From Elusimicrobiota bacterium (lineage in GTDB: Bacteria; Elusimicrobiota; Elusimicrobia; 2-01-FULL-59-12): a stretch of 64,000 bases of DNA. Every line of letters begins with the position of its first letter. The first letter of the stretch is position 1. The notes under the pieces are model-generated. The model was not told where the DNA came from and did no database searches. It saw only the letters and a program-made list of their open reading frames with translations. The stretch spans positions 28,883 through 92,882 of the forward strand of contig JBAZWU010000011.1 in the NCBI GenBank assembly GCA_041660185.1, read 5' to 3'. This document shows, one piece after another, positions 1 through 64,000 of the stretch. The position numbers and the translations under genes were made by a program.

Positions 1-124
1 GGAAGCCGTGAAGAGATTTACGCCGGGCGCTGACACGATAAAAGGCGGGTGGAGTGCCTTTTATGCCACACTCGCCACCCGCTCGTTAAGTGCCCGATAG
101 AGACACGACACCTCGGCCTGACAT

Positions 125-658
125 TTAACGGGGATGTGTCCGTGGCGCGGATGCCGATGACTCGTCCTTGATGATGGCAAAGACCCGCCGGTTCATTTGT
201 TTTTCGGATTTGGTGAGATTGGTCGCACGCGCTGTGACCTGGCCGTACCCTTCTGCTTTCAAGCGATCTCCATCAATTCCGTACGCATCAATCAAGTACT
301 GGCGAACGACATTTGCCCGGGCTTGAGCCAGCTCGAAATCCGCCGGCTTCCCACTCACCCCGTCGGAATGTCCGAAAATATCGGCCGTCGTTTTGGGATG
401 GGCCTTCAGGTAATCCGCAAATTCCTTCAGGTCCCCGGCATACTTTTGAGAGAGGCGGGTGCTCCCGGCATCAAAAAGGATCAGGAGCCGTGTCCCATTT
501 CGATCATTCACATTCCAGTTTTCATTCACGGATTGGTTCATGGCGTCAATCTTCGCCGCGCTATCAACGTTGGCATTCCCCCGAAGGTCTTCGCCCCAGA
601 TGCGCGAGGATACCAAGAGTATCAGAACCAGGATTTCAAAGGCGGCATATCGATTCAT
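125..658 (-). CDS. OmpA family protein (OmpA/MotB-type C-terminal peptidoglycan-binding domain), secreted
   Basis: 177-aa ORF with an N-terminal hydrophobic signal-like segment. The C-terminal region (ILFDAGSTRL...ARANVVRQYL...DRLKAEGYGQ...RRVFAIIKD) matches the OmpA_C-like fold pattern. Stop TAA confirmed at 125-127. Confidence 0.8.
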   Translation of the reverse strand: MNRYAAFEILVLILLVSSRIWGEDLRGNANVDSAAKIDAMNQSVNENWNVNDRNGTRLLILFDAGSTRLSQKYAGDLKEFADYLKAHPKTTADIFGHSDGVSGKPADFELAQARANVVRQYLIDAYGIDGDRLKAEGYGQVTARATNLTKSEKQMNRRVFAIIKDESSASAPRTHPR

Positions 659-725
659 ATTTTTTGCCTCTCTTACTCTTCCATTTCGCGTAAATAAAGT
701 TGCAGGGGTGAATGACTATACTGAT

Positions 726-1631
726 TCATGGGGTATCCTCCGATGGACTTGCCATGCGGATTTCTGGTGTTGGCGAGGCTTGAAACAGATGGTCTGACAG
801 GACGAATTTCAGGCCCGCGCCCCAGATGGTTTCCTTATTCTGATAAAACTGGCCCTCGTAACGGGGCCCCATTTTGAACTGAACGAAATACGAGATGCCC
901 CGCCCCTTTGAAAACGCATCGCCGGTTTTAAATCCGATCTGCGAGATCCAAGTCACATCCCAATTGGAGCGCTCCCATGCTTGGACATCGTTGGCCCAGT
1001 AGGAATGCCAAAAGCTTTTCTCGGAGGTGTTGAAATAGAGTTCACTCCCCCCCTGGATGGCCTTGCGGCCGCTCCAATTGGGTTTGGTATGGATAGCTTG
1101 CTGGTATCCACCGTAGAACCGCAGTGCCTTATAGACTTGCACGGATAGAGTCTCCCGCCAGGCCTCCCATGAATTGCTTTGGCCTACCAAATTGTTCTCG
1201 CGCAGGTAATCGTCCCCTAAATGCGAACTGTCGTGGTAGAACATCGAACGCAAGGAAAACCACTTGATGCGCAGATCCAATGGCACATTGCCGTAAAAAT
1301 CGACGACCTGCAAATTGTGTGAGGAAGTCGCATCAAAACGCGTATTAATGGCCCCTCCCACATTCAGCTGCAGAACCCCCACATCATCGAGCGCCCAACG
1401 GTATAGTCCTAAATAGTCGCCGATATCGATCCGGGCAATCGCTGTGTGCGAAACGGGAAAACCGAGTTGAAACCCGAAATGGGGCTCAGCGGGATCGGCT
1501 TGAAGTGGCGAGAAGAGCTCATGGGCGGTTGGAAAACTTTGCGTTTCATATCCGGCTGCAGAGAAACATGGAATCGTAAGTACAAGGGCTAGGAGAACAA
1601 ATCGAAAGTTCCTCAAGCTACTCCTATTCAT
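726..1631 (-). CDS. hypothetical secreted/outer-membrane protein
   Basis: 301-aa ORF with a clear signal peptide (MNRSSLRNFRFVLLALVLTIPCFSAAG). It is rich in aromatic residues (W/Y), consistent with a beta-rich envelope protein. No family recognised. Confidence 0.5.
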   Translation of the reverse strand: MNRSSLRNFRFVLLALVLTIPCFSAAGYETQSFPTAHELFSPLQADPAEPHFGFQLGFPVSHTAIARIDIGDYLGLYRWALDDVGVLQLNVGGAINTRFDATSSHNLQVVDFYGNVPLDLRIKWFSLRSMFYHDSSHLGDDYLRENNLVGQSNSWEAWRETLSVQVYKALRFYGGYQQAIHTKPNWSGRKAIQGGSELYFNTSEKSFWHSYWANDVQAWERSNWDVTWISQIGFKTGDAFSKGRGISYFVQFKMGPRYEGQFYQNKETIWGAGLKFVLSDHLFQASPTPEIRMASPSEDTP

Positions 1632-1901
1632 ACGGGCTTACGTCCTTGAATAATCCGAATCGCCATCACCACCAGGGCAACAACAAGCAAGAGATGGATG
1701 ACCCCTCCCAACGTATAGGAAGTGACGAACCCGAGAACCCAAAGAATCAGCAAAACAACAAAGATTGCCCATAGCATAAAAACCTCTTACATGGGTATAT
1801 AGTAGGAGTAATTGATCCGGCTGTCTATATCGGAAGAGAGCTATTTTTCGCGTCTGTCATCCTATTAGGGGGAAGTGTAAGGGAAACATCCGTAACGCGC
1901 C

Positions 1902-2324
1902 TTAAATTCTTTCGATGCTGTTGACCAGCCGGGGCTCAGGGTAATAGTGCACGGTCACACGATCGCCGGGGCGCAATTCTAAAAAGTTGATTTGTCGATT
2001 ATGATCGGTGATCGGTGTATTGGTATCCAGGAAAAACTCCATAGTTGTTCCTGCGGTGCCAATGACTGTGATCTTTTGCAGGACCACGTCAGAAGCGATG
2101 ATGGTCCCGGTGATTTCATTCGACTGGACGATCGGACTTCCCTGCTTCAGCATTTGACCCTCATCCCGCGGCGTACCATAAGAACCCTCATATCCCGCCT
2201 GGACATAGCCTGAAGAGATCAGGAACAAACTCCCCCACATCATCATCCAGAATATGTTTCGCATGATGGCATTCCTCCTCATCCAGCCGAGAACGACGGC
2301 AGATACTATCCGGTGGGTTTCCAC
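1902..2324 (-). CDS. hypothetical small secreted protein
   Basis: 140-aa ORF with a hydrophobic N-terminus. No recognisable family. Confidence 0.4.
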   Translation of the reverse strand: METHRIVSAVVLGWMRRNAIMRNIFWMMMWGSLFLISSGYVQAGYEGSYGTPRDEGQMLKQGSPIVQSNEITGTIIASDVVLQKITVIGTAGTTMEFFLDTNTPITDHNRQINFLELRPGDRVTVHYYPEPRLVNSIERI

Positions 2325-2393
2325 ATATTATTTTACCATTTGCCGACGATGCAAAGCGGGTTTTACCGGCTCCCGGCGGGGAGGATTCTGCGG

Positions 2394-5300
2394 TTAGCCG
2401 AGTTCGATGGTGACGCGTTCGAGCTTGCCGTCCCGCAGGGCGCGGGCCAGGCTATCGGGAAGGAAATGGACTGGATAACGGGATTCTTCCCCGTTGACTT
2501 GAACCACCGTGAAAGCGACCGGTCGGACCGCGCCCGGACCAAACGTGTCCCGCCGCTTGGGGTTGTGATAGACCACCCAGCTCCGGTTAAACAGCCGGAA
2601 ACCAAAGGACTGCGGCGGAAATCCATCCCGCTCTTTTTCACTAAAAAACCACCGGGGCAGCGTCGGTTCCGGCTGGAAATGAAGCTCGCCGTTCACCCAC
2701 CGGAACGGCCAGCGTCCGAGCCCCATATGGAGCAGCATGCTGATCCACTCCGCGGTGGCGCCGGTCAACCGGGCGACAAATCCCATGCCGTGCACGCGTT
2801 GATCGCTGAAACGGCTGCTGGCGATAAAAGACGAATTTTCCAGAATGGACCGGCCATAGCGGTGAGGGTTCTGAAAGGCAACCAGGCCGTTGCGCAGATC
2901 CGAGAAGAATTCTTTGGCCAGGCCGCTACGCAGCGTTTCCAACAGGAACTTATACGCCATGTGCAGAAAAATCGATTCATTCTCGAGCCAACCCGGTGAA
3001 AAGATCTTATTGCGGCCGATCTCATAGGATTCCTTGTCGAGCGACACATTCAACCGATACATCTTCAATTTGCGATCAAACAACGCCGACGCGCGAACCG
3101 CCTGATAAATTTTGCGGGCCTGCTGCGGGCTGCGCACCACCCGCAATGCATGAACGGGACCTTCCAAAAAAGGACTGATCGGGATTTGTTTAAACGTCAG
3201 CGCCTTGACGTACTCGACGGGTTTCCCGTCATCCGGTACGGCAGTCGCCGGCAGCATCTTGTAGTCGACGACCTCGTTAATAAAATAGGTGGGACAGAGC
3301 CCGCGCTTCATCACCTTGGCCAGTCCGGTATCCAGAACAGAAGCCACCGCTGATAAAAGCGCCTCTATATCGCTGCGGCTCAGGGGCACCTCATTGCCGC
3401 TGACGCCGAAACGCACACGCTCACGAAACTGTTCCCGCAAGGACGCCAGTGTATCCCATGTTTTAAAAAAGTCGCCCGGCTGGACCAGGGTCAGCGCTTC
3501 ACGAACCGCGTGAAGGAACTCCGCCACCTCCTCGGCGATGGCATGGGTTTCATTGTCGTCCAGAAATTCCGCCAGATGCTCCTGAAGAAATCGGACCCAG
3601 CGGCGCAACTCAAAGGCCTCACTGGTGGAGGACCCTATCAGCCCGGGCAACCCATTCAGCGCATCACACCATCCCGGTCTTTCGGCTTCCATTTCGATGC
3701 CGACACCGAAGGGATCCAGCGTCGCCGCTTTGATCCCGATGAGCCCCAGGATCTTGGCCAGAAGGGAGGTCTGGTAGATCCGGCCGGCTCCATACTGGGT
3801 CCGGACTTTAAAGGGATCGTCTTTGCGCTGATGCAACCGTTTGGTCTTCTCAGGATCCCGGACAACCGCACCCATTTGACGGATTTGCCTGTCCACGCGA
3901 CGAACATATTTCTTGTGGCGGGGCTGCACCACATGATCATTGTCGTAATAGGTGAAATCCCGGCGTTCCACCAGAAGCCACCGCAGCCGGTCCGGATAAA
4001 CCGCATAAAAACTCTCAAGAAAATCCAGGTTATAGGTCCAGTGATCCACCCAATAACCCTCTCCGTGCGCGGCATCCTGAATTTTCTCTGCCTGCGCCAG
4101 AATGTCGAGAAAATGCTCCTGAGCCCCCTGCCGGTTATCCTCTTCATGCGTTAAACGTTCGAAAAGCTCCCCGGGGCTGAATGGCTTGGTTAAAAAATGA
4201 CGCCACCCGGGCCGGATCTTTGGCGGGAAACCCGCTTCAACGGCGTCTAACCGCTCCGAAGGGACATAGAATTTTTCAAACTGGATCATGAGCGGGTTAT
4301 AGCCGTCCAGCTGGATCAGGTTAAAGAAGGTTTCGATATTGGTGGAATCGATCCCCTGGTACAGGAACGTCTCAGACCGGCGGTTTTGATTGACATCCCG
4401 ATAATTGCCGGTCCCCTGGGAAAAATAGGTCGGCGACAGCTCAAAGAAGTTATAGTCCCGTTCCATATCCCCATGCTTGCGCGAGTAATAATGAAACACC
4501 TTGGGGCGCCCCGGGCCGGAGATCTGAAAGGGCTGTCCGCCGCGCAGCATATTATCCAGAAACGCCTGACGGCTGTACGCATCCAGAACGGGAAGGGCGG
4601 AATGAACTGAAAAGGTATCCATCAACCGGCGGATCAAGGCGGAGTTCTCCGTTCGCTTCTGCTCGGCGTAGCCGGAGGACGATCGAACCAGATCCTGAAA
4701 ATTTTTCGCCTGTTCCCATCCATCGGCCTGACCGTAGTACGATTGAATCGTCGTGGACTGGCCGGGATGCAGCGTCATGGACGTCAGGCTGAGGGCGCAG
4801 GCAGACATCGATTCGGTCTGCATGAAGCCATTGGCCCTTCGATTCGACTGAAAAGCGATCGGATGCTGAAAACTGGTGTCCGAGCCGAAGACCTGAACCG
4901 GATCGACCAGAAGAGGCAATAGCTTCCCCTGGGACAACGAAAACGCAAAGAATCCCCCATGGATCCAGTGCACTTCAGGCTTGTCGGACGGTTCGGTTTT
5001 CAATTTAAAAAACGGCAGGCGATCGTCCGCATGGGTCACCTGGGCAAACGCCTCCATGGTGCGGGACATGTGCTTGCACAACCATTCATTCAACCCATAG
5101 GGAACGACGTGGGGCAGGCCGTCCAGCCAATCCCCTTTGATCACCCGGCGGCCGATGTTCTCGACATGGACCAAACGCACCAGAACCGGAAGCGTTTCAT
5201 TCGGGACATTGAAATAGGTGACACGGATTCGCAAGCCCAGCGCGGGATTCGTTTCTTCTATTTCAATTTCCTCCGGCCGAATCCTCAAAAGTTGAAGGGG

Positions 5301-5426
5301 TTTTCCCGAAGCCGACATCTGGAAGGGTTCATAGATCACTTTGGACGGATGCGACCGGAAAAAGCTTCGAAAACCCAAGAGAGGCGTCGTGATATACGCC
5401 TTATTGGCGGGATAAAACTCCAGCAT
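2394..5426 (-). CDS. large (1010 aa) glycoside hydrolase/phosphorylase-like protein, family not resolved (six-hairpin GH / GH94- or GH36-like suspected)
   Basis: Long uninterrupted ORF next to a glycogen-debranching-type gene. Aromatic- and acidic-rich segments are typical of carbohydrate-active enzymes. I cannot assign a family by eye. Confidence 0.45.
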   Translation of the reverse strand: MLEFYPANKAYITTPLLGFRSFFRSHPSKVIYEPFQMSASGKPLQLLRIRPEEIEIEETNPALGLRIRVTYFNVPNETLPVLVRLVHVENIGRRVIKGDWLDGLPHVVPYGLNEWLCKHMSRTMEAFAQVTHADDRLPFFKLKTEPSDKPEVHWIHGGFFAFSLSQGKLLPLLVDPVQVFGSDTSFQHPIAFQSNRRANGFMQTESMSACALSLTSMTLHPGQSTTIQSYYGQADGWEQAKNFQDLVRSSSGYAEQKRTENSALIRRLMDTFSVHSALPVLDAYSRQAFLDNMLRGGQPFQISGPGRPKVFHYYSRKHGDMERDYNFFELSPTYFSQGTGNYRDVNQNRRSETFLYQGIDSTNIETFFNLIQLDGYNPLMIQFEKFYVPSERLDAVEAGFPPKIRPGWRHFLTKPFSPGELFERLTHEEDNRQGAQEHFLDILAQAEKIQDAAHGEGYWVDHWTYNLDFLESFYAVYPDRLRWLLVERRDFTYYDNDHVVQPRHKKYVRRVDRQIRQMGAVVRDPEKTKRLHQRKDDPFKVRTQYGAGRIYQTSLLAKILGLIGIKAATLDPFGVGIEMEAERPGWCDALNGLPGLIGSSTSEAFELRRWVRFLQEHLAEFLDDNETHAIAEEVAEFLHAVREALTLVQPGDFFKTWDTLASLREQFRERVRFGVSGNEVPLSRSDIEALLSAVASVLDTGLAKVMKRGLCPTYFINEVVDYKMLPATAVPDDGKPVEYVKALTFKQIPISPFLEGPVHALRVVRSPQQARKIYQAVRASALFDRKLKMYRLNVSLDKESYEIGRNKIFSPGWLENESIFLHMAYKFLLETLRSGLAKEFFSDLRNGLVAFQNPHRYGRSILENSSFIASSRFSDQRVHGMGFVARLTGATAEWISMLLHMGLGRWPFRWVNGELHFQPEPTLPRWFFSEKERDGFPPQSFGFRLFNRSWVVYHNPKRRDTFGPGAVRPVAFTVVQVNGEESRYPVHFLPDSLARALRDGKLERVTIELG

Positions 5427-5666
5427 GGCCCCGCCTTATTACGGATCCCGAAACTGGAAAGGCACTGCCCCCGGTTGGTATAGAAAACCCACATCGGCTT
5501 GCCGTATTCGCCGGCGATTCCCGGCAGAAAGCTGGAAAAGGCGTGAGCCTGATTGTACTGCTCGATAACAAAGGAGTCCTTCTGAAAGGAAAATTTGGCG
5601 GGCATCGTTCGGCTATTGTATCAGAAAGTGTTTCCCAGGCAAAAAGTACCGTTTAGAAATAGCGGG

Positions 5667-7709
5667 TTAACGCGCGGACGAAACGGACGAGGCGTTGCTG
5701 AGTTCGGCGGAGCGGGCAGCGGAAGGGTTTTTCGTCCCGAGTTCTTCACACATCACACGCAGGACTTCGGCCACGGACCAGGCTTGAGCGGTGCAACCAC
5801 GAGGGTCATGCGGCAAATCCCCATCAAAAATCTCTGAAATGGTCCCCAGGCCGCCTTCCCACAAATGCGTCAGGAGAAGCGCCAGGTGAGCCCGCAGGTG
5901 TGACTGGGTTTTGGCGGATTTGCCGTTGACCTTCTGGTAAGCGGTCAGGAACGGCCCGATCAGCCACGCCCAGACCGTTCCCTGGTGGTAAGCCGCGTCC
6001 CGGCTCCGGGGATCCCCGGTATAACGCGACGCATAACGCGGGTCCTTCGGATCAAGCGTGCGGAGCCCGAACGGCGTTAAAAGCCGCTCTTCGATCAGAG
6101 AAACGATGCGGGCGGCACGGTCCGGACTGACGCTTTCGAAAGGAAGGCTCACGGCAAATATCTGATTCGGACGCAGGCTGGTGTCGCGCTGCTCGCCGTT
6201 GATCACGTCGTAGAGATACCCCTCCTCCTCAAACCAGAACTGCCGGTTGATGGAAGTCCAGACTTTCTCGGCAAGCCCCACCCATGTTTTGGCCTGTTCT
6301 TTGTCTCCCAGACGTGTTCCGATTTGATCCATGATCCGAAGGGCGTTATACCAGAGCGCCTGAATTTCAATCGGTTTTCCGGTGCGGGGGGTCACCACCC
6401 AGTCGTTTATTTTGGCGTCCATCCAGGTGAGTTGGAGCCCGGGCTGGCCGGCATAAATCAGCCCATCCACATCCATGTGGATCTGATAATGCGTCCCGTT
6501 CTGGTAGTTCAGGAGAATCCCTTTCATTGCCTCCCACAGATGGTCGCGGACAAAATCAAAATCCCGTGTGTAGCGCAGAAAATGAAAAACCGCCAGAATA
6601 AACCACAAACTGGCATCGGCCGTATTGTATTCGGGGTTTCCGGAGGAGTCCGGAAAACGGTTCGGAACAAGCCCGTGATTCATCACCTGGGCATACGCCT
6701 GCAGGATGTCGCGCGCCGCCTGATAACGTTCCGTGACGAGCAGAAGTCCCGGCAGCGAGATGAAGGTGTCCCGACCCCAGTCTTCAAACCAGGGATAACC
6801 GGCGATGACGCTTTTCCCGGAAGCGCCTTCGGCGTCATCGATCTGTCGTTTCACCAAAAACTGATCGGCCGCCGAAACCAGGTGATGCGTCACATCGTCG
6901 GTCGCTTCCCATCCGGTCAGGAGCGCCCGCCGGCGGGCTCGTTCGGCGTTCAATAAATAGGTAGTATCAAAATAACCATCCCCTTCGGTCGTCGCGATCA
7001 GGACGGCTTCCTGATTTCCGCGCAACCGGTAGTGAAACGCACCAGCAGACCAGCAATCTTCACGGGATTCCAGCCCGCGCTCTTCTTCGCGGACGTAGGA
7101 CACATCCCGGTACCAGTTGAACCCCGGAACAAATTCGTCCGCGTTATTATGAAAGTAAACGGTCGGGACACCGGGATAAGGCTGCAGCACGCACACCCCG
7201 TTCCGTTTTTCAACCTGAGGCTGGAGCGCGCTGTTTTCCTTATGAATGGCGTGAAAATCACGGACCGTCAACAGGGGCTGGACCACGAGCTCCGCGACCA
7301 CACCGTCCTTATGCATGGTATAGGTAAGTATCGTCGTGTTCTGGCCATGGATCATCACCAGCGATTTTTCAAGGATCAGGGAGCCGAGCCGGTAGGTCCA
7401 GATCGGCCACGGGTCGATACGGAATCCGATCAGATTCTGGTCGCCGCGCGGATCCACCACTTTCGGGTACTGATGGCAGGAAAGATAATAACGGGTCCCG
7501 TTCAGAACCACCCACTCTTCCAGACCGTTGACCATCATCATCCGGCCGACCGGTGGGCGGGTGGCGGCCACTAAAAAACCATGGTAGCGGCGGGTGTTGC
7601 AGCAGAGAACGGTCGACGAAGCAAAACCGCCCAGCCCATTGGTTTCCAGCCACTCCTTGGACAGGGCGGTCTCAAAATCGCCGCAGGTATCTTTATCAAA
7701 AGCAATCAT
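5667..7709 (-). CDS. amylo-alpha-1,6-glucosidase / glycogen debranching enzyme family protein (GDE_N + GDE_C)
   Basis: N-terminus 'LETNGLGGFASSTVLCCNTRRYHGFLVAA' matches the GDE N-terminal domain. 'GYPWFEDWGRDTFISLPGLLL' matches the GDE_C catalytic-domain motif. Confidence 0.8.
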   Translation of the reverse strand: MIAFDKDTCGDFETALSKEWLETNGLGGFASSTVLCCNTRRYHGFLVAATRPPVGRMMMVNGLEEWVVLNGTRYYLSCHQYPKVVDPRGDQNLIGFRIDPWPIWTYRLGSLILEKSLVMIHGQNTTILTYTMHKDGVVAELVVQPLLTVRDFHAIHKENSALQPQVEKRNGVCVLQPYPGVPTVYFHNNADEFVPGFNWYRDVSYVREEERGLESREDCWSAGAFHYRLRGNQEAVLIATTEGDGYFDTTYLLNAERARRRALLTGWEATDDVTHHLVSAADQFLVKRQIDDAEGASGKSVIAGYPWFEDWGRDTFISLPGLLLVTERYQAARDILQAYAQVMNHGLVPNRFPDSSGNPEYNTADASLWFILAVFHFLRYTRDFDFVRDHLWEAMKGILLNYQNGTHYQIHMDVDGLIYAGQPGLQLTWMDAKINDWVVTPRTGKPIEIQALWYNALRIMDQIGTRLGDKEQAKTWVGLAEKVWTSINRQFWFEEEGYLYDVINGEQRDTSLRPNQIFAVSLPFESVSPDRAARIVSLIEERLLTPFGLRTLDPKDPRYASRYTGDPRSRDAAYHQGTVWAWLIGPFLTAYQKVNGKSAKTQSHLRAHLALLLTHLWEGGLGTISEIFDGDLPHDPRGCTAQAWSVAEVLRVMCEELGTKNPSAARSAELSNASSVSSAR

Positions 7710-7762
7710 ATCTGTCGTGAAGTTTACAAAAGTTTTTTCAGCGAGGCGATGTAAAGTTTAAA

Positions 7763-8128
7763 TTAACGCAACGTTTTAGCCAGGAGCATGCGCAAGCCCG
7801 CGAGCATCAGAAGGCCTCCGAATAAACGCTGCAGCCAAAGCTCCGAAAGACGGGCGGCCAGTTTTCCACCCAGCCACCCCCCAACGATAAAACCGGCGCA
7901 GATGATAACGGCCGCGCGCAGGTCAACATTTCCATTCTTGTAGTATGTCCAGGCGGCCAGTATTCCGATGGGCGGGATCATCAGGGCCAGCGTCGTGCCC
8001 TGCGCCCGATGCTGGGTAAAGTGAAAGAAATAGGTCAGGGCCGGAACGATCAGGATCCCCCCACCGATGCCGATCAGCCCGCTGGCGATTCCGGCAACAC
8101 CTCCGAGAAGCAGATACAGACTGACCAT
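7763..8128 (-). CDS. TSUP (TauE/SafE, DUF81) family membrane protein, single 4-TM repeat unit (half-size)
   Basis: 121 aa. Sequence 'GIASGLIGIGGGILIVPALTYFF...' is characteristic of the TauE/SafE repeat. It is only half the usual length. Confidence 0.55.
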   Translation of the reverse strand: MVSLYLLLGGVAGIASGLIGIGGGILIVPALTYFFHFTQHRAQGTTLALMIPPIGILAAWTYYKNGNVDLRAAVIICAGFIVGGWLGGKLAARLSELWLQRLFGGLLMLAGLRMLLAKTLR

Positions 8129-8364
8129 GTAATTATTTTACCTATTTGCTGATGGCGAAGGGGGTGTCCCAGCGCAAAACGGTCAAGTTTTTGCTGAATG
8201 AAACCACAGTCGTCATCCCCCGCGGTTGTTGGCGGGGGATCTCTCCGTCAATGATGGATCCTCCGCCAGTGGCTGCGGAGGATGACGACGTGAGTGACCG
8301 CGGGGATGACGTCAAGGGCGGCTTACGCATCGGATTATTTAGGTGAATGAAGTAAAATATAGAT

Positions 8365-9054
8365 ATGAAAGATGACTCCCTTTTACGGCAGACCCTGCAG
8401 GAAACGAAAATCCTGAGATCGCCTAAACACAACCTGGCGACTTTCGGAACGACGACGTTTCATTATGTGCTTTTATCTTCGGTGACCGATCCCTCGGAAA
8501 CCTGCCGCCTTCGCGAAGGCGATGTCACCGCCCAGCGGCCCAAAATCCTCACCCCGGACCTCTGGCAGAAACGGTTCGAAGGCTTCGGCCAAGACCAGGA
8601 CGCCTACCGCCGGCAGATGGAGCGCCTCTACGGAGAAGCCCTGCGCGCGCTGGAATACACGTTCCGCAACGAGATCCGGAGCACCTCGCTGGAAAAAAGC
8701 CGGGTTACCGAACTGATCGAGCGGGTCTCTCAAGCCATGGCACGGGAGGATAAACCCCGCACCGCGCTGCTCCAGGGACCAGATGAGACCTGGGGGCTTT
8801 CCATCATGAAATTCATTATCGACATGAGCCTGCGCTCTTTCCCCGTAAATGTCCGTGAACTGGAGGAACACGGCCTCTTTAACCCCGCCCGGCGCGAAGA
8901 AGAAAAACAGCGACAGGCCATCGAGCGTCTTTTCAAGGAAGCGCGGCAGGACGTATCTCGCCTTCCCTCGTTGGCCGCGTTTCTGAAGCAGTCTGGGCTT
9001 TTTGCGGAATACGAAGACCGGTTTTTTTCGCTGATCCCGAATCAACCCTTATGA
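8365..9054 (+). CDS. hypothetical protein (co-transcribed with PduO-type adenosyltransferase; ATGA overlap)
   Basis: 229-aa ORF. Its stop overlaps the start of the next gene (9051). No family recognised. Confidence 0.45.
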   Translation: MKDDSLLRQTLQETKILRSPKHNLATFGTTTFHYVLLSSVTDPSETCRLREGDVTAQRPKILTPDLWQKRFEGFGQDQDAYRRQMERLYGEALRALEYTFRNEIRSTSLEKSRVTELIERVSQAMAREDKPRTALLQGPDETWGLSIMKFIIDMSLRSFPVNVRELEEHGLFNPARREEEKQRQAIERLFKEARQDVSRLPSLAAFLKQSGLFAEYEDRFFSLIPNQPL

Positions 9055-9824
9055 CGATCTACACCAAAACCGGCGATGACGGCACCACCGGCCTGCTCGG
9101 AAACGCGCGCATCCGCAAAGATACGCCGCGCATACGGGCCTGCGGATCCGTCGATGAAACCAACGCCGCTCTGGGCGTGATTCTGGCCCATCTCACCTCC
9201 GATTCTCAATTTGTCCGCGGATGGATGGAGGCCATCCAGAGCGACCTGTTTATTATCGGCGCCATTCTCGCGACAGCCCCCTCCGACAAGAGCCGCCATG
9301 CGGTCCTGGCCGAATCCCAGATTCAGGCGTTGGAAACGCACATCGACAAAATGGAAAAAGACCTGCCTCCGCTGAAAAACTTTATTCTGCCGCAGGGAAC
9401 ACCGGCGGCAGCTTTCGCGTACCTGGCGCGGGCTGTGGCGCGGCGCGCGGAAAGAGACGTTGTGGCCCTAGCCGTCGGAGAAACGGTCGCGCCAACAGTG
9501 ATTCCCTATTTAAACCGCCTGTCGGATTTTCTGTTTGTTCTGGCGCGCTGGATCAACAACCGGGAAAGCGGGGCCGAAACCGCGTGGATCAATCCGTCCG
9601 GCACGGCCCTCTCCCCCCAGGACATGACAGGGGACCGATTGAACGCCACCCTGCAGAAACTGGAAGCGGAAAAAGAACGGCGCAAAACGCTCTTTGAGAA
9701 GGCGTCGTCGGATATCCAGAAGAAAAAAGAAATTGCGGACAAACTGTTCCAGCAGAATGTTGATCAGATCAATAAAGACGGCGGGAAAGTCGAAAAACCG
9801 CTCCGGGACATGGACCTGGACTAA
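9051..9824 (+). CDS. PduO-type ATP:cob(I)alamin adenosyltransferase with ~70-aa charged C-terminal extension
   Basis: N-terminus 'MTIYTKTGDDGTTGLLGNARIRKDTPRIRACGSVDETNAALGV' is the canonical PduO/MMAB signature. The C-terminal K/E-rich tail is not typical of this family. Confidence 0.85.
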   Translation: MTIYTKTGDDGTTGLLGNARIRKDTPRIRACGSVDETNAALGVILAHLTSDSQFVRGWMEAIQSDLFIIGAILATAPSDKSRHAVLAESQIQALETHIDKMEKDLPPLKNFILPQGTPAAAFAYLARAVARRAERDVVALAVGETVAPTVIPYLNRLSDFLFVLARWINNRESGAETAWINPSGTALSPQDMTGDRLNATLQKLEAEKERRKTLFEKASSDIQKKKEIADKLFQQNVDQINKDGGKVEKPLRDMDLD

Positions 9825-10561
9825 ATTTTTATCGCCTGCGGAGCCGAACCATCCGAGGGGAAAGCCACCAGAGTTTTGGTATTCAACGGGGTCCATGTTT
9901 GAGAGAGCGCGGGCAACGGTTCCGAACAAACGACAACGCGGGGACCCACCTGGGCCGCAAAAAGCGAGTATATTTCCCCGCGCTCATCGGGAGATTCATT
10001 TTTGGCGAGTTGGCCGTCCCCCACATCCCGGTAAGCCCACAACGTCCTTCCGTCACTCATCAGAAAATTCAAAGAACTGAAGACGAGGTTCGAACGATGA
10101 TTCTGGAGCGTGGCTGCCAGCGCCTGGGTCGTATTCAAAGCGCTCGCGACATGCTCGAGCATCCACAACCCGAATCGTTCGCTGTCCGATCCCCCCTGCA
10201 GTCGCGCCTCCTGCAGCGGAAGTTCCGGCGCATTAAAGAGTTCCCCGTCGTGAGCAAAAACCCAGTCCCGGCAATGAAACGGCTGGGTCTTGCCGATCTC
10301 ACGGGTTTCGTCAGGCGATTTTCGAAAATGAGCGATAAGCACCGGGCTCTGCGTTTTCACCGTGCGTTCCACCGCACGGTCAAACGCTTCCCGGTTTTCG
10401 CCCGCGGATTCCGCCTGGCGGCCGAAATACACCGCCCGTCGGGCGCTGTATCCGGAAATGCCCCACCCGTCAGGATTCCCTTCCTGGCAAAGCGAATAGA
10501 AAACGGACAGCACGTCGCGGCCCGGGAGCGGCGCTCCCACAAGGCCCAACAAACGGCTCAT
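9821..10561 (-). CDS. class II glutamine amidotransferase (YafJ/EgtC-like), N-terminal nucleophile position is Ser not Cys
   Basis: 'MSRLLGLVG...DGWGISGY' aligns to class-II GATase 'MCELLGM...DGWGI'. ATG at 10559-10561 is followed by AGC (Ser), verified in the DNA. Confidence 0.7.
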   Translation of the reverse strand: MSRLLGLVGAPLPGRDVLSVFYSLCQEGNPDGWGISGYSARRAVYFGRQAESAGENREAFDRAVERTVKTQSPVLIAHFRKSPDETREIGKTQPFHCRDWVFAHDGELFNAPELPLQEARLQGGSDSERFGLWMLEHVASALNTTQALAATLQNHRSNLVFSSLNFLMSDGRTLWAYRDVGDGQLAKNESPDERGEIYSLFAAQVGPRVVVCSEPLPALSQTWTPLNTKTLVAFPSDGSAPQAIKI

Positions 10562-10656
10562 CTACGATTCCTCCTGTAACTTAAGTAACAGGTGCCTTGT
10601 AATCCGTCAACGGAAAAATACATTGAATTTTCGGGCTATTCTGGGCACCCTTAACC

Positions 10657-11445
10657 ATGCGCACGGTCCTTTGGCTTCCTTTATTGCTGTGCACCACACT
10701 GGCCTGCGGATCAGAACCTCTCCGCCGGCCAGCCCAGATGGTTTCCGACTACCACGGCACGTTTCCAGACGCTTTTACGCAGCAATTCGATCGAGTACGT
10801 CTTCTGACCCGCCAAGCTCAACTGGAAGTGTCTTCGCGGCTGGGGCTCTTTCAATACCAGGAAGGATTCCATTACCCTATCCGCATTCGCTTCGAGGATA
10901 ACGCACCGGCAGGTCTTGAAAATACGCTCGCCTTCGTGCGGCTGATGCAGAACAGCCAGGGAGAGTTCAGTCAGGAACTGGTCGTCAATTTAAACGAAAC
11001 TCGCCAGGGTGCCATGGATTTTGACCAGGTATTTTTTCATGAGATGACACATGCCGTTCTAAACGATGCTGTGGGCGGCGAAGCCAGCCTGAAAATTCCG
11101 CATTGGATTCAGGAAGGACTGGCGCAGTATGTGTCGAACGAGGGCGAACCCCGGCTTCGAAAAGCCACCGCCGGGCTGACCCGGCTGACGGTGCATGTGC
11201 TTCTGTGCGACCTGAACGGTCCTTACAGCAGCCGGGCCTACCCGCAGTATTACCTCGCTATCAAATACCTTTATGAAAAATACACTAGCAACGCGATTCA
11301 AGCTCTCGTACGCATGCTGATTGACGGCAAACCCTGCCGAGAAGCGCTCCAGGAAACGACCGGCGTCCCCTGGGAGCGGTTCCAGCAGGACCTTCACGAC
11401 TACAGCCTGAACACCCTCAAGGACATCGTCGGCCCACGCTATTAA
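10657..11445 (+). CDS. putative secreted zinc metalloprotease (HEXXH motif)
   Basis: Signal peptide 'MRTVLWLPLLLCTTLACG'. 'FFHEMTHAVLND' contains HExxH. Confidence 0.5.
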   Translation: MRTVLWLPLLLCTTLACGSEPLRRPAQMVSDYHGTFPDAFTQQFDRVRLLTRQAQLEVSSRLGLFQYQEGFHYPIRIRFEDNAPAGLENTLAFVRLMQNSQGEFSQELVVNLNETRQGAMDFDQVFFHEMTHAVLNDAVGGEASLKIPHWIQEGLAQYVSNEGEPRLRKATAGLTRLTVHVLLCDLNGPYSSRAYPQYYLAIKYLYEKYTSNAIQALVRMLIDGKPCREALQETTGVPWERFQQDLHDYSLNTLKDIVGPRY

Positions 11446-11676
11446 AAAATACTTTGGCGGCAGACGCCGGAGGACCGCTCACTCCGCTGCGGGACCCCGG
11501 CCAGGAGCTGGCCGTCGCTCGGGGGATCGGCCTCTCGGCCCTCCAAAACAACGGTCGGGACCTCGATGGCTGGCCTCCCCCCCTCACTGATCCCGCAAGT
11601 CGTTCGCTTGTCTCCCGCCGCCTGCCGCCCATGATTCCTGTTGCAACATTACCCAACAGAGGTAGGAGATATAAAC

Positions 11677-11997
11677 TCAGGCAGCTGTTTTGAAGGATGA
11701 GTTCTTGCGGGGTTGGAAGGTCAGGTCAATGCCTAGAGCCGTCAGCAGTTTGGTGACGCTGAACCACTCGGGGTTTCCATTTTTGGAGAGCATGACATAC
11801 AGATGCCGACGATCGAGTTTTACCGTACGAGAAATATGAGACATGCCCGAATGCGCATCAATAACATCCTTCAGCGCAAGCAGGAAAACGCGTTTATCGG
11901 CATCCTGGTAGGCGGCACGAAGGTAGCCGGCCGCCTGAACCGGGTCCTTTAAAGATTCCTGTAATTCCTTTTCATAACTACGGGCGCGCTTCATACG
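11677..11997 (-). CDS. type II antitoxin, HTH 'addiction module antidote protein' family (HigA-like)
   Basis: The likely start is the internal Met 'MKRARSYEKELQESLKDP'. 'LLALKDVIDAHSGMSHISRTVKLDRRHLYVMLSKNGNPEWFSVTKLLTALGIDL' matches the antidote-family HTH pattern. It overlaps the upstream toxin stop by a few bases. Confidence 0.7.
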   Translation of the reverse strand, partial: RMKRARSYEKELQESLKDPVQAAGYLRAAYQDADKRVFLLALKDVIDAHSGMSHISRTVKLDRRHLYVMLSKNGNPEWFSVTKLLTALGIDLTFQPRKNSSFKTAA

Positions 11998-12341
11998 TTT
12001 GATCTCCGAAAATCTTCCCAATAGTTTTTTGCCAGTCCGATGTCTTTCCGGGCCTGAGTACTTTTGTCTCCCCCGCAGAGCAGCACGATGAGCGTGTTGC
12101 GCCATTCAGCAAAATAGACCCGGTAACCGGGCCCAACATAAAACTTCAGTTCCCAAATTCCGTCCCCGACGGCACCGCATCGGCCCATAAGCCCAAGACG
12201 GACGCGCGCCAAACGGGCCCGCAGAGCATCCACAAAGACCGGATGTTTGAGTGAGTCTCTCCATTCCAGAAAAGGGCACGTTCCATCCTCTTTTTCGTAA
12301 TAGATGATTTGTCGCGGTGTCGGTTCCAGGCCATCTTCCTT
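11991..12341 (-). CDS. type II toxin, RelE/ParE superfamily 'addiction module killer' (HigB-like); no canonical in-frame start codon upstream of a GTG at 12233
   Basis: My translation of the minus strand gives '...IIYYEKEDGTCPFLEWRDSLKHPVFVDALRARLARVRLGLMGRCGAVGDGIWELKFYVGPGYRVYFAEWRNTLIVLLCGGDKSTQARKDIGLAKNYW'. This is the typical family sequence. The frame is open back to a stop at 12342-12344, but with no ATG/GTG/TTG before residue V at 12233. Confidence 0.6.
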   Translation of the reverse strand, partial: KEDGLEPTPRQIIYYEKEDGTCPFLEWRDSLKHPVFVDALRARLARVRLGLMGRCGAVGDGIWELKFYVGPGYRVYFAEWRNTLIVLLCGGDKSTQARKDIGLAKNYWEDFRRSNV

Positions 12342-12431
12342 TCAAATTGTGTGTTATAAACGACAACTCGTCAAGTCGTTTCTGTTCTACTAATTTAGAG
12401 CACTGAACCATCCAAATATTCATTTCCTCGG

Positions 12432-12440
12432 TGCTATAAT
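12432..12440 (+). promoter_or_regulatory. extended -10 promoter element (TGcTATAAT) for ssrA
   Basis: 'tgctataat' ends 10 nt upstream of the tmRNA 5' end (GGGGCUGA at 12450). Confidence 0.45.
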
Positions 12441-12449
12441 CACTTTATT

Positions 12450-12816
12450 GGGGCTGAATAGGTTCGACAGGATTGGACGGAGCGGACAGTCGCAGGCCCT
12501 GGTTGGTCGAATCCAGGTAAAAAGTCGGCCAAAACACAACTGGCGAATACGCCCTCGCTGCCTAAACAACAGCGTGCCCTCGGCTTTTAAGCTGAGGCGC
12601 TCTCTCCGGCCCCGCCTGTGGGCGGAGTCAGAGCGTCATCATGCAGGCTAGGATCGGTTCTCTCGCCCTGAAGAGCTGATCCGAAATCCAGCAGGGCTAG
12701 TTCTTACGAAGGCCGTTCTCAGCCTGAGTAAGGTCGAAACCTAAAAGGGGACTAAGCTTGTAGGGACCCCGCTAGGCTAATCTTGGACCCGGGTGCAATT
12801 CCCGGCAGCTCCACCA
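12450..12816 (+). ncRNA. ssrA: tmRNA (SsrA), about 367 nt, predicted tag peptide GQNTTGEYALAA
   Basis: The 5' end 'GGGGCUGAAUAGGUUCGACAGG' pairs with the 3' end '...GGACCCGGGUGCAAUUCCCGGCAGCUCCACCA' (a tRNA-Ala-like acceptor/T-arm with a G3:U pair). The internal ORF 'GUC GGC CAA AAC ACA ACU GGC GAA UAC GCC CUC GCU GCC UAA' (12527-12565) ends in the YALAA* degradation tag. Confidence 0.9.
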
Positions 12817-12825
12817 CTTCAATAG

Positions 12826-12870
12826 AAAAGCCGGCACTTCTTCGTCAGAGGAGGTGTCGGCTTTGCTTTT
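12826..12870. terminator. intrinsic terminator after ssrA (possibly bidirectional with the convergent pilin-like gene)
   Basis: 'aaaagccggcac' (12826-12837), a 17-nt loop, then 'gtgtcggcttt' and 'gctttt'. This is an 11-bp stem with one G-U pair followed by a T tract. The opposite strand also has a T-rich tail. Confidence 0.5.
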
Positions 12871-12897
12871 GGACCAACTTAAAAAGGAGGGTAAATC

Positions 12898-13209
12898 CTA
12901 CCGATGGGGCGGGACGTACGCGGAAGGAATTCTGCTGATGTATTTTTGTACCAGAGAGTTGATATCCGTTGGATACGTTCCTGCGTTGTCGCTGTAATAA
13001 ATGCTGAGGGCGGAACGGAGCGCTCCAAGGTTGCCTTTGGTCACTCCCTCCTGTGCTTTAGAAACCATATCGGCAAACCGCGGAATCGCGATCGCGCAAA
13101 GAATGGAGATGATCGCGACCACGATCATGAGTTCAATTAATGTGAATCCGGACTGGCAGGGTCTCTGACAACCGTGGAATCCATCGAAACGAGTTAGTCT
13201 AATATCCAA
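12898..13209 (-). CDS. prepilin-type N-terminal cleavage/methylation domain protein (type IV pilin / T2SS pseudopilin-like)
   Basis: 'QSGFTLIELMIVVAIISILCAIAIPRF' is the canonical G|FTLIE prepilin motif plus hydrophobic helix. The leader before G is unusually long in this ORF, so the true start may be internal. Confidence 0.7.
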   Translation of the reverse strand: MDIRLTRFDGFHGCQRPCQSGFTLIELMIVVAIISILCAIAIPRFADMVSKAQEGVTKGNLGALRSALSIYYSDNAGTYPTDINSLVQKYISRIPSAYVPPHR

Positions 13210-13544
13210 GCTTTCCCTTTCCGGTCGGGATGACCGCAGTTGACACCGATATGTCCGAATCGAGGATCAGCGGGATCGTTATAGTAAACCCAACCTCCGG
13301 TGTCATCCATAAAGCCGTAATTACCCGCTTCATTAACCACTTGACTGGATGCTATATGACCAGGGTTGGTACGGCAGCGGTTCGGATAAGTGTAGTAGGG
13401 AGGGGTTTCGGGAGCGCAATCATTAAACCGAATGATGCATCCATCCCCCATCCGGATATCGTATTCACAGGCCATCGAACTCCGGCTGAAAAGACCCAGG
13501 AGGCTCAGTACCCCTACAACAAAGACAATCCTGTTTTTATCCAT
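13194..13544 (-). CDS. hypothetical small secreted cysteine-rich protein
   Basis: 116 aa with a signal-like N-terminus and 7 Cys. No family recognised. Confidence 0.4.
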   Translation of the reverse strand: MDKNRIVFVVGVLSLLGLFSRSSMACEYDIRMGDGCIIRFNDCAPETPPYYTYPNRCRTNPGHIASSQVVNEAGNYGFMDDTGGWVYYNDPADPRFGHIGVNCGHPDRKGKAWILD

Positions 13545-13679
13545 GGCCGTGATCCTCCTTCGAAAGGGTTGCTACCTTAATCAACAACTCTACTATTGTA
13601 TACCCCCAAAATAGGAGTCAGTCAACGGGGGTACTGCTTATCGTTACAATCACAAAGTAGCTGTATAAATCAACGTGTT

Positions 13680-14273
13680 TTATCGTCTTACTTTTTCAAG
13701 ATCCGAGGCCTTCATAACTGCTATTACGCCTTTGCGCATTCGATTGTCGCCGCTCCACGGACCGCCGTTTTCATCATAGGGGATCTCCGCAACGGTATCC
13801 GGGGAAACAAGATATCGGGTGCGAGAAGAACGCTGTCCTTTTAAATAGCGAGTGGGAAAGACTTTCTCTTCTATTTCACTGCGAGTCATACCCGGCCGGA
13901 TCTGCGAAGACCAATCATTGTCGGGTGGGTATGAATTCTTAGGATGCCGTCTTTGATAAGCCCCCCATAAACCGCTCAAGATACCGGCCGCCAGCATCGC
14001 GATAAGAATGAGGCGTTGAAGCCATGTGGTGTTCTCCAGAGTCCCCAAAAGCGTCGAATCATCCAGTTTCTCCGGCAAAGGCGTTTCCTCGGAAACGGAA
14101 GGGACGTCTGTAACTTCAGGAGCGGATGGGTTGTCTTCCGATGGCCTGGCAGAAACCATAAATAACCCTATTTTTTGAAGCTCCGCGGCCAACGCGTGAG
14201 TGTCCTCCGCCGCCAGGTTTCCCTGGACAGTCTTCCCCTGCAGATCCATCGCTGTGTAATGAAATTCGGTCAT
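13680..14273 (-). CDS. hypothetical single-TM protein with GspF/PilC N-terminal-like domain
   Basis: N-terminus 'HYTAMDLQGKTVQGNLAAEDTHALAAELQKIGLFMVS' resembles the cytoplasmic N-domain of T2SS/T4P platform proteins. One TM (LILIAMLAAGILSGLWGAY) follows. Confidence 0.45.
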   Translation of the reverse strand: MTEFHYTAMDLQGKTVQGNLAAEDTHALAAELQKIGLFMVSARPSEDNPSAPEVTDVPSVSEETPLPEKLDDSTLLGTLENTTWLQRLILIAMLAAGILSGLWGAYQRRHPKNSYPPDNDWSSQIRPGMTRSEIEEKVFPTRYLKGQRSSRTRYLVSPDTVAEIPYDENGGPWSGDNRMRKGVIAVMKASDLEKVRR

Positions 14274-14343
14274 TCCAAGATCTCCTCGTTAAGATTAGCC
14301 CACATGAGAGATGATGTCAAGGAAACCGCAACAGCACCGCGCT

Positions 14344-14850
14344 CTATTTCAGTTGAGACAAAACAGCCTGCAGTTCGGCGCTGTGCGTGGCTGGGGTGAC
14401 GGAGCGGTTGATGTAGACCAGCCGGCCTGCTTTGTCGATGATAAAGCTCTGGCGGCTGGCGAATAAAAGCCCCCCCGCGCCGTAGGCTTTGGCGATGGAT
14501 TTGTCGGTGTCCGAGAGCAGCAGGAAGGGCAGCCGGTACTTCTCGATGAATTTCCGGTGAGATTCGATGGAGTCGAAGCTGATGCCGAAGACCGTGGCCT
14601 TGAGGGTGCGGAACGCGGCGAAATCGTCACGCAGGCCGCAGGCTTCCTTAGTGCATCCAGGAGTATCGTCTTTGGGGTAAAAGTAGAGGACGATCGGCGC
14701 ACGGTTTAACCACTCTTCCAGATGGACCTGGGAACCATCGCTCGCCGGAGCCGTAAACTCCGGCGCCAGGGATCCCACCTTCAGTTCCGCTGCTCCTGCT
14801 TTTGAAAAAACCATGAGAACCACCCCCAGCACGATCCCGATCTTGCCCAT
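14344..14850 (-). CDS. peroxiredoxin (Bcp/AhpC-TSA family thiol peroxidase), with signal peptide
   Basis: 'APEFTAPASDGSQVHLEEW...IVLYFYPKDDTPGCTKEACGLRD' contains the peroxidatic TPGC-T-E motif of Bcp-type peroxiredoxins. Confidence 0.85.
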   Translation of the reverse strand: MGKIGIVLGVVLMVFSKAGAAELKVGSLAPEFTAPASDGSQVHLEEWLNRAPIVLYFYPKDDTPGCTKEACGLRDDFAAFRTLKATVFGISFDSIESHRKFIEKYRLPFLLLSDTDKSIAKAYGAGGLLFASRQSFIIDKAGRLVYINRSVTPATHSAELQAVLSQLK

Positions 14851-15081
14851 ATTTCAGTTTAGCACTTCAGAAGCTTACGGGGCTCTTATTTCTTATGGCA
14901 TAAAACCTCATCACATTCTCACATTGGGTCACCCCTTTGATTGTTAATCTCTGAAACCTTGGATGTAAGGTAATTTTTCTTCGGGCGGTTTCGGTTTTTT
15001 CTTAAGATCCTCGACGTCTCGAATCAGCAGTCGAATGTCGGTGTCATGCACCGAGACTTTCCCCTCCAGTTTTTCGACCCT

Positions 15082-15411
15082 TCAAGCAACGCTTTGATGC
15101 GCCAGGATGGCATGGCGCAATTTCACGAAGGCCCTCATGATCGCGATGTTCACTTGAACGGCTCGTTCGCTTTGAAGAACGCTCGATAACATGGCAATGC
15201 CTTGTTCAGTAAAGGCAAGCACCCGCTTCGAATATTTCAGAGTGTGCGTTCTTCCAGAGGATATCCCAATTTGGGATATCCTCATAATTTCGTAGCGACT
15301 GAGCTCGAACATAAAGTCCAGAGGGAATCTATCCCGGTTGCGCATGACAGCCCAGTTCAGAATGCGGGGTTCAACTCCATAAAGGTCAGCCAAATCCGAA
15401 TCCAACATCAC
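15082..15411 (-). CDS. ORF6N (KilA-N-related) domain protein, N-terminus possibly truncated
   Basis: 'MLDSDLADLYGVEPRILNWAVMRNRDRFPLDFMFELSRYE...SERAVQVNIAIMRAFVKLR' matches the ORF6N domain pattern. A stop lies immediately upstream of the GTG start, so the usual first ~10 residues of the domain are missing. Confidence 0.65.
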   Translation of the reverse strand: MMLDSDLADLYGVEPRILNWAVMRNRDRFPLDFMFELSRYEIMRISQIGISSGRTHTLKYSKRVLAFTEQGIAMLSSVLQSERAVQVNIAIMRAFVKLRHAILAHQSVA

Positions 15412-15690
15412 CTACTGTCCCCTAATCCGGTAGATGCGGCTCTGCACGTTCGGCGTTTTTGTTGCGAGGGGGTGCTGCCCTGCGCAGGAGCGCGACGTGA
15501 GGCCTGCGGCTTGGGAGCGAGGGCGGGTCAGCCGAGGGCTGTCTGAGGCGCCAGACTTCTGGCGCCGAGTTCCGCAGGCTGCTCGAGCGGACAAGACGGA
15601 GCTGTCAGGCCGGTTGGAGCGCTCTAGCGCAGGGCGGCACACCGAGTGGACAACCGCCACCGCGCCAATTACATCAGGAGATACTGGGAG

Positions 15691-16158
15691 TTATTTCGAG
15701 CTTTTGACGGCAGGATTCGCAATCGACAGACACCACAAAAAGAAGCTGCTGACGATTCCACCGGTCAAGCAACCGGAAATCAGCGCTCCGCCCAGACGAA
15801 ACCAGGTCGGGAACTGATGAAACTGGACCGGGAATTGGATCAGGCTGCCAATCATCTGCGTCAGGGATCCAACGATCGCGCCCAAAGAGAAACACCGTCC
15901 AAAATCATACGGTTGATGGAAGTACGTCGTACGCCGGGCCAGGAAAACCGACACAGCCCACAACAGCCCGCCTCCGACCAACGTCGCGAGCCAATTTGTT
16001 TCAATCATCCAACCCAGCAACACCAACGGATGCGTTTGGGCGAAGAGTGGTATACCTTTTATCCGCAGAAGTATCCAAAGAATGACATGCCCAAGAACGA
16101 AATAGGTCAGCCAAAAAACAAAAGACCAGAATTTCGAAAAGCGCATGTTAAATGGCAA
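15691..16158 (-). CDS. hypothetical membrane protein
   Basis: 155 aa with 4 predicted TM segments. No family recognised. Confidence 0.45.
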   Translation of the reverse strand: MPFNMRFSKFWSFVFWLTYFVLGHVILWILLRIKGIPLFAQTHPLVLLGWMIETNWLATLVGGGLLWAVSVFLARRTTYFHQPYDFGRCFSLGAIVGSLTQMIGSLIQFPVQFHQFPTWFRLGGALISGCLTGGIVSSFFLWCLSIANPAVKSSK

Positions 16159-16663
16159 CCGTTTCTAGTTTAGTGATGTCGGCGCCGAAGACGGGCACCA
16201 TACCGAGGTAAACGGTGCTGTCCCGGTGGATCCAGCTGTGGGTGCCCCGCTCGTCCTGGAAGAGAATCTCATAACCGTCACCGTCCCGGTAATCCGTCTC
16301 CAGAACGATCGCGACATGATTAATGCGGGACCGACTGTCCCGGAAGAAAAGAAGATTTCCCGGCTGCACCATCGCCAGCGGCACGGTCGCTCGGAGGGTT
16401 TTAGCGTGATACGCCCAGCGCCGGGCCGATCCATAGGTCGTATAGCGCTTGCCGGTCATGAGATACAGTCCGTAACGCGCGAACGCCGCGCAGTGACGGT
16501 GCCGCCCGTTATAGGGATTGTTTATCCGAAGAACATCCGGAGAGAGGGCGACCGCATTCACCCCCGGCTTATCCGCCCCGGCGAGCCGCGAAGCGCTGAT
16601 CGTAAAAATAAGCGAGCCACTGAGGAGAATCCGTCCGGCTTTTTGAATGATCGATATTCTCAT
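16148..16663 (-). CDS. NlpC/P60 (C40) family peptidase-like secreted protein
   Basis: Signal peptide. The motifs 'HCAAFARYGLY' (Cys), 'GNLLFF' and 'INHVAIVL' (His) follow the order of NlpC/P60 catalytic residues. Confidence 0.55.
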   Translation of the reverse strand: MRISIIQKAGRILLSGSLIFTISASRLAGADKPGVNAVALSPDVLRINNPYNGRHRHCAAFARYGLYLMTGKRYTTYGSARRWAYHAKTLRATVPLAMVQPGNLLFFRDSRSRINHVAIVLETDYRDGDGYEILFQDERGTHSWIHRDSTVYLGMVPVFGADITKLETVAI

Positions 16664-16679
16664 GGGATTTCGCGCTCCA

Positions 16680-17534
16680 TCATACCAAAGTAAGTTTTGC
16701 CCCTAAACGGACTCTTCGCTTGTTGATCAAAGGACGGATCGCGCCGAGAAGCAGTAAGGCGGCTCCAAACGTACAAACGACGGTGGCCCCTGTGGGCGTA
16801 TCGAAGCCGTAAGACGCGTAGATCCCGATCAGGCTGACCAGCGTCCCCATGGTCCATCCGAAGGCGAGGCGCGGCCCGACGCGGTCAAAGAAGAGCATGG
16901 CCCCAACCGCCGGCACAATTAAGAAAGAAAATACCAGCAGCACCCCGGCGATGGCCACCGACGACGTCACCACAAACCCGAAGGTGCCGTAGAAGAGAAA
17001 ATCCCACAACCGGCCCTGGTATCCCGTCTCCTCGGCGGTGTCGTGATGGGTGGAAATGGCGAGAAACGGCTTGCGCCAGATCCAATGCAGCAGGCCGACG
17101 AAGGCATAGACGACCGCGATTTTGACCACCTCCAAAGGGGTGACCGCCAGCAGATTGCCGACCAGGATGTATTTGATATGTTCGCCGCCTTCCGGAAGAC
17201 GGTCCATCACCAGGACCGCGGCGGCCGCGCTGACCGCGTAGACAATCCCGATAAAGGCCTCCTGCGGCACTTTGCCGCGCTGCATGCGCACGAAGGCAAA
17301 GATGGCGGCACCCAACAGCGTGAAGCCCAGCGATGTGACGTAGGTGGTCTGGCTGTGGAGATCAAATCCCGACAAGAGCGCGATGGTGGCTCCCAGCGAT
17401 GCGATCTGGGCCAGGGACAGATCGACAAAAATAACACCGCGCTCAACCACGTGAAGCCCCAGGTAAGCATGAATACCGGTAAGCACCAGGCAGGCCAGCG
17501 CCGGCCACAAAAGGATCTGGATAATTTCAGGCAT
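16680..17534 (-). CDS. metal ABC transporter permease (ABC-3 family, ZnuB/MntB-like)
   Basis: 284 aa, polytopic. 'LWPALACLVLTGIHAYLGLHVVERGVIFVDLSLAQIASLGA' is typical of ABC-3 permeases. Confidence 0.85.
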   Translation of the reverse strand: MPEIIQILLWPALACLVLTGIHAYLGLHVVERGVIFVDLSLAQIASLGATIALLSGFDLHSQTTYVTSLGFTLLGAAIFAFVRMQRGKVPQEAFIGIVYAVSAAAAVLVMDRLPEGGEHIKYILVGNLLAVTPLEVVKIAVVYAFVGLLHWIWRKPFLAISTHHDTAEETGYQGRLWDFLFYGTFGFVVTSSVAIAGVLLVFSFLIVPAVGAMLFFDRVGPRLAFGWTMGTLVSLIGIYASYGFDTPTGATVVCTFGAALLLLGAIRPLINKRRVRLGAKLTLV

Positions 17535-18478
17535 CAGGATTTACCTCCGAGCGTGTTCTTGATTAGATTCAGATCGTAATCAAAAAGGTCAAAGTACGTT
17601 TTGATCGACTGGACGCCTCCCACCGATGGCGGAAACAGGAGCATCCGGGCGCCGGTATCGGCCACGATCTTCTGCGGGAGCTTCTCGTCGAAATAGGGCT
17701 CGATCAGGAGGAGCGGAATTTTTTCGCGCTTGACTTGATTGATCAAGTTCTGCACGTGGACCGGAGAAGGCGGGATGCCGGGTTTGGGCTCCACATGATT
17801 GACGATGTCCAGCCCGAACGTCTCCGCGAAGTTGGGCCAGGAGTTGTGGTAGGTGATGACCCGGGTCCCCTTGAAGGAATCCGCCAGGCGGTGCCACTCT
17901 ATTTCTTTCTCGGTCAGACGGTTTTCAAAGACCTTCAGATTCTCCGCATACACCGCACGGTTCGCCGGATCGAGTTCACTCAGCTTGCCGGCGATATGCC
18001 GGGCGATCACGCGCCCGTTCTCCGGGTCTGTCCAGTAATGCGGATTGCCAAAGGGATGAACATCCCCCATCGACCGGTCCACCGTGCCGGCGGACTTCTG
18101 CAGAACATCGCAGCCTTCGGAGGCATCCAGAAAACCCGGATTGCCGGGAAGAATTTTCGTATTGCGGGCATTCTGCAGAAGCGGCGGCAGCCATCCGGTT
18201 TCCAATTCCAGCCCCACCACCATCAACAGATCCGCCCGATTCAGTTTGAGAAGGTAACTCGGCTTGGGATCGACAAAATGCGGGTCCTGATACCCCTTGG
18301 CGATCGCTTGAACATCGATATGGTCCCGGCCGATCTCGCTGGCGAGCGCGGCCAGATCCTGGGTTGTAGTCACCACCTGCAGTTTGGCGGAGGCGAGCGA
18401 CGGTCCGAGCGAAAGAGCCAGTAAACAAATGAGTAATCGTTGAATGAATTTCATAATTGTTTCTCCCTTAAAAAGCAT
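17534..18478 (-). CDS. metal ABC transporter substrate-binding protein (ZnuA/TroA family)
   Basis: Signal peptide. 'DPHFVDPKPSYLL...HPFGNPHYWTDPENG' matches the cluster A-I SBP pattern. The likely true start is the internal 'MKFIQRLL'. Confidence 0.85.
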   Translation of the reverse strand: MLFKGETIMKFIQRLLICLLALSLGPSLASAKLQVVTTTQDLAALASEIGRDHIDVQAIAKGYQDPHFVDPKPSYLLKLNRADLLMVVGLELETGWLPPLLQNARNTKILPGNPGFLDASEGCDVLQKSAGTVDRSMGDVHPFGNPHYWTDPENGRVIARHIAGKLSELDPANRAVYAENLKVFENRLTEKEIEWHRLADSFKGTRVITYHNSWPNFAETFGLDIVNHVEPKPGIPPSPVHVQNLINQVKREKIPLLLIEPYFDEKLPQKIVADTGARMLLFPPSVGGVQSIKTYFDLFDYDLNLIKNTLGGKS

Positions 18479-19631
18479 GGGCCCCGTGAGGGCCGATATT
18501 AAAGGTCACGCGCAACAACCCGAGGTCTTCCTTCAACCCGTCGGAGCGGTTCACATGACTGCCCTGCAGGCTCAGATGACTGAACTCCGTCGGGGAGTAC
18601 GTGAGAAAGACGAGGCCCCCGTATTCATGGAGCGAGCTGTCCGTGGGGAACTGCGAATAATCGTAGCGCCCGCCAGCGGCCCAGCGCTGGGCAAACTGAT
18701 ACTGGAGCCAGCTCATGAGTCCGCGGCTGTCTTGGGTGTCGGACGTGCTGTTGTCATGCTTGTTCCAGAGCGCCTCGGTCTGCCAGATCAACGAACGGTA
18801 GATGGCGCGCGCCGGGTTCTTCCAGCGGAACGTGACATCGACCGAGTACAACTGGCTGTGAAGGGTGTTGGACGAATTCAGCGTAACCGGATCGAGCTGC
18901 TGACCGGAAGGGCCGTAGGCATAACTCCCGCCATAGGAAACGTTGGCCGCGTCCGTCAGGTCAAAGTAGCTGTTGAGCCGCGCGGTATAGAGCAGGTCTC
19001 TGCGCTGCGCGCGGTCAAAGGCCGGGCTGTCCGTGACCTCCGGAGGCCTGAGCGCCTCAAAATCCGCGTTGAGGTAAACCCAGGGATTGGGAATCAACCA
19101 GGACAAACCCGCGCCGGTGCCGGCGAGGCCGTCTTCGCCAAGGTAATTGCGCTCGACCAGGGGCCGTGTGGCGAAGGGCGTATCATGCGGATGCGTACGG
19201 TTAAACGGACCAAAATAGGATCTGAATTTCCCGCCGCGCAATCCCAAACCAGCCGGGAGATGAAACCACGTGACATACCCCTCTTCCAGTTCGGCATTGC
19301 CGTCCGAATCGAAGCTCAGAAAGAAATCTCCCCGCGCCCAGGGGTCGACGATGGCTTGAAAGGCGATTTCCGTTTCTTTCAGCTGAAGCGCCGGCTCGGC
19401 GTCATGCCCGGGGTCGTGCGGATGGCCTGCTTCGCTCTGGAACCAGCCGACCACGCTGAGATTGGGGTTCAAGATATTGGAACTCAGGAGAGCGCCGGAC
19501 GTGCCGGCACTCGGCGGAGCAGCGGCTGCTCCGGACGGACTGCTCAGACCGGGCGGCTCAGACGTCTGGGCCGCGGCCAGGGATGGTCCAGCGGCCAACA
19601 GGATGCAGATCACAATAAACTTCCGATTCAT
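18468..19631 (-). CDS. putative outer-membrane beta-barrel (porin-like) protein
   Basis: 387 aa with signal peptide 'MNRKFIVICILLAAGPSLAAA'. It has alternating aromatic beta-strand-like segments and a C-terminal '...GPHGAHAF' (terminal Phe). It is preferred over the long antisense ORF 18444..19820. Confidence 0.55.
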   Translation of the reverse strand: MNRKFIVICILLAAGPSLAAAQTSEPPGLSSPSGAAAAPPSAGTSGALLSSNILNPNLSVVGWFQSEAGHPHDPGHDAEPALQLKETEIAFQAIVDPWARGDFFLSFDSDGNAELEEGYVTWFHLPAGLGLRGGKFRSYFGPFNRTHPHDTPFATRPLVERNYLGEDGLAGTGAGLSWLIPNPWVYLNADFEALRPPEVTDSPAFDRAQRRDLLYTARLNSYFDLTDAANVSYGGSYAYGPSGQQLDPVTLNSSNTLHSQLYSVDVTFRWKNPARAIYRSLIWQTEALWNKHDNSTSDTQDSRGLMSWLQYQFAQRWAAGGRYDYSQFPTDSSLHEYGGLVFLTYSPTEFSHLSLQGSHVNRSDGLKEDLGLLRVTFNIGPHGAHAF

Positions 19632-19688
19632 AAGACCTCCTCATTTCAGAGAGAGATGCTCCGGACATCTAATGGAACAGCTTGTGTC

Positions 19689-19964
19689 TCAGAAGGAGAG
19701 GGCGGGAGGAGAAAGGCCGTGGGAAACGAAAACGAAGTGAACGTACGAAGAAGGGCCATCAATAAACAGGGAATCCGTAATCACAACTCCCGGAACGATC
19801 CGCTGCGCGACATCCGTTAAAGCGGGCGTCTGATGAGCGATTTTACAGACAACACAATTCGTTTCGGATTGGACCGCCGGGTGGCGGTGGCACATCTGCA
19901 GCGCGGAGGATCCGAGGAATACGGAAAGGATCAGCAACGGCAAAACCCGGGCGCACTTTTTCAT
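19689..19964 (-). CDS. hypothetical small secreted protein (CxxH/CxxC-containing)
   Basis: 91 aa with a signal-like N-terminus. Weak call. Confidence 0.3.
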   Translation of the reverse strand: MKKCARVLPLLILSVFLGSSALQMCHRHPAVQSETNCVVCKIAHQTPALTDVAQRIVPGVVITDSLFIDGPSSYVHFVFVSHGLSPPALSF

Positions 19965-19999
19965 TACGGAGGGATAATAGCCCGGATCAGCGGATCAAG

Positions 20000-20371
20000 T
20001 CAACTTTTGGGAGGAAAGAGGAGTTGCCGGACGTTTTTCACGAGGTCGTCCGGATCGAAGGGTTTGTCCATGTAATGGACGACATTGGGAACCAGTTTGA
20101 AAATCTCGCGCGAACTGCCTTTGGCCGTCAGAACTAAAATTGGAATCCGGCGCATCTCCGGGTCTTTGAAAAGCGCTCCGCTCACGCAGAAGCCGTCCAT
20201 CCCGGGCATCATCACATCCAGAATAATCAGGTCGGGCCACTCCTCACGGGCCATCTCAATCCCGGACTGGCCGTCGCGCGCCACGCTCACGGTGTGCCCC
20301 TCCTTCACCAGGAGGAAGCCCAGCATCCTCAGAATATTGGGGTCATCGTCTATGATCAGAATCTTAGCCAT
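20000..20371 (-). CDS. single-domain response regulator (CheY-like receiver)
   Basis: 'MAKILIIDDDPNILRMLGFLL...DLIILDVMMPGMDGF...ILVLTAKG...YMDKPFDPDDL' contains the canonical D-D...D...T...K receiver residues. Confidence 0.85.
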   Translation of the reverse strand: MAKILIIDDDPNILRMLGFLLVKEGHTVSVARDGQSGIEMAREEWPDLIILDVMMPGMDGFCVSGALFKDPEMRRIPILVLTAKGSSREIFKLVPNVVHYMDKPFDPDDLVKNVRQLLFPPKS

Positions 20372-20428
20372 GAGTCACCTCTCCAGCAGAGATACCTTAA
20401 TAATCTTCAGATTTCAATGGGAATATTG

Positions 20429-20545
20429 CAAAGGGAAAGCCCGCTTCTGTGCCCAACTGGACTTGACCGCCACACGTCGGGCGGTCACCCGCCTGGTTTG
20501 TGGCGGGTGAACCAGTAACCTCAACTTTCGTGCCTTGAACGGTGA
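20429..20545. repeat. degenerate partial duplicate of the 3' half of tRNA-Arg (anticodon arm to 3' end) carrying a 42-nt nested-hairpin insertion in the T-loop; att-site-like scar
   Basis: 'aagcccgcttctgtgcccaactggacttga' (20429-20460) is near-identical to 20554-20585. 'gaaccagtaacctcaac' (20509-20525) repeats 20584-20600. The insert 'ccgccacacgtcgggcggtcacccgcctggtttgtggcgg' forms stems CCGCCACA/TGTGGCGG and GGCGG/CCGCC. Confidence 0.6.
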
Positions 20546-20565
20546 CCAAAAGAGAAGCCCGCTAC

Positions 20566-20639
20566 TGTGCCCAACTGGACTTGAACCAGTAACCTCAACC
20601 TTCGCAGGGTTGCGCTCTATCCAATTGAGCTATGGGCAC
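20566..20639 (-). tRNA. tRNA-Arg (anticodon GCG as read; A20 identity element present; 3' CCA not encoded)
   Basis: The minus-strand sequence is GTGCCCATAGCTCAATTGGATAGAGCGCAACCCTGCGAAGGTTGAGGTTACTGGTTCAAGTCCAGTTGGGCACA. It folds with a 7-bp acceptor stem, a GCTC/GAGC D-stem, a CAACC/GGTTG anticodon stem with loop CUGCGAA, and a 5-bp T-stem. Confidence 0.8.
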
Positions 20640-20702
20640 AGAAGCGGGCCGTGTAACGCGAAGTCCTATTGTATCACAACATCGGAATTTGGACTTTGGA
20701 AG

Positions 20703-21392
20703 TCAGGACAGAACGCCGCGGACGAGAAGACCGAGCAGGACCACCGCCAGATTTCCCAACAACACATGAACCCACGTCCACTGCTTCTGACGGTAATAAT
20801 GAACATAAACCAGCGAACCCATCCAGGGGAACGCGAGCAGAAACCAGGCGCCCGGCAAGAGCAGCAGGCCTACGGCGACCAAGCGCTCGCCGATGTCCTG
20901 ATATTTCCACTCAACGAGAATGCGGGAATCCCCCCACAGATCATTTTCCAGGAAGAAGATCAGCACCGACAAGAAATGCGACAGGAGCACGCCGCAGAGC
21001 ACCGGTAAAATCCAGGGCTGTGTGGGGACCACGGGAGTCGCCGGAGAAAAAGCCAGGATCATCGTCACATGGACCACCTGGTCCCAGAGCATAAACCCGG
21101 TGTTGTCCGGGCTTCCGGCTTCCTGAATCGACCAGATCCGCCACTCATCCTCCAGCCAGTGGAAAAGCGTCAGGAGTCCCACGCAGACCCAACCGTCCAA
21201 CCGGAACCAGCGCGTCTGGACCCACGGCCACGACAGGTAGGGCCACACCAGAATCGTCATGACCACAGGGTGCGTCAGGATGTGAATCAGCATCCCGCCG
21301 TAATTCTTCCGTTTCGAGCTCGCGACCTTGTTGGTCTGGAGCGTGAAATCCGAGATGAAATGCGCTAAGACGAGACGCCAGAAAATATCCAT
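20703..21392 (-). CDS. DUF3307-like membrane protein
   Basis: N-terminus 'LAHFISDFTLQT' matches the H-x3-DF-x-LQ signature of DUF3307. The protein is polytopic. Confidence 0.55.
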   Translation of the reverse strand: MDIFWRLVLAHFISDFTLQTNKVASSKRKNYGGMLIHILTHPVVMTILVWPYLSWPWVQTRWFRLDGWVCVGLLTLFHWLEDEWRIWSIQEAGSPDNTGFMLWDQVVHVTMILAFSPATPVVPTQPWILPVLCGVLLSHFLSVLIFFLENDLWGDSRILVEWKYQDIGERLVAVGLLLLPGAWFLLAFPWMGSLVYVHYYRQKQWTWVHVLLGNLAVVLLGLLVRGVLS

Positions 21393-21393
21393 G

Positions 21394-23457
21394 TTATTTT
21401 GTTTTCACTTCGAAAACCCCGTCCCAATTCTCGGCTGGCGGATCGGCACGGAACGCCTCCACACGCTGAATATACGTTTCACACGCCTTATCATGCCCGA
21501 GGATTTTCAGGACTTCAAGGAATTTCAACCGGGCCGGCTCAAACTCCCGCTGGGCAAACAGCTGAATCGCCTCGTGATACAACGGCAGCGCCTGCTGCCA
21601 GAGCGAACTCAACGACCCTTTCTCACCCAGCAGCTCATAGGTGATGACCGGTTTCGCTTTTCCCGGCACACGGATTTTATCTAGGAACCGCACGTCGAAT
21701 TTGTCCTGGACCAGCTCGTAGGTGAATTCGCTGATCATGATGCAAGTCCCGAACGCCTTATTGGCCCCTTCCAAGCGGGACCCCAGGTTGACGTTGTCGC
21801 CCATCACCGTGTAATCGGATTTCTGCTGTGACCCCATGTTACCGACCACCATGACCCCGGAGTTGACGCCGATCCGGATGCTTAGGGGGTTCAGTCCTTC
21901 GGCTTTCAGTTCCTGATTCAACTGGTTCAGGCGCTGAATGCTTTTCAAAGCACACCGGCAGGTCCGCTCGGCATGATCGGGCTGCTTCACCGGAGCGTTC
22001 CAGAACGCCATGATCCCGTCGCCCATGTACTTGTTGAGGTAGCCGTCGTATTCGAAAATGACCTCGGTCATGCTCGAGAGATACCGGTTCAGGAGCACCA
22101 CCAGTTCGTCCGGATTCATGCGCTCGGAAATGGACGTAAACCCGGCGATATCCGAGAAGAACACGCTCATTTCGCGTCGCTCGCCGACCAGTTTCAGCTT
22201 GGACGGATCCGCCATCAAAGCATCCAGGACCTTCGGGGAGACATACTGCCCGAAGGCGGCTTTCACCCAGCGTTTCTCTTTCTCTTCCGTAAAAAATCGA
22301 TACAGGACCATCGCCACATAACCGAAGGCCAGCGCCGCCAAAGGCCCGGCCATGTCAATGACCAGGTGGCGCGACGCAAAAAACCACTGTGCGACTCCCG
22401 CGTACAGCAATCCCAGGCTGACCACAGCCAGGGCGCCGGCACCGGCTGAAAAACGAACCAGGACCAGGCCGCAGAGCAAGGCGAAGACGCCGATCGCCGC
22501 GTAGGTCCACCTCAGGCCGGCCTGACGGAGGCTGTTGTGCCACAGCAGATTATCGATGACGTTCGCGTGGAGTTCGACCCCGGGCATGTTCTTGGACATC
22601 GGCGTCGGGTAGTGATCGTACGTGCCGGTCGCTTCGGCTCCAACGAGCACCGCTTTCCCGGCAAAGGTTTCCGCCGGGATTTTTCCGGAGAGAACCGCCG
22701 CGTAAGAATAATACGGGAAGGTGTGTTCCTTCCCCGCAAAATTGACCGTCAAGTGACCCCGGGCATCCCGCGGGAGCTCGGAGACGAGTTTTTCCGGCGT
22801 TTCGCCGAGATAATAACCGGCTCCGATCAGGGACAACAGATTAAACCGTTGATCCTGATACCGCAACGTCGGAATGGCGTTTCGCAAAACCCCGTCGTCA
22901 TCGATCACCGCGTTGACGAAGCCGGCCTCGCGCATCGCCTGGAGCAGCTGGGGGAAAGGCGGGGTAAATCCAACGATCCGTTCATTCTTCAAATCAAAAT
23001 AGAGGCTATGGACCACCCAGGGGTGGCGCGCCGTGGCCCGGCTGAGCAGCTTGTCTCCTTCTTTATCGGACGTAAACGGTTCGATAAAAAAAACGTCGAA
23101 GAGAAGCGCCTTGGGCGGGGCTTTAGCCAGGGTTTCAATCAAGCGGGCGTGAATCCGGCGCGGCCAGGGCCATTGATGCAGGTCTTTCAGCGAGGCATCG
23201 TCGATCGCGATGATGGCGACATCCGGATGCGGGGTCCGGCAGCGGCGCAGTTGAAAACGGATATCCTGAGTGGCCCACTCCGCCCGCTGCACACGGCGCG
23301 CCAGAAAATAGTCCAATCGCCGCAGCGGCGAAGACGCGCTAGTGTCCAGATCTATAGAGGGATTATTAAAGTAAGCGCCGCGGCGCTGCTCCAGAAACGC
23401 ACAGAGGGCGGCAATGGCCAGGGTGAGGATTAGGCTGATCCAGCTATTTTTCCGCAT
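21394..23457 (-). CDS. CHASE2 sensor domain-containing class III adenylate/guanylate cyclase
   Basis: A periplasmic CHASE2-like N-region is followed by TMs. The cyclase core is 'VFFSDIAGFTSISERMNPDELVVLLNRYLSSMTEVIFEYDGYLNKYMGDGIMAFWNAP'. A TPR-like C-terminal tail follows. Confidence 0.85.
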   Translation of the reverse strand: MRKNSWISLILTLAIAALCAFLEQRRGAYFNNPSIDLDTSASSPLRRLDYFLARRVQRAEWATQDIRFQLRRCRTPHPDVAIIAIDDASLKDLHQWPWPRRIHARLIETLAKAPPKALLFDVFFIEPFTSDKEGDKLLSRATARHPWVVHSLYFDLKNERIVGFTPPFPQLLQAMREAGFVNAVIDDDGVLRNAIPTLRYQDQRFNLLSLIGAGYYLGETPEKLVSELPRDARGHLTVNFAGKEHTFPYYSYAAVLSGKIPAETFAGKAVLVGAEATGTYDHYPTPMSKNMPGVELHANVIDNLLWHNSLRQAGLRWTYAAIGVFALLCGLVLVRFSAGAGALAVVSLGLLYAGVAQWFFASRHLVIDMAGPLAALAFGYVAMVLYRFFTEEKEKRWVKAAFGQYVSPKVLDALMADPSKLKLVGERREMSVFFSDIAGFTSISERMNPDELVVLLNRYLSSMTEVIFEYDGYLNKYMGDGIMAFWNAPVKQPDHAERTCRCALKSIQRLNQLNQELKAEGLNPLSIRIGVNSGVMVVGNMGSQQKSDYTVMGDNVNLGSRLEGANKAFGTCIMISEFTYELVQDKFDVRFLDKIRVPGKAKPVITYELLGEKGSLSSLWQQALPLYHEAIQLFAQREFEPARLKFLEVLKILGHDKACETYIQRVEAFRADPPAENWDGVFEVKTK

Positions 23458-24736
23458 TCAAACGAAGAAGATGCGGTATTAACCGCGATTTTTCAAGGGA
23501 TTCCTGTGTGCCGGCTTTGAGCGATTTCAGCGTCACTTGGCCCTGCCGGAGCTCGTCTTCGCCCAGGATCAAACAGTGCGTGGAGCCGATGCGGTCGGCG
23601 AGCGTCAGCTGAGCGCCCAGTTTCTTATCGAAAAATCCCCCCTCGACAAGGACCTGTCGCTGGGACAGCTCCGGAGAAAGGCGCAACTCCTGCAGGAGAC
23701 GATAGGCTTCCAGCGCCGAGGAGTCGCCCAGCGCCGCGACGAAGATTTTGACGGGAGCCTGGGAAACCGGAAGACTCTGTTTCGTCTGCGTAGCCCGGAT
23801 CGCTTCAATCGCGCGCTCCACTCCCATCGCAAACCCCAGCGCCGGGACATCCGGACCGCCCAGATCTTTGACCAATCGGTCGTAGCGGCCGCCCGCGGCC
23901 AGCGCATCCTGCGCGCCGAGAAGCGTGGTCGTGACTTCGAACACCGTCCGCGTGTAGTAATCCAGTCCCCGCACCAGGCGCGGCACTACCTCGAAGGGGA
24001 CGCGGGTTTGCCGGGCCAGTTCTTGGACTTTTTCAAAATGCGCGCGGCAGTCGGCGCACCAGAACGTGTCAATCGTCGGGACCTCCGCCAGCGCCGGCCC
24101 GTCAATCTTACAGTCGAGAACCCGCAGCGGGTTTCGCTCCAGGCGGTGTTGGCAGTCTTCACAGAGGGTCGCGCGCCGGCCCTGGAGAAAAGCTATGAGC
24201 GCTTTCAGGTACGGCGGCCGGCAGCCGGCGCAGCCCAGGCTGTTGATTTTCAACCGCAGCTCCGAAAGGTCGAACCGCTGAAAAAGGGTGTGGACCAGAA
24301 GCAAAAGTTCGGCATCCGCGGCCGGCCCCGCATGGCCAAAGGTCTCCGCCCCGATCTGCCAGAACTCGCGGTAACGTCCGGCCTGCGGCCGTTCGGCCCG
24401 GAACATCGGCCCGATATAAAACAGCTTGCAGAATGGACTCGACTGAGATAAATGATGTTCGATAAACGCGCGGACAACACCGGCGGTGCCTTCGGGCCGG
24501 AGCGCCAGTTTTCGCCCGCCGCGGTCTTCGAAAACGTACATCTCTTTCTGGACCACATCGGTGGTGTCGCCGAGGGAGCGCTGAAAGAGTTCGACGGATT
24601 CAAAGGTGGGCGTGCGGATCTCGGAGTAGCCGAAGCGCTCGAACAACTGCAGGGCCGCTGATTCCAGCGTTTGGAACATCGCCGCATCAACCGGAAGGAT
24701 ATCTTTGGTGCCGCGGACCGCCTGGTAGTGGACCAT
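23444..24736 (-). CDS. hisS: histidine--tRNA ligase
   Basis: 'AVRGTKDILPVDAAMFQ...EIRTPTFE...RPEGTAGVVRAF' is the class IIa HisRS signature. The start is placed at the internal Met (MVHYQAVRG), because the ORF's first 26 residues look non-native. Confidence 0.9.
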   Translation of the reverse strand: MVHYQAVRGTKDILPVDAAMFQTLESAALQLFERFGYSEIRTPTFESVELFQRSLGDTTDVVQKEMYVFEDRGGRKLALRPEGTAGVVRAFIEHHLSQSSPFCKLFYIGPMFRAERPQAGRYREFWQIGAETFGHAGPAADAELLLLVHTLFQRFDLSELRLKINSLGCAGCRPPYLKALIAFLQGRRATLCEDCQHRLERNPLRVLDCKIDGPALAEVPTIDTFWCADCRAHFEKVQELARQTRVPFEVVPRLVRGLDYYTRTVFEVTTTLLGAQDALAAGGRYDRLVKDLGGPDVPALGFAMGVERAIEAIRATQTKQSLPVSQAPVKIFVAALGDSSALEAYRLLQELRLSPELSQRQVLVEGGFFDKKLGAQLTLADRIGSTHCLILGEDELRQGQVTLKSLKAGTQESLEKSRLIPHLLRLNAEK

Positions 24737-26740
24737 GAGCAGGATTATATGAAACAAAATGACGATGACGGCCTCTATCTCCTGAAGCGCAATCCGCTCT
24801 TCGGGCCGCTGCATGAGGACGTCCTGTCGGAGCTGGTAGGGTCCCTCAAAAAGTTAAGCCTGGCCAAAGGCGCCGTTCTCTTCCGGGAAGGCGATCCCGG
24901 CAGCAGTCTCTACCTCATCAAAAACGGGCGCGTCCGGATCAGTTCGCTCGATGCCCAGAACAAAGAGCAGACCGTCGCCTATGTCGGCTGGGGCGATGCC
25001 GTCGGAGAACTGGCGCTTCTCACGGGCGAGCCCCATGCGTTCAGTGTCACCTGTGACACCTCCTGCGAATTCCTGACGCTGACGAAGTCCGATTTCGACC
25101 GCATCCTTGAGAAATTTCCGCTCGTGGGCATTCAGTTGTCGCGCGCGCTCTCCAAACGGCTGGCGGTTTCATTTCATCCCAAGAAAGACAAACCCAAAAC
25201 ACCCAGACTCTTCGCCCTGGTCCCGGCGCTCCCCCATGAAGCGCAGGTAATTTTCACGATTAATCTGTCGATTCAGCTGGTGGAACAGACGCGCCGGAAA
25301 GTCATCCTGGTTGACCTGAGCCCGCGCAGCGGAGACATCGCCCGGGCCCTGGGCCTCAACGCGCCACCGGCCGCCGAAGAACTCTCCGGGGAAGACGACC
25401 TGATGAATCCGGACACGCTGAGCCAGTGGGTAATTTCCCATGTGTCCGGACTGGACATTCTGTCGCTGCATCCCCGGTTGTTCAAAGAGCAGGTTTTTGA
25501 AGGGCTGCCGGCTTTTTTAGGTCTGCTGAAAGACCAATATGATTTCATTCTGCTTCTGCCGCCCGTCGAAAAAAGCCCCTTAAGCCAGAAAGTGCTGCGG
25601 GAAGTCGACAAGGCGATTCTGATTCTCTGGGACCAGGCGGCGGACATCGTCACCGCGGTGCGGCTGGCGCTGGCGGATAACCTCGAGGGATCTTCCGCCG
25701 TCCTGTCCACAATTTTGCTGCAGCACCCTTCGGCCGCCAATACCACGCCCGCCGATTTCCGGGTCCCCTGGACGGAAACACTCCATCAGCCTTTTCGAGG
25801 AACCGGCTCGCCTTTTCTGTCGGACCTGGAAGCGGCTTCCACGCTGGCGGCGCTCGCCCGGATCGCGCGGGCGCTCGGCGGCTTGCGCGTGGGACTCGCG
25901 ATGGGATCCGGCGCGGCTTATGGCTATGCCCTGATCGGGCTCCTGAGCGTGTTCGAGAGGGAAGGGATTCCCATCGACATGATGGCCGGCTCGTCGATGG
26001 GAGCGTTGCTGGGGAGCTTTTACTGCGCCGGCATTTCTCTGGAGCGCATCCGAGAAATTTCCCGGGGTATCACCAAACGCTGGCTGTTTCAAAATATCAT
26101 CGGGGATCTAACGATCCCCCACTCGGGGCTGCTGGCCGGCCAGACCCTTAACGCCTTCTTAAGGAGCGTCCTGGGAGACATCGAATTCCATCAACTTCCG
26201 ATTCCCTTTGCCGCGATCGCTACGGACATCCGGTCGGGGCATGAAATCGTTCTTCAGGAAGGACGCGTGACGGACGCGGTCCGGGCGTCCACCTCGCTGC
26301 CGATCATTTTCACCCCGGTGCTCCACAAAGGCCGCTTCCTGGTGGACGGCGGTCTTGTGAATCCGGTCCCCACCTCCACGGTCGCCAGCATGGGAGCGGA
26401 CCTTTTGATTTCCGTCAATCTGACGGCCAAACCCTCGGTGCGGCGCGGGATGGGACGCTACCGGCGCAATATCCCGCTGGCGCCGCGCTCGCCCAGCATG
26501 CTGGAAGTGCTTTTCAAGATGATTTACACCATGCAGTACGAGATCGCCCAGGCGCGTACGGAAATCGCACACGTGGTGATCGCGCCGGATATGCGGGATT
26601 TTCTATGGACGGAATTCTATCGTTCGGAGGAAATTCTGAAAATCGGCGAAGCAGCCGCCGAAAGAGCCGTCCCCAAAATCAAAGCCCTCCTGCCGTTCTT
26701 CTCCAACCACTGCTCGTCCCCGCTGCATCTGAAACCGTAG
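24671..26740 (+). CDS. cyclic-nucleotide-binding domain + patatin-like phospholipase fusion protein
   Basis: The N-terminal cNMP-binding domain has 'GDAVGELALLTGEPHAFSV'. The C-terminus has the patatin 'GLAMGSGAAYGYALIG...MAGSSMGALLGSFYCAG' (GxSxG) and 'LVDGGLVNPVP' (DGG). The true start is likely the internal 'MKQNDDDGLYLLK' (~24749). Confidence 0.8.
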   Translation: MEHRRINRKDIFGAADRLVVDHEQDYMKQNDDDGLYLLKRNPLFGPLHEDVLSELVGSLKKLSLAKGAVLFREGDPGSSLYLIKNGRVRISSLDAQNKEQTVAYVGWGDAVGELALLTGEPHAFSVTCDTSCEFLTLTKSDFDRILEKFPLVGIQLSRALSKRLAVSFHPKKDKPKTPRLFALVPALPHEAQVIFTINLSIQLVEQTRRKVILVDLSPRSGDIARALGLNAPPAAEELSGEDDLMNPDTLSQWVISHVSGLDILSLHPRLFKEQVFEGLPAFLGLLKDQYDFILLLPPVEKSPLSQKVLREVDKAILILWDQAADIVTAVRLALADNLEGSSAVLSTILLQHPSAANTTPADFRVPWTETLHQPFRGTGSPFLSDLEAASTLAALARIARALGGLRVGLAMGSGAAYGYALIGLLSVFEREGIPIDMMAGSSMGALLGSFYCAGISLERIREISRGITKRWLFQNIIGDLTIPHSGLLAGQTLNAFLRSVLGDIEFHQLPIPFAAIATDIRSGHEIVLQEGRVTDAVRASTSLPIIFTPVLHKGRFLVDGGLVNPVPTSTVASMGADLLISVNLTAKPSVRRGMGRYRRNIPLAPRSPSMLEVLFKMIYTMQYEIAQARTEIAHVVIAPDMRDFLWTEFYRSEEILKIGEAAAERAVPKIKALLPFFSNHCSSPLHLKP

Positions 26741-26756
26741 GATCAGCTATTCATTA

Positions 26757-26886
26757 CCCTCACCCCAACCCTCTCCCTCAGCAGGGGGAGGGAGTTTCAG
26801 ATTCTCTGCACGTTTCCTTTCCCTCTCCCTGTTGAGGGAGAGGGAAAGCCGGACGGCCGCAGGCCGGACAGGCGCGGGTGAGGGCA
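26757..26886. repeat. ~130-bp composite palindromic repeat (P/G/E-coding 'GEG' element), copy A, intergenic between convergent genes
   Basis: 'ccctcaccccaaccctctccctcagcagggggagggag' ... 'ccctctccctgttgagggagaggg' ... 'gggtgaggg'. It contains nested hairpins with 10-bp perfect stems. The family recurs at 49348, 58021, 58447 and 59307. Confidence 0.8.
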
Positions 26887-26904
26887 TCATCCCCATGAAA
26901 TAAC

Positions 26905-27744
26905 TTAAGTCGTTAGTTTTCGGAGTTCGCCCAGGTTGAGGGCGTCGGAACCGGGAGGTTCCTTCGGGGTTTCCAGGATGACGGCCACCTCAGCCAGACG
27001 GGGATCGGCCAGCAGCGCCCGGAACGCGTCACGGCCGATATGGCCCTGGCCGATATGCTCATGCAAATCCCGGTGGGTCCCTCTTTCCGCTCTTGAATCA
27101 TTCGCGTGAATGACCTTTAAATTCGACAGACCGATGAGCCGATCGACGTCGTCCAGGGTTTGCCGGACCTCGTCCGCGTTTGAAAAGGGGTAACCGCTCC
27201 CCAGCGTATGCGCCGTATCTAGGCATAATCCGATGCGGCTTTTGTTCTCAATGCCTCTAATCATTTCCGCCACCTGCTCAAAACGGTCGCCCATCCGGCG
27301 GCCGCCGCCCGCCATATTCTCGATCAAAATGACGGTTTTCCCCTCCGTCTGAAGGGCCCGGTTGAGCGCGGTGGTCAACCGTTCCAGCCCGTCCGCCGGG
27401 GTGGAGGACTCCGAATAGGAACCGGGATGAATCACCAGGAAGTCCGTCCGGATGCGCTCGCAGGTTTCCAGATCCGTCAGGAGCGCGTGATAACTCATTT
27501 TGTAGAGCGCCTCGTCGGCGGTGCAGAGGTTCGGCAGATAGGGCGTATGAACCACGAGCGGATGAAGATCCAGACGGAGCCGTTCCTTATGAAAACGATC
27601 GGCGTCTTCCTGACTGATCCGCGCGCCGCGCCAGAGCCGCGGGGAGTGGGTGAAGATCTGCAGCGACTCACACCCGAGCTGTTCGGCTTCTTCAAGAGCC
27701 GTCATAAAACTGTCCCGGATAGAACAATGGACACCGAGTCTCAT
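26905..27744 (-). CDS. nfo: endonuclease IV (AP endonuclease family 2)
   Basis: 'MRLGVHCSIRDSFMTALEEAEQLGCESLQIFTHSPRLWRG...HTPYL.NL...ILIENMAGGG' matches the Nfo TIM-barrel pattern. Confidence 0.85.
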   Translation of the reverse strand: MRLGVHCSIRDSFMTALEEAEQLGCESLQIFTHSPRLWRGARISQEDADRFHKERLRLDLHPLVVHTPYLPNLCTADEALYKMSYHALLTDLETCERIRTDFLVIHPGSYSESSTPADGLERLTTALNRALQTEGKTVILIENMAGGGRRMGDRFEQVAEMIRGIENKSRIGLCLDTAHTLGSGYPFSNADEVRQTLDDVDRLIGLSNLKVIHANDSRAERGTHRDLHEHIGQGHIGRDAFRALLADPRLAEVAVILETPKEPPGSDALNLGELRKLTT

Positions 27745-27792
27745 GCCTCTATCATGGCTTGAATCGCGCCGCGGTGCAACCCGAAATTAGTC

Positions 27793-28230
27793 TTGCAATC
27801 GACCACGCCAAAGGTTATTCTCTGTCCACAGATCATGTCGCCCAAACCCAGCACGGCCAAAGGGAATATTCTTGTCGTGGACGACGAAGCGGTCGTCCGG
27901 AACCTGCTCCTGCGGGCGCTGATATCCGTCGGTTTTGAAGTCCGCGCGGCCGAATCAGGCGAAAAAGCGCTGGAAGAAGCCGGCCAGCACCGTTTTGACC
28001 TGGTTCTTCTGGATATCGCCCTGCCGGGCCTCGACGGGCTTCAGGTTTTGCAGCGCCTCCGGGCCTTGTATCCCGAGTGCCTCGTGATCATGCTGACCGC
28101 CAAAGAAGATCTCGAACTGGCCAGAACCGCGATGACCCTCGGCGCTTGCGACTATCTGACCAAACCCATTGAGATCGATACGATCCGCAAAGTGCTCCGG
28201 ACCCACCTCGCTTTTTCGTCTAACCCTTGA
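27793..28230 (+). CDS. single-domain response regulator (CheY-like receiver)
   Basis: 'GNILVVDDEAVVRNLL...DLVLLDIALPGLDGLQV...VIMLTAKEDLE...CDYLTKP'. The true start is probably the internal Met at ~27835. Confidence 0.8.
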   Translation: MQSTTPKVILCPQIMSPKPSTAKGNILVVDDEAVVRNLLLRALISVGFEVRAAESGEKALEEAGQHRFDLVLLDIALPGLDGLQVLQRLRALYPECLVIMLTAKEDLELARTAMTLGACDYLTKPIEIDTIRKVLRTHLAFSSNP

Positions 28231-30233
28231 ATCCTTTGAATCCTTCGACCACCTCATCGGCTCTCCGGGCTCAATTCCTTAAGCTGTTGGAGGAAACATC
28301 CACCTTCTTTTCGCTGGACAGCCAACCGCACGAGCACGACTCCGGCCGCGTGAATCAAATCCGCTCGTCGGCGCTGACGCTGGCCGGCATGGTCGTGCAT
28401 CCCCACTTCGACCGCTTTCTGGTTTATCTTCTGGGATCCACCGCATCCGACGCGGATTATCCTCTGCAGGCAATCCGGATGTTGTGCCTGGTGGCTTATG
28501 TGTCACGCAATGAACACCTGGCCCCGGAGCAGCGCGAAGAACTGCTGACCGCGGCGTTTCTGGCGGATACCGGGTTTCGCCCGGCCTGGCTGGGACATCA
28601 CGGGACACACTCGGAAGTCGCCATTTACCATTTAAGAACTCCAGGCATCCCCTGGATCACCCCCACGCTCGAACGCCTGATTTCCAATCACCATCAACCG
28701 CTCACGGATCCGTCGCCAAACCGAATTCTCTCCTTGGTCGCGCGCTACCTTGGTCTGGTGTACGGCACCGGCCAGGACGATGTCGGCCATGCCGGAGTGC
28801 TGCCGGCCCGCGCCATCGAAACCCTCATCGAAGAAACGGAGCGGGGCGCTCCCGGCCTGAATCTATTCATGAAGACGCTCTCGGCTTTTCCCCTTGGCAG
28901 CTGGGTCCAGCTGAACGCAGGGGTTGCCGCCCTGGTCATCGGCGGAAACCCGAGCAATCCGTTGCGGCCCCGGGTGGGCCTGTATCGGGCGGAACCGTCC
29001 GGAATCGGGCGATGGTTGGAGCATGACTTGGGCAAAGAGATGACGTTGTACATCTCCCGGGAAATCGTGCCTACGCCCGCTCAATTATCACTGGTTAATA
29101 TCCCTGAAATTTTTCTCCCCGGATGGATGGGCGCTTCCAGCGAAGCCTCGCGGGATATCCGTTTGCCCCCTCCGGAAATCGTGAGCGCGGTGGGAGCCGA
29201 AGGGAATGCCGGGCAGACGCTGCCGTCTTCCATCAAAACAATCGACGATTACCGCTCGCACATTCTGGGCCATGGAAAACCCGCCCCGACGGGACCGGCG
29301 CCTGCCGGAGCCCCGCTGGCGGCAACGGGTTCTCATCCGGCAGCCGATTTGACTCTCTCCTCGACTCTTTCAAAGCAGGACGTGCTGAAATTTTACCGGG
29401 ACGAACTGGCCAAACTACGGGCGGAATGGGAACAAAAGCTCTCAGCCGCCGAGCAGGTCAGCAGCAGCCTAAAAGCGCCGCTGATCGACAGCTACCGGCG
29501 GGAGAACCAGCTCATGGCGACGATTCTGGACCGGATCGATTGGATGGACGCCACCGCCGCCAAAACACCGGAACCGCCTTCCGCCTCACTGGTTCTCGAA
29601 GAAGACGCGCACGGAAGCGTGGTTGACCTGGGATTTGAGACTCCGGCGGCCCCTGCGCCAGTCCCACCCAGACAACCGGAGCCGGAACCCATTTTGCCGC
29701 CCGTCAAGGAAATCGCTATTGACGATGAGTTGCCCACCGGTCTGGAAGAACTTCCTGAAGAAACAACGTCCGGCCTGACACGCGTCGAAACCTATTTCAA
29801 CGAACTCCAGCGGCTCGCCGGCCGGGACCGCGCGGTCCTGGCGCAGCTTCGCGAAAGTCTGCTCAGCATCCGGCAGGCGCTGGAAAACGCGTCTAAGGAC
29901 CCGGCCACGGGCTCACTTCTTTCCTTAATTACCCACTGGCTGCAGAAACTGGACGAAACAGACGCCTCTCTGGCGCAAACCGCTGATCGGATCAGCATCC
30001 TGGCGGAAGGATGGCAGGGGTTGGCTCAAAAACTTCGCGCGCTGCTGGAGGAATCCGGAGAAGACGTCCACCGGTCCTGGAAAGAACCCATCCGTCCGAA
30101 GATGGAGAACACACTGAAGAACCTCTGGAAGGAACTCTCCGTCAGGCACCGGCACGTGGCCGCTCACGCGAAGCTCATCAATCAATTTACTGCTGAGGCC
30201 AGACAGATTAGGGTTTCAAAAACGGCAGGCTGA
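28227..30233 (+). CDS. hypothetical large signalling-associated protein (668 aa), co-transcribed with receiver; N-region weakly HD/HD-GYP-like, C-region low-complexity/coiled-coil
   Basis: Its start overlaps the receiver gene stop. The middle is Pro/Ala-rich. There are C-terminal heptad-like segments. No confident family assignment. Confidence 0.4.
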   Translation: MNPLNPSTTSSALRAQFLKLLEETSTFFSLDSQPHEHDSGRVNQIRSSALTLAGMVVHPHFDRFLVYLLGSTASDADYPLQAIRMLCLVAYVSRNEHLAPEQREELLTAAFLADTGFRPAWLGHHGTHSEVAIYHLRTPGIPWITPTLERLISNHHQPLTDPSPNRILSLVARYLGLVYGTGQDDVGHAGVLPARAIETLIEETERGAPGLNLFMKTLSAFPLGSWVQLNAGVAALVIGGNPSNPLRPRVGLYRAEPSGIGRWLEHDLGKEMTLYISREIVPTPAQLSLVNIPEIFLPGWMGASSEASRDIRLPPPEIVSAVGAEGNAGQTLPSSIKTIDDYRSHILGHGKPAPTGPAPAGAPLAATGSHPAADLTLSSTLSKQDVLKFYRDELAKLRAEWEQKLSAAEQVSSSLKAPLIDSYRRENQLMATILDRIDWMDATAAKTPEPPSASLVLEEDAHGSVVDLGFETPAAPAPVPPRQPEPEPILPPVKEIAIDDELPTGLEELPEETTSGLTRVETYFNELQRLAGRDRAVLAQLRESLLSIRQALENASKDPATGSLLSLITHWLQKLDETDASLAQTADRISILAEGWQGLAQKLRALLEESGEDVHRSWKEPIRPKMENTLKNLWKELSVRHRHVAAHAKLINQFTAEARQIRVSKTAG

Positions 30234-31386
30234 GCAGCTGCGCCATCACTGTACGCGACGTTAAGAACGAAACGACATTCTTCGAGTGCCAATCAAAATT
30301 CGCCTGATGCTGCACCAGCTGATTCACCGATGGATGACCGCACGCCCGGACCAGGCCATCCAGCTTTTTATCGCTGAGGCACTCGAATACCTTGCGCACG
30401 ATCCGTCCCAGCCACAGCTCTTTTCGAAGAACGCTTCGCCAGCGGCGGTTATAGGAGGCCAGGGTCCGTTGATCAAAGCGGCCGAGGGCAAACGCCTTCT
30501 CCAAAGTCTGAGCCGCGGCCGTTGCTCCGACCAGCCCGTAATAAATTCCTCCGCCGGTGGTGGGCTTGACCTGGCCCGCCGCATCCCCGACAAGCAGAAC
30601 GCGCTCAGTTGCGCCGCAGGGAACCGCGTCAATCGGCACCGGACGTTTCTGGACCAGCACATTGTCCCGCCAGATCCGGTCTTTCAGCGCAGGACTTAAC
30701 AGCAGGGTTTCCAGACAATGAGCGGCATGCTGGGTGGCGGTCACGCCGATGCGCAGCCGTCCATTTCCGATTGGCACAACCCAGGCAAAAGACCCCGGCG
30801 CCACCTTGCGCCCGATATAAACCTCCGCTTCCTGCACAAAATTCGATTCTACTTCCGTCTGCGCGCAGATCAAATGGCGCTTCGGCGGTTCAAGACCCAG
30901 CTGTGAATGCAGCCGGTATGAAATACCTCCGGCCACCACGACCGCCTGGCAGCGGACGGACTCTGTCTGGCCGGCCCCCCGCTCGACCGCGAGCGTGACG
31001 CTCTCCGGCTCCCGATGAATCTGCGACACCCGGCTTCCGGTCCACAAGGTGACGCCCGCCTGGCAAGCTCTCTCCGCCAGGATCCGGTCGAAACGCGCCC
31101 GGTCCATAATGAATGCTTTTCCGTCAAACCAGTTTGTGCGCACGCGCGTGCCCAGCGGCGAGACAATCCAAGTCGGCGGTAAACTTGATTGGATCGCCTC
31201 ACGGGGCAGATCCGGGAATCGGTCAAAGGCCTCCTGCCCGAGGATGCCGGTACAGTGGCGGGGCTCGCCGACTTGCTCGTGTTCCTCCAGCAGAAGGACA
31301 CGCAAGCCCTGACGGGCCAGAAGAAACGCGGTCCGGCTTCCCGCCGGTCCGGCTCCGATGATGCCTACATCCCAAACAGGACTCAT
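30208..31386 (-). CDS. geranylgeranyl reductase family FAD-dependent oxidoreductase
   Basis: 'VWDVGIIGAGPAGSRTAFLLARQGLRVLLLE' is a Rossmann GxGxxG FAD motif. The architecture is typical of the GGR/ChlP family. The start is placed at 'MSPVWD'. Confidence 0.75.
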   Translation of the reverse strand: MSPVWDVGIIGAGPAGSRTAFLLARQGLRVLLLEEHEQVGEPRHCTGILGQEAFDRFPDLPREAIQSSLPPTWIVSPLGTRVRTNWFDGKAFIMDRARFDRILAERACQAGVTLWTGSRVSQIHREPESVTLAVERGAGQTESVRCQAVVVAGGISYRLHSQLGLEPPKRHLICAQTEVESNFVQEAEVYIGRKVAPGSFAWVVPIGNGRLRIGVTATQHAAHCLETLLLSPALKDRIWRDNVLVQKRPVPIDAVPCGATERVLLVGDAAGQVKPTTGGGIYYGLVGATAAAQTLEKAFALGRFDQRTLASYNRRWRSVLRKELWLGRIVRKVFECLSDKKLDGLVRACGHPSVNQLVQHQANFDWHSKNVVSFLTSRTVMAQLLSLPFLKP

Positions 31387-31442
31387 CCTAAAACCCTCTT
31401 TTGAAGATCGCACATATCGTCACCCCCGAGCACCACCCTAGC

Positions 31443-31568
31443 CGTCATCCCCGGCAGCCACTGGCCGGGGATCCAAACAGTCTTGACGTCAACGTATAGA
31501 TTCCCCGCCAGTACCCGCGGGGAATGACGAATGATTGGCAGCGCCAGAATCCGCGGGGGATGACGTTT
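31443..31568. repeat. tandem double-hairpin repeat, family 'CGTCATTCCCCGCGG...CCGCGGGGAATGACG', copy 1 (intergenic)
   Basis: 'gtcatccccggcagccactggccggggatcc' ... 'ttccccgccagtacccgcggggaatgacg' ... 'ccgcgggggatgacg'. Related copies are at 33432-33490 and 44037-44127. Confidence 0.75.
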
Positions 31569-31570
31569 TA

Positions 31571-33424
31571 TCATCGGGCCACCCCCACGTTTTCCCACCG
31601 GGCGAAGAGTGAATTCCACCCCGAACGCAGGATGAGAGCGATGTCCAGCCAGAGGCTTTGCCGCTTCACGTAAAGCAGGTCATAACGAAATTTATTCCGG
31701 CGCTTGACATCCCGCGCGGCAAAGACCTGCGCGACGCCCGTGAGCCCGGGACGTAAACGGACCCGCTTCTGGTAACCGGGAATTTTTTCCAGGGAGATCT
31801 CGTCTTTGATCCACCCCCGGGCTTCAATCTCACTCGGCATCAGCGCCCGCGGCCCGACAAAACTCATATCGCCTTTGAGAATGTTCCAAAGCTGCGGAAT
31901 CTCATCCATGGCGGTGCGGCGGCACCACTGGCCGACGCGCGTGATGCGGGGATCCCCTCGGTGCGCCTGGCGGCGGTCGTACTCGGGCAACTCCATTCTG
32001 ACCATCGAGCGGAATTTGAGCGCCAGAAAAGGAATCCCGAACCGTCCCACGCGCTCCTGGCGATAAAAAACCGGGCCGCGATCCTCCAGGACGATGGCCA
32101 GAGGAATCACCAGCCAGAAAGGTAGTGAGACCACAAACCCGGCCATGGCCAGAACGATGTCGAGGCACCGCTTGAGCGGGTATTCGCGGAACAATTCCGC
32201 ATCCGAGCGCAAGGTCTGTTCGAGCAACCCGGGAACGGTGGCCAGTAACCGGTCGCGGCTCGCTTCTTTTTCGATATGGGTTCGCGCGGCCTTTCCCATG
32301 GCAGCCACCCGCTCCGGGGCGCTGGCAAGCTCCAGAATCGCCATTTCGAGAAGCTGGGCATTCCCCGGAGACACCACGACACCGGCTTCGGTTTCTTTCA
32401 CCAGACGGCTGAGCGCTGTTTCAGGAGAAGAAACCGCGATCAGGGGCCGGCCGCACGCCATCTGGTTCAGAATCTTGGAGGACAGGCTCAGGTCCGCCAT
32501 CCGGCGCAGCTCCATCACGATTCCCACGTCCGCGCTGGAAAGGACTTCGGCCAGGCGTTCTTTCGGCTGAAGCGGCAGGAGCGTCACATTCGGGAGCGGA
32601 TGCTCGGACAGACGCTTCTCCAGCGCGGCCCGGTAGTTGCCGTCTCCGATAATGACAAAAGCGATCGAAGGGCGGTCCCGCAGCCCAGCGGCCACGTCAA
32701 TCAGTTCATCCAGCCCCTGATGAATCCCGAGACTGCCCGCGTAAAGCACGACAAATTTTCCCTCCAGTTTGTGTTCCCGGCGGAAAGCGGTTTCCCTGGG
32801 CATTGGTCGCATGGTGTGGGTGTCCACCCAATTCGGCAAGAGCGCCAGGGAAGTGGCGGAGATCTCTTTCGTCTGAACACGATCCCGCATGGGAACGCTG
32901 ATGGTGGAGATGAGGTCCGCCCGACGTAAAATCCAGCGCTCGATTGTCGTCAACACCGCCACCAGCCCCCGGCCGCGCAAAAATCCGACGGCCTGGCCGG
33001 CGTCCACCTGCAGGTCTTGAAGATGCAGCCACAGCCGGCTTTTGTTGAACTGCCGGTGGATAGCGGCGGCCAGCCCTACGCCAAAGGGAGGTGAAACCGC
33101 CAACACCACATCGGCGCGGCAGCGAAAGAGCGCGGGCAGGGAGGTGAGCATGAACGACAATTCGCAGAAGAAACGCCCCAGCGCGGTCTGGCGGGACGGG
33201 ACATAGAGCCATCGCCGCCACACATCCGCGGCTCCGACTTTTTCGTGAACCTGCCACCGTCCCCGGTAACCCTCCCGGATGCGCCACTGCGGATAATACG
33301 GCAGCGCGGTCAGAACCTGAACGGTGTGACCGAGTTTGAGAAGGTGTTCGACGAGCTCGGTGTTGTAGTAGGCGATGCCGATCGAATCAGGATAAAAGGA
33401 ATTGGTGTAGAGAAGAATCTTCAT
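31571..33424 (-). CDS. bifunctional fusion: GT4 (group 1) glycosyltransferase + C-terminal polyprenyl-phosphate sugar-phosphate transferase (WbaP/WcaJ-type 'bacterial sugar transferase' domain)
   Basis: The N-terminal part is 'MKILLYTNSFYPDSIGIAYYNTELVEHL' (GT4 fold), ending about '...GRPLIAVSSPETAL'. The C-terminal part is 'VGRFGIPFLALKFRSM...DEIPQLWNILKGDMSFVGPRALMPSEI...RPGLTGVAQV', the sugar transferase catalytic motif. The start is placed at MKILL; the upstream ORF extension reads through a hairpin repeat. Confidence 0.8.
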   Translation of the reverse strand: MKILLYTNSFYPDSIGIAYYNTELVEHLLKLGHTVQVLTALPYYPQWRIREGYRGRWQVHEKVGAADVWRRWLYVPSRQTALGRFFCELSFMLTSLPALFRCRADVVLAVSPPFGVGLAAAIHRQFNKSRLWLHLQDLQVDAGQAVGFLRGRGLVAVLTTIERWILRRADLISTISVPMRDRVQTKEISATSLALLPNWVDTHTMRPMPRETAFRREHKLEGKFVVLYAGSLGIHQGLDELIDVAAGLRDRPSIAFVIIGDGNYRAALEKRLSEHPLPNVTLLPLQPKERLAEVLSSADVGIVMELRRMADLSLSSKILNQMACGRPLIAVSSPETALSRLVKETEAGVVVSPGNAQLLEMAILELASAPERVAAMGKAARTHIEKEASRDRLLATVPGLLEQTLRSDAELFREYPLKRCLDIVLAMAGFVVSLPFWLVIPLAIVLEDRGPVFYRQERVGRFGIPFLALKFRSMVRMELPEYDRRQAHRGDPRITRVGQWCRRTAMDEIPQLWNILKGDMSFVGPRALMPSEIEARGWIKDEISLEKIPGYQKRVRLRPGLTGVAQVFAARDVKRRNKFRYDLLYVKRQSLWLDIALILRSGWNSLFARWENVGVAR

Positions 33425-33431
33425 AAGAACC

Positions 33432-33490
33432 CCGTCATCCTCCGCGACCGCTGGCGGAGGATTCCCCGCCAGAACCCGCGGGGAATGACG
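33432..33490. repeat. double-hairpin repeat (CGTCATTCCCCGCGG family), copy 2, between carbamoyltransferase stop and GT-fusion start
   Basis: 'ccgtcatcctccgcgaccgctggcggaggattccccgccagaacccgcggggaatgacg'. Confidence 0.75.
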
Positions 33491-35219
33491 CGCGAGAGGG
33501 CTTCTCAATCCAGTAATCGCCGAGCACGAGCAGGTCCATCTGCGTGCGCAAAAAGCAGTCGATCGCTTCCTCGGGACGGCACACGATGGGCTCGTCTTCG
33601 TTGAACGACGTATTGAGAACGACCGGAACGCCCGTGAGGCGCTCAAAAGCGCTGATCAGCTCCCAGTAACGCGGGTGCGTCTGACGATGCACCGTCTGGA
33701 CCCTCGCGGTCCCGTCCACATGTGTAATCGCAGGAACGCTGGCACGACGTTCGGGCTTCACGATGTAATTCATGAGCATGAACGGAGACTCGGCAGGCCC
33801 GTCGAACCACTCACGGCATTTTTCCGCCAGCACCGACGGGGCAAACGGCCGGAACGCTTCCCGGTTCTTGATGCGGGCATTCAAAACGCTCTTCATATTC
33901 GCCCGGCGGGGATCGGCCAGAATGCTGCGGCTCCCCAGCGCGCGCGGCCCGGCTTCCATGCGGCCCTGGAACCAGCCCGTAATTTTTCCGTCGGCGATTG
34001 CCTGCGCGGTCCGGCCGCAAATCTCCGGGTCCTTCTGCACCGCCATACCGCGCTCACGAAGCGCCGCTTCAATCTGCGCGTCGGAATACTGAGGACCCCA
34101 ATACACGTGGTCCATATGAAAACGCGGCGGCGGCTCGGCCTGCGTGTAGGCGTGATAAAGCGCCCCGCCCAGCGACGTTCCCCCGTCTCCCGCATCCGGC
34201 TGAATGTATACCTGCTCGAAGGGGGTTTCTGTCTGAATTTTCCCGTTCATCACGCAGTTCAGCGCGACCCCGCCAGCGAAACACAACCGTTTCTCCCCGG
34301 TCTCGCGGTGCAGGGTGTGCAGCAGATGAAAAAAGAGCTCTTCGGTGACCGCCTGGACCGCAAAGGCCAGGTCTTCGTGCTCCGGGTTCAGCGCGGATTT
34401 CGGCATGCGCGCCGGTCCGAGCAATTGGTTAATCTTGGATGAGAAAAGCGGGCCGTAGGACGGTGTTTTTTCCCAGACCTCAGCGACCGATCCGTTCTGG
34501 TGTTGAAAGTAATCCAGATTGAGAGACAAAAGACCGTTGGCGAGCGGATGGATCAGCCGGCGGACCTCGGGAACCCGGCTGGCCCGGCCATAAGCCGCCA
34601 GCCCCATCACTTTCCCCTCATCCCCGTAATGGGTAAAACCAAGATGCTGGCTGATCGCCGTATACAGAAATCCGAGCGAATGCGGGAAATAGACGCGCTT
34701 CAAGATGCGGATCTGGTTGCCTTCGCCCAAGGCGAGAATAGCGCTGACGCCATCGCCCATCCCGTCGATAGTGAGAATCGCCGCCCGGTCAAAGGACGAC
34801 GCGTAGTATGCACTGGCAACATGGGCGACATGATGTTCCACATGCACGATCGGCAGAGAGATTCCGTTAAAGCCCGGAGCGAACGCTTGAACCAGCGCCT
34901 GCCGCACATCCAGGACGTGCCGGCCCTGCGACAGACGGCTGCGCAAGAAGGACGGTGACAGGATTTTCGGATGGGTCACGACGTGAGCGGCTTTCGCCCA
35001 GAAATTGGCTTTTGGATCTTTTGAAACGGTAATGACGGAGAGATCTTTCGGCTGAAGCCCCGCCTCGCTCAGACAATACCGGATGGCTTTCTCCGGAAAA
35101 CCGGCGCAATGCTTGATCCGGTTAAAGCGTTCTTCCGCGGCAAAAGCCATGAGCTTCCCGTCAACAAGCAGGGCCGCCGAAGCATCTCCGTGGTAAGCGT
35201 TTATCCCAAGGATCTTCAT
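33435..35219 (-). CDS. carbamoyltransferase (NodU/CmcH family)
   Basis: 'MKILGINAYHGDASAALLVDGKLMAFAAEERFNRIKHCAGFPEKAIRYCL' is the canonical NodU/CmcH N-terminus. The C-terminal 'YVxD' region is conserved. Confidence 0.85.
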   Translation of the reverse strand: MKILGINAYHGDASAALLVDGKLMAFAAEERFNRIKHCAGFPEKAIRYCLSEAGLQPKDLSVITVSKDPKANFWAKAAHVVTHPKILSPSFLRSRLSQGRHVLDVRQALVQAFAPGFNGISLPIVHVEHHVAHVASAYYASSFDRAAILTIDGMGDGVSAILALGEGNQIRILKRVYFPHSLGFLYTAISQHLGFTHYGDEGKVMGLAAYGRASRVPEVRRLIHPLANGLLSLNLDYFQHQNGSVAEVWEKTPSYGPLFSSKINQLLGPARMPKSALNPEHEDLAFAVQAVTEELFFHLLHTLHRETGEKRLCFAGGVALNCVMNGKIQTETPFEQVYIQPDAGDGGTSLGGALYHAYTQAEPPPRFHMDHVYWGPQYSDAQIEAALRERGMAVQKDPEICGRTAQAIADGKITGWFQGRMEAGPRALGSRSILADPRRANMKSVLNARIKNREAFRPFAPSVLAEKCREWFDGPAESPFMLMNYIVKPERRASVPAITHVDGTARVQTVHRQTHPRYWELISAFERLTGVPVVLNTSFNEDEPIVCRPEEAIDCFLRTQMDLLVLGDYWIEKPSRASFPAGSGGESSASGRGG

Positions 35220-35272
35220 CGCTTGGGATATAACAGGACAACTGTGCGATTTCCAGCGTTTTTTAAACAAAA

Positions 35273-36937
35273 TTGGTATATTTTTACCTGATGATTTGGA
35301 CAAAAAATAGAGTCGGATTTCTCTTTGTCTTTCTGGGTTTACTTCAAGCCTGGGCGAACCGGTTTTACATGAATTCCGACGGGATCTCCTACATCGAGAT
35401 CGCGCAGGCGTACGCCCGGGGTCAGTGGCAGCAAGCCTTCAACACCTATTGGAGTCCGCTGTACTCCTGGATTCTCGCCATTGTGTTCCGGCTCTTTAAG
35501 CCTTCTTTGTTCTGGGAGTTCCCCCTGGTCCATCTGGTTAATTTTCTGATCTACCTGTTTACGCTGGCCGCTTTCAGCTATCTGCTGAAGCAATTTCTCA
35601 GGTGGCAAGGAGTACAAGAACCTTCCTTGCGCCGGGTTTGGATCTGGCTGGGATATTCACTCTTTCTCTGGTGCGCCTTAAGCGCCGTCAGTCTCTATTT
35701 GGTCAGCCCGGATCTGCTGACGGCCGGCATCATTTTCCTGGCCGCGGGACTCTGGATTCGTCTTCAGCAAGGCGAGACCACCTGGACCCTCTTCGGTTTA
35801 TGGGGTGCGGTTTTAGGGATCGGGTATCTGGCCAAAACCTTCATGTTCATTTTCGGTTTCTTGTGGATCGTCGCCGGCGTCGGCTGGGCGGTCTGGAAAC
35901 GGAATTCCAACATCAACCGCTACAGCGCTGCTTTGGCAGGATTTCTCTTCATCGCCGTTCCTTTCGTCGGAGCGATCTCCAAAGCCAAAGGTCAATGGAC
36001 TCTGGGAGAAGCCGCCCCGATCAATTACGCCTTTCATGTTAACCGGGCGCCAATTCTCCCTTTCTGGCGCGGGGATTTTCCGCCGGGCAGCAAGGGAACG
36101 CATCCCCCCCGCTTGATCATGTCCATGCCGCGCGTTTATGCGTACGACCGGGACATCCCCGCTAGTTATCCCATCTGGTATGACCCCTCTTACTGGATGG
36201 AGGGACTGCGGCCCCGCTATGGCCTGATCGATCACTGGCGCTCGCTGCGGATGCGTTTCAACGACGATACCCACCTGCTTTTGTACTCGCAAGGGAGTCT
36301 ATGGGCGGGAGCTCTGATTCTTCTCTGGGGTGCTAAAAGACGGAAACCCGGAGCGATGCTTCTGCTTCCGGGCCTTTTGGGAGTGGCGATCTTTGCGATA
36401 GTTCTGGTGGAACCCCGTTATATCGGTCCCTTTGTCGTTTTAATCTGGTTCGGCGTATTTTCGGGGATGGAAGTCCCGACGGAAGAGATGGCCCGGAAGT
36501 GGTTCGGCTGCGTGGTATGGGCGATGCTTCTCAACCCGCTGGTCTATGTAGGATATGAAACCGCTAACGCGCTCCAAAGAACGGTACGGCAGACGCTGAC
36601 CTTTCCGCACACCCGGAATCATGCGTACTGGCAGGTCGCGCAAGACCTGCACCAGTTGGGACTCAGGGAACACGACCGCGTGGCCTGCATGTTTGAAAAA
36701 GGTTATGGACAATATTGGGCACATCTCGGGGCGTTTCGCTTGGTGGCAGAAATTCCTTTTCCGGACGATGTGTCGCAAGCCCAACCGCCGCTCATGGCCG
36801 CCATCGCCGATGTCCTGCGGCAGGAAGGGATCCGCGCCATCGTGGCATGGCCTCACGCGGTTTCCCCCCACGTTTTAAAAAACCTTGGCGGTTGGCAAGA
36901 GCTGAAAGACGCCCCTTTTGTCGTTTATCTCCTATGA
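35273..36937 (+). CDS. GT-C fold membrane glycosyltransferase (ArnT/PMT-like), paralogue 1
   Basis: Polytopic N-region with 'NSDGISYIEIAQAYARGQWQQAFNTYWSPLYSW' (D-x-x-Y-x-x-A ... W-x-x-P motif of PMT/ArnT family) and a soluble C-domain. About 40% identical by eye to the next gene. Confidence 0.6.
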   Translation: MVYFYLMIWTKNRVGFLFVFLGLLQAWANRFYMNSDGISYIEIAQAYARGQWQQAFNTYWSPLYSWILAIVFRLFKPSLFWEFPLVHLVNFLIYLFTLAAFSYLLKQFLRWQGVQEPSLRRVWIWLGYSLFLWCALSAVSLYLVSPDLLTAGIIFLAAGLWIRLQQGETTWTLFGLWGAVLGIGYLAKTFMFIFGFLWIVAGVGWAVWKRNSNINRYSAALAGFLFIAVPFVGAISKAKGQWTLGEAAPINYAFHVNRAPILPFWRGDFPPGSKGTHPPRLIMSMPRVYAYDRDIPASYPIWYDPSYWMEGLRPRYGLIDHWRSLRMRFNDDTHLLLYSQGSLWAGALILLWGAKRRKPGAMLLLPGLLGVAIFAIVLVEPRYIGPFVVLIWFGVFSGMEVPTEEMARKWFGCVVWAMLLNPLVYVGYETANALQRTVRQTLTFPHTRNHAYWQVAQDLHQLGLREHDRVACMFEKGYGQYWAHLGAFRLVAEIPFPDDVSQAQPPLMAAIADVLRQEGIRAIVAWPHAVSPHVLKNLGGWQELKDAPFVVYLL

Positions 36938-38592
36938 GACTGAATTTTAGACGAACCTTCTGGCTTCTGGCTGTTCCCCTTGGATTTTTCCAAGCCTGGG
37001 CCCTCCGGTTTAACATGGACCCCGACGGGATTTCTTATCTCGAAGTGGCTCAAGCCTATGCGCAAGGCCGATGGAACGACGCCTTCAACGCCTACTGGAG
37101 CCCGCTCTTTTCATGGATCCTGGCGGTCTTCCTGAAAGTGGTACATCCTTCCTCTTACTGGGAATTTCCGCTGATTCACCTGATCATTTTTTTCATTTAC
37201 CTGTTTGTGCTGGCAAGCTTTGACGACCTGCTCCGGCAGTTCCTGGCCTGGCACAAGACCCCCGCCGCCGATGCGGATCCCGGCTGGCACACGCTTCCGG
37301 AAGCGCTCTGGGAATGGATCGGGTACGCTCTGATTCTCTGGTGCACACTCTGGGCCCTGGGCCTGGCGCAAGCCACACCCAACCTGCTGGTGAGCGGATT
37401 TATTTTTCTGTCGGTCGGAATCGCTTTCCGTCTGCAGCGGGAAAATGTCTCCGGATGGCTTTATGTTTTATCGGGAGTCGTCCTTGGATTCGCTTATTTT
37501 GCCAAAGCCTATGCGTTCCTTTTCGGAGTGGCCTGGATCCTGGGGATGACGGGCGCGGCCTTTCTTCAGCGGCGGCCTATTCGACGTTATGCGCTGACCT
37601 TGGCTGTTTTTATTATCGTAACCGGCCCTTATATAGGCCTGTTGTCCCGGACGAAAAAACACTGGACCTTTGGCGACGCTTCATCCATCAATTACGCGGT
37701 CCATGTCAATCAAGCCCTTCCCTTGCCTTTCTGGACCGGGGATTTCCCGCCTGGCAGCGTGGCCAAACGCCTGGTTCGACAAATCATGAACCATCCGACG
37801 ATTTATGAATTTGATCGAGACATTCCTGCCAGTTTTCCCCTCTGGTATGACCCGGCTTACTGGATGGACGGCTTACGGCCCCGTTTTTCTGTCCGGGATC
37901 ACCTGAGCGCCTGGCGCGGGCATCTGAATGAATACACCCGGCTTCTTTTTTATGAACAGATCAGTCTCTGGACCGGAACGTTGATTCTCTTCGGGATGGC
38001 CCGGCGCTGGAAGCGGCTGATCAAACACGGGTGGCCGCTGCTGGTGCCGGCGCTGATCGGCTTTGGCATCTTCGCTCCGGTGCTGATGGCCAACAGCTAC
38101 ATCGCGCCGTTTATTGTTCTCGGCTGGCTGGGGATTCTGGCTGGGTTGGAATTTCCAACCGATGGGGTCACTTCGCGATGGTTGAGGCGCGTCGCGGGCG
38201 TTATGATCGCTGTCCCGCTTCTGCAAGTCGGTTACCGAATCGTCTCAGTTGTGCCGACGCGTTCAACCCCGTTCCACTGGCAGGTGGCGCAGAAGCTGCA
38301 CGAGTTAGGCCTGCGTCCGGGGGACCGGGTGGCGAGCTTTGACACCGGCTTTGGACAGTTCTGGGCGCATATCGGCGGATTTCGCCTGATCGCTGAAATT
38401 ACCGTTCCTGAGGAAGTGACCCTTATTACTCCGTCGAAGATGACGGAAATCGTTGGGGTCTTACGGGCGAAGGGCATTCGCGCATTCGTGGGACGGCAGG
38501 AACTGATTCCAGAAGACAGCCTCGGCGGCTGGCAACAACTTCACAACACACCTTACGCCGTTTACCTGATCAACCCAACTGAGGGGACGTAG
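36934..38592 (+). CDS. GT-C fold membrane glycosyltransferase (ArnT/PMT-like), paralogue 2 (ATGA overlap with paralogue 1)
   Basis: 'MRLNFRRTFWLLAVPLGFFQAWALRFNMDPDGISYLEVAQAYAQGRWNDAFNAYWSPLFSW' parallels paralogue 1. Its ATG at 36934 overlaps the TGA of the upstream gene. Confidence 0.6.
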   Translation: MRLNFRRTFWLLAVPLGFFQAWALRFNMDPDGISYLEVAQAYAQGRWNDAFNAYWSPLFSWILAVFLKVVHPSSYWEFPLIHLIIFFIYLFVLASFDDLLRQFLAWHKTPAADADPGWHTLPEALWEWIGYALILWCTLWALGLAQATPNLLVSGFIFLSVGIAFRLQRENVSGWLYVLSGVVLGFAYFAKAYAFLFGVAWILGMTGAAFLQRRPIRRYALTLAVFIIVTGPYIGLLSRTKKHWTFGDASSINYAVHVNQALPLPFWTGDFPPGSVAKRLVRQIMNHPTIYEFDRDIPASFPLWYDPAYWMDGLRPRFSVRDHLSAWRGHLNEYTRLLFYEQISLWTGTLILFGMARRWKRLIKHGWPLLVPALIGFGIFAPVLMANSYIAPFIVLGWLGILAGLEFPTDGVTSRWLRRVAGVMIAVPLLQVGYRIVSVVPTRSTPFHWQVAQKLHELGLRPGDRVASFDTGFGQFWAHIGGFRLIAEITVPEEVTLITPSKMTEIVGVLRAKGIRAFVGRQELIPEDSLGGWQQLHNTPYAVYLINPTEGT

Positions 38593-38658
38593 TTGCAACT
38601 TTGCATCGACTACGCCTCTCGTTGGCAAAGACAGCTGCAAAGTTGCAACTACGTCCCC
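38583..38658. repeat. REP pair (BIME-like): 23-bp 'GGGGACGTAGTTGCAACTTTGCA' and its inverted copy separated by 30 bp
   Basis: Forward copy 38583-38605, inverted copy 38636-38658. They sit between convergent gene ends. Confidence 0.85.
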
Positions 38659-39158
38659 TCCCCCAGACCCATCAGATCGACCATCGCTTGTTCGACGAGG
38701 CGGATCATGGGTGAGGGTTCTGTGCTGGGGCTTGGCGGCGGAGGATTATGGCTGGCTTTTCGGATCGCTTCCCGTAAATCAAAAATCTCATAGGCGGGGA
38801 TGACCCGCCCTTCATCGGCCAGTGCGCGGATCAACTGAAGCTGATGGTTATTCACATGCTCGCCATAGCGAGCCAGGCGCGGCACCACAATGGGGACTTT
38901 ACCGAGTGAGATCGCCTGCAGAAGCGTCCCGCAGCCGCCGTGACAGATGATGAGCCGGGCCTCCTTCAGGCACTCGAGAAAACGGTCCGCGGAAAGAAAA
39001 GCTTCGGTCCGGCTGTGACGGGGTTGGAAGTTTTCATTATGGCCCGTCTGCATAAAGACCGGCTCGCCTTGAAAGAGCGGGGTACCGGCCAGCGCGTCGA
39101 CCGCTTCCAACAGCCGGGAGAACCCCTGAGTCGCGTTGCCGACGGTCACAAAGATCAT
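38649..39158 (-). CDS. Alg13-like glycosyltransferase subunit (GT28 C-terminal domain; PssE-like)
   Basis: 'MIFVTVGNATQGFSRLLEAVDAL...LIICHGGCGTLLQAISLGKVPIVVPR...HQLQLIRALADEG' matches the Alg13/MurG-C pattern. The start is placed at MIFVTVG; an earlier in-frame Met at ~39260 is possible. Confidence 0.7.
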   Translation of the reverse strand: MIFVTVGNATQGFSRLLEAVDALAGTPLFQGEPVFMQTGHNENFQPRHSRTEAFLSADRFLECLKEARLIICHGGCGTLLQAISLGKVPIVVPRLARYGEHVNNHQLQLIRALADEGRVIPAYEIFDLREAIRKASHNPPPPSPSTEPSPMIRLVEQAMVDLMGLGEGT

Positions 39159-39240
39159 GGTTCGACTCCGTGGTTCGACAGGCTCACCACTCTGAGCGTA
39201 GTCGAAGAGCTCACCATGACCCTGAGCGATTGTCGAAGGG

Positions 39241-39684
39241 TCACAACAACAACCCTCCATAAACGGCTTTGGGAAAGTAACGTCCAAGCGGTTTCCACTG
39301 ATAAAAAAAGCGGTCAGCCAGATAGTACATGACACGGCCCGTGAGTGAAGGCTCCGTCACCTGAGCCGAAATTTCCACAAAGATAACAGGGATACGGAGC
39401 AGTTTGGCAACCAGCGCAAAAGGCACCGCTGGTCCCGCTCCGGTGCTCAACAGAAGTCCGGGCCGTTCCCGGCGGAGGATGCGCCACGCTTCCCACAGAT
39501 TCACCAAAAATAGCCAGTCTCGCTCGGAATGACGGATGAAACAGGTCTTCCCTTCCATGTCCGGCGGCAGTGTGATCCGGTCGTTGATGACAAAGAAGTG
39601 GTCATCCTTCCCGTAGACGGGACGCAGGCGCCTGGCCTCGGTCAAGTGACCGCCGCACGAAGCGATGATGGCAATTTTTTTCAT
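39241..39684 (-). CDS. Alg14-like glycosyltransferase membrane-anchor subunit (PssD-like)
   Basis: 'MKKIAIIASCGGHLTEARRLRP...LLLSTGAGPAVPFALVAKLLRIPVIFVEI' matches the Alg14 pattern. It pairs with the downstream Alg13-like gene. Confidence 0.7.
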   Translation of the reverse strand: MKKIAIIASCGGHLTEARRLRPVYGKDDHFFVINDRITLPPDMEGKTCFIRHSERDWLFLVNLWEAWRILRRERPGLLLSTGAGPAVPFALVAKLLRIPVIFVEISAQVTEPSLTGRVMYYLADRFFYQWKPLGRYFPKAVYGGLLL

Positions 39685-40292
39685 TACTTTTGAGCCGTTA
39701 AGATCATCGACTTCCAAAAATACGGGAAACGTCCCACTCCCCTGAAGCGAAGATTCTTGAAACCTGCCTTTTGCGCCATCTCCGCCAGCGTGCCTTTCGA
39801 GAAGAATTTAATGTGACCGCCGTCCCAATCCACCCCATGGTGCCGGTCCCAGCCACCCAGAACAGCGAGCGCCAGATTTTTCCAGTAGCCGTGGTAGGGT
39901 GTTGAAAGGATCAGGTGCCCGCCTTCCTCGAGCAGCCGGTAGCTCTGCGCGAAAAACGCCTTCGGGTCAAAGAGATGCTCCACGACCTCCAGCGCCACGA
40001 CACCGTCCACAGGGCCCTTCCAGCGCTCGACGATATCCTCGTCGTAAACCGAGGCCACTTCCAAGCGAAGATCCGGGTGGGACTGGCGGGCTCGCTGGAT
40101 TTCCTCCTCAGAAGCGTCGAACCCCTGGACGGTGTGTCCGGCCGCGCTGTAGCAGGCCGCGCCGTAGCCGTCTCCGCATCCGACATCCACTAAACGCAGA
40201 CCCCGGCCACGTGAAATCCGATTCAGAATTTCCAGAATAACCGGGACCAGGTACTGGTCCGCGTAATGATGTTCGGCTCCGTGCTGACTCAT
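39684..40292 (-). CDS. class I SAM-dependent methyltransferase
   Basis: 'LRLVDVGCGDGYGAACYSAAGHTVQGFDASEEEI' is motif I, followed by an acidic residue. Confidence 0.8.
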   Translation of the reverse strand: MSQHGAEHHYADQYLVPVILEILNRISRGRGLRLVDVGCGDGYGAACYSAAGHTVQGFDASEEEIQRARQSHPDLRLEVASVYDEDIVERWKGPVDGVVALEVVEHLFDPKAFFAQSYRLLEEGGHLILSTPYHGYWKNLALAVLGGWDRHHGVDWDGGHIKFFSKGTLAEMAQKAGFKNLRFRGVGRFPYFWKSMILTAQK

Positions 40293-41443
40293 GACGGCTC
40301 TCCTATCCGGCGCAACTGGTGGCTTGTTTGAAGCGTCCGATATCCGTCCATGACCTGTGCGGCCAGACGCTCCCAGCTGAATTCCTGCCGGACCCAGGCG
40401 CGGCCCCGTTCCCCCATGGGACGACGGTCATTGCGGCGCATTTGTTCCATCGCCTCAAAAAGATAGGTCGGATGATTGGAAACCCAGAACCCGCACCGTT
40501 TCTCCTCCAGGCGCGACCAGGGGGTTCCCGTGCTGGCGATGACCGGCACGCCATGCGCCAGGGCTTCGGCGATCACAATCCCGAAGCTTTCCGAGTGAGA
40601 CGGGACCACGGCGGCATCCGCCCGGGCAAACAACTCTCCCTTTTGCGCGGAAGAAACAGCTCCCAGCCACCGCACGCGCCGCCCCACTCCAAGCTCGACA
40701 GCCAATGCCTTCAGTGCGGCGACGTAATCAGACGTACCGTCCCCGGCAATCGTCAGAGTCCAATTCCCTGTTTCCGGACGATCAAACAGGCGGCAAGCTT
40801 GCAGCAGATTCTCCAATCCCTTGATCGGATTAATCCGGCCAAGATAAACCATTCGAAATTGCCCTTCAGCCGGAACATGACCCGGCGCCTCCGGGATCTC
40901 CACGCCGTTGGGAATAACCAGCGACTCTTTCCCGGGGAAACGCGCCAGACTTTGTTTCTTTTCGTCCTCAGAGGTGAAATGGAACAGGAAATCGGCCGGG
41001 AGCATCCAGCGACAGCCGCCTTCCCACGCGCGTTTCAGACCCACATGCCGGGTGTGTTCCCAGCGCTGCAACGCGCCCCGTGGCGACCACAGGACCGGCT
41101 TACGCATGACTTTCGCCAGCGCCAGTGTCGGTATCACCGGGAAGGAATATACCGCCATGAGATGAACCACATCCGCCCAGCGTAGAATTTCCGGCAAGCG
41201 TCCCAGGAGTTCCAGTGAAATTGATTCCGGCGCTAACCGGCGGCAGTAGCGAACGGGGAAACCGGAAACATCCCGGGTCTCCGCCGCTTTCAGCGTATCG
41301 GAGGGACCGTTGGCATTCGTCGTAAGCACGCGGATCCGGCAACCCTGCCGCGACAGCGCCTGGCAGAGCCGGTAAACAGACTGCGTCGGTCCGCCGTAAA
41401 CCGTGGCCGGGAAGAAGGAGGGAACGATGTGCGCCACGTTCAA
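40289..41443 (-). CDS. glycosyltransferase family 4 (group 1)
   Basis: 'MNVAHIVPSFFPATVYGGPTQSVYRLCQALSRQGCRIRVLT' and a C-terminal 'ESFGIVIAEALAHGVPVIAS' (E-x7-E motif region). Confidence 0.85.
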   Translation of the reverse strand: MNVAHIVPSFFPATVYGGPTQSVYRLCQALSRQGCRIRVLTTNANGPSDTLKAAETRDVSGFPVRYCRRLAPESISLELLGRLPEILRWADVVHLMAVYSFPVIPTLALAKVMRKPVLWSPRGALQRWEHTRHVGLKRAWEGGCRWMLPADFLFHFTSEDEKKQSLARFPGKESLVIPNGVEIPEAPGHVPAEGQFRMVYLGRINPIKGLENLLQACRLFDRPETGNWTLTIAGDGTSDYVAALKALAVELGVGRRVRWLGAVSSAQKGELFARADAAVVPSHSESFGIVIAEALAHGVPVIASTGTPWSRLEEKRCGFWVSNHPTYLFEAMEQMRRNDRRPMGERGRAWVRQEFSWERLAAQVMDGYRTLQTSHQLRRIGEPS

Positions 41444-42921
41444 GGGTTGGCCCTCCGTTCGCGCACCCAGCGCAGCGCCACAATGTAAATGATGATGCTC
41501 TGGAGAATGGAACCAAAGGATGGCGCCAACGCCGTCTCGATATTAATCAGGCTGGTGAGAATAACGGCAAAGATGGCGATGCCGCCTTCGCCGGCGTTCT
41601 CATGATTAAACAGACGTTCCATCGTGGCATAGACCATACCCAGAATCCCCATGATGAACAGCACCCCCAGCGCTCCAAAATTGACGTAGCTTTCAACCAG
41701 GTGCGGCATGCCGATGGAGGTTGTCCCGATGCTGGCCGGGTCCTGTAAGCCGTAGGCCACACCAAAAAATTCGTTCGCCACCTGGGCATTCGGCTTCTTG
41801 GGCCAGATGGCCCGCGGGATTAAGGTGTAAATAAAATAGTCGTACGTTTTCCCTAATTGGAACGGAACATGGCGCGGCGTCATGGTCAACACATGGCCGA
41901 ACAGATGAATACAGTCCGTCCGCTGGATGGAACTTCGGGTACTCGATTGAACGCTCCGGCGGCCGTGCAGCAGGTCATTCCAACTGGTCACAGACAGAGT
42001 CGACCAGATCGCGATGCGGTCAAAGATACTGGTACTGGCCATCCCCTGTTTCCAGACCATATTCCGGTATTCCCCTTTTATCGGCTGGATAAAAGCGAAG
42101 AAAAGGACACCGATCATCGCAAAGTGCCAGGGGAACTTCTTCCGTGCCATCCAGTTAACAGACGTCACGATCAGGATCGGATCCAATAGATTTCGCACGT
42201 TGCCCATCGCCATTCCCAGCATGACCAGGATGGCGAAGATGACGACATAAGCCAGCCGCCCCCACCACCGCAGATTTCCCTTCAGAAAGTACCAGTACAA
42301 CAGGCCAAAACCGAGCAGCGACAATTTAATCATGAGACCGTACACGGCAAACAGGCGCGGCGGAATGACGACGCGTTCAGTCAGGCCAAGCCACAAGAGC
42401 GCGCTGCCGGTGATCCCCATCACGGTGGCGAGCGGCTGCGCCCGGACCGCCTCAAGTGTCAGGCGTACCTTAGGGACCAGAAGATTCAGTATGGAAAAAC
42501 GGAAGAACCAGAAACCGCACTCCAGCGCGATGATTCCCGCAAGCGTCAGCCGCAACGCCCTCTCGGTATATCGCGCGGGGACGATCAGGATCCCCCCTCC
42601 CCAGGAGGATTCGACCAAGGGTTCAGCATAGAAGGCGGGCAGGGCGTAACTGGCCGCATAAACCAGACAGATAATCGGGAACACCGGCACGCCCGGCTGA
42701 CGTTTGGCCAGATGAATGACGCTCGGCAAAAGACAAACCAGCACGACCAGATAGGCCAACCCCTGCTGCACGATCGAGACGTCCGGCCGCGTCACGTAAC
42801 GGAGGATCGGGATTAAAATCAAACTCAACAGAAAATAGCCGAACCAGACCTGGAACGCCCGGCCCTCGATGGGCCGCTGGGGCAGGCGGCTAAAACGGAT
42901 GTTGGTCACGGCATTATTCAC
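41440..42921 (-). CDS. polytopic membrane protein, O-antigen/EPS polymerase-like (Wzy-type) candidate
   Basis: 493 aa with more than 10 TM segments and a larger loop. It sits in the glycan locus between a GT and an amidotransferase. Assigned by context only. Confidence 0.45.
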   Translation of the reverse strand: MNNAVTNIRFSRLPQRPIEGRAFQVWFGYFLLSLILIPILRYVTRPDVSIVQQGLAYLVVLVCLLPSVIHLAKRQPGVPVFPIICLVYAASYALPAFYAEPLVESSWGGGILIVPARYTERALRLTLAGIIALECGFWFFRFSILNLLVPKVRLTLEAVRAQPLATVMGITGSALLWLGLTERVVIPPRLFAVYGLMIKLSLLGFGLLYWYFLKGNLRWWGRLAYVVIFAILVMLGMAMGNVRNLLDPILIVTSVNWMARKKFPWHFAMIGVLFFAFIQPIKGEYRNMVWKQGMASTSIFDRIAIWSTLSVTSWNDLLHGRRSVQSSTRSSIQRTDCIHLFGHVLTMTPRHVPFQLGKTYDYFIYTLIPRAIWPKKPNAQVANEFFGVAYGLQDPASIGTTSIGMPHLVESYVNFGALGVLFIMGILGMVYATMERLFNHENAGEGGIAIFAVILTSLINIETALAPSFGSILQSIIIYIVALRWVRERRANP

Positions 42922-45900
42922 AACACTTCTTTCCTTCCGTCCAGAATGGTTTCAAGACGCTGACGAAAACGCTCAACGGAAAACGTTTGTTCCAAGTGTT
43001 CCCGGCCCGCTTCTCCGAACCGGCTGGCCAGTGCCGCGTCTTTCAACAACAACACCAGAGCCGCGACCAGGGACGATCCCTGGCGGGGTTCCACGAGCAG
43101 CCCGGTCACATCATGAACAACCACTTCCGGAACACCACCGGCCCGCGCGCCCACACAGGGCTTGCCATGCGACATCGCTTCCAGAAAAACGATCCCGAAT
43201 CCTTCGCCTTCGCTCGGCAGGGCGAACACATCGCAGGCCTCGTAATAGGATGGAAGATCGGCTCCGGATACACGGCCGGCAAATATAACCTGTTGATTAA
43301 CTCCACAGCGCCGGGCCAAGGCTTCCAGACGGGAACGGTCAGGACCGTCGCCGACCACCACCAGAAAAGCCGCTGGGACGTCCCGCCGGACATCCGAAAG
43401 ACGTTCGATCATCCAGTCGATATTTTTGTAATGTTCCGCATCCGACAGCCGGGAAACAGTCAGAATCATCGGGCCCTCGGGAAGAGACAACTCCCGCCGT
43501 GTTTTCATGACCACGCGGTTGTTAAAAGCAGGATCGATCGTATCCGGAAAAACATCCCCCTGCTCCGGCGATAGCCCATTGCGCGAGAGCATCTGATCGA
43601 GCGTATACCGGCTGACCGCCAGAATCCGTGACATCTTTCGCAAACCCAGACGGCGCAAAAGCGGCAGCTTCTGCCAGACATCTATTCCATGAGCGATCGC
43701 ATAGGACTGGCTGTTCTTTTTTTGCATCCAGACGAGCGGCGAGAAATGCGCATGGCCAAAGAACGCACCGTCCGCTTTTCGTAAGGAACAAACCGCCTGT
43801 TTGAAGAACCTGAGCCGGCTTCCTCCAAAAGAACGCACGTCGGCACCGGCCAGCCGCCGGGCGGTCGGGGCATCATGCAAGACCAGAAACTGCAGCGCCC
43901 ATCCTCGCTCTTTGGCGATGGCGCGCAAGGCCGCCACCAAAGCTCGATTGAAGGTCGTAATACCGCCCAGCGCTCCAAAGAGATCCGTCAGCAAGACAAC
44001 CCATTGCGGTTTGGGGACAAATCGAAAGGTCCTGAAGTCGTCATTCCCCGCGGCCACTGGCGGGGAATCCAAAATTGTCGTACGGCATTGCTGGATCCCC
44101 GGCCAGTTACCGCCGGGGATGACGTCATTTGATCCGCCATAAAATCGAGCCACAATCACCGTGGCCCAGGCGCGGGACCAGTGCAGGCGGCCGGCGCGAA
44201 CCCCGGCCCAGATGGCTTGCACCGCTTTCCGTTCCAGCGGCGTATGCTCCAGCGCCATGGCTTCGAAATCATCCGCTTTTTGACGGAACCACTCGCCGAA
44301 AGGAAACGTGAAACCTTGCTTCGGGCGATCCCACACCTCCCGCGGAAACTCCGGGCCCATCGCTTCGACCAGAAGCCCTTTGGACTGGCTGGACCGCCGG
44401 ACGTCCGGCGGCAGGCGCAGGATTTCCTCAACCAGACGATGGTCTAGAAACGGCACACGCAGCTCCAGCGAATGGGCCATGCTCATCACATCGCTGTCTT
44501 TCAGCAACTGGTTCTGGAGATAGTGATCGAACTCCAAAAGTCGCAGGCGTTCTTCCTCCGGGAAGCGCTTGAGGACGTCGACCCCTTCAGGAACCCAGCG
44601 CGCGCGTTCGGTATCGCGTACGCTTACACCGAGAAGCCCGGCGATGCGTTCCGGCGGAAAAAGAGCTCGGAAAAGACGATACGGAGAGGCCGGATCCATA
44701 TCCCTCAGACACCAGAGCTTGTCCGCAACACCGGGATGGGACGGACGGCTCAGGGATTCCACCAGGCTCAGCAAAGGACCCCGCACACCCGGCGGCACGC
44801 ACGAAATCCCACGCACAGCAGCGCCGATCCACCGGGCGTGATGGAGATGGCGGTATCCCGAAAACAGCTCGTCCCCCCCCAGTCCGGAGAGGACCACTTT
44901 GAGTCCGGCCTCGTGCGCGGCTTTGGACACGACATAGGTATTGATGCCGTCGAGTGTGGGCTGGTCCATCGCCGCCAGCATCCGGGGCAGTTCGTCTTCA
45001 AACGCCTGCCGGCGCACCCGGATTTCCCGGTGGTCTGTGCCGTACTGGCGCGCCACCAGGCGCGCGTAACGCCCCTCATCGTAGGCGGGTTCATCGAAGA
45101 GGACCGACAACGTCGTGACATGCCCCGGCTGAAGACGGCTGGCCAGCGCCGTCAGTGAAGAGGAATCAATGCCTCCGCTGAGGAAAATTCCAAGCGGGAC
45201 ATCGCTGATCAAGTGCCCTTGAACCGCGTCCAGCAGCTGCCGGCGTGTTTCTTCCACGGCTTCCAGACGGGTGACGGGCCGGACGGGTTGATCCAAAACT
45301 CGAGCCAGGTCCCAGTAGTTTGTGGGTTCCACCGGACCGCGGCCCAACGACAGATAATGTCCGGCTGGAAGACTCCAGACCTTTTGAACGGTGGTTAGAG
45401 GAGCAGGGACCGATCCAAGCTCCAAAAATCGCAGGAGGCTCTCGGCGTTTAGCCGGTCGGGGATAAGCCCGCTGGCTTGCATGGCCCGCACCTCGGAGGC
45501 AAAAAGAATTTTCTCGTGGTCTTGATAGTAGTAAAGCGGTTTAATGCCGAAACGGTCACGGGCCAGAAACAGGCGCGGGCCGGAGCGAGCCGACAGATCC
45601 AAGAGCGCGAAAGCGAACATTCCCCGCAGGTGTTCCAGAAGCCCTTCCATCCCCCACGCTTCATATCCGTGCACCAGGACCTCGGTATCGGTGCGCGAAA
45701 CGAAACGATGGCCCGCGGTTTCCAGTTCCCGGCGCAGATCCTGAAAATTGTAGATTTCCCCGTTGAAAACAACCTGAACGGTCTGGTCTTCATTGGCCAT
45801 CGGTTGGCGGCCGGCGGAGGAGGTGTCCAGAATGGAGAGACGGCGGTGGCCCAGGAGCGCCTGCGGATGGCGGAATAACCCCTGATCGTCAGGGCCGCGG

Positions 45901-45992
45901 TGAAGCTGTGCATCCAGCATCCGCTCGACGCCCTGAATCTCCGGCGGCGCTACAACTCCCTGGGTGCGAAAGAGGCCAGCGATGCCGCACAT
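42918..45992 (-). CDS. fusion protein: asparagine synthetase (glutamine-hydrolysing, AsnB/WbpS-like amidotransferase) + GT4 glycosyltransferase
   Basis: The N-terminus 'MCGIAGLFRTQGV' is a class-II GATase Cys2. 'FLSGGIDSS' is a PP-loop. The C-terminal ~380 aa is 'RFVPKPQWVVLLTDLFGALGGITTF...EGFGIVFLEAMSHGKPCVGARAGGVPEVV' (GT4). The inter-domain linker is encoded by a hairpin repeat. Confidence 0.8.
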   Translation of the reverse strand: MCGIAGLFRTQGVVAPPEIQGVERMLDAQLHRGPDDQGLFRHPQALLGHRRLSILDTSSAGRQPMANEDQTVQVVFNGEIYNFQDLRRELETAGHRFVSRTDTEVLVHGYEAWGMEGLLEHLRGMFAFALLDLSARSGPRLFLARDRFGIKPLYYYQDHEKILFASEVRAMQASGLIPDRLNAESLLRFLELGSVPAPLTTVQKVWSLPAGHYLSLGRGPVEPTNYWDLARVLDQPVRPVTRLEAVEETRRQLLDAVQGHLISDVPLGIFLSGGIDSSSLTALASRLQPGHVTTLSVLFDEPAYDEGRYARLVARQYGTDHREIRVRRQAFEDELPRMLAAMDQPTLDGINTYVVSKAAHEAGLKVVLSGLGGDELFSGYRHLHHARWIGAAVRGISCVPPGVRGPLLSLVESLSRPSHPGVADKLWCLRDMDPASPYRLFRALFPPERIAGLLGVSVRDTERARWVPEGVDVLKRFPEEERLRLLEFDHYLQNQLLKDSDVMSMAHSLELRVPFLDHRLVEEILRLPPDVRRSSQSKGLLVEAMGPEFPREVWDRPKQGFTFPFGEWFRQKADDFEAMALEHTPLERKAVQAIWAGVRAGRLHWSRAWATVIVARFYGGSNDVIPGGNWPGIQQCRTTILDSPPVAAGNDDFRTFRFVPKPQWVVLLTDLFGALGGITTFNRALVAALRAIAKERGWALQFLVLHDAPTARRLAGADVRSFGGSRLRFFKQAVCSLRKADGAFFGHAHFSPLVWMQKKNSQSYAIAHGIDVWQKLPLLRRLGLRKMSRILAVSRYTLDQMLSRNGLSPEQGDVFPDTIDPAFNNRVVMKTRRELSLPEGPMILTVSRLSDAEHYKNIDWMIERLSDVRRDVPAAFLVVVGDGPDRSRLEALARRCGVNQQVIFAGRVSGADLPSYYEACDVFALPSEGEGFGIVFLEAMSHGKPCVGARAGGVPEVVVHDVTGLLVEPRQGSSLVAALVLLLKDAALASRFGEAGREHLEQTFSVERFRQRLETILDGRKEVL
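44037..44127. repeat. double-hairpin repeat (CGTCATTCCCCGCGG family), copy 3, located in-frame inside the AsnB-GT4 fusion as the interdomain linker
   Basis: 'gtcattccccgcggccactggcggggaatcc...ccccggccagttaccgccggggatgacg'. It is translated (minus strand) as '...NDVIPGGNWPGIQQCRTTILDSPPVAAGNDD'. Confidence 0.75.
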
Positions 45993-46000
45993 GGGGGGCC

Positions 46001-47899
46001 TTACTCCGGCTTTGGCTTCGGCGCCGGTGGTTCTTCTTCGTAATGCTTGTAGGCGCCGTAGTAGCCGCCGTAGTCCGCCACGTCGGTTTGGACGATATCG
46101 TTGACCACGACCCCTATGATCTTCGCGTTCGAAGAGATCAGCTGGTTATGCGCCCGGCGCAAGACTTCGCGGCCGGTATGGCCGAAACGGTACACGAGTA
46201 CCACGCCGTCAGCCAGCGGCCCCATAATGGAGGAATCCGCGAACAGGAGTGCGGGCGCGCCGTCCATGATGATCAGTGGAAACCGCTGGCGCATGGCCTG
46301 CATCAACTGTTTCAGGCGGTCCGAACTGAAAAGGGAAATCGGATTGGTCGGCAGTTTGCCGGACGTCAACACATGCAGATTCGTGATCCCCGAAAGATTG
46401 ATGGCCTCCCCGAGATGGGCCGTTCCCCTGGCAATCTGCTCCCAGCGGGCGATGGAGGTCTCCCAGTGCGGAGACGAATAAAAATAATTTGTCAGCCCCG
46501 GCTCCGCCGGCAAACCAAAAAGCTTGGATACCATGGGCTTGCGCAGGTCCGCTTCCACCAGAAGCGTCGGCAGGCCGGCCTGGGCCGCTGCAATGGCGAA
46601 ATTGGCGGCGGTGATGCTTTTCCCCTCCCCGTTGATGGCGCTGGTGAACAGATAAATCTGGCTGTGGCCGCTTTGAACATCCTTCATCAGGTTGTTGCGG
46701 AGCAGATGATGAACCTCTGCGTTGGAAGACTGTGGCGGGAAATGAAGGATCAGGCGCGAACGCATTTCGCCCAACGGATCCGGCTTCCGCAAAACAGGTC
46801 CGGCCGGCTTGTTCGACGAGGTCTGCCGCCGCTCAATATGGGAAATGGCCGCCAGCACCGGCAATTGAAGAAACTGCTCGATCTCCTCGGGAGTTACCAT
46901 CGACGTATCAAAGTGCTGGTGGACCAGCACAACGATCAAGGAGATCAACAACCCGATCAGCAACCCCGCGACTAAATTGAATTTCTTGTTCGGTGATTCG
47001 GGGAGGGTCGGCTCAACCGCTTCATAGACGATGGAAATCGGAGCGATCCGTGCGGACTCAATAATATTGGCGTCTTCCAAACGCTTGGCCAGCATCGTAA
47101 AAAGCTCTTCATTCAAACGCACCTCGCGGGTGATCCGTCCGATATCAATTTCCTGATTGGGCAGCTCCTGCACCTGTTTTTCAAGAGTCCGTATTTCAGC
47201 GTTCAGCTGTTTAACCGTCGGGTGAGACCCGGTGTATTTTTGGAGCAGTTCGGTCCGCCGGCCGCGCAGCTCCATCAGCTTCCCGATCAAATAACTCCCG
47301 GCGGATTGAGGGTCAATCCGCTCCCGCAACCGGCGCAGCCGGTCCTCGGAATCACGGAGTTTTTTGGCCACTTCCTTCAGCTGGGATTCCACAAACTGCT
47401 TGGTCCGGTGCTGCTTGGCGGTGAGGTCCTGGCCGACCACCTTCACCGCGGCATGCGCCAGCGCATTGGCCTCCGTCATCGCTTTGACCGGCACGGGCGA
47501 TACGACCGAAAGAGAAACCATCTGGCGTTCGCGATCCTCATACTGGGCGCGGACTCGTCTTTCAAACGTCACGGTCAATTCATCGAGTTGGGTCCGGCCC
47601 AGGCGAACCCCTGGATTCAGACGGGCCAGAGCGTCCTCAAACACCTGCGGCGAAATTAATTGCTCCACATTGAAGGTTGGCTGAGAGGTCACCAGATTGA
47701 TGGCTCCCTCCATCGTGCGGCTGTTGTCCTCCGACATCTGGACATGCAGGTAGGCATCCGCCCGGTAGAGCGGCGTCACCGAAAAGGTGTAGATGGCCAC
47801 CGCGCTGAAAATGACGGCCCAGCAGACAAAAAACTCCTTCCGCCGCCGGCGGACTAAGTGGAGAAAATCCCGGATCGTCAGTTCTTCTTGAAGTTCCAA
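46001..47899 (-). CDS. polysaccharide co-polymerase / tyrosine autokinase (Wzc/GumC-like: Wzz domain + BY-kinase ATPase)
   Basis: An N-terminal TM plus periplasmic coiled-coil region is followed by a second TM. Then comes 'IYLFTSAINGEGKSITAANFAIAAAQAGLPTLLVEADLRKP' (Walker A) and a C-terminal Tyr-rich tail 'YGGYYGAYKHY'. Confidence 0.8.
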   Translation of the reverse strand: MELQEELTIRDFLHLVRRRRKEFFVCWAVIFSAVAIYTFSVTPLYRADAYLHVQMSEDNSRTMEGAINLVTSQPTFNVEQLISPQVFEDALARLNPGVRLGRTQLDELTVTFERRVRAQYEDRERQMVSLSVVSPVPVKAMTEANALAHAAVKVVGQDLTAKQHRTKQFVESQLKEVAKKLRDSEDRLRRLRERIDPQSAGSYLIGKLMELRGRRTELLQKYTGSHPTVKQLNAEIRTLEKQVQELPNQEIDIGRITREVRLNEELFTMLAKRLEDANIIESARIAPISIVYEAVEPTLPESPNKKFNLVAGLLIGLLISLIVVLVHQHFDTSMVTPEEIEQFLQLPVLAAISHIERRQTSSNKPAGPVLRKPDPLGEMRSRLILHFPPQSSNAEVHHLLRNNLMKDVQSGHSQIYLFTSAINGEGKSITAANFAIAAAQAGLPTLLVEADLRKPMVSKLFGLPAEPGLTNYFYSSPHWETSIARWEQIARGTAHLGEAINLSGITNLHVLTSGKLPTNPISLFSSDRLKQLMQAMRQRFPLIIMDGAPALLFADSSIMGPLADGVVLVYRFGHTGREVLRRAHNQLISSNAKIIGVVVNDIVQTDVADYGGYYGAYKHYEEEPPAPKPKPE

Positions 47900-47902
47900 G
47901 CC

Positions 47903-49234
47903 CTATTTCCTCGTCGCTAAGATCACGGTGGCCACCGTCATGAGGATCATGGTAATGGGCGACAACGCGTTGGCAAAGGCGCTGGCGGCCCAGATGGAGC
48001 GCTGCGGCACGTAGACGACGTCTCCCGGTTGAAGCTTGATATTGCCGTCCGAACGGTTTCGCAGCACGCTATTAAAACGGACAACCGTCATGGTCTGATG
48101 GGGAGGCTCTCCCCGGATAATGGTGATGCGCCGCAGATTGGCGCTATCCTGGAAACCATGGCACAGCGAAACCAGGTCCAGCATGCGCATGTCGTGGATA
48201 TAGTCATAGGAACCGGGTCTCATGACTTGCCCGAAGATCGTAATCCCCGTAGTGCCCCGCGGCACTTCGATGATATCGCCGGCTTCCAGAAGGACATCTT
48301 TACTCGTATCGCCGCTCACCAGAGCTTCTTCAGCGTTCACCAGAATCAGCCGCCGCTCAGCCCCGCTGCGCCGCAGGAGACGGATCTGCCGTTTATTGGC
48401 GCTGGGAAGAAAACCGCCGGCCAGCGCGATCAAGTCGAGCAGCCTCATATTCGGTCGTAACGCGTAGGAGTTCGGCGAACCGACCTGGCCTGAAACACCC
48501 ACCTGCTTATTGCTGGATTGTTTAAGAAAGATGTCCACCTTCGGCGAACTGACATAGCGGGACAACTCCTGCGTGATCTTCCGGCTTAACTCATCCGTGG
48601 ACAGGCCGGCCGCCGGGATCGCGCCGATCAGAGGGATGGAGATTTTGCCGTTTTGGTCCACGACCAGATCACGCGACAGCTCTTCGGCCGGACTGACCGC
48701 AAAATACAGGCTGTCTCCGGACTGCACGAGCTGATCGGACTTGATCAGAGCGGCCGGATCCGGCTTGGCTTGAGAAGGCCGACTGTCTCGCGGAACCAGA
48801 TTGCCTTTTTTCTCCACTTCCACCGTTATCTCACGGCCGCTGCGAACCTGCGAAGGCCAGTCCGCGGCCAGGTCGATCACCACCTGCGAAATCGGCGAGG
48901 GTTTGTCCGTCACAAGACTGGCCTGAAGGGAGGCGACCGCGCCTTTGCCCGGCTGCATGCCGGCGAGCTTTTCCGACAACGCGGTGTCGTAGATGACCAG
49001 AAAAACTTTTGGGAGATTCCGGCCTTTCGGGTCTTTCATGGTGACCGGCTGGCAGGAACCCAGACGGTCGCCGCGGATATGAACCACGGTGCTTCGTTCG
49101 CTGTCGGTAATCTCGATCTGGTCAATCATCCCGGCGCGGGAGCGTGCCTGCAGCTCCGGAACCGGCAACAGATCGCACAACAACAAAACGGTCATTGTAA
49201 CCGTGATTGATTTTTTGGCGGTAATCCAATTCAT
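47903..49234 (-). CDS. polysaccharide export protein (Wza/KpsD-like; Poly_export + SLBB domains)
   Basis: Signal peptide. Repeated 'V.V.G.V..PG...L..G.RLLDLIALAGGF' SLBB-type units are present. Confidence 0.75.
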   Translation of the reverse strand: MNWITAKKSITVTMTVLLLCDLLPVPELQARSRAGMIDQIEITDSERSTVVHIRGDRLGSCQPVTMKDPKGRNLPKVFLVIYDTALSEKLAGMQPGKGAVASLQASLVTDKPSPISQVVIDLAADWPSQVRSGREITVEVEKKGNLVPRDSRPSQAKPDPAALIKSDQLVQSGDSLYFAVSPAEELSRDLVVDQNGKISIPLIGAIPAAGLSTDELSRKITQELSRYVSSPKVDIFLKQSSNKQVGVSGQVGSPNSYALRPNMRLLDLIALAGGFLPSANKRQIRLLRRSGAERRLILVNAEEALVSGDTSKDVLLEAGDIIEVPRGTTGITIFGQVMRPGSYDYIHDMRMLDLVSLCHGFQDSANLRRITIIRGEPPHQTMTVVRFNSVLRNRSDGNIKLQPGDVVYVPQRSIWAASAFANALSPITMILMTVATVILATRK

Positions 49235-49347
49235 TTTGACTGGTTCTCCCCTCTTAACGGCCTAGGGGAAGTCTAAGGGGTGCTTTGGGTTTTCGCAAGG
49301 TAAATTTTTCGCAGGAAACCACTAAATCCGCGGGGATTTGAAGTATA

Positions 49348-49436
49348 CCCTCACCCCTACCCTCCCCCTCCGCAGGGGGAGGGAGCACAACCTATCTTCC
49401 CCCTCTCCCTCAGGAGGGAGAGGGCTGGGGTGAGGG
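49348..49436. repeat. P/G/E-coding palindromic 'GEG' repeat, copy B (intergenic, upstream of wza-like gene)
   Basis: 'ccctcacccctaccctccccctccgcagggggagggag...ccccctctccctcaggagggagagggctggggtgaggg'. Confidence 0.8.
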
Positions 49437-49452
49437 CAGAGTTGAGTTATTC

Positions 49453-49926
49453 TTACGGTTTTTGACTATTAGCAGGCGCGCCAAGGACCTTCATCGGGAT
49501 GACTTTCCCCTTGGGGGGCGATTCATCCGGCTGGCTTTTAGTAATAGGAAGGGGGCCATCATCAAAATATCCATCAAACCGGAAGGTGAAACAGGCCAGC
49601 GTCCCGAGCGCCACACCAAGCCCATCGGCCATCAGATCATTGACACTGGGATTGGAATCCACCAAGAACTCTTTGGCGACTCCGACTCCTAATACGCCGG
49701 TGGCGGCGACCCAGGTCGCCGGTAGTCGAGGGACATTCATCAGTCGCAGGGTTTGCGTCCCGATAAACGTCCCCCCTGCGCCCAGCCAAAAATGTTCCTG
49801 GGAATCCGTCCGGGTGAAAACAAATTTTTTCTCCACATACTCAACAGCCCCGGCATTCGTTCCCCAGAATAAGCACACCGCCAGAAAGCAGGACGGCGCG
49901 CCGCGCCGAACGTTCATCAGCGCCAC
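49453..49926 (-). CDS. hypothetical secreted protein
   Basis: 157 aa with a signal peptide. It is Gly/aromatic-rich. No family recognised. Confidence 0.35.
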   Translation of the reverse strand: MALMNVRRGAPSCFLAVCLFWGTNAGAVEYVEKKFVFTRTDSQEHFWLGAGGTFIGTQTLRLMNVPRLPATWVAATGVLGVGVAKEFLVDSNPSVNDLMADGLGVALGTLACFTFRFDGYFDDGPLPITKSQPDESPPKGKVIPMKVLGAPANSQKP

Positions 49927-52166
49927 TCACTCCGAAGAGCGCTCTGGCCGAAATAGTATTCGCAGCGCGGTTTCCAGTCTTCATTGACCGGAGCACCGGC
50001 GCCCATCGACCGGACAACCGCCCGATCCCCGATATACTCGCGAGCCGCCAGAATCCGCTTCTGGTCTTCCCGGCTGAAGGACGACAGGATGGCTTTTTCC
50101 CGCGCCTCGTTTTTGACCATGGGTTGAAGCGAAGCCAGGCAGAAATGGCTGTACGCCCGCATATAAGGGAATACCGAGGCCAGCGTGTAGGGGATCACAC
50201 GGTGTTCGCTGGACCAGACCATCAGAACTCCCTGAGGGGTGAGACGCCGGCTGGCCAGTTCAAAGAATTGGCGGGAGTAGAGGTTGTTGCTGTACACCGT
50301 GCTGTGGTAGATCGGATCCATTTGAATCGCGTCATATTTTTCCGTCTGGCGGATGAGAAAACGCCGGCCGTCGTCCATGACCAGGCGAAGACGATGATCC
50401 GCCAGCGACGACTGGATCAACGGGATCTTGCGGAGATTCGTCATCAAGGTGTGATTGAGCTCGACCACCACCAGTTCTTCGATTTCCCGCGATCGCAGGA
50501 TGATGTCGCACAATTCTCCGGTACCGTACCCGATCAGGAGAATTTTCCGGGGGTTTGGCGTATAGAGCAGGGTTTCAACCGCTTCCTGCATGAAGTCATA
50601 ATTGGGCCGGCCGCCGTGAACCAAACCGTTGATGTAATTGATCAGCCGTTCCCCTTTCGAATAGGTCACCACGACCCCTTCCCGTCCCTCTTCAATGAAG
50701 CAGGTGCCGTAATCGAAGTTGGGGTGAATCGCCCCGTAGAGCGCTTGCCGTCGCGGGAATAGCCCGGCAGCGACCAGGCCGACCATCACCACGGTCAGCA
50801 CCGCTTTCCCATACGGAAGAGCGATCTGGAACCGCCGGTAAAACGGGAAAATAAACACCAGCCCTCCGGCGATGAAAAGCAGGAGGGTATTTTCCGTTCC
50901 CCAGCGCGGCAGAAAATAAAATCCGGTGACAAGCCCCCCCAGCACATTGCCCAGAATGGTCCAGGCGTATACCCCGCCGACCGTTGAAGCCTCCCGGTTG
51001 GGGTCTCTCAGGCTCAACGCCGACACGAGCGGGAAACTGGCGCCCATCAGGACGGTGGGCAGGAAAATAAATAAGAACGGCCACGTCACGATATCCACCG
51101 TCAAATAGAGATCCCGGGCATACTGCATCCAACTCACAAAATGCGGCCAGTGCGCCGGCGGATGCATCATGTACCCGAACGAAATGGCATGCAGCCATTT
51201 AAACGGCCGGATCCCGCTTAAATGGAAAAATCCCGCAAAGGAAACCAGCATGTAACAGGCGATCGCGAGCTGGATACCGAAGAAAAACCGTTCCCGCTGG
51301 GCCGCTTGCGGATGGCGGGCCAGCATCCCGGACATCCAGAAACTGCCCACCGCCAGTCCCACGAGATACACCGCCAGCACCGTGGCAAACGCGTAGGGCG
51401 ATTCTTTGACGATCACCCCCAGCACCCGGTACCAGATAATCTCATACCCGATGGCAGCAAAACCGGTAAAGAAAACCCACAACCGCACCCACCGCATCGG
51501 GAAGGACGAAGACTCTGCGGCGACCGGTTGAGGCGGACGATCCGTCCGGGACCAGCGCCAGCGGCAGACGAGGATCAGAATCGCCATCACTCCGTTGACG
51601 GCGGCCGCGACAGTCAGCGCCGTATCGAGCCCGCCGAAAGTGATCAACCCATAAGCGGCGGTCAGCGACCCGATGGCCGCACCGATCGTATTGATGAAGT
51701 ACAGATGGCTGATGGTTTGGCCAAAATCCGGCAGGAGTGAACCGTATATTTTGGTGAGCATCGGCAAGGTCATCCCCATGAGCGTCGTCGGGATGAGCAA
51801 GAAGAGACTGACGCAGAGAAACGTGACCGGCAGCGAGCAGCCCGCGCTCACGCGTCCGAGCGCGTCCAAAATCTGAAAACTGGCCAGACCAAAGACGCCG
51901 ATCAGAAGTTCAATCCCGGCATACAAAAACATCCGGTCGCGTTTTTTTTCCGCCAGCCGCCCGCCGATCAACGCCCCGAGGCCCAGCCCTCCCATGAAAA
52001 CGGAAATGATCAGGGTAATGGAGACCGAGCCGACGCCGTAATACAGCGTCAGCAGTCTCTGCCAAACCACTTGATAGATGAGAGCGGTAAATCCGGAGAG
52101 GAAAAAAACAGACGTCAACAGTCTGCTCACGGATATCGGCGGCCGCTGAAGGGGTGCGTTGTCCAT
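49917..52166 (-). CDS. fused membrane (MFS-like multi-TM) / spermidine synthase-family (PABS) protein
   Basis: The N-region is polytopic (~12 TM, 'FFLSGFTALIYQVVWQRLL'). The C-region 'ILLIGYGTGELCDIIL...VVVELNHTLM...RLVMDDGRRFL...YDAIQMDP' matches the spermidine synthase/aminopropyltransferase fold. Confidence 0.7.
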   Translation of the reverse strand: MDNAPLQRPPISVSRLLTSVFFLSGFTALIYQVVWQRLLTLYYGVGSVSITLIISVFMGGLGLGALIGGRLAEKKRDRMFLYAGIELLIGVFGLASFQILDALGRVSAGCSLPVTFLCVSLFLLIPTTLMGMTLPMLTKIYGSLLPDFGQTISHLYFINTIGAAIGSLTAAYGLITFGGLDTALTVAAAVNGVMAILILVCRWRWSRTDRPPQPVAAESSSFPMRWVRLWVFFTGFAAIGYEIIWYRVLGVIVKESPYAFATVLAVYLVGLAVGSFWMSGMLARHPQAAQRERFFFGIQLAIACYMLVSFAGFFHLSGIRPFKWLHAISFGYMMHPPAHWPHFVSWMQYARDLYLTVDIVTWPFLFIFLPTVLMGASFPLVSALSLRDPNREASTVGGVYAWTILGNVLGGLVTGFYFLPRWGTENTLLLFIAGGLVFIFPFYRRFQIALPYGKAVLTVVMVGLVAAGLFPRRQALYGAIHPNFDYGTCFIEEGREGVVVTYSKGERLINYINGLVHGGRPNYDFMQEAVETLLYTPNPRKILLIGYGTGELCDIILRSREIEELVVVELNHTLMTNLRKIPLIQSSLADHRLRLVMDDGRRFLIRQTEKYDAIQMDPIYHSTVYSNNLYSRQFFELASRRLTPQGVLMVWSSEHRVIPYTLASVFPYMRAYSHFCLASLQPMVKNEAREKAILSSFSREDQKRILAAREYIGDRAVVRSMGAGAPVNEDWKPRCEYYFGQSALRSEWR

Positions 52167-52209
52167 AAATGAGACTTGGGTAGTTTAGCACAACATAAAA
52201 AACTTTGCT

Positions 52210-53367
52210 TTGATGTCTTTGGCTATGAAATCCCCTCACAAACCGGCGTTCGAGCTTCAACTCCTATGCAAACTCCTGGCTTTGCGGCCAAGCCAGGAGG
52301 AATGTCTTTCAGACCTCCGCGCACCAGGTTTTTGCTGGGATCTATTCCTTCAGTTGGCGGAGTACCACGGGGTGATCGGATTTCTCTACGAGGCCCTGAC
52401 CGAAACCGGCCTGGCCCGGGAAGTTCCACCCAAGCTCCTGGAAGCGCTGCGGCATTCCACTCTGGTTCTCCTGGAAGAGCACCTGCAGCACAGGAGCGCG
52501 ATCCGGAAAACGCTGGAAACCCTGAACGCGGCCGGGTTGGAATTTATCGTTATTAAAGGGTGGTCACACGCCGAATCACTTCATGGGAACCCCTGCGCCC
52601 GTCCCATCACGGACCTGGACCTTCTCGTACACGACACGAAGGCGGCTCAAGCCCTGCTGAAACAACAGAGACTGCCGGACCCATCGATCGTAGACTGGCA
52701 TATCTATCCCACAAACACGTCGGATCTGCCGTCCCGCATGCGGTGCCTGCAGCTCGACATCCAGACGCTCTGGGCGGATTCGCGCCTCGCCACGATCACA
52801 GACACGCCGGCGCGCGTTCTTTCTCCGGCTGACCAGGTCATCGCCCTGGTGATCGACTTCACGATTTCGCATGGGTTCGGGAGGCTACTCCTTTTAAAGG
52901 AGATCCTGCTTCTGGCTGAAAAAGTCGGATGGGATGCGCTGGTGAAGAGGGCTCAACTATTCCAGGCTGACATTTTGCTGTACTTGACCCTCCGCATGGG
53001 AGAGGAACTTCTGCGATTCCCGGTTCCCCTCGATATTTTAAAAATCTTAGGGACTCGCTTAAGGCAAGAAGAACACTGGCTGGAAAAACGGCTGATTCAA
53101 AATCCGCTTTTTACCCCGGCCCGGTATTTCTGTATTCCGATTCTCCTGCCTTCCTGGGCCGATCGCCTGAGTTTTGCCAAAGAACTGCTCTGGCCTCCCC
53201 CCTATTGGTTCGAGCTCCGCAGCGAAAAACCGTCTCTCTGGCGCCACCTCATCCATGACGCGACGCTTATCGGCAAGGCATGCGCCATTTTATGGAACGT
53301 CAGGGGACGTAGTTGCAACTTTGCAAAAGGTGCCGGAAAAAATCCTTTTTTCCCCAAGACCGGGTAA
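52210..53367 (+). CDS. uncharacterised nucleotidyltransferase family protein (PF14907/NTP_transf_5-like), RiPP-cluster accessory type
   Basis: 'LNAAGLEFIVIKGWSHAESLHGNPCARPITDLDLLVHDTKAAQALLKQQ' matches the IKG...R..DIDLLV...D signature of this family. Confidence 0.65.
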   Translation: MMSLAMKSPHKPAFELQLLCKLLALRPSQEECLSDLRAPGFCWDLFLQLAEYHGVIGFLYEALTETGLAREVPPKLLEALRHSTLVLLEEHLQHRSAIRKTLETLNAAGLEFIVIKGWSHAESLHGNPCARPITDLDLLVHDTKAAQALLKQQRLPDPSIVDWHIYPTNTSDLPSRMRCLQLDIQTLWADSRLATITDTPARVLSPADQVIALVIDFTISHGFGRLLLLKEILLLAEKVGWDALVKRAQLFQADILLYLTLRMGEELLRFPVPLDILKILGTRLRQEEHWLEKRLIQNPLFTPARYFCIPILLPSWADRLSFAKELLWPPPYWFELRSEKPSLWRHLIHDATLIGKACAILWNVRGRSCNFAKGAGKNPFFPKTG

Positions 53368-53423
53368 AACAAGAAATATAGGCCATTTCCTGTCTCGTTG
53401 TGCAAAGTTGCAACTACGTCCCC
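53303..53423. repeat. REP pair: forward 23-bp REP (53303-53325) and inverted copy (53401-53423) with 75-bp spacer
   Basis: Exact matches to GGGGACGTAGTTGCAACTTTGCA and its reverse complement. They sit between the nucleotidyltransferase and ABC ATPase genes. Confidence 0.85.
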
Positions 53424-53446
53424 TGACGTTTTATATACTCAAACGT

Positions 53447-54190
53447 GTGACTTGTTCCATCGACGTACGGGGTGTTTCGAAATCGTTTTTCCCGCGGCTC
53501 TCTTTATTAAAACCCTGGCAGCCGAGGCCCCCCGTCCGCGCGCTCAATCACGTGAACCTCCGGGTGGAAACAGGAACGGTTTTCGCCCTGCTGGGCCCGA
53601 ATGGTTCCGGCAAAACGACCCTCCTCAAAATCATCAGCACGCTTCTGATGCCGGATGCCGGGACGCTTCGCGTGCTGGGTCACGTCCTGCCGGGGCAGGA
53701 GGAACGCGTCAAAACGCGAATCAGTTTCGCCATGGGAGACGAGCGAAGTTTCTACTGGCGCCTGACCGCCCGGCAGAACTTGATGTTTTTTGCTGCGCTC
53801 TATGATCTTTCCCCCCGGCAATCCGAACAAAAGATCGCTGAACTGGGTGACGTGTTCAGCCTGAAAGACTACCTTGACCGCCCCTACGAAGAACTCTCAT
53901 CCGGGATCCGGCAGCGCCTGGCGATCGCGCGATCCTTTCTGAACGACGCGGCCCTCCTGCTGGCCGATGAACCCACCCGCAGCCTCGATGCGGCCGCCAG
54001 AAACGCGCTTCACGGACTTCTTCAAAAACTCGTGCGGGAACACGGAAAAACGATTCTCTTCACAACGCATAATTTTGAGGAAGCCCGACGGGTGGCGGAC
54101 ACGGTAGGGATTTTGAATCAGGGCCGGCTTTGTTACTCCGGAAAATGGAAAGACGGCCTGGAGAGTTACCTCAATGCCCCCGCTTCGTAA
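53447..54190 (+). CDS. ABC transporter ATP-binding protein
   Basis: 'LLGPNGSGKTTLLKII' is Walker A, 'LSSGIRQRLAIARSF' the signature, 'LLLADEPTRSLD' Walker B. A GTG start at 53447 is chosen downstream of the REP; the listed ORF starts earlier inside repeat DNA. Confidence 0.85.
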   Translation: MTCSIDVRGVSKSFFPRLSLLKPWQPRPPVRALNHVNLRVETGTVFALLGPNGSGKTTLLKIISTLLMPDAGTLRVLGHVLPGQEERVKTRISFAMGDERSFYWRLTARQNLMFFAALYDLSPRQSEQKIAELGDVFSLKDYLDRPYEELSSGIRQRLAIARSFLNDAALLLADEPTRSLDAAARNALHGLLQKLVREHGKTILFTTHNFEEARRVADTVGILNQGRLCYSGKWKDGLESYLNAPAS

Positions 54191-54989
54191 ACTCTGGGCT
54201 TTTTCCCTCCGGGACTGGCAGCTCGCCCAGACGTATCGCTTTACTTTTTTGTTTGAGGTGGTCCGCACGCTGATCTTGCTGCTCTCGTTTTATTTCATCG
54301 GCAAATTGGTCCGGAGCAGCGGTGTTCACCCATCCCTGGCTGTATACGGAGGCGATTACTTTCGCTTCGTCCTTTTGGGCATCGTGTTCAGCGGCTTCAT
54401 GTCCACCGCTCTGGGCAGCGTGCGGCAGACGATTGAATTTGAACGGGGGCATGGGACATTGGAAGCCATTTTACTGACCCCCACTCCCCTGATCACGCTC
54501 GTGATCAACAAAACCCTGTGGGATCTCGGCATGGTCACAGCCAAGGCCGTCCTGTATCTCCTGGCAGGAGTTTACTTTTTTCGAGTGGATCTCTCGCACG
54601 TTTATTGGACCAGCACGCTGGTGGCCATCGCTTTGACAGTCAGCACCTTTTTTGGTTTAGGGCTGATCTCCGCCGGTATTCATTTACTCATCCGGGAAGA
54701 CAGCCCTTTGGACCTGATTTTGGAAGGAGCCTCGCGCTTCCTGGGAGGCGTTTATTTCCCGGTGGCGGTTCTTCCCGCGCCTCTTCTCGCGCTGTCCCGC
54801 TGGGTGCCGCTCACCTATGCGCTCGACGCGATCCGAAAATCCATGATTCTTGGAGCTTCGCTTCAAACCATCCGGATGGAACTACTGGTGCTGGCAGGGT
54901 GTTCGATCGTTCTGGTTCCGATCGGCGTGATCTGTTTTCAGAGCGCTTTCAAGACCGCCCGACGCAGGGGAATTCTCAGCTTCGAGTAG
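54174..54989 (+). CDS. ABC-2 type transporter permease
   Basis: 271 aa, 6 TM. Overlaps the ATPase stop. The ABC-2 family topology is typical. Confidence 0.75.
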   Translation: MPPLRKLWAFSLRDWQLAQTYRFTFLFEVVRTLILLLSFYFIGKLVRSSGVHPSLAVYGGDYFRFVLLGIVFSGFMSTALGSVRQTIEFERGHGTLEAILLTPTPLITLVINKTLWDLGMVTAKAVLYLLAGVYFFRVDLSHVYWTSTLVAIALTVSTFFGLGLISAGIHLLIREDSPLDLILEGASRFLGGVYFPVAVLPAPLLALSRWVPLTYALDAIRKSMILGASLQTIRMELLVLAGCSIVLVPIGVICFQSAFKTARRRGILSFE

Positions 54990-55745
54990 GGTTTTACAAA
55001 GAAAGGCCATCGGCGCTGAAGGTTCCCCAGCCTGCTGGAAACCCAGGGACCGGTAAAGTCGGAGGGCAGCTTGATTATCCGATTCCACCGTTAAACAAAG
55101 TTCTCTGACCCCTTGTTGGCGTGCCGTCCGTATCAGCTCCCCTAACAACAAAGTCGCGATTCCGCCGCCGCGGACCCAAGCGCGGACAAGCAGGTCTTTG
55201 ATGTTTTCCTTTTGATTCGGCTTGACGACGAGAAAAACATAACCGGCTTTCCAAGAACCGATAAAGGCCTGAAAAACAAAGGCGCCCTCTTCTTCCATCC
55301 GATTAATCCGGACCCGCGAAGCCAAATAAACCCTGAACAACACACGGTATAAATGGAAAGACTGGACCCAGGACAAAACCCGGATTCCCGCCATTTTCAC
55401 TTGTCGCTTCATCCAGGAAGGCCCGTATCGAATGAACAGAAAAAGGAAATACCGTCTCCGAAGATCTTTTTCAAGGAAAATTCGGCTTCCCCGTTTGACC
55501 ATTTCCAAGCGACCGATCAATTGATCTTCGCGGATCCATTCGATCGCTAGCGGAAGCTCATCTCCTGCTACTCCGAAATAATTTGGCCCAGCCGACAATC
55601 GCCTGATGCACCTCAACCGGTGAGCCACCGGGTTATCGTGTTCCGTCTGGCGATAAAGCAGGATGTCTCCAATTTTGAGGGTGGTTGATGATGAGAAGGC
55701 CCGGACAAAAAGCTCATCGCCCGGGCGAAGGAAGGGCTGCATACT
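54882..55745 (-). CDS. fusion: S24/S26-type (signal-peptidase/LexA-like) serine peptidase domain + GNAT N-acetyltransferase domain
   Basis: The N-region 'GGSMQPFLRPGDELFVRA...IGDILLYRQ' matches the GDSMxPTL..GD box of Ser-Lys dyad peptidases. The C-region 'VRGGGIATLLLGELIRTARQQGVRELCLTVESDNQAALRLYRSLGF' is the GNAT acetyl-CoA binding motif. The start is placed at the internal Met; the ORF's first residues are REP-encoded. Confidence 0.55.
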   Translation of the reverse strand, partial: SMQPFLRPGDELFVRAFSSSTTLKIGDILLYRQTEHDNPVAHRLRCIRRLSAGPNYFGVAGDELPLAIEWIREDQLIGRLEMVKRGSRIFLEKDLRRRYFLFLFIRYGPSWMKRQVKMAGIRVLSWVQSFHLYRVLFRVYLASRVRINRMEEEGAFVFQAFIGSWKAGYVFLVVKPNQKENIKDLLVRAWVRGGGIATLLLGELIRTARQQGVRELCLTVESDNQAALRLYRSLGFQQAGEPSAPMAFLCKTLLEAENSPASGGLESALKTDHADRNQNDRTPCQHQ

Positions 55746-55785
55746 GCCACCCTCGGCCCGGCAGAAAAACGAGCCGGGAGCACTA

Positions 55786-55863
55786 GGGGACGTAGTTGCA
55801 ACTTTGCATAAGGTATTCATATGACACAAGATACCTTTGATGCAAAGTTGCAACTACGTCCCC
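55786..55863. repeat. REP pair: forward REP (55786-55808) and inverted copy (55841-55863) around a palindromic 32-bp spacer
   Basis: Exact 23-bp matches. The spacer 'taaggtattcatatgacacaagatacctttga' is itself an inverted repeat. Confidence 0.85.
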
Positions 55864-55887
55864 TGGCGGTCTTTCGCGACATCTCCG

Positions 55888-56091
55888 TCAGGACGTGGTG
55901 GCGCCGGAATCCCGGGCGGTTGTCACGCTTGCCCGCCGGCAACCGTTGGAGGTCCGACATCCCTTTGTTCCTCTGACAGACAAGCTGGTGCCGCTTCGTG
56001 TGCATGTGCTGAGAATGGCCTGCTCCCGGCGGAGCACAACTTGGGTGATTTGCGGGGACTGATACGGCTTTTTTTCAGTTACAGTCGTCAT
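55888..56091 (-). CDS. candidate RiPP precursor peptide (67 aa: leader MTTVTEKKPYQSPQITQVVLRREQAIL; Cys/Ser/Thr/Arg-rich core)
   Basis: The ATG starts immediately after the TAA of the upstream radical SAM gene. A strong SD 'AGAGGGAGAG' lies 5-14 nt upstream. My translation gives MTTVTEKKPYQSPQITQ... as listed. The core has 3 Cys and 18 Ser/Thr. Confidence 0.5.
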   Translation of the reverse strand: MTTVTEKKPYQSPQITQVVLRREQAILSTCTRSGTSLSVRGTKGCRTSNGCRRASVTTARDSGATTS

Positions 56092-57141
56092 TTAGCTCTC
56101 CCTCTGTGCGATAAACATCGCTTTTTTCTCCGCGACTTCCCGAAAATAGGGCATGCAAGGGGCATCAAATGCTTTTTGGTCCAACCAACCATCCATGCTT
56201 CCCCGATCGCAATGAAACGCGATCGGACAGGATGAGCACGCGTAGGCAGGGCCCGGCTTCTGCGCCGCGACAAACTTCACCAACGTTTGCCAGCCTTTTT
56301 CAACCGACCCCGCCGTCACATCATACGACGGATGATGGATGCAGACACAAAGATTCATCCGGCCATGAGGCGTCAAAGCGGCGTTGCTCTTGCCACAAAG
56401 ACAATCGAACAGTTTCCCGGCGGAACCGCATTTCCCCTCCAAGGATCCGCCGGCCTCTTGCATTGGCTTTCCGCTATTTTCACGCCATATCTCGAAAACC
56501 CTGGCAGGCGACAACCGGTACATCAAGGGTTCTTTTGAACCGTCCACTCTGGGATAGATGTCCGTGCCGATCCGATAGGGCAGTTGACGGGACCGGGCGA
56601 AGTCTTTCATGGGCTCCAGTTCGTGTTCATTCAGCGTCATCAAAACGAGTTTCAGCAGGATGGGGATATGCCTTTCTTTCAGCCAATCAACCCCCTCGAC
56701 AAAATGAGCGTAGGAACCGGGGATGCGCGTCACAGATTCATAACTGTCAGCCGTGGCGCCATAAACGGAAATTTCCACCAGATAAGGATCCAACTCCGCC
56801 ATCTGATCCGCCAGCGCCGGCGTGATCAGAGTGGCGTTCGTAGTGATCGTAATCACCATCCCAAGTGAGCGGGCATACCGCATAATCTCACAGGCATCCC
56901 GCCGGGTGAACACCTCTCCTCCGGTGAAACCGATCCACAGGCATCCCTGAGCCGCCATCTCATCTAACAGTCGGTAAACCTGTTCCGTGGTCAGTTCCTG
57001 TTTCGCTTCGTGGGTTGTGTTATAACAGTGCACGCAGCGCAGGTTGCAGCCGTACGTCAGCTCCACCGTGGCCTGAATCCACTGCGGACGGGCCTTGGCG
57101 TCCTCACTCAGCTGATCGATGAATTGATCAAACTCTTTCAT
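56092..57141 (-). CDS. radical SAM/SPASM domain peptide-modifying enzyme (rSAM-1)
   Basis: 'TYGCNLRCVHCY' is CxxxCxxC. The C-terminal Cys-rich SPASM region is 'CGSAGKLFDCLCGKS...CVCIHH...CSSCPIAFHCDRG'. The start is placed at 'MKEFDQ' (14-nt overlap with the kinase gene). Confidence 0.85.
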   Translation of the reverse strand: MKEFDQFIDQLSEDAKARPQWIQATVELTYGCNLRCVHCYNTTHEAKQELTTEQVYRLLDEMAAQGCLWIGFTGGEVFTRRDACEIMRYARSLGMVITITTNATLITPALADQMAELDPYLVEISVYGATADSYESVTRIPGSYAHFVEGVDWLKERHIPILLKLVLMTLNEHELEPMKDFARSRQLPYRIGTDIYPRVDGSKEPLMYRLSPARVFEIWRENSGKPMQEAGGSLEGKCGSAGKLFDCLCGKSNAALTPHGRMNLCVCIHHPSYDVTAGSVEKGWQTLVKFVAAQKPGPAYACSSCPIAFHCDRGSMDGWLDQKAFDAPCMPYFREVAEKKAMFIAQRES

Positions 57142-58012
57142 AAAGATAACGGACGATACGGTTGTCTTGAGTAAAGCGCAGTTCGCCGCTGGGAACATCC
57201 TTGACCAGGCGGGTCGCTGCCTCCACGAGCCGTGCCATGGCTTCCTGATTCCAAAGAGGCAAATACGCTTCCGTGAAAATCGATTTCAATACGGGCTGAG
57301 GCGGCCGCGGGAGAAACTGATTGTCCGTCGCCTGGACCAGAACTGAAAAACGCTTGAGAAGCGCTGCCCCCTTGGAAACCTGCCGAAGCTCGCCGTGCCA
57401 GGGCGTTCCCGCTACGTGCCAGTGTTTTCCCTCCCGCCAGAGAAGAATACGCTCGTCATTCAGCACCTGAGCGGAAGAATGTGTCCGGAAGAGCCTGGAA
57501 ATCGTGGTCTTGCCGGCGCCGGAGTGACCGATGAATGCCAGCCCCTTGCCCGACAGAGAAACCGCTGCCCCATGCAAAATCATCCCTTTCCTCCGAAGCG
57601 CCAGCCAGCCGGTCAGCCACCATTGGATCAAAGGCTCGGCCACATCTCCCAGGTACCACCCCTTCTGGCGAAGCCCGGGTGACCGGTACGTGAGCGGAAT
57701 CAGATGGAGATCGATTTGATCCCACTTCGGGGTGATGAAACACACCTGCCTGGGCAGAAAATGCATTTGTTCCAGAATTTCCAATCGCACTCTGCCCCTC
57801 TCCTGGTAGACGCGCCATTGATTGGGAAGCTCATAAAGGAAGCGGGGCTTCCCATGCGGCTTGGGCGCATCGGTCCGGACCTGGATGGTCACGGTCGGCG
57901 GGAGAGAATTTCTGTCTTCAAAGACACCGCAAAATTCATGCGGCCAATCATGCGGCGGGGTATCCGCGATAAATCGAATGACGGCAGGGCCGATTTTGAT
58001 AGTGAGCTTCAT
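57128..58012 (-). CDS. HPr kinase/phosphorylase C-terminal-domain-like protein (HprK-related kinase)
   Basis: 'GMILHGAAVSLSGKGLAFIGHSGAGKTT' is a P-loop in the HprK-C context. It overlaps the rSAM-2 stop (ATGA) and the rSAM-1 start. Confidence 0.7.
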   Translation of the reverse strand: MKLTIKIGPAVIRFIADTPPHDWPHEFCGVFEDRNSLPPTVTIQVRTDAPKPHGKPRFLYELPNQWRVYQERGRVRLEILEQMHFLPRQVCFITPKWDQIDLHLIPLTYRSPGLRQKGWYLGDVAEPLIQWWLTGWLALRRKGMILHGAAVSLSGKGLAFIGHSGAGKTTISRLFRTHSSAQVLNDERILLWREGKHWHVAGTPWHGELRQVSKGAALLKRFSVLVQATDNQFLPRPPQPVLKSIFTEAYLPLWNQEAMARLVEAATRLVKDVPSGELRFTQDNRIVRYLYERV

Positions 58013-59274
58013 GACGATGCCCCCTCACCCCTACCCTCCCCCTCAACAGGGGGAGGGAGCGTAAGATTTTTCGCGGATGTATCCCCTCTCCCTGCTGAGG
58101 GAGAGGGGCTGGGGGTGAAGGTCAAGATGCTGGCAGTTTGCCGAGCTTTCGCTACTTCACAGAAATAAGGGACCGGCGCTTCCATGGACCCTGCCTCATG
58201 GATCGCCATCACGGGATTTTTGTCGCAGAACAGATGGGAGGAACAACTCCGGCACGCCGACTCCCCGGTGTAGCGGGCCTGATTGATTTCCTCGGCTGAG
58301 CGCTGGAACGCCTCGGAAACAGGGATCGTTTTCAGATCATACGACGGCCAGGTGGTGAACGTGCAGGGGCGAAACACACCGTACGGACTGACCGTCAATT
58401 GATTGGTCCCGCATCCGCAGCGAAAGAGCCGGTCATCCGGGGGGGGACCCTCACCCCAACCCTCCCCCTCAACAGGGGGAGGGAGTATGAAATCTGCGGG
58501 GGATCCCCCCTCTCCCTGTTGAGGGAGAGGGCAAGCAGGACGACCGCTAGGTCGGACAGGCGCGGGTGAGGGTTTACACTCCTCTGCCACCTCCAGTTCA
58601 GCCACCTCGGCTCCAGATAACCGGTACTGCGTGGAGGAAAGGTCCCCGTTCAAACGCGGGTAAATCGTGGGATAGAGACTGAAATCCACCCCCAATCCTT
58701 CCACGTACGCTCTGATCTCGCCCAATTCCTGACGATTAACGGTCATGGCCTTGGTTTTGATCGCCACCGACAAACGCCGGTCCAGTAACCGGCGGATCCC
58801 TGCCTGAAAACACGCGTAGGAACCCGGCACCTGGGTCACCCGCTCAAAGGTCTCGGCACGAACGCCATGCAAACTCACCTCCAACTGAAAGGGAGGGTCC
58901 TTGGCGAGAAAATCCGCGATCTCGTCCGTGATCGTTGTCCCGTTGGTGAATAACGCGATCAGGAATCCTCTCTCCTTGGCCGCACGATATATATCCTTGA
59001 ATCGCGGATGAAGTACCGCTTCTCCTCCGGTGAGGGTAAGCCAGAGCACGCCGGCGGAGGCCAGGTCGTCAAGAATCCGGATCATTCCCGGCAGCGGCAA
59101 TTCCCGCGACAACGCCGTCGGGGTGTTAAAGGGGTCTGTAAAACAATGGACGCAATGGAGATTACATCGGTAAGTCAGTTCCAACTGTGCCTTGAGAGGA
59201 CTCCGATTTTCGACGCTCCGGGAAAAGACCCGGGCGCTGAACACACTGTACATTTCTTCTTGAAACTTGCTCAT
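58009..59274 (-). CDS. radical SAM/SPASM domain enzyme (rSAM-2) carrying in-frame repeat-encoded P/G/E-rich linker and C-terminal tail
   Basis: 'TYRCNLHCVHCF' is the rSAM motif. SPASM 'CGCGTN...CTFTT...CRSCSSHLFCDK'. The segment 'PLPQQGEGGSPADFILPPPVEGEGWGEGPPP' between the rSAM and SPASM domains and the tail 'LPPPVEGEGRGEGASS' are encoded by the palindromic repeats at 58447-58572 and 58021-58120. Confidence 0.8.
   Translation of the reverse strand: MSKFQEEMYSVFSARVFSRSVENRSPLKAQLELTYRCNLHCVHCFTDPFNTPTALSRELPLPGMIRILDDLASAGVLWLTLTGGEAVLHPRFKDIYRAAKERGFLIALFTNGTTITDEIADFLAKDPPFQLEVSLHGVRAETFERVTQVPGSYACFQAGIRRLLDRRLSVAIKTKAMTVNRQELGEIRAYVEGLGVDFSLYPTIYPRLNGDLSSTQYRLSGAEVAELEVAEECKPSPAPVRPSGRPACPLPQQGEGGSPADFILPPPVEGEGWGEGPPPDDRLFRCGCGTNQLTVSPYGVFRPCTFTTWPSYDLKTIPVSEAFQRSAEEINQARYTGESACRSCSSHLFCDKNPVMAIHEAGSMEAPVPYFCEVAKARQTASILTFTPSPSPSAGRGDTSAKNLTLPPPVEGEGRGEGASS
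58021..58120. repeat. P/G/E-coding palindromic 'GEG' repeat, copy C (overlapping rSAM-2 3' end / HprK-like start)
   Basis: 'cccctcacccctaccctccccctcaacagggggagggag...cccctctccctgctgagggagaggggctgggggtgaagg'. Confidence 0.8.
58447..58572. repeat. P/G/E-coding palindromic 'GEG' repeat, copy D (long variant), inserted in-frame inside rSAM-2
   Basis: 'ccctcaccccaaccctccccctcaacagggggagggag...cccccctctccctgttgagggagagggcaagcaggacgaccgctaggtcggacaggcgcgggtgaggg'. It shares its tail with copy A (26757-26886). Confidence 0.8.
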
Positions 59275-59306
59275 TTCCTAAACCCTCTAACGAACACATC
59301 TACGGA

Positions 59307-59396
59307 ACCCTCATCCGGCCTGCGGCCACCTTCCCTCTCAACAGGGGGAAGGACATTCTCCCTCTCCCTGTTGAGGGAGAGGGGACGGGGGTGAGG
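59307..59396. repeat. P/G/E-coding palindromic 'GEG' repeat, copy E (intergenic between rSAM-3 and rSAM-2)
   Basis: 'ccttccctctcaacagggggaagga...ccctctccctgttgagggagaggggacgggggtgaggg'. Confidence 0.8.
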
Positions 59397-59397
59397 G

Positions 59398-61575
59398 TTA
59401 AATGGTTTGGACAGCACCGATCGCCCGAAGTTCCGACAAATACGTCGCGACGTCCTGTTCGGCAACAGCGGAATCCACTGTAAATGCTTTTCCCAGCAAC
59501 GCTGTCAGTTCCCGGCCCGTACGCCGGCCGTCAATCTGTTCCCACAGGAAAGCGCCGACCTCATTCAACGTATAAAGAGATGGCTCCTGATTCGGCTGCC
59601 GGTTCGCGGGAACCAGAACCATCTCCCCCGCCACCCGGCGGGCCACCATCGTCGGGCACTTTTGAAACCGAAAATCCAGCTGTTCTGTTGAAGCCGCCAT
59701 GATCGTTCCTCCGCTTTTTTTCAGGTTCTGTATGATGCTGTTCCAGTTCTGTCGGGCGGCCGGCCACTCCGGGTCCAACTCCATCAAGCGCTCGTATTCC
59801 CGCAGGGCCGGTTCCCACTGTTTGAGAAATTCTTCCTTGTAAGCGGGCGTAGCATACAACGTTCGATAAGAGGGGTCCAGGGAAATCATCCGCTCCCAGG
59901 CTTCCCGGGCCGACGGGACATCGTTCCGCCCGAGGGCTTCGCAGACTTGCTCATAAACGCGCGCCGCCGAGCCGGCAGGCGGTTGATCCTCGACGAGAGC
60001 AGCGGGATCCAGCAGCGCGCGCTGAATGAGATCGCCGAAATATTTGTACCGCAGCGGCGTGTATCCTTTATTGACCGAGTACGAAAGGGTCACAAAGTCC
60101 GTCGGCAGCTCAACGGCCCGGAGACGCCGGAGAAAGTGACTCGGCTGCAGCCAGGGACCGGCGTAGTCGCTGTCAAAATACGGAAACAATCCAGTCCCGT
60201 CGATGTGGCGAGTCAGGAGATAATCCACATCGATGTCCAGGAGAACCGGTTTTATAAAGCGGGGCAGCGACTCCAGCCGGCACACCGTCAACGGGCATCC
60301 CATCAATAGGAGATGAATCCCTGTCTCGGAAACCCGTAAAGGGCCTGCCGAATCCGGTCTCGCATGAATCATTTCGTTAATCCATTGAATGAGTTTCTGC
60401 CGTTGGTCAGGGGTTTCCCAAAAACCATCAGGGATGACCCAATAAAGCTCGCGGATGAAGCCTTCCCGGATGGCTGGATAAAGGAAATTACCACTGTCCA
60501 TCGCTTTATGCGGAGGATGGTCATCGATCCAGAAAAAATCCAGATGACCGTCCAGATGAATCAGGGTTCGGCCCTGGACTCCAGCGTCTTTCCAGAGGGT
60601 GTAGGCCGTCTCATGATCTTCCATCAGATGGATCGACTTCGAAGGAATCGGATCAGCCGCCGCCAGGGATTTCTTTCGGGGGCAGGGAAAGCTCGGCAGC
60701 GCTTTGTAAAACCCTTCCAGAAAGGAGCCTCGTCTCAAGTCGTAGCTGGCCCGCCGGTTGTTGGAACACAGCTGAAGCTGCCCGTACGCATCGATGTGGA
60801 ATTTGTAGCGTCCCCCCTGACAGGGGAAGTCATCGGGGTATGTGGCGTGGCCGTCACGCTCCCGCTCCGCCCAGAGCTGAGGGTCCTGACGCTCGATGGC
60901 CGCCAGGTCTTTGTCGGACAACTGGAATCGCAGAGGGGCTCCACTGCCGGTCAGATCATCGAGCAGGTGTTCTCCAAACTGAAAAGACACGCCGGGACCG
61001 AAGTCGTCCACATAACGTTTGATCGCCAAAATCTCGTCCCGGTTCAGCGTCGTCCCCACTGTTTTCAACGTCACCGGGATCTGCCGTTCCATCAAAAGCC
61101 GAACCGCCTCCACATTCAGGGGACGTAGTTGCAACTTTGCACAAACAGCATCAGAGATCGCATGAAGGCTGATTTCCACCCGCACGGGAGGCATCCTGGC
61201 CCATTGATCGGCGATCTCGCGCGTGATGAGCGTTCCATTGGAGAAAACCGTAATGAGAAATCCAAAACGGTGAGCGGTTTCATAAATCTCCATGAAATCA
61301 GGCCGGCACAGCGGCTCCCCGCCGGTGAACGTGACTTCCAGGCAACCCGCGGCCTGGATCTCATGGAGAATGCGAAGGATGTCAGCGGTAGGAAGCTCCT
61401 GACGGATCCGCTCCGGCGTATTGAAACAATCCGTATAGCACATGGCACACGTCAGATTGCACCGGCAGGTGAGTTCCCACTGGCCGACCAAAGGAGCGCG
61501 ACCCTGGAGAGAACGGGCCAAGACTTGATCGCCGAAAACCTGCGATGAGCGGGTCGGGAAAGCGGGGATGGCCAT
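59398..61575 (-). CDS. multidomain protein: radical SAM (twitch/SPASM-like) domain + ~300-aa uncharacterised domain + TPR-like segment + C-terminal PqqD-like (RRE) domain (rSAM-3)
   Basis: 'LTCRCNLTCAMCY' is the rSAM cluster motif. The middle has a 'HLDGHLDFFWIDD' metal-site-like motif. The C-terminus 'LYTLNEVGAFLWEQIDGRRTGRELTALLGKAFTVDSAVAEQDVATYLSELRAIGAV' matches the PqqD fold pattern. The start is placed at 'MAIPAF'; the listed ORF starts within a REP. Confidence 0.75.
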   Translation of the reverse strand: MAIPAFPTRSSQVFGDQVLARSLQGRAPLVGQWELTCRCNLTCAMCYTDCFNTPERIRQELPTADILRILHEIQAAGCLEVTFTGGEPLCRPDFMEIYETAHRFGFLITVFSNGTLITREIADQWARMPPVRVEISLHAISDAVCAKLQLRPLNVEAVRLLMERQIPVTLKTVGTTLNRDEILAIKRYVDDFGPGVSFQFGEHLLDDLTGSGAPLRFQLSDKDLAAIERQDPQLWAERERDGHATYPDDFPCQGGRYKFHIDAYGQLQLCSNNRRASYDLRRGSFLEGFYKALPSFPCPRKKSLAAADPIPSKSIHLMEDHETAYTLWKDAGVQGRTLIHLDGHLDFFWIDDHPPHKAMDSGNFLYPAIREGFIRELYWVIPDGFWETPDQRQKLIQWINEMIHARPDSAGPLRVSETGIHLLLMGCPLTVCRLESLPRFIKPVLLDIDVDYLLTRHIDGTGLFPYFDSDYAGPWLQPSHFLRRLRAVELPTDFVTLSYSVNKGYTPLRYKYFGDLIQRALLDPAALVEDQPPAGSAARVYEQVCEALGRNDVPSAREAWERMISLDPSYRTLYATPAYKEEFLKQWEPALREYERLMELDPEWPAARQNWNSIIQNLKKSGGTIMAASTEQLDFRFQKCPTMVARRVAGEMVLVPANRQPNQEPSLYTLNEVGAFLWEQIDGRRTGRELTALLGKAFTVDSAVAEQDVATYLSELRAIGAVQTI
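61119..61141. repeat. single REP copy lying in-frame inside the rSAM-3 coding sequence (encodes ...AKLQLRPL...)
   Basis: Exact 23-bp 'ggggacgtagttgcaactttgca'. Protein length around it appears normal for the rSAM fold. Confidence 0.8.
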
Positions 61576-61592
61576 GCCGTTATCGTAGGACG

Positions 61593-62621
61593 TCAGGGGA
61601 CGTAGTTGCAACTTTGCATATTGAGTCTTTCCTTAAGCTCAAACCGATGGGCCAGGCGCTGACCTCGTTCAAATGCCCTGCTGGCGGTGCTCGTTGATAG
61701 AACGAGTTGCTTCCCCATCCCGGTGACAGATTGCTTAAACCAGACTACTCCGGCATATACCGCCATGGCCTTCGCATCTGACAGCGCGCGCCGCTGACCC
61801 GTTTCGGAAAAGTAATGGGGGTCTTCTCCGGTCAGATCGGCAATAAGATCCAATACCTTTTCAAAATTGATTGATTTTGGAATGGGCGTTTCATCACAAC
61901 CGTCTTTCGCCTTGCGCAGGGTTTCTTCCACAAAAGCACTGTCCCCCAGCAAACGTAGGTCGTACGCGTAGGCTTCACCGCTTCTGATGGCCTGCAGAGC
62001 AGGACCTCCCCCTCCCCAACTACGAATAAGTCCGCCTCCTTCTAACTGGTCCTGTCGTTTCTGACTCCAAGCCTCCATTACAAATAATTCGTAGTTTGCC
62101 CGCGCCTGGCGCAAAGTCGGGCCAAAACGTTCAAGAACTTTCCCGGCAACCTGCCAGGGCCTGTCTAAGGTACCCATCAGAGCCGAGTGGCTTGTCCAAG
62201 GATAGACAGCCAGTTCAGAAGGCGATCGGACAATTCCCGCGCGCACTGGGTTAAGAGCGATATAACGTATCAGCTCCAGAAAATAGGGATCCTCCTGACA
62301 GATGATGTCCTTGTATCGGTTTTGAAACAAATGACCGGCGCGCTGATAGCGCAGGTTAAATGAGACGGCATACCCAGTCAAAAGCTTTTGCATGACCCGA
62401 GAAATGCGCGTGGAAGCCGTCTGGAGCAACAGGTGCAGGTGATTAGGCATGAGCGCCCAGGCGTAACAGAGGGTTTTCGTTTCTTGGAGGATGCGACCTA
62501 ACCGGTCGGCGAATTCGGAGTAATCTCGATTTGATCTAAAAATAGAGCGTTTTTCAATTCCCCTCGCGATTACGTGATGAAAGAGTCCAGGGAAGTCGAT
62601 ACGAGGTAAACGTGGCATCAC
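61593..62621 (-). mobile_element. REP-associated tyrosine transposase (RAYT; IS200/IS605-family Y1 HUH transposase) with ~190-aa C-terminal extension, flanked by inverted REPs (61596-61618 and 62665-62687)
   Basis: 'MPRLPRIDFPGLFHHVIARGIEKRSIFRSNRDYSEFADRL...YAWALMPNHLHLLLQT' contains the HuH motif (HLH) and the Y1 architecture. The REP at its 3' end encodes the C-terminal '...MQSCNYVP'. An inverted REP with 1 mismatch lies 44 bp upstream of the start. Confidence 0.75.
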
Positions 62622-62697
62622 TTACTTAGATAAAGTTTTTGGCGATATATTCGAGGGGGTGCTATGAAAAGTTGCAACTACGTCCCCTGACGTTGGT

Positions 62698-63900
62698 TTA
62701 GCGCATCAGGTTCAGGACGTATTGCTGGCCTTCTTCGAATTGACCGCGATGAACAGGGTTTAAATCCCGGATAAATAGTTCCGCCTGCCATTGTTCAAAA
62801 ATCACGAAGTCAAACACCCGGTTCATGCCGCATTCGATCCCTGTCCCGCGAAAAAGACCGGCCTGCAGGGAAGCCGGGAACCGCTCCAACTGCCGGGGGA
62901 ACCGGGCAGAGCAACGCATGTCGGTTCTCCACAAGTCGTACAAAAACCCTCCGACTCCTTCGAGAAAGGGGTCCCGCTGCGAAGCCGCCAGATGACTGAC
63001 CCGCTCGTCCAACCAGGGGGCCATGCGGGCGAAGCTCGGATCCATGCTGTACCAATAGCGGGCCGACAATCGGCCGGCTGTCCTCAAAAATGAATGGGCC
63101 CTGGGATCATCCGGCAGAGAAGGAATGGCCCGCCGCAATTTGATCAAGTGTTCGGACCGCAGAGGAAATTCCTTCCCTTCCCCAAATGACAACCCCAGGA
63201 ATGCCTGCTCCGAGCAGCGAGGTGAAATTCGATCAAAGACCCGGCCTGTCTCCAAAGCCCTTTTTGGAACCCAGGCGTCCCGCCGCAAGACCGGCTCAGC
63301 CAGAGAGAAGCAGAGATAGTTTTTCCACATGTCCGGCGCCTTCTCCGCCTCTTCGATCAAAATCGCCTCGCCATGGGGCTGAGGATTGTTCCACGCAACG
63401 AACTGCGTGACCGCGGCGGTTAACTCGGCGGCGTCTTCCGGCCCCAGACGTCCGATCAGGCGCTCGTAGTAGCGCCGGCAGGCTTCGCTGGAGGAAGCAA
63501 AAACCGCCGGCAGATACTGGTACGTGTATCCCTTGGCCGTCAGGCAGCGCCCGATGCTGGCTGTCGAGAAAAATGAAATGCTGGACAGGATGCCGCCGCT
63601 GATCAACAAACCCACGACCCACTTTGCGTTCAAACAACTCATCGCCCAGGCCGCCGCCAGGAAGATAAACGGCAGCGCGGGGATCCGGTACCGCATAATA
63701 TCCAACTCCGGACTCGCCGACTGCAGCACGACAACAAAAATAAATAGAGTCAGGACACTCAACCGGATGAGGGGAGGAACAGCTTTTTTCACCCGCCAGA
63801 CCGATAAGGCGGTCATCCCCCCAAACAAAACGCTATAGAGAGCATCCACCCAAAGACGCTGTCGGGAAGGCCACTCTTCGCTGGCAAACGATTTAGCCAA
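62698..63900 (-). CDS. hypothetical membrane-anchored protein
   Basis: 400 aa. N-terminal TMs ('LSVLTLFIFVVVLQ', 'ALPFIFLAAAWAM', 'VVGLLISGGILSSISFF') are followed by a large soluble domain. No family recognised. Confidence 0.4.
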   Translation of the reverse strand: MAKSFASEEWPSRQRLWVDALYSVLFGGMTALSVWRVKKAVPPLIRLSVLTLFIFVVVLQSASPELDIMRYRIPALPFIFLAAAWAMSCLNAKWVVGLLISGGILSSISFFSTASIGRCLTAKGYTYQYLPAVFASSSEACRRYYERLIGRLGPEDAAELTAAVTQFVAWNNPQPHGEAILIEEAEKAPDMWKNYLCFSLAEPVLRRDAWVPKRALETGRVFDRISPRCSEQAFLGLSFGEGKEFPLRSEHLIKLRRAIPSLPDDPRAHSFLRTAGRLSARYWYSMDPSFARMAPWLDERVSHLAASQRDPFLEGVGGFLYDLWRTDMRCSARFPRQLERFPASLQAGLFRGTGIECGMNRVFDFVIFEQWQAELFIRDLNPVHRGQFEEGQQYVLNLMR

Positions 63901-64000
63901 CCGGTAAATACCGCTCTGGCGAAGGTGCGTGAACCCATCAAGAAAATAGTGTCCGCTGAAAAAGGACCAGAGAGACCCTGATTCGCCGATAAATAACCCG

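Follow-up and report, generated by a model that had tools for sequence, protein, structure and literature searches.

A REP sequence occupies the place of a conserved segment in a radical SAM gene beside a RAYT transposase gene

Results

Within a 64-kb stretch of DNA from an Elusimicrobiota bacterium (referred to here as the window), a copy of a repetitive REP sequence lies in frame inside the gene rSAM-3, deep within the conserved radical SAM domain. Alignment of the encoded protein with its orthologues indicates that the REP has replaced a conserved segment of the enzyme and that it is secondary in rSAM-3. The comparison set consisted of 121 rSAM-3 orthologues with 50–63% identity, all of which contained a segment of 14 residues with the pattern F-[DE]-x-[VI]-T-Q-x-x-G-S-x-x-R-C at the site, while REP-like residues were found at this position in none of them. 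The 14-residue segment is this family's counterpart of HDxxRGxxGxF in SPASM/twitch radical SAM enzymes and aligns with HDQLRGRKGGF of SkfB. The six residues lost from rSAM-3 are 92–100% conserved and include an invariant serine as well as a phenylalanine and a cysteine that are each 99% conserved. rSAM-3 has none of the six residues that reach at least 92% conservation at the site, every orthologue has at least four and 105 orthologues have all six. The sole orthologue that deviates in segment length is one residue shorter.

An earlier note, made from the window sequence, had proposed either an insertion with a compensating deletion or a replacement of the usual segment, and the orthologue alignment bears this out in that the conserved segment is overwritten. 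The same note had left room for the REP-encoded residues being shared with the orthologues by descent; all 121 sequences proved to be REP-free at the site. Its impression of unchanged length and normal spacing was mistaken, as the stretch from the conserved His to the conserved Lys measures 32 residues in rSAM-3 and 36 in 120 of the 121 orthologues.

The left junction of the replaced block was placed by codon alignment exactly after GCT GTT T. Approximately 41 nt of ancestral coding DNA have given way to approximately 29 nt, made up of the REP and a few bases, and the net loss of 12 nt, or four residues, is such that the reading frame was kept. Outside the block rSAM-3 agrees with the orthologues at 98 of the 105 columns that are at least 90% conserved, and because the domain is otherwise normally conserved the REP is secondary in the gene. 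Derivation of the REP family from rSAM-3 was rejected, none of the 121 orthologues carrying REP sequence. The best orthologue, P0017 (63% identity), has FEGVTRVPGSLARC at the replaced site, and comparison of the two gene halves with P0017 gave identities of 97/144 and 94/164. Since both halves are similarly near to the same orthologue rSAM-3 is not a chimera, and a chimeric gene formed through REP-REP recombination was rejected on this basis. A search for a REP-free allele or a closer relative found none, the nearest orthologue being the one at 63% identity.

The window sequence search located an exact copy of the 23-mer GGGGACGTAGTTGCAACTTTGCA at 61119–61141 on the plus strand. The earlier note had described this 23-bp REP as part of the coding sequence, translated as AKLQLRPL between EISLHAIS and VEAVRLL, and this was confirmed. 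On the minus strand the REP supplies the third base of Cys145, the codons of Ala146 to Leu153 (AKLQLRPL) and the first base of Asn154, giving the context ..SDAV C AKLQLRPL N VEAVRLL.. in the protein. With its leading A the repeat extends to 24 nt that are identical in all nine REP copies of the window, and an identity of 26 nt (TCAGGGG...TGCA, 61116–61141) is common to four of them; the core has the same boundaries in every copy. Of the two REP hairpins the intragenic copy contains the second only, the first being without its 5' arm (ACGTC); its folding z is about 0, which is no better than shuffled sequence. It is situated about 450 bases from a transposase gene and has the same (direct) orientation as the REP adjoining that gene, from which it is separated by 477 nt. 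The extragenic location by which REPs are recognised does not hold for the copy at 61119. No degenerate partner REP that could represent the remnant of a doublet was found within 60700–61600, even when 12 mismatches in 30 were allowed, and no promoter-like or terminator-like sites were found at or near the copy. A regulatory role was rejected because such sites were lacking and the fold was at the level of shuffled sequence. The coordinates of the features are given in Table 1.

Table 1. Positions in the window of rSAM-3, the transposase gene and the REP elements discussed in the text.
Feature	Position	Strand	Remarks
rSAM-3, 725 aa, likely start ATG 61575	59398..61575	-	ORF extends 59398..61611
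Codons 145-154 of rSAM-3 (C-AKLQLRPL-N)	61114..61143	-	10 residues vs 14 in every orthologue
Solo REP inside rSAM-3	61116..61141	+	24-nt core 61118-61141 in 9/9 copies
Full REP, two small hairpins, beside transposase gene	61589..61618	+	ends 21 nt upstream of rSAM-3 ATG
REP-associated tyrosine (Y1/HUH, IS200-like) transposase, 342 aa, intact	61593..62621	-	HLH (HUH) and RYIALNPV tyrosine motif in translation
REP at the opposite flank of the transposase gene, inverted	62665..62694	-	1 mismatch in 23-mer
Inverted REP doublet (REPIN-like), between two convergent ORFs	38582..38659	.	single long hairpin, -33 kcal/mol, z = -10
Inverted REP doublet (REPIN-like), gene ends/intergenic DNA	53296..53430	.	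long hairpin, -46 kcal/mol, z = -11
Inverted REP doublet (REPIN-like), rSAM-1 to GNAT/peptidase gene	55785..55865	.	long hairpin, -36 kcal/mol, z = -12

The rSAM-3 protein contains a radical SAM core at residues 34–187 (PF04055, E = 5.8e-22) and a C-terminal Cys-containing domain that extends to about residue 300. These are followed by a UPF0489-like/TPR/PqqD module (PqqD at residues 651–721). In orthologous clusters this module is encoded by a gene of its own, and the corresponding gene of the syntenic cluster L003 is 45% identical to it. The sequences CNLTCAMC (CxxxCxxC) and TGGEP (GGE) are present, the β4 and β5 residues and the C-terminal cysteines are kept, and the ORF is open for 725 codons. 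Cys252, Cys270 and Cys298 of the auxiliary domain occupy columns that are invariant with rSAM-3 included. The earlier note's reference to anSME-type enzymes needs correction; the best score against the named radical SAM equivalogs (anSME-like, NirJ, ScmE/F, PqqE, GeoRSP) was 73 bits compared to cut-offs of 265–650, placing rSAM-3 far under the cut-off of every named NCBIfam family and outside the curated anSME. The NCBI annotation should be treated with caution, as it names the product only as a PqqD chaperone and places the start at TTG 61611, within the upstream REP, giving a protein of 737 residues; no pseudogene flag is attached. Exact-protein look-ups with the 681, 725 and 737 residue versions of rSAM-3 and with rSAM-2 and rSAM-1 returned no record. 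Three further antisense or overlapping ORFs that have one end in the REP (60364..61128 and 61129..61548 on the plus strand, 61116..61448 on the minus strand) matched no Pfam family and were treated as shadows of the long ORF. Besides three radical SAM genes, the surrounding cluster encodes an HprK-related/ScmC-like protein and one with a PqqD domain. The neighbouring gene rSAM-2 carries an in-frame insertion of 33 residues that comes from a second repeat family.

In structure models the replaced block covers the C-terminal half of helix α4, the next loop and one turn at the start of the helix after it; it lies between strands β4 and β5 of the radical SAM barrel and outside the canonical SAM-binding motifs. 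The model of rSAM-3 contained helices at residues 142–147 and 155–163 separated by a loop at 148–154, with pLDDT values of 88 for residues 141–150 and 93 for 151–160; the model of P0017 contained helices at 142–149 and 154–167 with pLDDT values of 97–98. The confidence of AlphaFold is driven by the alignment and gives no information on activity.

The window contained nine matches to GGGGACGTAGTTGCAACTTTGCA with up to three mismatches, eight of them exact, where the chance expectation is 0 and no match occurred in any of 100 shuffles. The eight copies other than that in rSAM-3 are intergenic or lie at gene ends. Folding of the full 31-nt REP gave two hairpins of 5 bp each (−7.7 kcal/mol, z = −4.0). 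The family in the window is small, its copies being grouped no farther than about 25 kb from the transposase gene; the window holds a small, locally clustered REP/RAYT system. A metagenome scan found GGGGACGTAGTTGCAACTTTGCA also as doublets on two other contigs, both short and from one metagenome. Copies beyond the nine of the window are present in L001, L002 and L004, including a degenerate copy approximately 2.1 kb past 62665 (L004:872–899). The exact 23-mer gave no match in 185,579 species genomes, and a relaxed REP pattern gave four isolated matches with no transposase close by.

The transposase belongs to Pfam Y1_Tnp (PF01797, E = 1.2e-9, 38.7 bits compared to a cut-off of 23). Its sole NCBIfam match was the REP-associated tyrosine transposase family NF047646 (E = 3e-17), at 62.8 bits and below the cut-off of 80. 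Its sequence matches that of an NCBI protein from an Elusimicrobiota MAG, named RayT by JGI, at 100% identity. The enzyme has a C-terminal extension, and homologues contain Pfam Bac_DnaA_C. The gene is bracketed by inverted REPs, 61589–61618 on the plus strand and 62665–62694 on the minus strand, the first of which overlaps the RAYT ORF and provides its stop codon. A RAYT relative with 64% identity also lies between inverted repeats, with the ACGTCAGGGGACGT hairpin in common. The window REP has a GTAG beside the hairpin (ACGTAGTTGCAACTTTGCA), in place of which the REP of the 64%-identical RAYT has ACGTTCATG; because the related RAYT lineage in L005 is without GTAG, conservation of this tag does not seem to extend across the REP group. 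The gene upstream was compared with the upstream gene of L003 to define the RAYT insertion site, and no similarity was found between the two.

Discussion

The account that we favour, and hold with reasonable though not full confidence, is that a REP of the RAYT system entered rSAM-3, replaced part of it in frame and probably impaired or altered its activity. A solo, 5'-truncated REP would have entered the coding sequence of the adjacent gene, and either this event itself or an insertion with later deletion would have taken out the approximately 41 nt of ancestral sequence, leaving the approximately 29 nt now present. The neighbouring RAYT may have generated the intragenic copy, although with the 5' arm of the first hairpin absent the copy is not obviously a normal product of RAYT transposition. 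An in-frame scar may have been the only one that was survivable, owing to the translational fusion of the UPF0489-TPR-PqqD module downstream. The REP in rSAM-3 is probably a mutational scar, and it is likely that the activity of rSAM-3 has been lost or changed, through impaired or altered radical SAM chemistry or substrate handling.

The replacement could instead be tolerated or neutral, with the REP peptide placed on the outer helices of the barrel, rSAM-3 fully functional and the repeat DNA co-opted as coding sequence. The enzyme may still work, given the confident AlphaFold model, the position of the block outside the SAM-binding motifs and the lack of a pseudogene flag at NCBI. The ORF is intact for 725 codons, the CxxxCxxC and GGE motifs, the β4 and β5 residues and the C-terminal cysteines are kept, the block lies between the β4 and β5 motifs and outside both, and the fold is kept in the model at pLDDT 88–93; in addition most surviving intragenic REPs have been argued to be neutral (PMC3733652). 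However, six residues that are 92–100% conserved in 121 orthologues are gone, the length of the segment is fixed in all orthologues save the one that is a single residue shorter, and the confidence of the model is silent on activity. Full function is accordingly considered possible yet doubtful. A working rSAM-3 would imply unexpected plasticity in the α4 region of SPASM/twitch enzymes, and an inactive one would illustrate how a REP/RAYT system wears down the biosynthetic cluster next to it, with the frame held open by selection on the fused downstream domain.

The origin of the copy is a related matter. The copy could also have arisen without the transposase, if the REP 477 nt upstream (or some other copy) had served as template in replication template switching or as donor in gene conversion. 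The outcome is consistent with this, being a replacement of approximately 41 by 29 nt and no simple insertion, with a donor-like REP nearby in direct orientation and a copy truncated relative to the full 31-nt REP. At the corresponding position P0017 also reads GTCCCC, which could be a microhomology to CGTCCCC of the REP. Against this, the microhomology of the ancestor is not knowable from an orthologue at 63% identity, convincing microhomology is absent at the left junction, and an intact RAYT gene adjoins rSAM-3 with solo and doublet copies clustered around it. Copying of this kind is therefore judged rather unlikely, and generation by the neighbouring RAYT is preferred.

It is improbable that transposase-mobilised REP DNA was recruited to encode a normally invariant core segment of a working enzyme or that the REP bounds an excisable on/off cassette. 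IS200/IS605-type Y1 transposases work on two same-strand hairpins, and the direct REPs at 61119 and 61596 might on this model delimit a 5' cassette of rSAM-3 that the transposase excises as a programmed switch for the peptide-modification cluster. The two same-strand REPs 477 nt apart beside an intact Y1 transposase would fit, as would a mirror-image pair past the transposase gene (62665 and the degenerate L004:872–899). Such a switch is nevertheless very improbable: neither excision products nor alternative alleles are in evidence, the copy in rSAM-3 is without the first hairpin, which RAYT lineages conserve, and REPs are expected to cluster near a RAYT gene whether or not they act as a switch. 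It is hardly credible that the intragenic REP was created by faulty assembly, or that the REP family was born from rSAM-3: the copy is present in one assembly only, the contig of the second sample (L004, the only independent assembly of the strain) stopping at 61594 in a REP with the intragenic copy beyond its end, but both flanks come from one gene, share its reading frame and run collinear with orthologous sequence, an outcome that no mis-join at a repeat of 26 nt would give, the same protein is found in JGI and NCBI on a 94.7-kb contig, and the sequence is absent from 121 of 121 orthologues.

Rickettsia palindromic elements (RPEs) are reportedly selfish palindromic repeats that lie in frame within genes that stay open, and are said to be insertions of about 100–150 bp that add peptide, usually away from conserved cores. 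The change in rSAM-3 is of another kind: a REP of 24–26 nt has replaced a segment of the conserved core, the protein is four residues shorter, and none is added in the manner of RPEs. The closer analogue is the 33-residue insertion in rSAM-2, which adds residues and takes none of the host's away.

The intragenic GTAG/CGTC REPs are associated with RAYTs, form hairpins and are mostly intergenic, often as inverted dimers, with a minority lying wholly inside ORFs of known proteins and translated in frame (Di Nocera, De Gregorio and Rocco 2013, PMC3733652). REP termini also provide stop codons to flanking ORFs (PMC3733652), and the window is alike in that a REP gives the RAYT gene its stop codon and rSAM-3 its NCBI-called start. 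The published intragenic REPs are inserts that add residues, often 20–30 from dimers (PMC3733652), whereas in rSAM-3 a conserved segment has given way to one truncated REP and four residues net were lost. The intragenic REP is an unusual yet already documented type of event (Di Nocera 2013; Rickettsia RPEs, for which PMC3733652 cites Ogata et al. 2000). It offers a clean natural case of a REP mutating coding sequence, in which no surface loop was added and a segment of fixed length with six near-invariant residues was overwritten.

In REPIN/RAYT systems the Y1 transposase gene lies between inverted REPs and is accompanied by inverted doublets that form long hairpins (Bertels and Rainey 2011, PMC3116915). 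The window resembles these in its REP-flanked Y1 gene and its doublets that fold as long hairpins, and differs in that the transposase is about 340 residues with a C-terminal extension, the family is small and a singlet lies inside a gene. Among the SPASM/twitch maturases (SkfB, 6EFN; PqqE, 6C8V; SuiB; CteB; SynChlorMet-type cassettes), rSAM-3 matches in fold and profile, its cluster is alike in gene content, and it differs in being without the conserved α4 segment and in being fused to a PqqD-containing protein.

A REP copy within the coding sequence of rSAM-3

The 23-mer GGGGACGTAGTTGCAACTTTGCA of a short mobile repeat (REP) was found at 61119-61141, inside the minus-strand ORF 59398..61611 that holds the radical SAM gene rSAM-3. 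The window contained nine matches to this 23-mer, eight of them exact, compared with none in any of 100 dinucleotide-preserving shuffles used as a chance control. Comparison of the flanks gave a 24-nt core common to all nine copies (the 23-mer and a leading A), a length that is a multiple of three. Four copies, including both REPs bracketing the transposase gene, had the longer form AACGTCAGGGGACGTAGTTGCAACTTTGCA, which the intragenic copy matched over 26 nt (61116-61141). Minus-strand translation across the copy gave ..EISLHAISDAV-C-AKLQLRPL-N-VEAVRLL.., and the sequence and translation thus agree with the earlier note, which had placed an in-frame REP read as AKLQLRPL between EISLHAIS and VEAVRLL of the radical SAM domain. 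No partner REP remnant was detected near the copy, no promoter or terminator signals were found at or near it, and the other ORFs overlapping it gave no protein family match.

Replacement of a conserved segment

rSAM-3 was aligned with 120 orthologues and the radical SAM part of P0002, a relative with fused parts. All orthologues carried EISLHG-xxxx-F-[DE]-x-[VI]-T-Q-x-x-G-S-x-x-R-C-L-x-x-I-x-L-L, whereas rSAM-3 read EISLHA-ISDAV-CAKLQLRPLN-VEAVRLL at the same site, bearing out the earlier suggestion that the REP either came in with a compensating deletion or replaces the usual segment. Six residues of this block were 92-100% conserved (F 99%, T 98%, G 94%, S 100%, R 92%, C 99%); each orthologue kept at least four and 105/121 kept all six, compared with none in rSAM-3. 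The His-to-Lys stretch contained 32 residues compared with 36 in 120/121 orthologues, so that the segment is four residues shorter than normal and the absence of an obvious length change proposed earlier did not hold. Outside the block rSAM-3 matched the consensus at 98 of the 105 columns with at least 90% conservation. Identities to the closest orthologue, P0017, were 97/144 and 94/164 for the two gene halves and 1/10 for the block. The DNA similarity to P0017 reached GCT GTT T and restarted at (C/G)TG G.G GC. GT. CGG, and in the codon alignment ~41 nt of ancestral sequence corresponded to ~29 nt in the window, 26 of them REP.

Judged from these two comparisons, the REP in rSAM-3 is secondary. 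A chimeric gene was ruled out, both halves being similarly close to P0017, and derivation of the REP family from rSAM-3 was ruled out by the alignment, in which all orthologues carry the conserved block instead of sharing the REP-encoded residues by descent.

Structural position of the block

AlphaFold models of rSAM-3 and P0017 were built with orthologue alignments. The P0017 model contained β4 (132-136), a helix (142-149), a short loop, a helix (154-167) and β5 (172-177), with pLDDT values of 97-98 for residues 141-150 and 151-160. The rSAM-3 model contained β4 (132-136), a helix (142-147), a loop (148-154), a helix (155-163) and β5 (168-173), with pLDDT values of 88 (residues 141-150) and 93 (151-160). 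By comparison of the models, the REP peptide takes the place of the α4 end, the loop and the opening turn of the helix that follows; being alignment-driven, such models cannot show the stability or activity of the protein. In a profile alignment to solved structures the block lay opposite HDQLRGRKGGFKES of SkfB and LFQSINNRNIKATT of MoaA, which is the segment previously named xxIRGxxGxF. The canonical SAM-binding elements of radical SAM cores are the cluster loop, the GGE motif, the β4 ribose motif, the β5 motif and the β6 motif. The block falls between the β4 and β5 elements, so the lost residues are family- or subfamily-specific and not the universal SAM ligands.

The rSAM-3 gene and its fusion

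From the ATG at 61575 rSAM-3 comprises 725 aa, and this start is supported by orthologue N-termini, with a residue-for-residue match to the closest orthologue. The NCBI model (MFA5976318.1, 737 aa, "PqqD family peptide modification chaperone") takes as start codon a TTG that lies within the upstream REP, and the 737-aa protein therefore has the REP-encoded QLRPL twice, N-terminally and internally. The start of the JGI model (681 aa) falls inside the CxxxCxxC motif. The REP at 61596-61618 supplies both this TTG and the stop TGA of the transposase ORF (..MQSCNYVP*). The fold of rSAM-3 matched PqqE, SkfB, viperin, SuiB, CteB and MoaA, and no curated radical SAM equivalog of NCBIfam was reached (best 73 bits, cut-offs at least 265).

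The radical SAM part has orthologues of ~325 aa that are proteins in their own right. UPF0489-TPR-PqqD is encoded by a gene of its own in the syntenic cluster L003, where its product shares 45% identity with the rSAM-3 C-terminal part and the cluster order is as in the window: radical SAM, PqqD protein, radical SAM, ScmC/HprK-like protein, radical SAM. The fusion junction lies near aa 296-335; the parts are also separate in Acidobacteria A3H97_01180/01185 and are fused in reverse order in P0002. In L003 the rSAM-3 orthologue and the PqqD-protein gene are separated by an inserted, toxin-antitoxin-like nucleotidyltransferase/HEPN pair (L003:11028-11758), and two lineages therefore show change at this junction.

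Features of rSAM-3 and of the REP/RAYT system
Feature	Position	Strand	Remarks
Radical SAM core	rSAM-3 aa 34-187		PF04055, E = 5.8e-22
C-terminal domain with Cys	rSAM-3, after radical SAM core
UPF0489-like/TPR region	rSAM-3, before PqqD domain
PqqD domain	rSAM-3 aa 651-721		E = 6e-14
Transposase ORF	61593..62621	-	342 aa; Pfam Y1_Tnp (IS200-like)
REP flanking transposase gene	61589-61618	+	Inverted relative to other flank; provides transposase stop codon
REP flanking transposase gene	62665-62694	-	Inverted relative to 61589-61618
Inverted REP doublet	38582-38659		Between genes or at gene ends; long hairpin
Inverted REP doublet	53296-53430		Between genes or at gene ends; long hairpin
Inverted REP doublet	55785-55865		Between genes or at gene ends; long hairpin

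The REP/RAYT system

The window repeat and its transposase form a REP/RAYT (REPIN-like) system, of a kind already described (PMC3116915). The transposase matched Y1_Tnp (E = 1.2e-9, 38.7 bits, Pfam gathering score 23), and its sole NCBIfam match was REP-associated tyrosine transposase (RAYT; E = 3e-17, 62.8 bits, below the equivalog cut-off of 80). Its translation contained the HLH (HUH) motif and the tyrosine motif RYIALNPV. It was 100% identical to an Elusimicrobiota MAG protein, named "REP element-mobilizing transposase RayT" by JGI, and belongs to a large family of ~335-aa proteins, many also with Pfam Bac_DnaA_C. The full 31-nt REP was predicted to fold into two 5-bp hairpins (z = -4.0), and the three doublets into long hairpins (z-scores -10 to -12). 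A 64%-identical RAYT on contig L005 is likewise bracketed by inverted repeats, which have the first hairpin (ACGTCAGGGGACGT) in common with the window REP but not the second part, and no GTAG. Two direct copies of another 42-nt palindrome (GGGCCAGACTCAAGGT..ACCTTGAGCCTGGCCC) lie outside these flanks (L005:2539-2580 and 3709-3750) and may represent target duplication or another type of repeat.

Elsewhere the 23-mer was confined to doublets on two further short contigs from a single metagenome, and it was absent as an exact match from all 185,579 species genomes scanned. Contig L004, from the same strain in a second sample, was 100% identical to 61594-64000 and breaks inside the REP. A degenerate solo REP with two mismatches lies at L004:872-899 (~64,740-64,767, past the window end), oriented like the REP at 62665 and ~2.1 kb further on, with a partial GCCAGGGGACG duplication beside it; REPs therefore form a nested pair on either side of the transposase gene. 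Of the 11 copies known on this contig and its L004 extension, 8 lie within ~9 kb of the transposase gene. The REPs at 53296-64000 are concentrated around that gene and inside the peptide-modification cluster with its three radical SAM genes, consistent with local (cis) transposase activity; the initial 38 kb of the window contained no copies.

Origin of the intragenic copy

The best supported explanation is that the neighbouring REP/RAYT system generated a solo, 5'-truncated REP copy, which would have entered rSAM-3 with loss of flanking coding DNA, at entry or later, leaving an in-frame scar. As rSAM-3 continues in frame into the fused PqqD-containing module, only frame-preserving outcomes would keep that module, which could explain the open frame even with a damaged radical SAM domain. 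It is possible, though the less favoured reading, that rSAM-3 tolerates the change and is a working enzyme. An origin by gene conversion or template switching instead of transposition, with the REP at a distance of 477 nt as donor, is rather unlikely, although a replacement of similar length and a possible GTCCCC microhomology are compatible with it. A programmed excision switch between the two direct REPs is very improbable, as is an assembly artefact. Genome and metagenome scans and exact-protein look-ups returned no REP-free (empty) site or close relative.

In-frame translated intragenic REPs are known from a published catalogue, in which Opitutus terrae and Rickettsia conorii have the most, and the surviving copies were argued to be mostly neutral (PMC3733652). 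The rSAM-3 case differs from these in that the REP replaced part of a conserved core, with net deletion, instead of adding a peptide, and in that it adjoins its putative transposase gene.

A second repeat family

The window also contained five copies of a composite palindromic element of ~95-130 bp, with outer arms ACCCTCACCCC/GGGGTGAGGGT and two inner hairpins, including 58448-58572 and 58022-58123 inside the minus-strand ORF 58009..59274. One copy formed an in-frame 33-aa insertion in rSAM-2 (..PLPQQGEGGSPADFILPPPVEGEGWGEG..), absent from the L003 orthologue, and another formed a C-terminal extension of rSAM-2. Rickettsia RPEs are the classic case of intragenic in-frame repeats, and the 33-aa insertion is RPE-like, lying in frame with the radical SAM core on one side and the Cys-rich C-terminal domain on the other.

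Follow-up and report, generated by a model that had tools for sequence, protein, structure and literature searches.

A probable TIRtron in an Elusimicrobiota bacterium: a Y1 transposase gene with a DnaA-like tail and a locally spread terminal repeat

We describe what is probably a TIRtron in the metagenome-assembled genome of an Elusimicrobiota bacterium: a gene of the TIRYT class that is bracketed by its own 31-bp repeats, with the same repeat laid elsewhere in trans. The DNA analysed is a single stretch of 64 kb, hereafter the window. This class of transposase, which also goes by the names TnpA_REP subclass 2.1 and RAYT Group 1, has already been described and is not new. Elusimicrobiota is, however, a new host phylum for it. 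As the enzyme's own terminal repeats are also spread at the locus, its cognate substrate is unambiguous.

Results

The features of the locus are collected in Table 1. The open reading frame of the transposase, as called, spans 61593..62621 on the reverse strand. Translation most likely begins at the ATG at 62618, which would give a protein of 341 amino acids beginning MPRLPR, because a 100%-identical database protein (P0001) and the family consensus begin likewise.

Table 1. Features of the putative TIRtron and of its repeat copies, in window coordinates.
Feature	Position	Strand	Evidence or context
Putative TIRYT-type Y1/HUH transposase gene, 341 aa + stop	61593..62618	-	Pfam, fold match
DnaA-domain-IV-like helix-turn-helix (about residues 252-325)	61644..61865	-	Profile and fold
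Upstream (5', gene-proximal) terminal inverted repeat, 31 nt	62663..62693	-	Sequence comparison
Downstream terminal inverted repeat, 31 nt	61590..61620	+	Core 61596-61618
Doublet 1: 23-nt arms, 30-nt spacer	38583..38658	.	Between convergent genes
Doublet 2: 30-nt arms, 75-nt spacer	53296..53430	.	Between NTP_transf_5 and ABC-ATPase genes
Doublet 3: 23-nt arms, 32-nt spacer	55786..55863	.	Intergenic, between a radical SAM gene (+ 67-aa ORF) and a GNAT gene
Solo copy	61119..61141	+	Same orientation as the downstream repeat, 477 bp from it

The initial annotation of this DNA had read the frame as a Y1 transposase, and both profile and structure bear this out. The protein matches Pfam Y1_Tnp (E=1.2e-9). 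The best Foldseek match is E. coli TnpA_REP (4er8_A, E=5.7e-6), the ISDra2, IS200 and IS608 transposases come next (IS200/IS605-type, E 2e-4 to 4e-3), and the AlphaFold model of the transposase has a pLDDT of 88.3. A phmmer search of the single protein against PDB sequences returned nothing at E<=1, so that structural relatives had to be sought with a family profile and by fold. Residues 1-130 or so are the Y1 catalytic core, a presumed nuclease/ligase for single-stranded DNA, with the HUH motif H60-L-H62 (codons 62441-62433) and the presumed catalytic tyrosine, Y119, in RYIALNP (62264-62262). The residues N59, H60, H62 and Y119 are invariant across 60 homologues. A helical linker, in which GGGLIRS and RxLGDxxFV motifs are conserved, spans about residues 140-250.

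The C-terminal half of the protein had been pointed out earlier as a long extension. It is true that the protein is twice the usual length of a RAYT, but the extension is not peculiar to it and is standard in a large family: it is found in 779 clusters at 50% identity, beginning at residue 140 in full-length matches. A comparison of this half with known domains had also been proposed, and by family profile and by fold it ends in a helix-turn-helix like that of DnaA domain IV. The family profile, searched against the PDB, finds DnaA domain IV of T. maritima (2z4r, E=1.5e-5), Aquifex (1l8q/2hcb) and E. coli (1j1v, E=0.0024). Foldseek matches the C-terminus to the M. tuberculosis DnaA DNA-binding domain (3pvp, prob 1.0, TMt 0.60), and the AlphaFold model has a pLDDT of about 90 across this region. 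The Pfam family Bac_DnaA_C (PF08299) is matched individually by 39 of 60 family members, and the window protein alone has no significant match to it. A C-terminus of the Bac_DnaA_C kind has already been described for TnpA_REP subclass 2.1 (PMC6006769).

The two terminal repeats of the gene agree at 30 of 31 positions. The core of the upstream repeat, a 23-mer at 62665-62687, carries one mismatch (TTTTCA). The inner end of this repeat lies 41-44 bp before the start codon and its outer end 4 bp past the stop codon of the preceding ORF. The downstream repeat overlaps the stop codon and the last seven codons of the transposase gene (QSCNYVP), and the TGA abuts the outer end of the repeat. The C-terminus of the protein is thus encoded by the repeat, as had been noticed in the initial annotation, the last seven codons lying inside the 23-mer. 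The closest homologues (L004, L005 and L089) also have a 3' repeat that overlaps the end of the ORF (NVP and stop). About 15 bp beyond the downstream repeat is the ATG (61575) of the next gene, which encodes a radical SAM protein. A promoter and terminator scan of 61-63 kb found nothing above chance.

With up to three mismatches allowed, the 23-mer GGGGACGTAGTTGCAACTTTGCA has nine matches in the 64-kb window, where 0.00 are expected (100 shuffles). These are at 38583+/38636-, 53303+/53401-, 55786+/55841-, 61119+, 61596+ and 62665-. Six of the copies form three inverted doublets, one stands alone, and the remaining two bracket the transposase gene, which is itself present only once in the 64 kb. 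All nine sites listed originally were recovered exactly, as were the flanking of the gene by inverted copies and the inverted pairs nearby. A 14-mer core (up to two mismatches) gives the same nine sites, therefore there are no further degenerate copies in the window. A longer form of 30-31 nt, ACGTCAGGGGACGTAGTTGCAACTTT(G/T)CATA, is found in both gene-bracketing copies and in both arms of the 53.3-kb pair; the 5' extension ACGTCA is present in four of the nine copies. There are no target-site duplications, with no direct duplication beside the element or any doublet. The matching flanks ACGTCA and TGACGT are inverted, hence part of the repeat and not a duplication.

One direct copy, which has two mismatches, was found outside the window, some 0.75 kb beyond its end (L003, 876-898). 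A metagenome scan found the 23-mer on two short contigs of another metagenome and on no further contigs. Each of the two carries an inverted doublet. Their GC contents are 0.55 and 0.46 (the window has 0.57), and they show no similarity to the window beyond the repeats. An exact scan for the 23-mer in a collection of species-representative genomes, of which the source genome is not a member, gave 0 matches. Copies are identical throughout with three exceptions: the one at 62665 (one mismatch), the one in L003 at 876 (two) and a truncated copy in L002. Of 12 copies, 10 have N-A|GGGG at the flank.

The doublets are able to form hairpins of 23-30 bp. Folded as single-stranded DNA, doublet 1 has a free energy of -33.2 kcal/mol (z -10.3); the values are -45.4 kcal/mol (z -11.4) for doublet 2 and -35.7 kcal/mol (z -13.3) for doublet 3, and the five doublets (three in the window and two metagenomic) range from -31 to -45 kcal/mol, with z of -10 to -13. 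They lie close to genes: in doublet 1 each arm contains a TAG that terminates the adjoining ORF, the left arm of doublet 2 is read through by the upstream ORF, and the left arm of doublet 3 starts 43 bp from the GNAT start codon. Although the arms are identical, the five spacers, of 22-75 nt, are mutually unrelated. The longest words common to spacers are 3-8 nt, which is in the range of chance (about 7-8 nt for shuffled spacers against the element interior). Identical arms around unrelated spacers fit no known copying mechanism and are unexplained. An origin of the doublets by deletion from the element is rejected, as the spacers share nothing with the element interior. Paired insertion around pre-existing host hairpins is also unsupported, the spacers folding with z of +0.47, -0.55, -1.94, -6.7 (a 4-bp stem) and -0.17.

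The solo copy lies in frame within the Radical_SAM domain of a 725-aa rSAM/TPR/PqqD gene, where it encodes AKLQLRP. At this point alignments show the protein to have 4 aa fewer than the references SkfB and PqqE, therefore the solo copy is not a net insertion.

Homologues of the transposase, of about 335 aa, make up at least 6,700 clusters at 90% identity. Among 78 homologous loci where the gene is not close to a contig end, inverted repeats flank it at 62, and at 59 of those 62 (59/78 overall) the repeats begin GGGAC[GA]. The repeat consensus of the subfamily has an outer end (G)GGGACG that is followed by variable bases. This interior is lineage-specific and consists of two direct sub-repeats 8 bp apart, each of them TTGCA in the 31-mer of the window; the autocorrelation at an 8-nt offset within repeats is 0.48, compared with 0.31 when shuffled (z=12.6, a value that is inflated because the loci are interrelated). 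Relatives at 63-64% identity have related yet distinct repeats, GGGGACGTAGGTGTAAGATTGCG and GGGGACGTTCATGCAAGATTGCG; judged from such comparisons of sequence, the repeat co-varies with the protein. Gene neighbours vary among the homologous loci. At most of these loci extra copies of the repeat within +/-10 kb are absent, so the enzyme is not generally spreading its own repeats, and the window locus belongs to a minority in which such spread has occurred.

Comparison with known systems

A comparison with the other groups of RAYT, proposed in the initial annotation, places the protein nearest the TIRYTs. When the protein is compared by BLASTP with the sequences of the published RAYT/TIRYT alignment, the TIRYTs hch1378, gbm2474, dau2153, rba2408 and sml4509/1152 score highest, with identities of 33-36% across 145-187 aligned positions (E 1e-24 to 1e-30). 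Matches to RAYTs have E=2.6e-4 for the E. coli protein, at 21% identity, and 2e-13 for those of Pseudomonas; classical RAYTs as a whole range from 2.6e-4 to 1e-13.

TIRtrons (Di Nocera, De Gregorio & Rocco 2013, BMC Genomics 14:522, PMC3733652) resemble the window locus in several ways. They encode a Y1 transposase, with HUH and Tyr, that is longer than the RAYTs, and their flanking terminal inverted repeats, which are distinct from REPs, begin GGGG(A)(C). The 3' repeat may overlap the end of the ORF (the "3'ov" cases), and a minority of genomes host a dispersed repeat family of singles, dimers and groups. There are also differences. The published TIRYTs are about 215-240 aa long and are without the extra DnaA-like helix-turn-helix of about 90 aa. 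The published motif is GGGGWSAS, whereas the consensus of the window subfamily is GGGGACG; GGGGACGT agrees with the published motif at 6 of 8 positions, and this motif is typical of many TIRtrons, not all.

From its architecture and its similarity to TIRYTs we infer that the protein belongs in TnpA_REP subclass 2.1, where Quentin et al. placed 20 of 26 TIRYTs (PMC6006769); the equivalence of this subclass and RAYT Group 1 is given in bioRxiv 10.1101/2020.03.09.984088. A close description is that of subclass 2.1.2 (Quentin, Siguier, Chandler & Fichant 2018, PMC6006769; Group 1 of Bertels et al. 2017, PMC5581495). Its members are among the longest Y1 proteins, have a C-terminal extension akin to Bac_DnaA_C, HTH_23 or HTH_28, have no REP palindromes nearby and are thought to be TIRYTs. 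They are flanked by 16-mers that are modestly repeated in most genomes. However, that study found no repeats near the genes, while here the repeats are explicit, with a two-part layout, at 59/78 loci, and are locally abundant in the window, with nine copies in 64 kb.

The E. coli REPtron (TnpA_REP YafM, 4er8; Ton-Hoang 2012; Messing 2012; Corneloup 2021, PMC8266576) has in common with the window locus the catalytic fold, a gene between inverted copies of its presumed substrate repeat, the co-evolution of repeat and enzyme, and inverted repeat pairs with variable linkers (BIMEs). The E. coli enzyme differs in having 165 aa and no helix-turn-helix, and its target is an imperfect palindrome, folded as single-stranded DNA and with GTAG in front of it, whereas here the unit is non-palindromic and GTAG is unconserved. 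REPINs (Bertels & Rainey 2011, PMC3116915) also consist of two inverted units with a short spacer, which can form a long hairpin, and there too the RAYT-family gene itself is flanked by the repeat. A REPIN, however, is copied as a whole doublet whose spacer is common to the copies. The IS200/IS605 elements (e.g. IS608 and ISDra2) share the Y1/HUH core and the lack of target-site duplications. These elements have subterminal hairpins in place of terminal inverted repeats. With about 130-155 aa and no helix-turn-helix, their transposases contrast with the two-domain protein found here, and whole elements are multi-copy.

Discussion

In a classic REPtron, a RAYT of the Group 2/3 type would read each repeat unit as a palindrome, perfect or imperfect, of 20-40 nt that is folded into a single-stranded stem-loop and has a conserved GTAG (or CGTC) tag at one end, and would disperse REPs or REPINs genome-wide in tens to hundreds of copies. 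This is how the locus was classed in the initial annotation, and several findings favour it: the best structural match is the E. coli TnpA_REP bound to its REP hairpin, the best NCBIfam family is REP_Tyr_transpos (NF047646), the inverted doublets resemble REPINs and BIMEs, there is a GTAG within the unit, and the 31-mer with the ACGTCA extension (4/9 copies) forms two mini-hairpins of 4-5 bp (-6.6 kcal/mol, z -3.6). However, the 23-mer alone is not palindromic and folds no better than its shuffles (-2.1 kcal/mol, z -1.1). The GTAG is at unit positions 7-10, not terminal, and is at the same position in only 2 of 59 family repeats, so we reject it as a REP tag. The NCBIfam score, 62.8 bits, is under the cut-off of 80, the protein is twice as long as a classical RAYT and much nearer the TIRYTs, and the doublet spacers are unrelated, unlike those of REPIN copies. 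The classification has not survived these comparisons, and a classic REPtron is in our view unlikely.

Could the element be an ordinary autonomous insertion sequence, and the doublets MITEs, i.e. internally deleted copies that moved whole? A transposase gene with terminal inverted repeats, together with short elements that are bounded likewise, is the usual picture of an IS and its MITEs. The differing neighbours of the homologous loci imply that the gene-plus-repeat unit has landed in many contexts, and according to Bertels et al. (PMC5581495) it is Group 1 that comes nearest to an IS among the true RAYT groups, with 6.3% duplicates and 1.2% on plasmids. Even so, we regard this as quite unlikely, as the five spacers show no more than chance similarity, both among themselves and to the element interior, there is a single gene copy against nine repeat copies, target-site duplications are absent, and the solo copy lies in frame inside an uninterrupted gene. 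The 23-mer may instead be a host site, either that of another protein or a doublet hairpin with a role in termination or mRNA stability, in which case the proximity of a transposase would be incidental. The three doublets are all intergenic and abut gene ends, their hairpins would be very stable, and the near-identity of the copies could reflect selection. That said, the hairpins are not followed by a T-tract, the terminator scan was empty at the element, and one copy is within a coding region. Flanking by an own repeat in 59/78 loci with differing interiors, together with the co-variation of repeat and protein, implies that the link between gene and repeat is not incidental. We therefore consider a host site very improbable as the main explanation; such a role can also hold as a secondary, co-opted one beside a TIRtron.

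For the TIRtron we propose the following mechanism. The HUH/Tyr119 core would cleave and rejoin one DNA strand at the GGGGACG end, presumably via a 5'-phosphotyrosine intermediate by analogy with IS608, ISDra2 and E. coli TnpA_REP. The DnaA-like helix-turn-helix may confer specificity in that it binds the variable sub-repeats as a duplex, which could be double-stranded DNA or the stem made by two inverted copies on single-stranded DNA. The enzyme itself would spread the repeat. The unit deposited is more likely a single repeat of about 25 nt than a doublet, because the spacers of the doublets are unrelated. The absence of target-site duplications is what is expected for Y1 transposition. In a literature search we found no experimental study of any TIRYT or subclass 2.1 enzyme with a DnaA-like tail, thus binding, cleavage and mobilisation are all proposed here by inference.

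A bolder reading, which we put forward tentatively as having a small but real chance of being right, is a two-part code. The core would read GGGGACG, the helix-turn-helix would read the sub-repeats spaced by 8 bp, and a solo repeat of about 25 nt would be deposited on either side of arbitrary host DNA, the two copies being inverted relative to each other. Inverted deposits 22-75 bp apart would then create hairpins de novo at gene ends, and deposits would occasionally fall in frame inside genes. If true, this would be a way of generating repeats that is distinct from both REPIN copying and IS/MITE transposition. On the same reading, the element might also be linked to the adjacent RiPP-like gene cluster, by analogy with a proposal that connects subclass 2.1 enzymes with lanthipeptide genes in picocyanobacteria.

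The locus refines a described class and overturns nothing that is known, and it is a good model for biochemistry. The TIRYT or subclass 2.1 enzymes with a DnaA-like tail are a very large bacterial family. Comparison across loci yields a testable model of the substrate, that of an invariant GGGGACG end followed by variable sub-repeats 8 bp apart. Furthermore, the repeats at this locus provide stop codons, the C-terminus of one protein and, within a radical SAM enzyme, a stretch that is read in frame.

The transposase and its C-terminal domain

The gene between the repeat copies at 61596 and 62665 is a real open reading frame. Translation probably begins at the ATG at 62618, so that the product has the N-terminus MPRLPR and 341 amino acids, one residue fewer than the initial annotation had proposed; a database entry that is 100% identical, predicted from a metagenome-assembled genome of Elusimicrobiota, begins in the same way, as does the family consensus. 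The protein had been called a Y1 transposase, and Pfam Y1_Tnp does match residues 15-122 (E=1.2e-9). It is also correct that the repeat encodes the C-terminus: the last seven codons, QSCNYVP, lie within the 23-mer and the stop codon adjoins the outer end of the repeat. Across 60 aligned homologues there is no variation at the HUH histidines H60 and H62 or at Y119 in the motif RY-I-x-L-N-P, and a middle region (GGGLIRS, RILGDxxFV) and the C-terminal helical region are also conserved.

The long C-terminal extension, initially described as an extra ~190-aa domain, is the fixed architecture of a large family and no peculiarity of the window copy. This follows from the homologues, which number at least 6,700 in a database search and are nearly all ~335 aa long, from cluster searches and from matches to DnaA. 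Many of the listed homologues carry precomputed Y1_Tnp and Bac_DnaA_C domains. When residues 140-341 were searched against 1.84 billion cluster representatives, 779 clusters were matched, and in the full-length matches the alignment begins at residue 140 of a ~335-aa protein. The profile of the 60-homologue alignment matches structures of DnaA domain IV, from T. maritima (2z4r, E=1.5e-5), Aquifex, E. coli (1j1v) and M. tuberculosis (3pvp), and 39 of the 60 members match Bac_DnaA_C (Pfam) individually. An AlphaFold model built from the same alignment is confident (mean pLDDT 88.3). Its closest PDB structure is E. coli TnpA_REP with a REP hairpin (4er8, E=5.7e-6), followed by the ISDra2, IS200 and IS608 transposases, and its C-terminus matches the DNA-binding domain of M. 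tuberculosis DnaA.

The repeat in the window and across the family

All nine sites that had been reported for the 23-mer GGGGACGTAGTTGCAACTTTGCA were recovered exactly, against 0.00 expected from shuffled sequence; the copy at 62665 (minus strand) carries one mismatch and the other eight none. No degenerate relatives occur in the window, as a 14-nt core with up to 2 mismatches returns the same nine sites. The two gene-flanking copies share a longer unit, ACGTCAGGGGACGTAGTTGCAACTTT(G/T)CATA, with the two arms of the pair at 53.3 kb. Folded as single-stranded DNA, the 23-mer is no more stable than its shuffled versions (-2.1 kcal/mol, z -1.1), and the 31-mer of which it is the core forms only two mini-hairpins of 4-5 bp (-6.6 kcal/mol, z -3.6), for which the necessary 5' extension is present in only four of the nine copies. 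When two inverted copies are folded together, the hairpins are very stable (-31 to -45 kcal/mol, z -10 to -13). The flanks contain no direct duplications at any copy.

For comparison we used metagenome contigs around homologues and 80 loci from species-representative genomes; most of these loci are from Desulfobacterota, the rest from NC10, Elusimicrobia and other groups. At 78 loci the gene lies clear of contig ends; an inverted repeat spans it at 62, and at 59 of these the repeat begins with GGGAC[GA]. At homologous loci the usual distance is 25-50 bp from the end of the upstream repeat to the start codon and 15-60 bp from the stop to the end of the downstream repeat; the window and its closest relatives (loci L004, L005 and L089) have a downstream repeat that overlaps the end of the ORF and encodes ...NVP or ...NYVP. 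The GGGACG-anchored consensus consists of (G)GGGACG, three variable bases and two short direct sub-repeats 8 nt apart, e.g. TTGCAACT-TTGCA in the window, TTAACTTA-TTAACTT and TGACATAT-TGACAT elsewhere. The offset-8 autocorrelation is 0.48, compared with 0.31 in shuffles (z=12.6, a value inflated by kinship among the loci). The sub-repeats differ from locus to locus, and the repeats of relatives at 63-64% protein identity, GGGGACGTAGGTGTAAGATTGCG and GGGGACGTTCATGCAAGATTGCG, are related without being the same, so that repeat and protein co-vary. GTAG at repeat positions 7-10, as in the window, is found at only 2 of the 59 loci, and is thus no conserved tag.

At 18 of the 59 loci (L007, L010, L014, L015, L033, L036, L047, L054, L072 and others) TTGAC is found at the inner edge of the upstream repeat, and at 14 of them its distance to the start codon is constant at 35-36 nt. 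The motif is present in only 4 of the 59 downstream repeats and is absent from the window's own copy. It resembles a -35 box from which a leaderless or near-leaderless transposase mRNA would be made, in which case a repeat-bound HTH could autoregulate the gene. On the chromosome of an NC10 bacterium (L008/L013) a second gene of ~340 aa, with a weak Bac_DnaA_C match, lies ~10 kb downstream of a family member, so some genomes may carry several paralogues.

Class of the element

The initial annotation described the locus as a REPtron, a REP with its RAYT transposase. The general logic of that label holds, and the predicted fold is closest to that of E. coli TnpA_REP. However, a classic REPtron has a palindromic unit, a terminal GTAG tag and a protein recognized by the curated RAYT model, and the window element lacks all three; the top NCBIfam model is indeed the REP-associated tyrosine transposase, but its score of 62.8 bits does not reach the curated threshold of 80. 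What flanks the gene is a terminal inverted repeat and not a REP. RAYT-like genes flanked by such repeats were named TIRtrons, encoding TIRYTs, by Di Nocera et al. (PMC3733652). TIRtrons have a common GGGGWSAS motif, their repeats sometimes overlap the ORF end, and dispersed TIR families, arranged singly, in dimers or in groups, are found in a limited set of genomes (PMC3733652); the overlap and the dispersed singles and dimers are also seen in the window. The subclass 2.1 TnpA_REP proteins of Quentin et al. are among the longest of their kind, the C-terminus of subgroup 2.1.2 is Bac_DnaA_C-like or HTH_23/28-like, and no REPs were found near subclass 2.1 genes, which were suggested to be TIRYTs (PMC6006769). 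This subclass has been equated with RAYT Group 1 of Bertels et al. (preprint 10.1101/2020.03.09.984088), where the flanking 16-mers are only modestly repeated (PMC5581495).

We rebuilt TIRYT and RAYT reference sequences from Di Nocera's published alignment for comparison with the window protein. Members of the main TIRYT group align with it over 145-187 positions at 33-36% identity (E 1e-24 to 1e-30), compared with E 1e-11 to 1e-13 for Pseudomonas RAYTs and 21% (E=2.6e-4) for the E. coli RAYT. On these comparisons we regard the element as probably a TIRtron, a further member of a class already described.

Additional copies and the origin of the doublets

Beyond the gene-flanking pair the window holds seven further copies. 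Most homologous loci have no extra copy within +/-10 kb; at a few there are between one and three, in many cases a direct copy of one end nearby. Such a copy recurs at L011, L041, L052, L064, L065, L069 and L082. The three doublets of the window (two inverted copies with a spacer) are all intergenic, with arms that adjoin or overlap stop codons.

Repeat copies and neighbouring features (window coordinates unless a contig or locus is named)
Feature	Position	Description
Doublet 1	38583-38658	TAG in each arm is the stop of the two convergent ORFs
Doublet 1 spacer	38606-38635	
Doublet 2	53296-53430	Upstream NTP_transf_5 ORF reads through an arm
Doublet 3	55786-55863	43 bp upstream of a GNAT gene
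Solo copy	61119-61141	In frame within the Radical_SAM domain of a 725-aa rSAM/TPR/PqqD protein; encodes AKLQLRP
ORF hosting the solo copy	59398-61575 (minus)	Uninterrupted
Direct copy of upstream repeat variant	L003 876-898	~0.75 kb past the right end of the window; 2 mismatches
Truncated repeat copy	L002 625-641	GGGGACGTAGTTGCC, minus-strand reading
RiPP-like gene cluster	52210-61575	Adjoins the element
67-aa ORF	55888-56091 (minus)	MTTVTEKKPYQSPQITQVVLRREQAILSTC...
Radical SAM gene	56092-57198	
Second ~340-aa gene	L008/L013 20258-21008	
tmRNA gene	12450-12816	Tag peptide GEYALAA; ordinary, unrelated to the element
tRNA-Arg(GCG) gene	20565-20640	Ordinary, unrelated to the element

The solo copy falls in the H-D-x-L-R-G-x-x-G-x-F region of SkfB and PqqE, where the window protein is 4 aa shorter; the repeat therefore replaces sequence and adds none. 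A Logan contig (L003), identical to the end of the window, runs 1.6 kb further and holds another copy 2,075 bp upstream of the element, which reads GGGGACGTAGTTGCATCTTTTCA and shares TTTTCATAG and the inner TAG with the upstream repeat variant. Read with the gene, 5' to 3' on the minus strand of the window, and taken together with the copy at 61119, the arrangement is nested: L' - 657-aa ORF - L - transposase - R - 477 bp - R'.

Two further doublets of the 23-mer are found on short contigs of another metagenome. In all five the arms are identical over 23 nt, while the spacers (30, 75, 32, 22 and 28 nt) show nothing above chance in likeness to each other or to the element interior, and no consistent self-structure was found when the five were folded. 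If the doublets were copies of one master REPIN the spacers should be related, and if they were deletion derivatives of the element the spacers should share sequence with its interior; as neither is the case, we reject both origins. Either the single repeat is the deposited unit, laid twice in inverted orientation, or selection or gene conversion holds the arms identical while the spacers drift.

The spacer of doublet 1 contains CTTTGC-CAACGAGAG, which resembles the inner end and adjoining flank of the 53401 copy, CTTTGCA-CAACGAGACAGG, and may be the vestige of an older, truncated repeat copy. On the short contig L002 a truncated copy lies ~30 bp from the intact doublet.

Proposed mechanism

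On the model of IS608, ISDra2 and E. coli TnpA_REP, whose chemistry is established, we propose that the HUH/Tyr core would cleave and rejoin one strand at the conserved GGGGACG end, and that the DnaA-like HTH would bind the variable sub-repeats as a duplex. The duplex might be plain double-stranded DNA, or else a stem made where inverted copies pair on single-stranded DNA at a replication fork. Together these activities would spread the repeat. Such details are much less certain than the identity of the element. The value of the locus is that it provides a clean enzyme-substrate pair and a testable model of recognition, along with the puzzle of how doublets arise.

Neighbouring genes

Besides NTP_transf_5, a GNAT and an ABC ATPase with its permease, the RiPP-like cluster has three radical SAM proteins, of which one is a fusion with TPR and PqqD, and a 294-aa ORF that has no annotation. 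Of the nine repeat copies, six are in the cluster or at its edge. In picocyanobacteria, subclass 2.1 TnpA_REP genes are reported to co-localise with lanthipeptide precursor genes (preprint 10.1101/2020.03.09.984088). The 67-aa ORF, a possible precursor peptide, starts just after the stop of the radical SAM gene at 56092-57198 and ends 25 bp from doublet 3.
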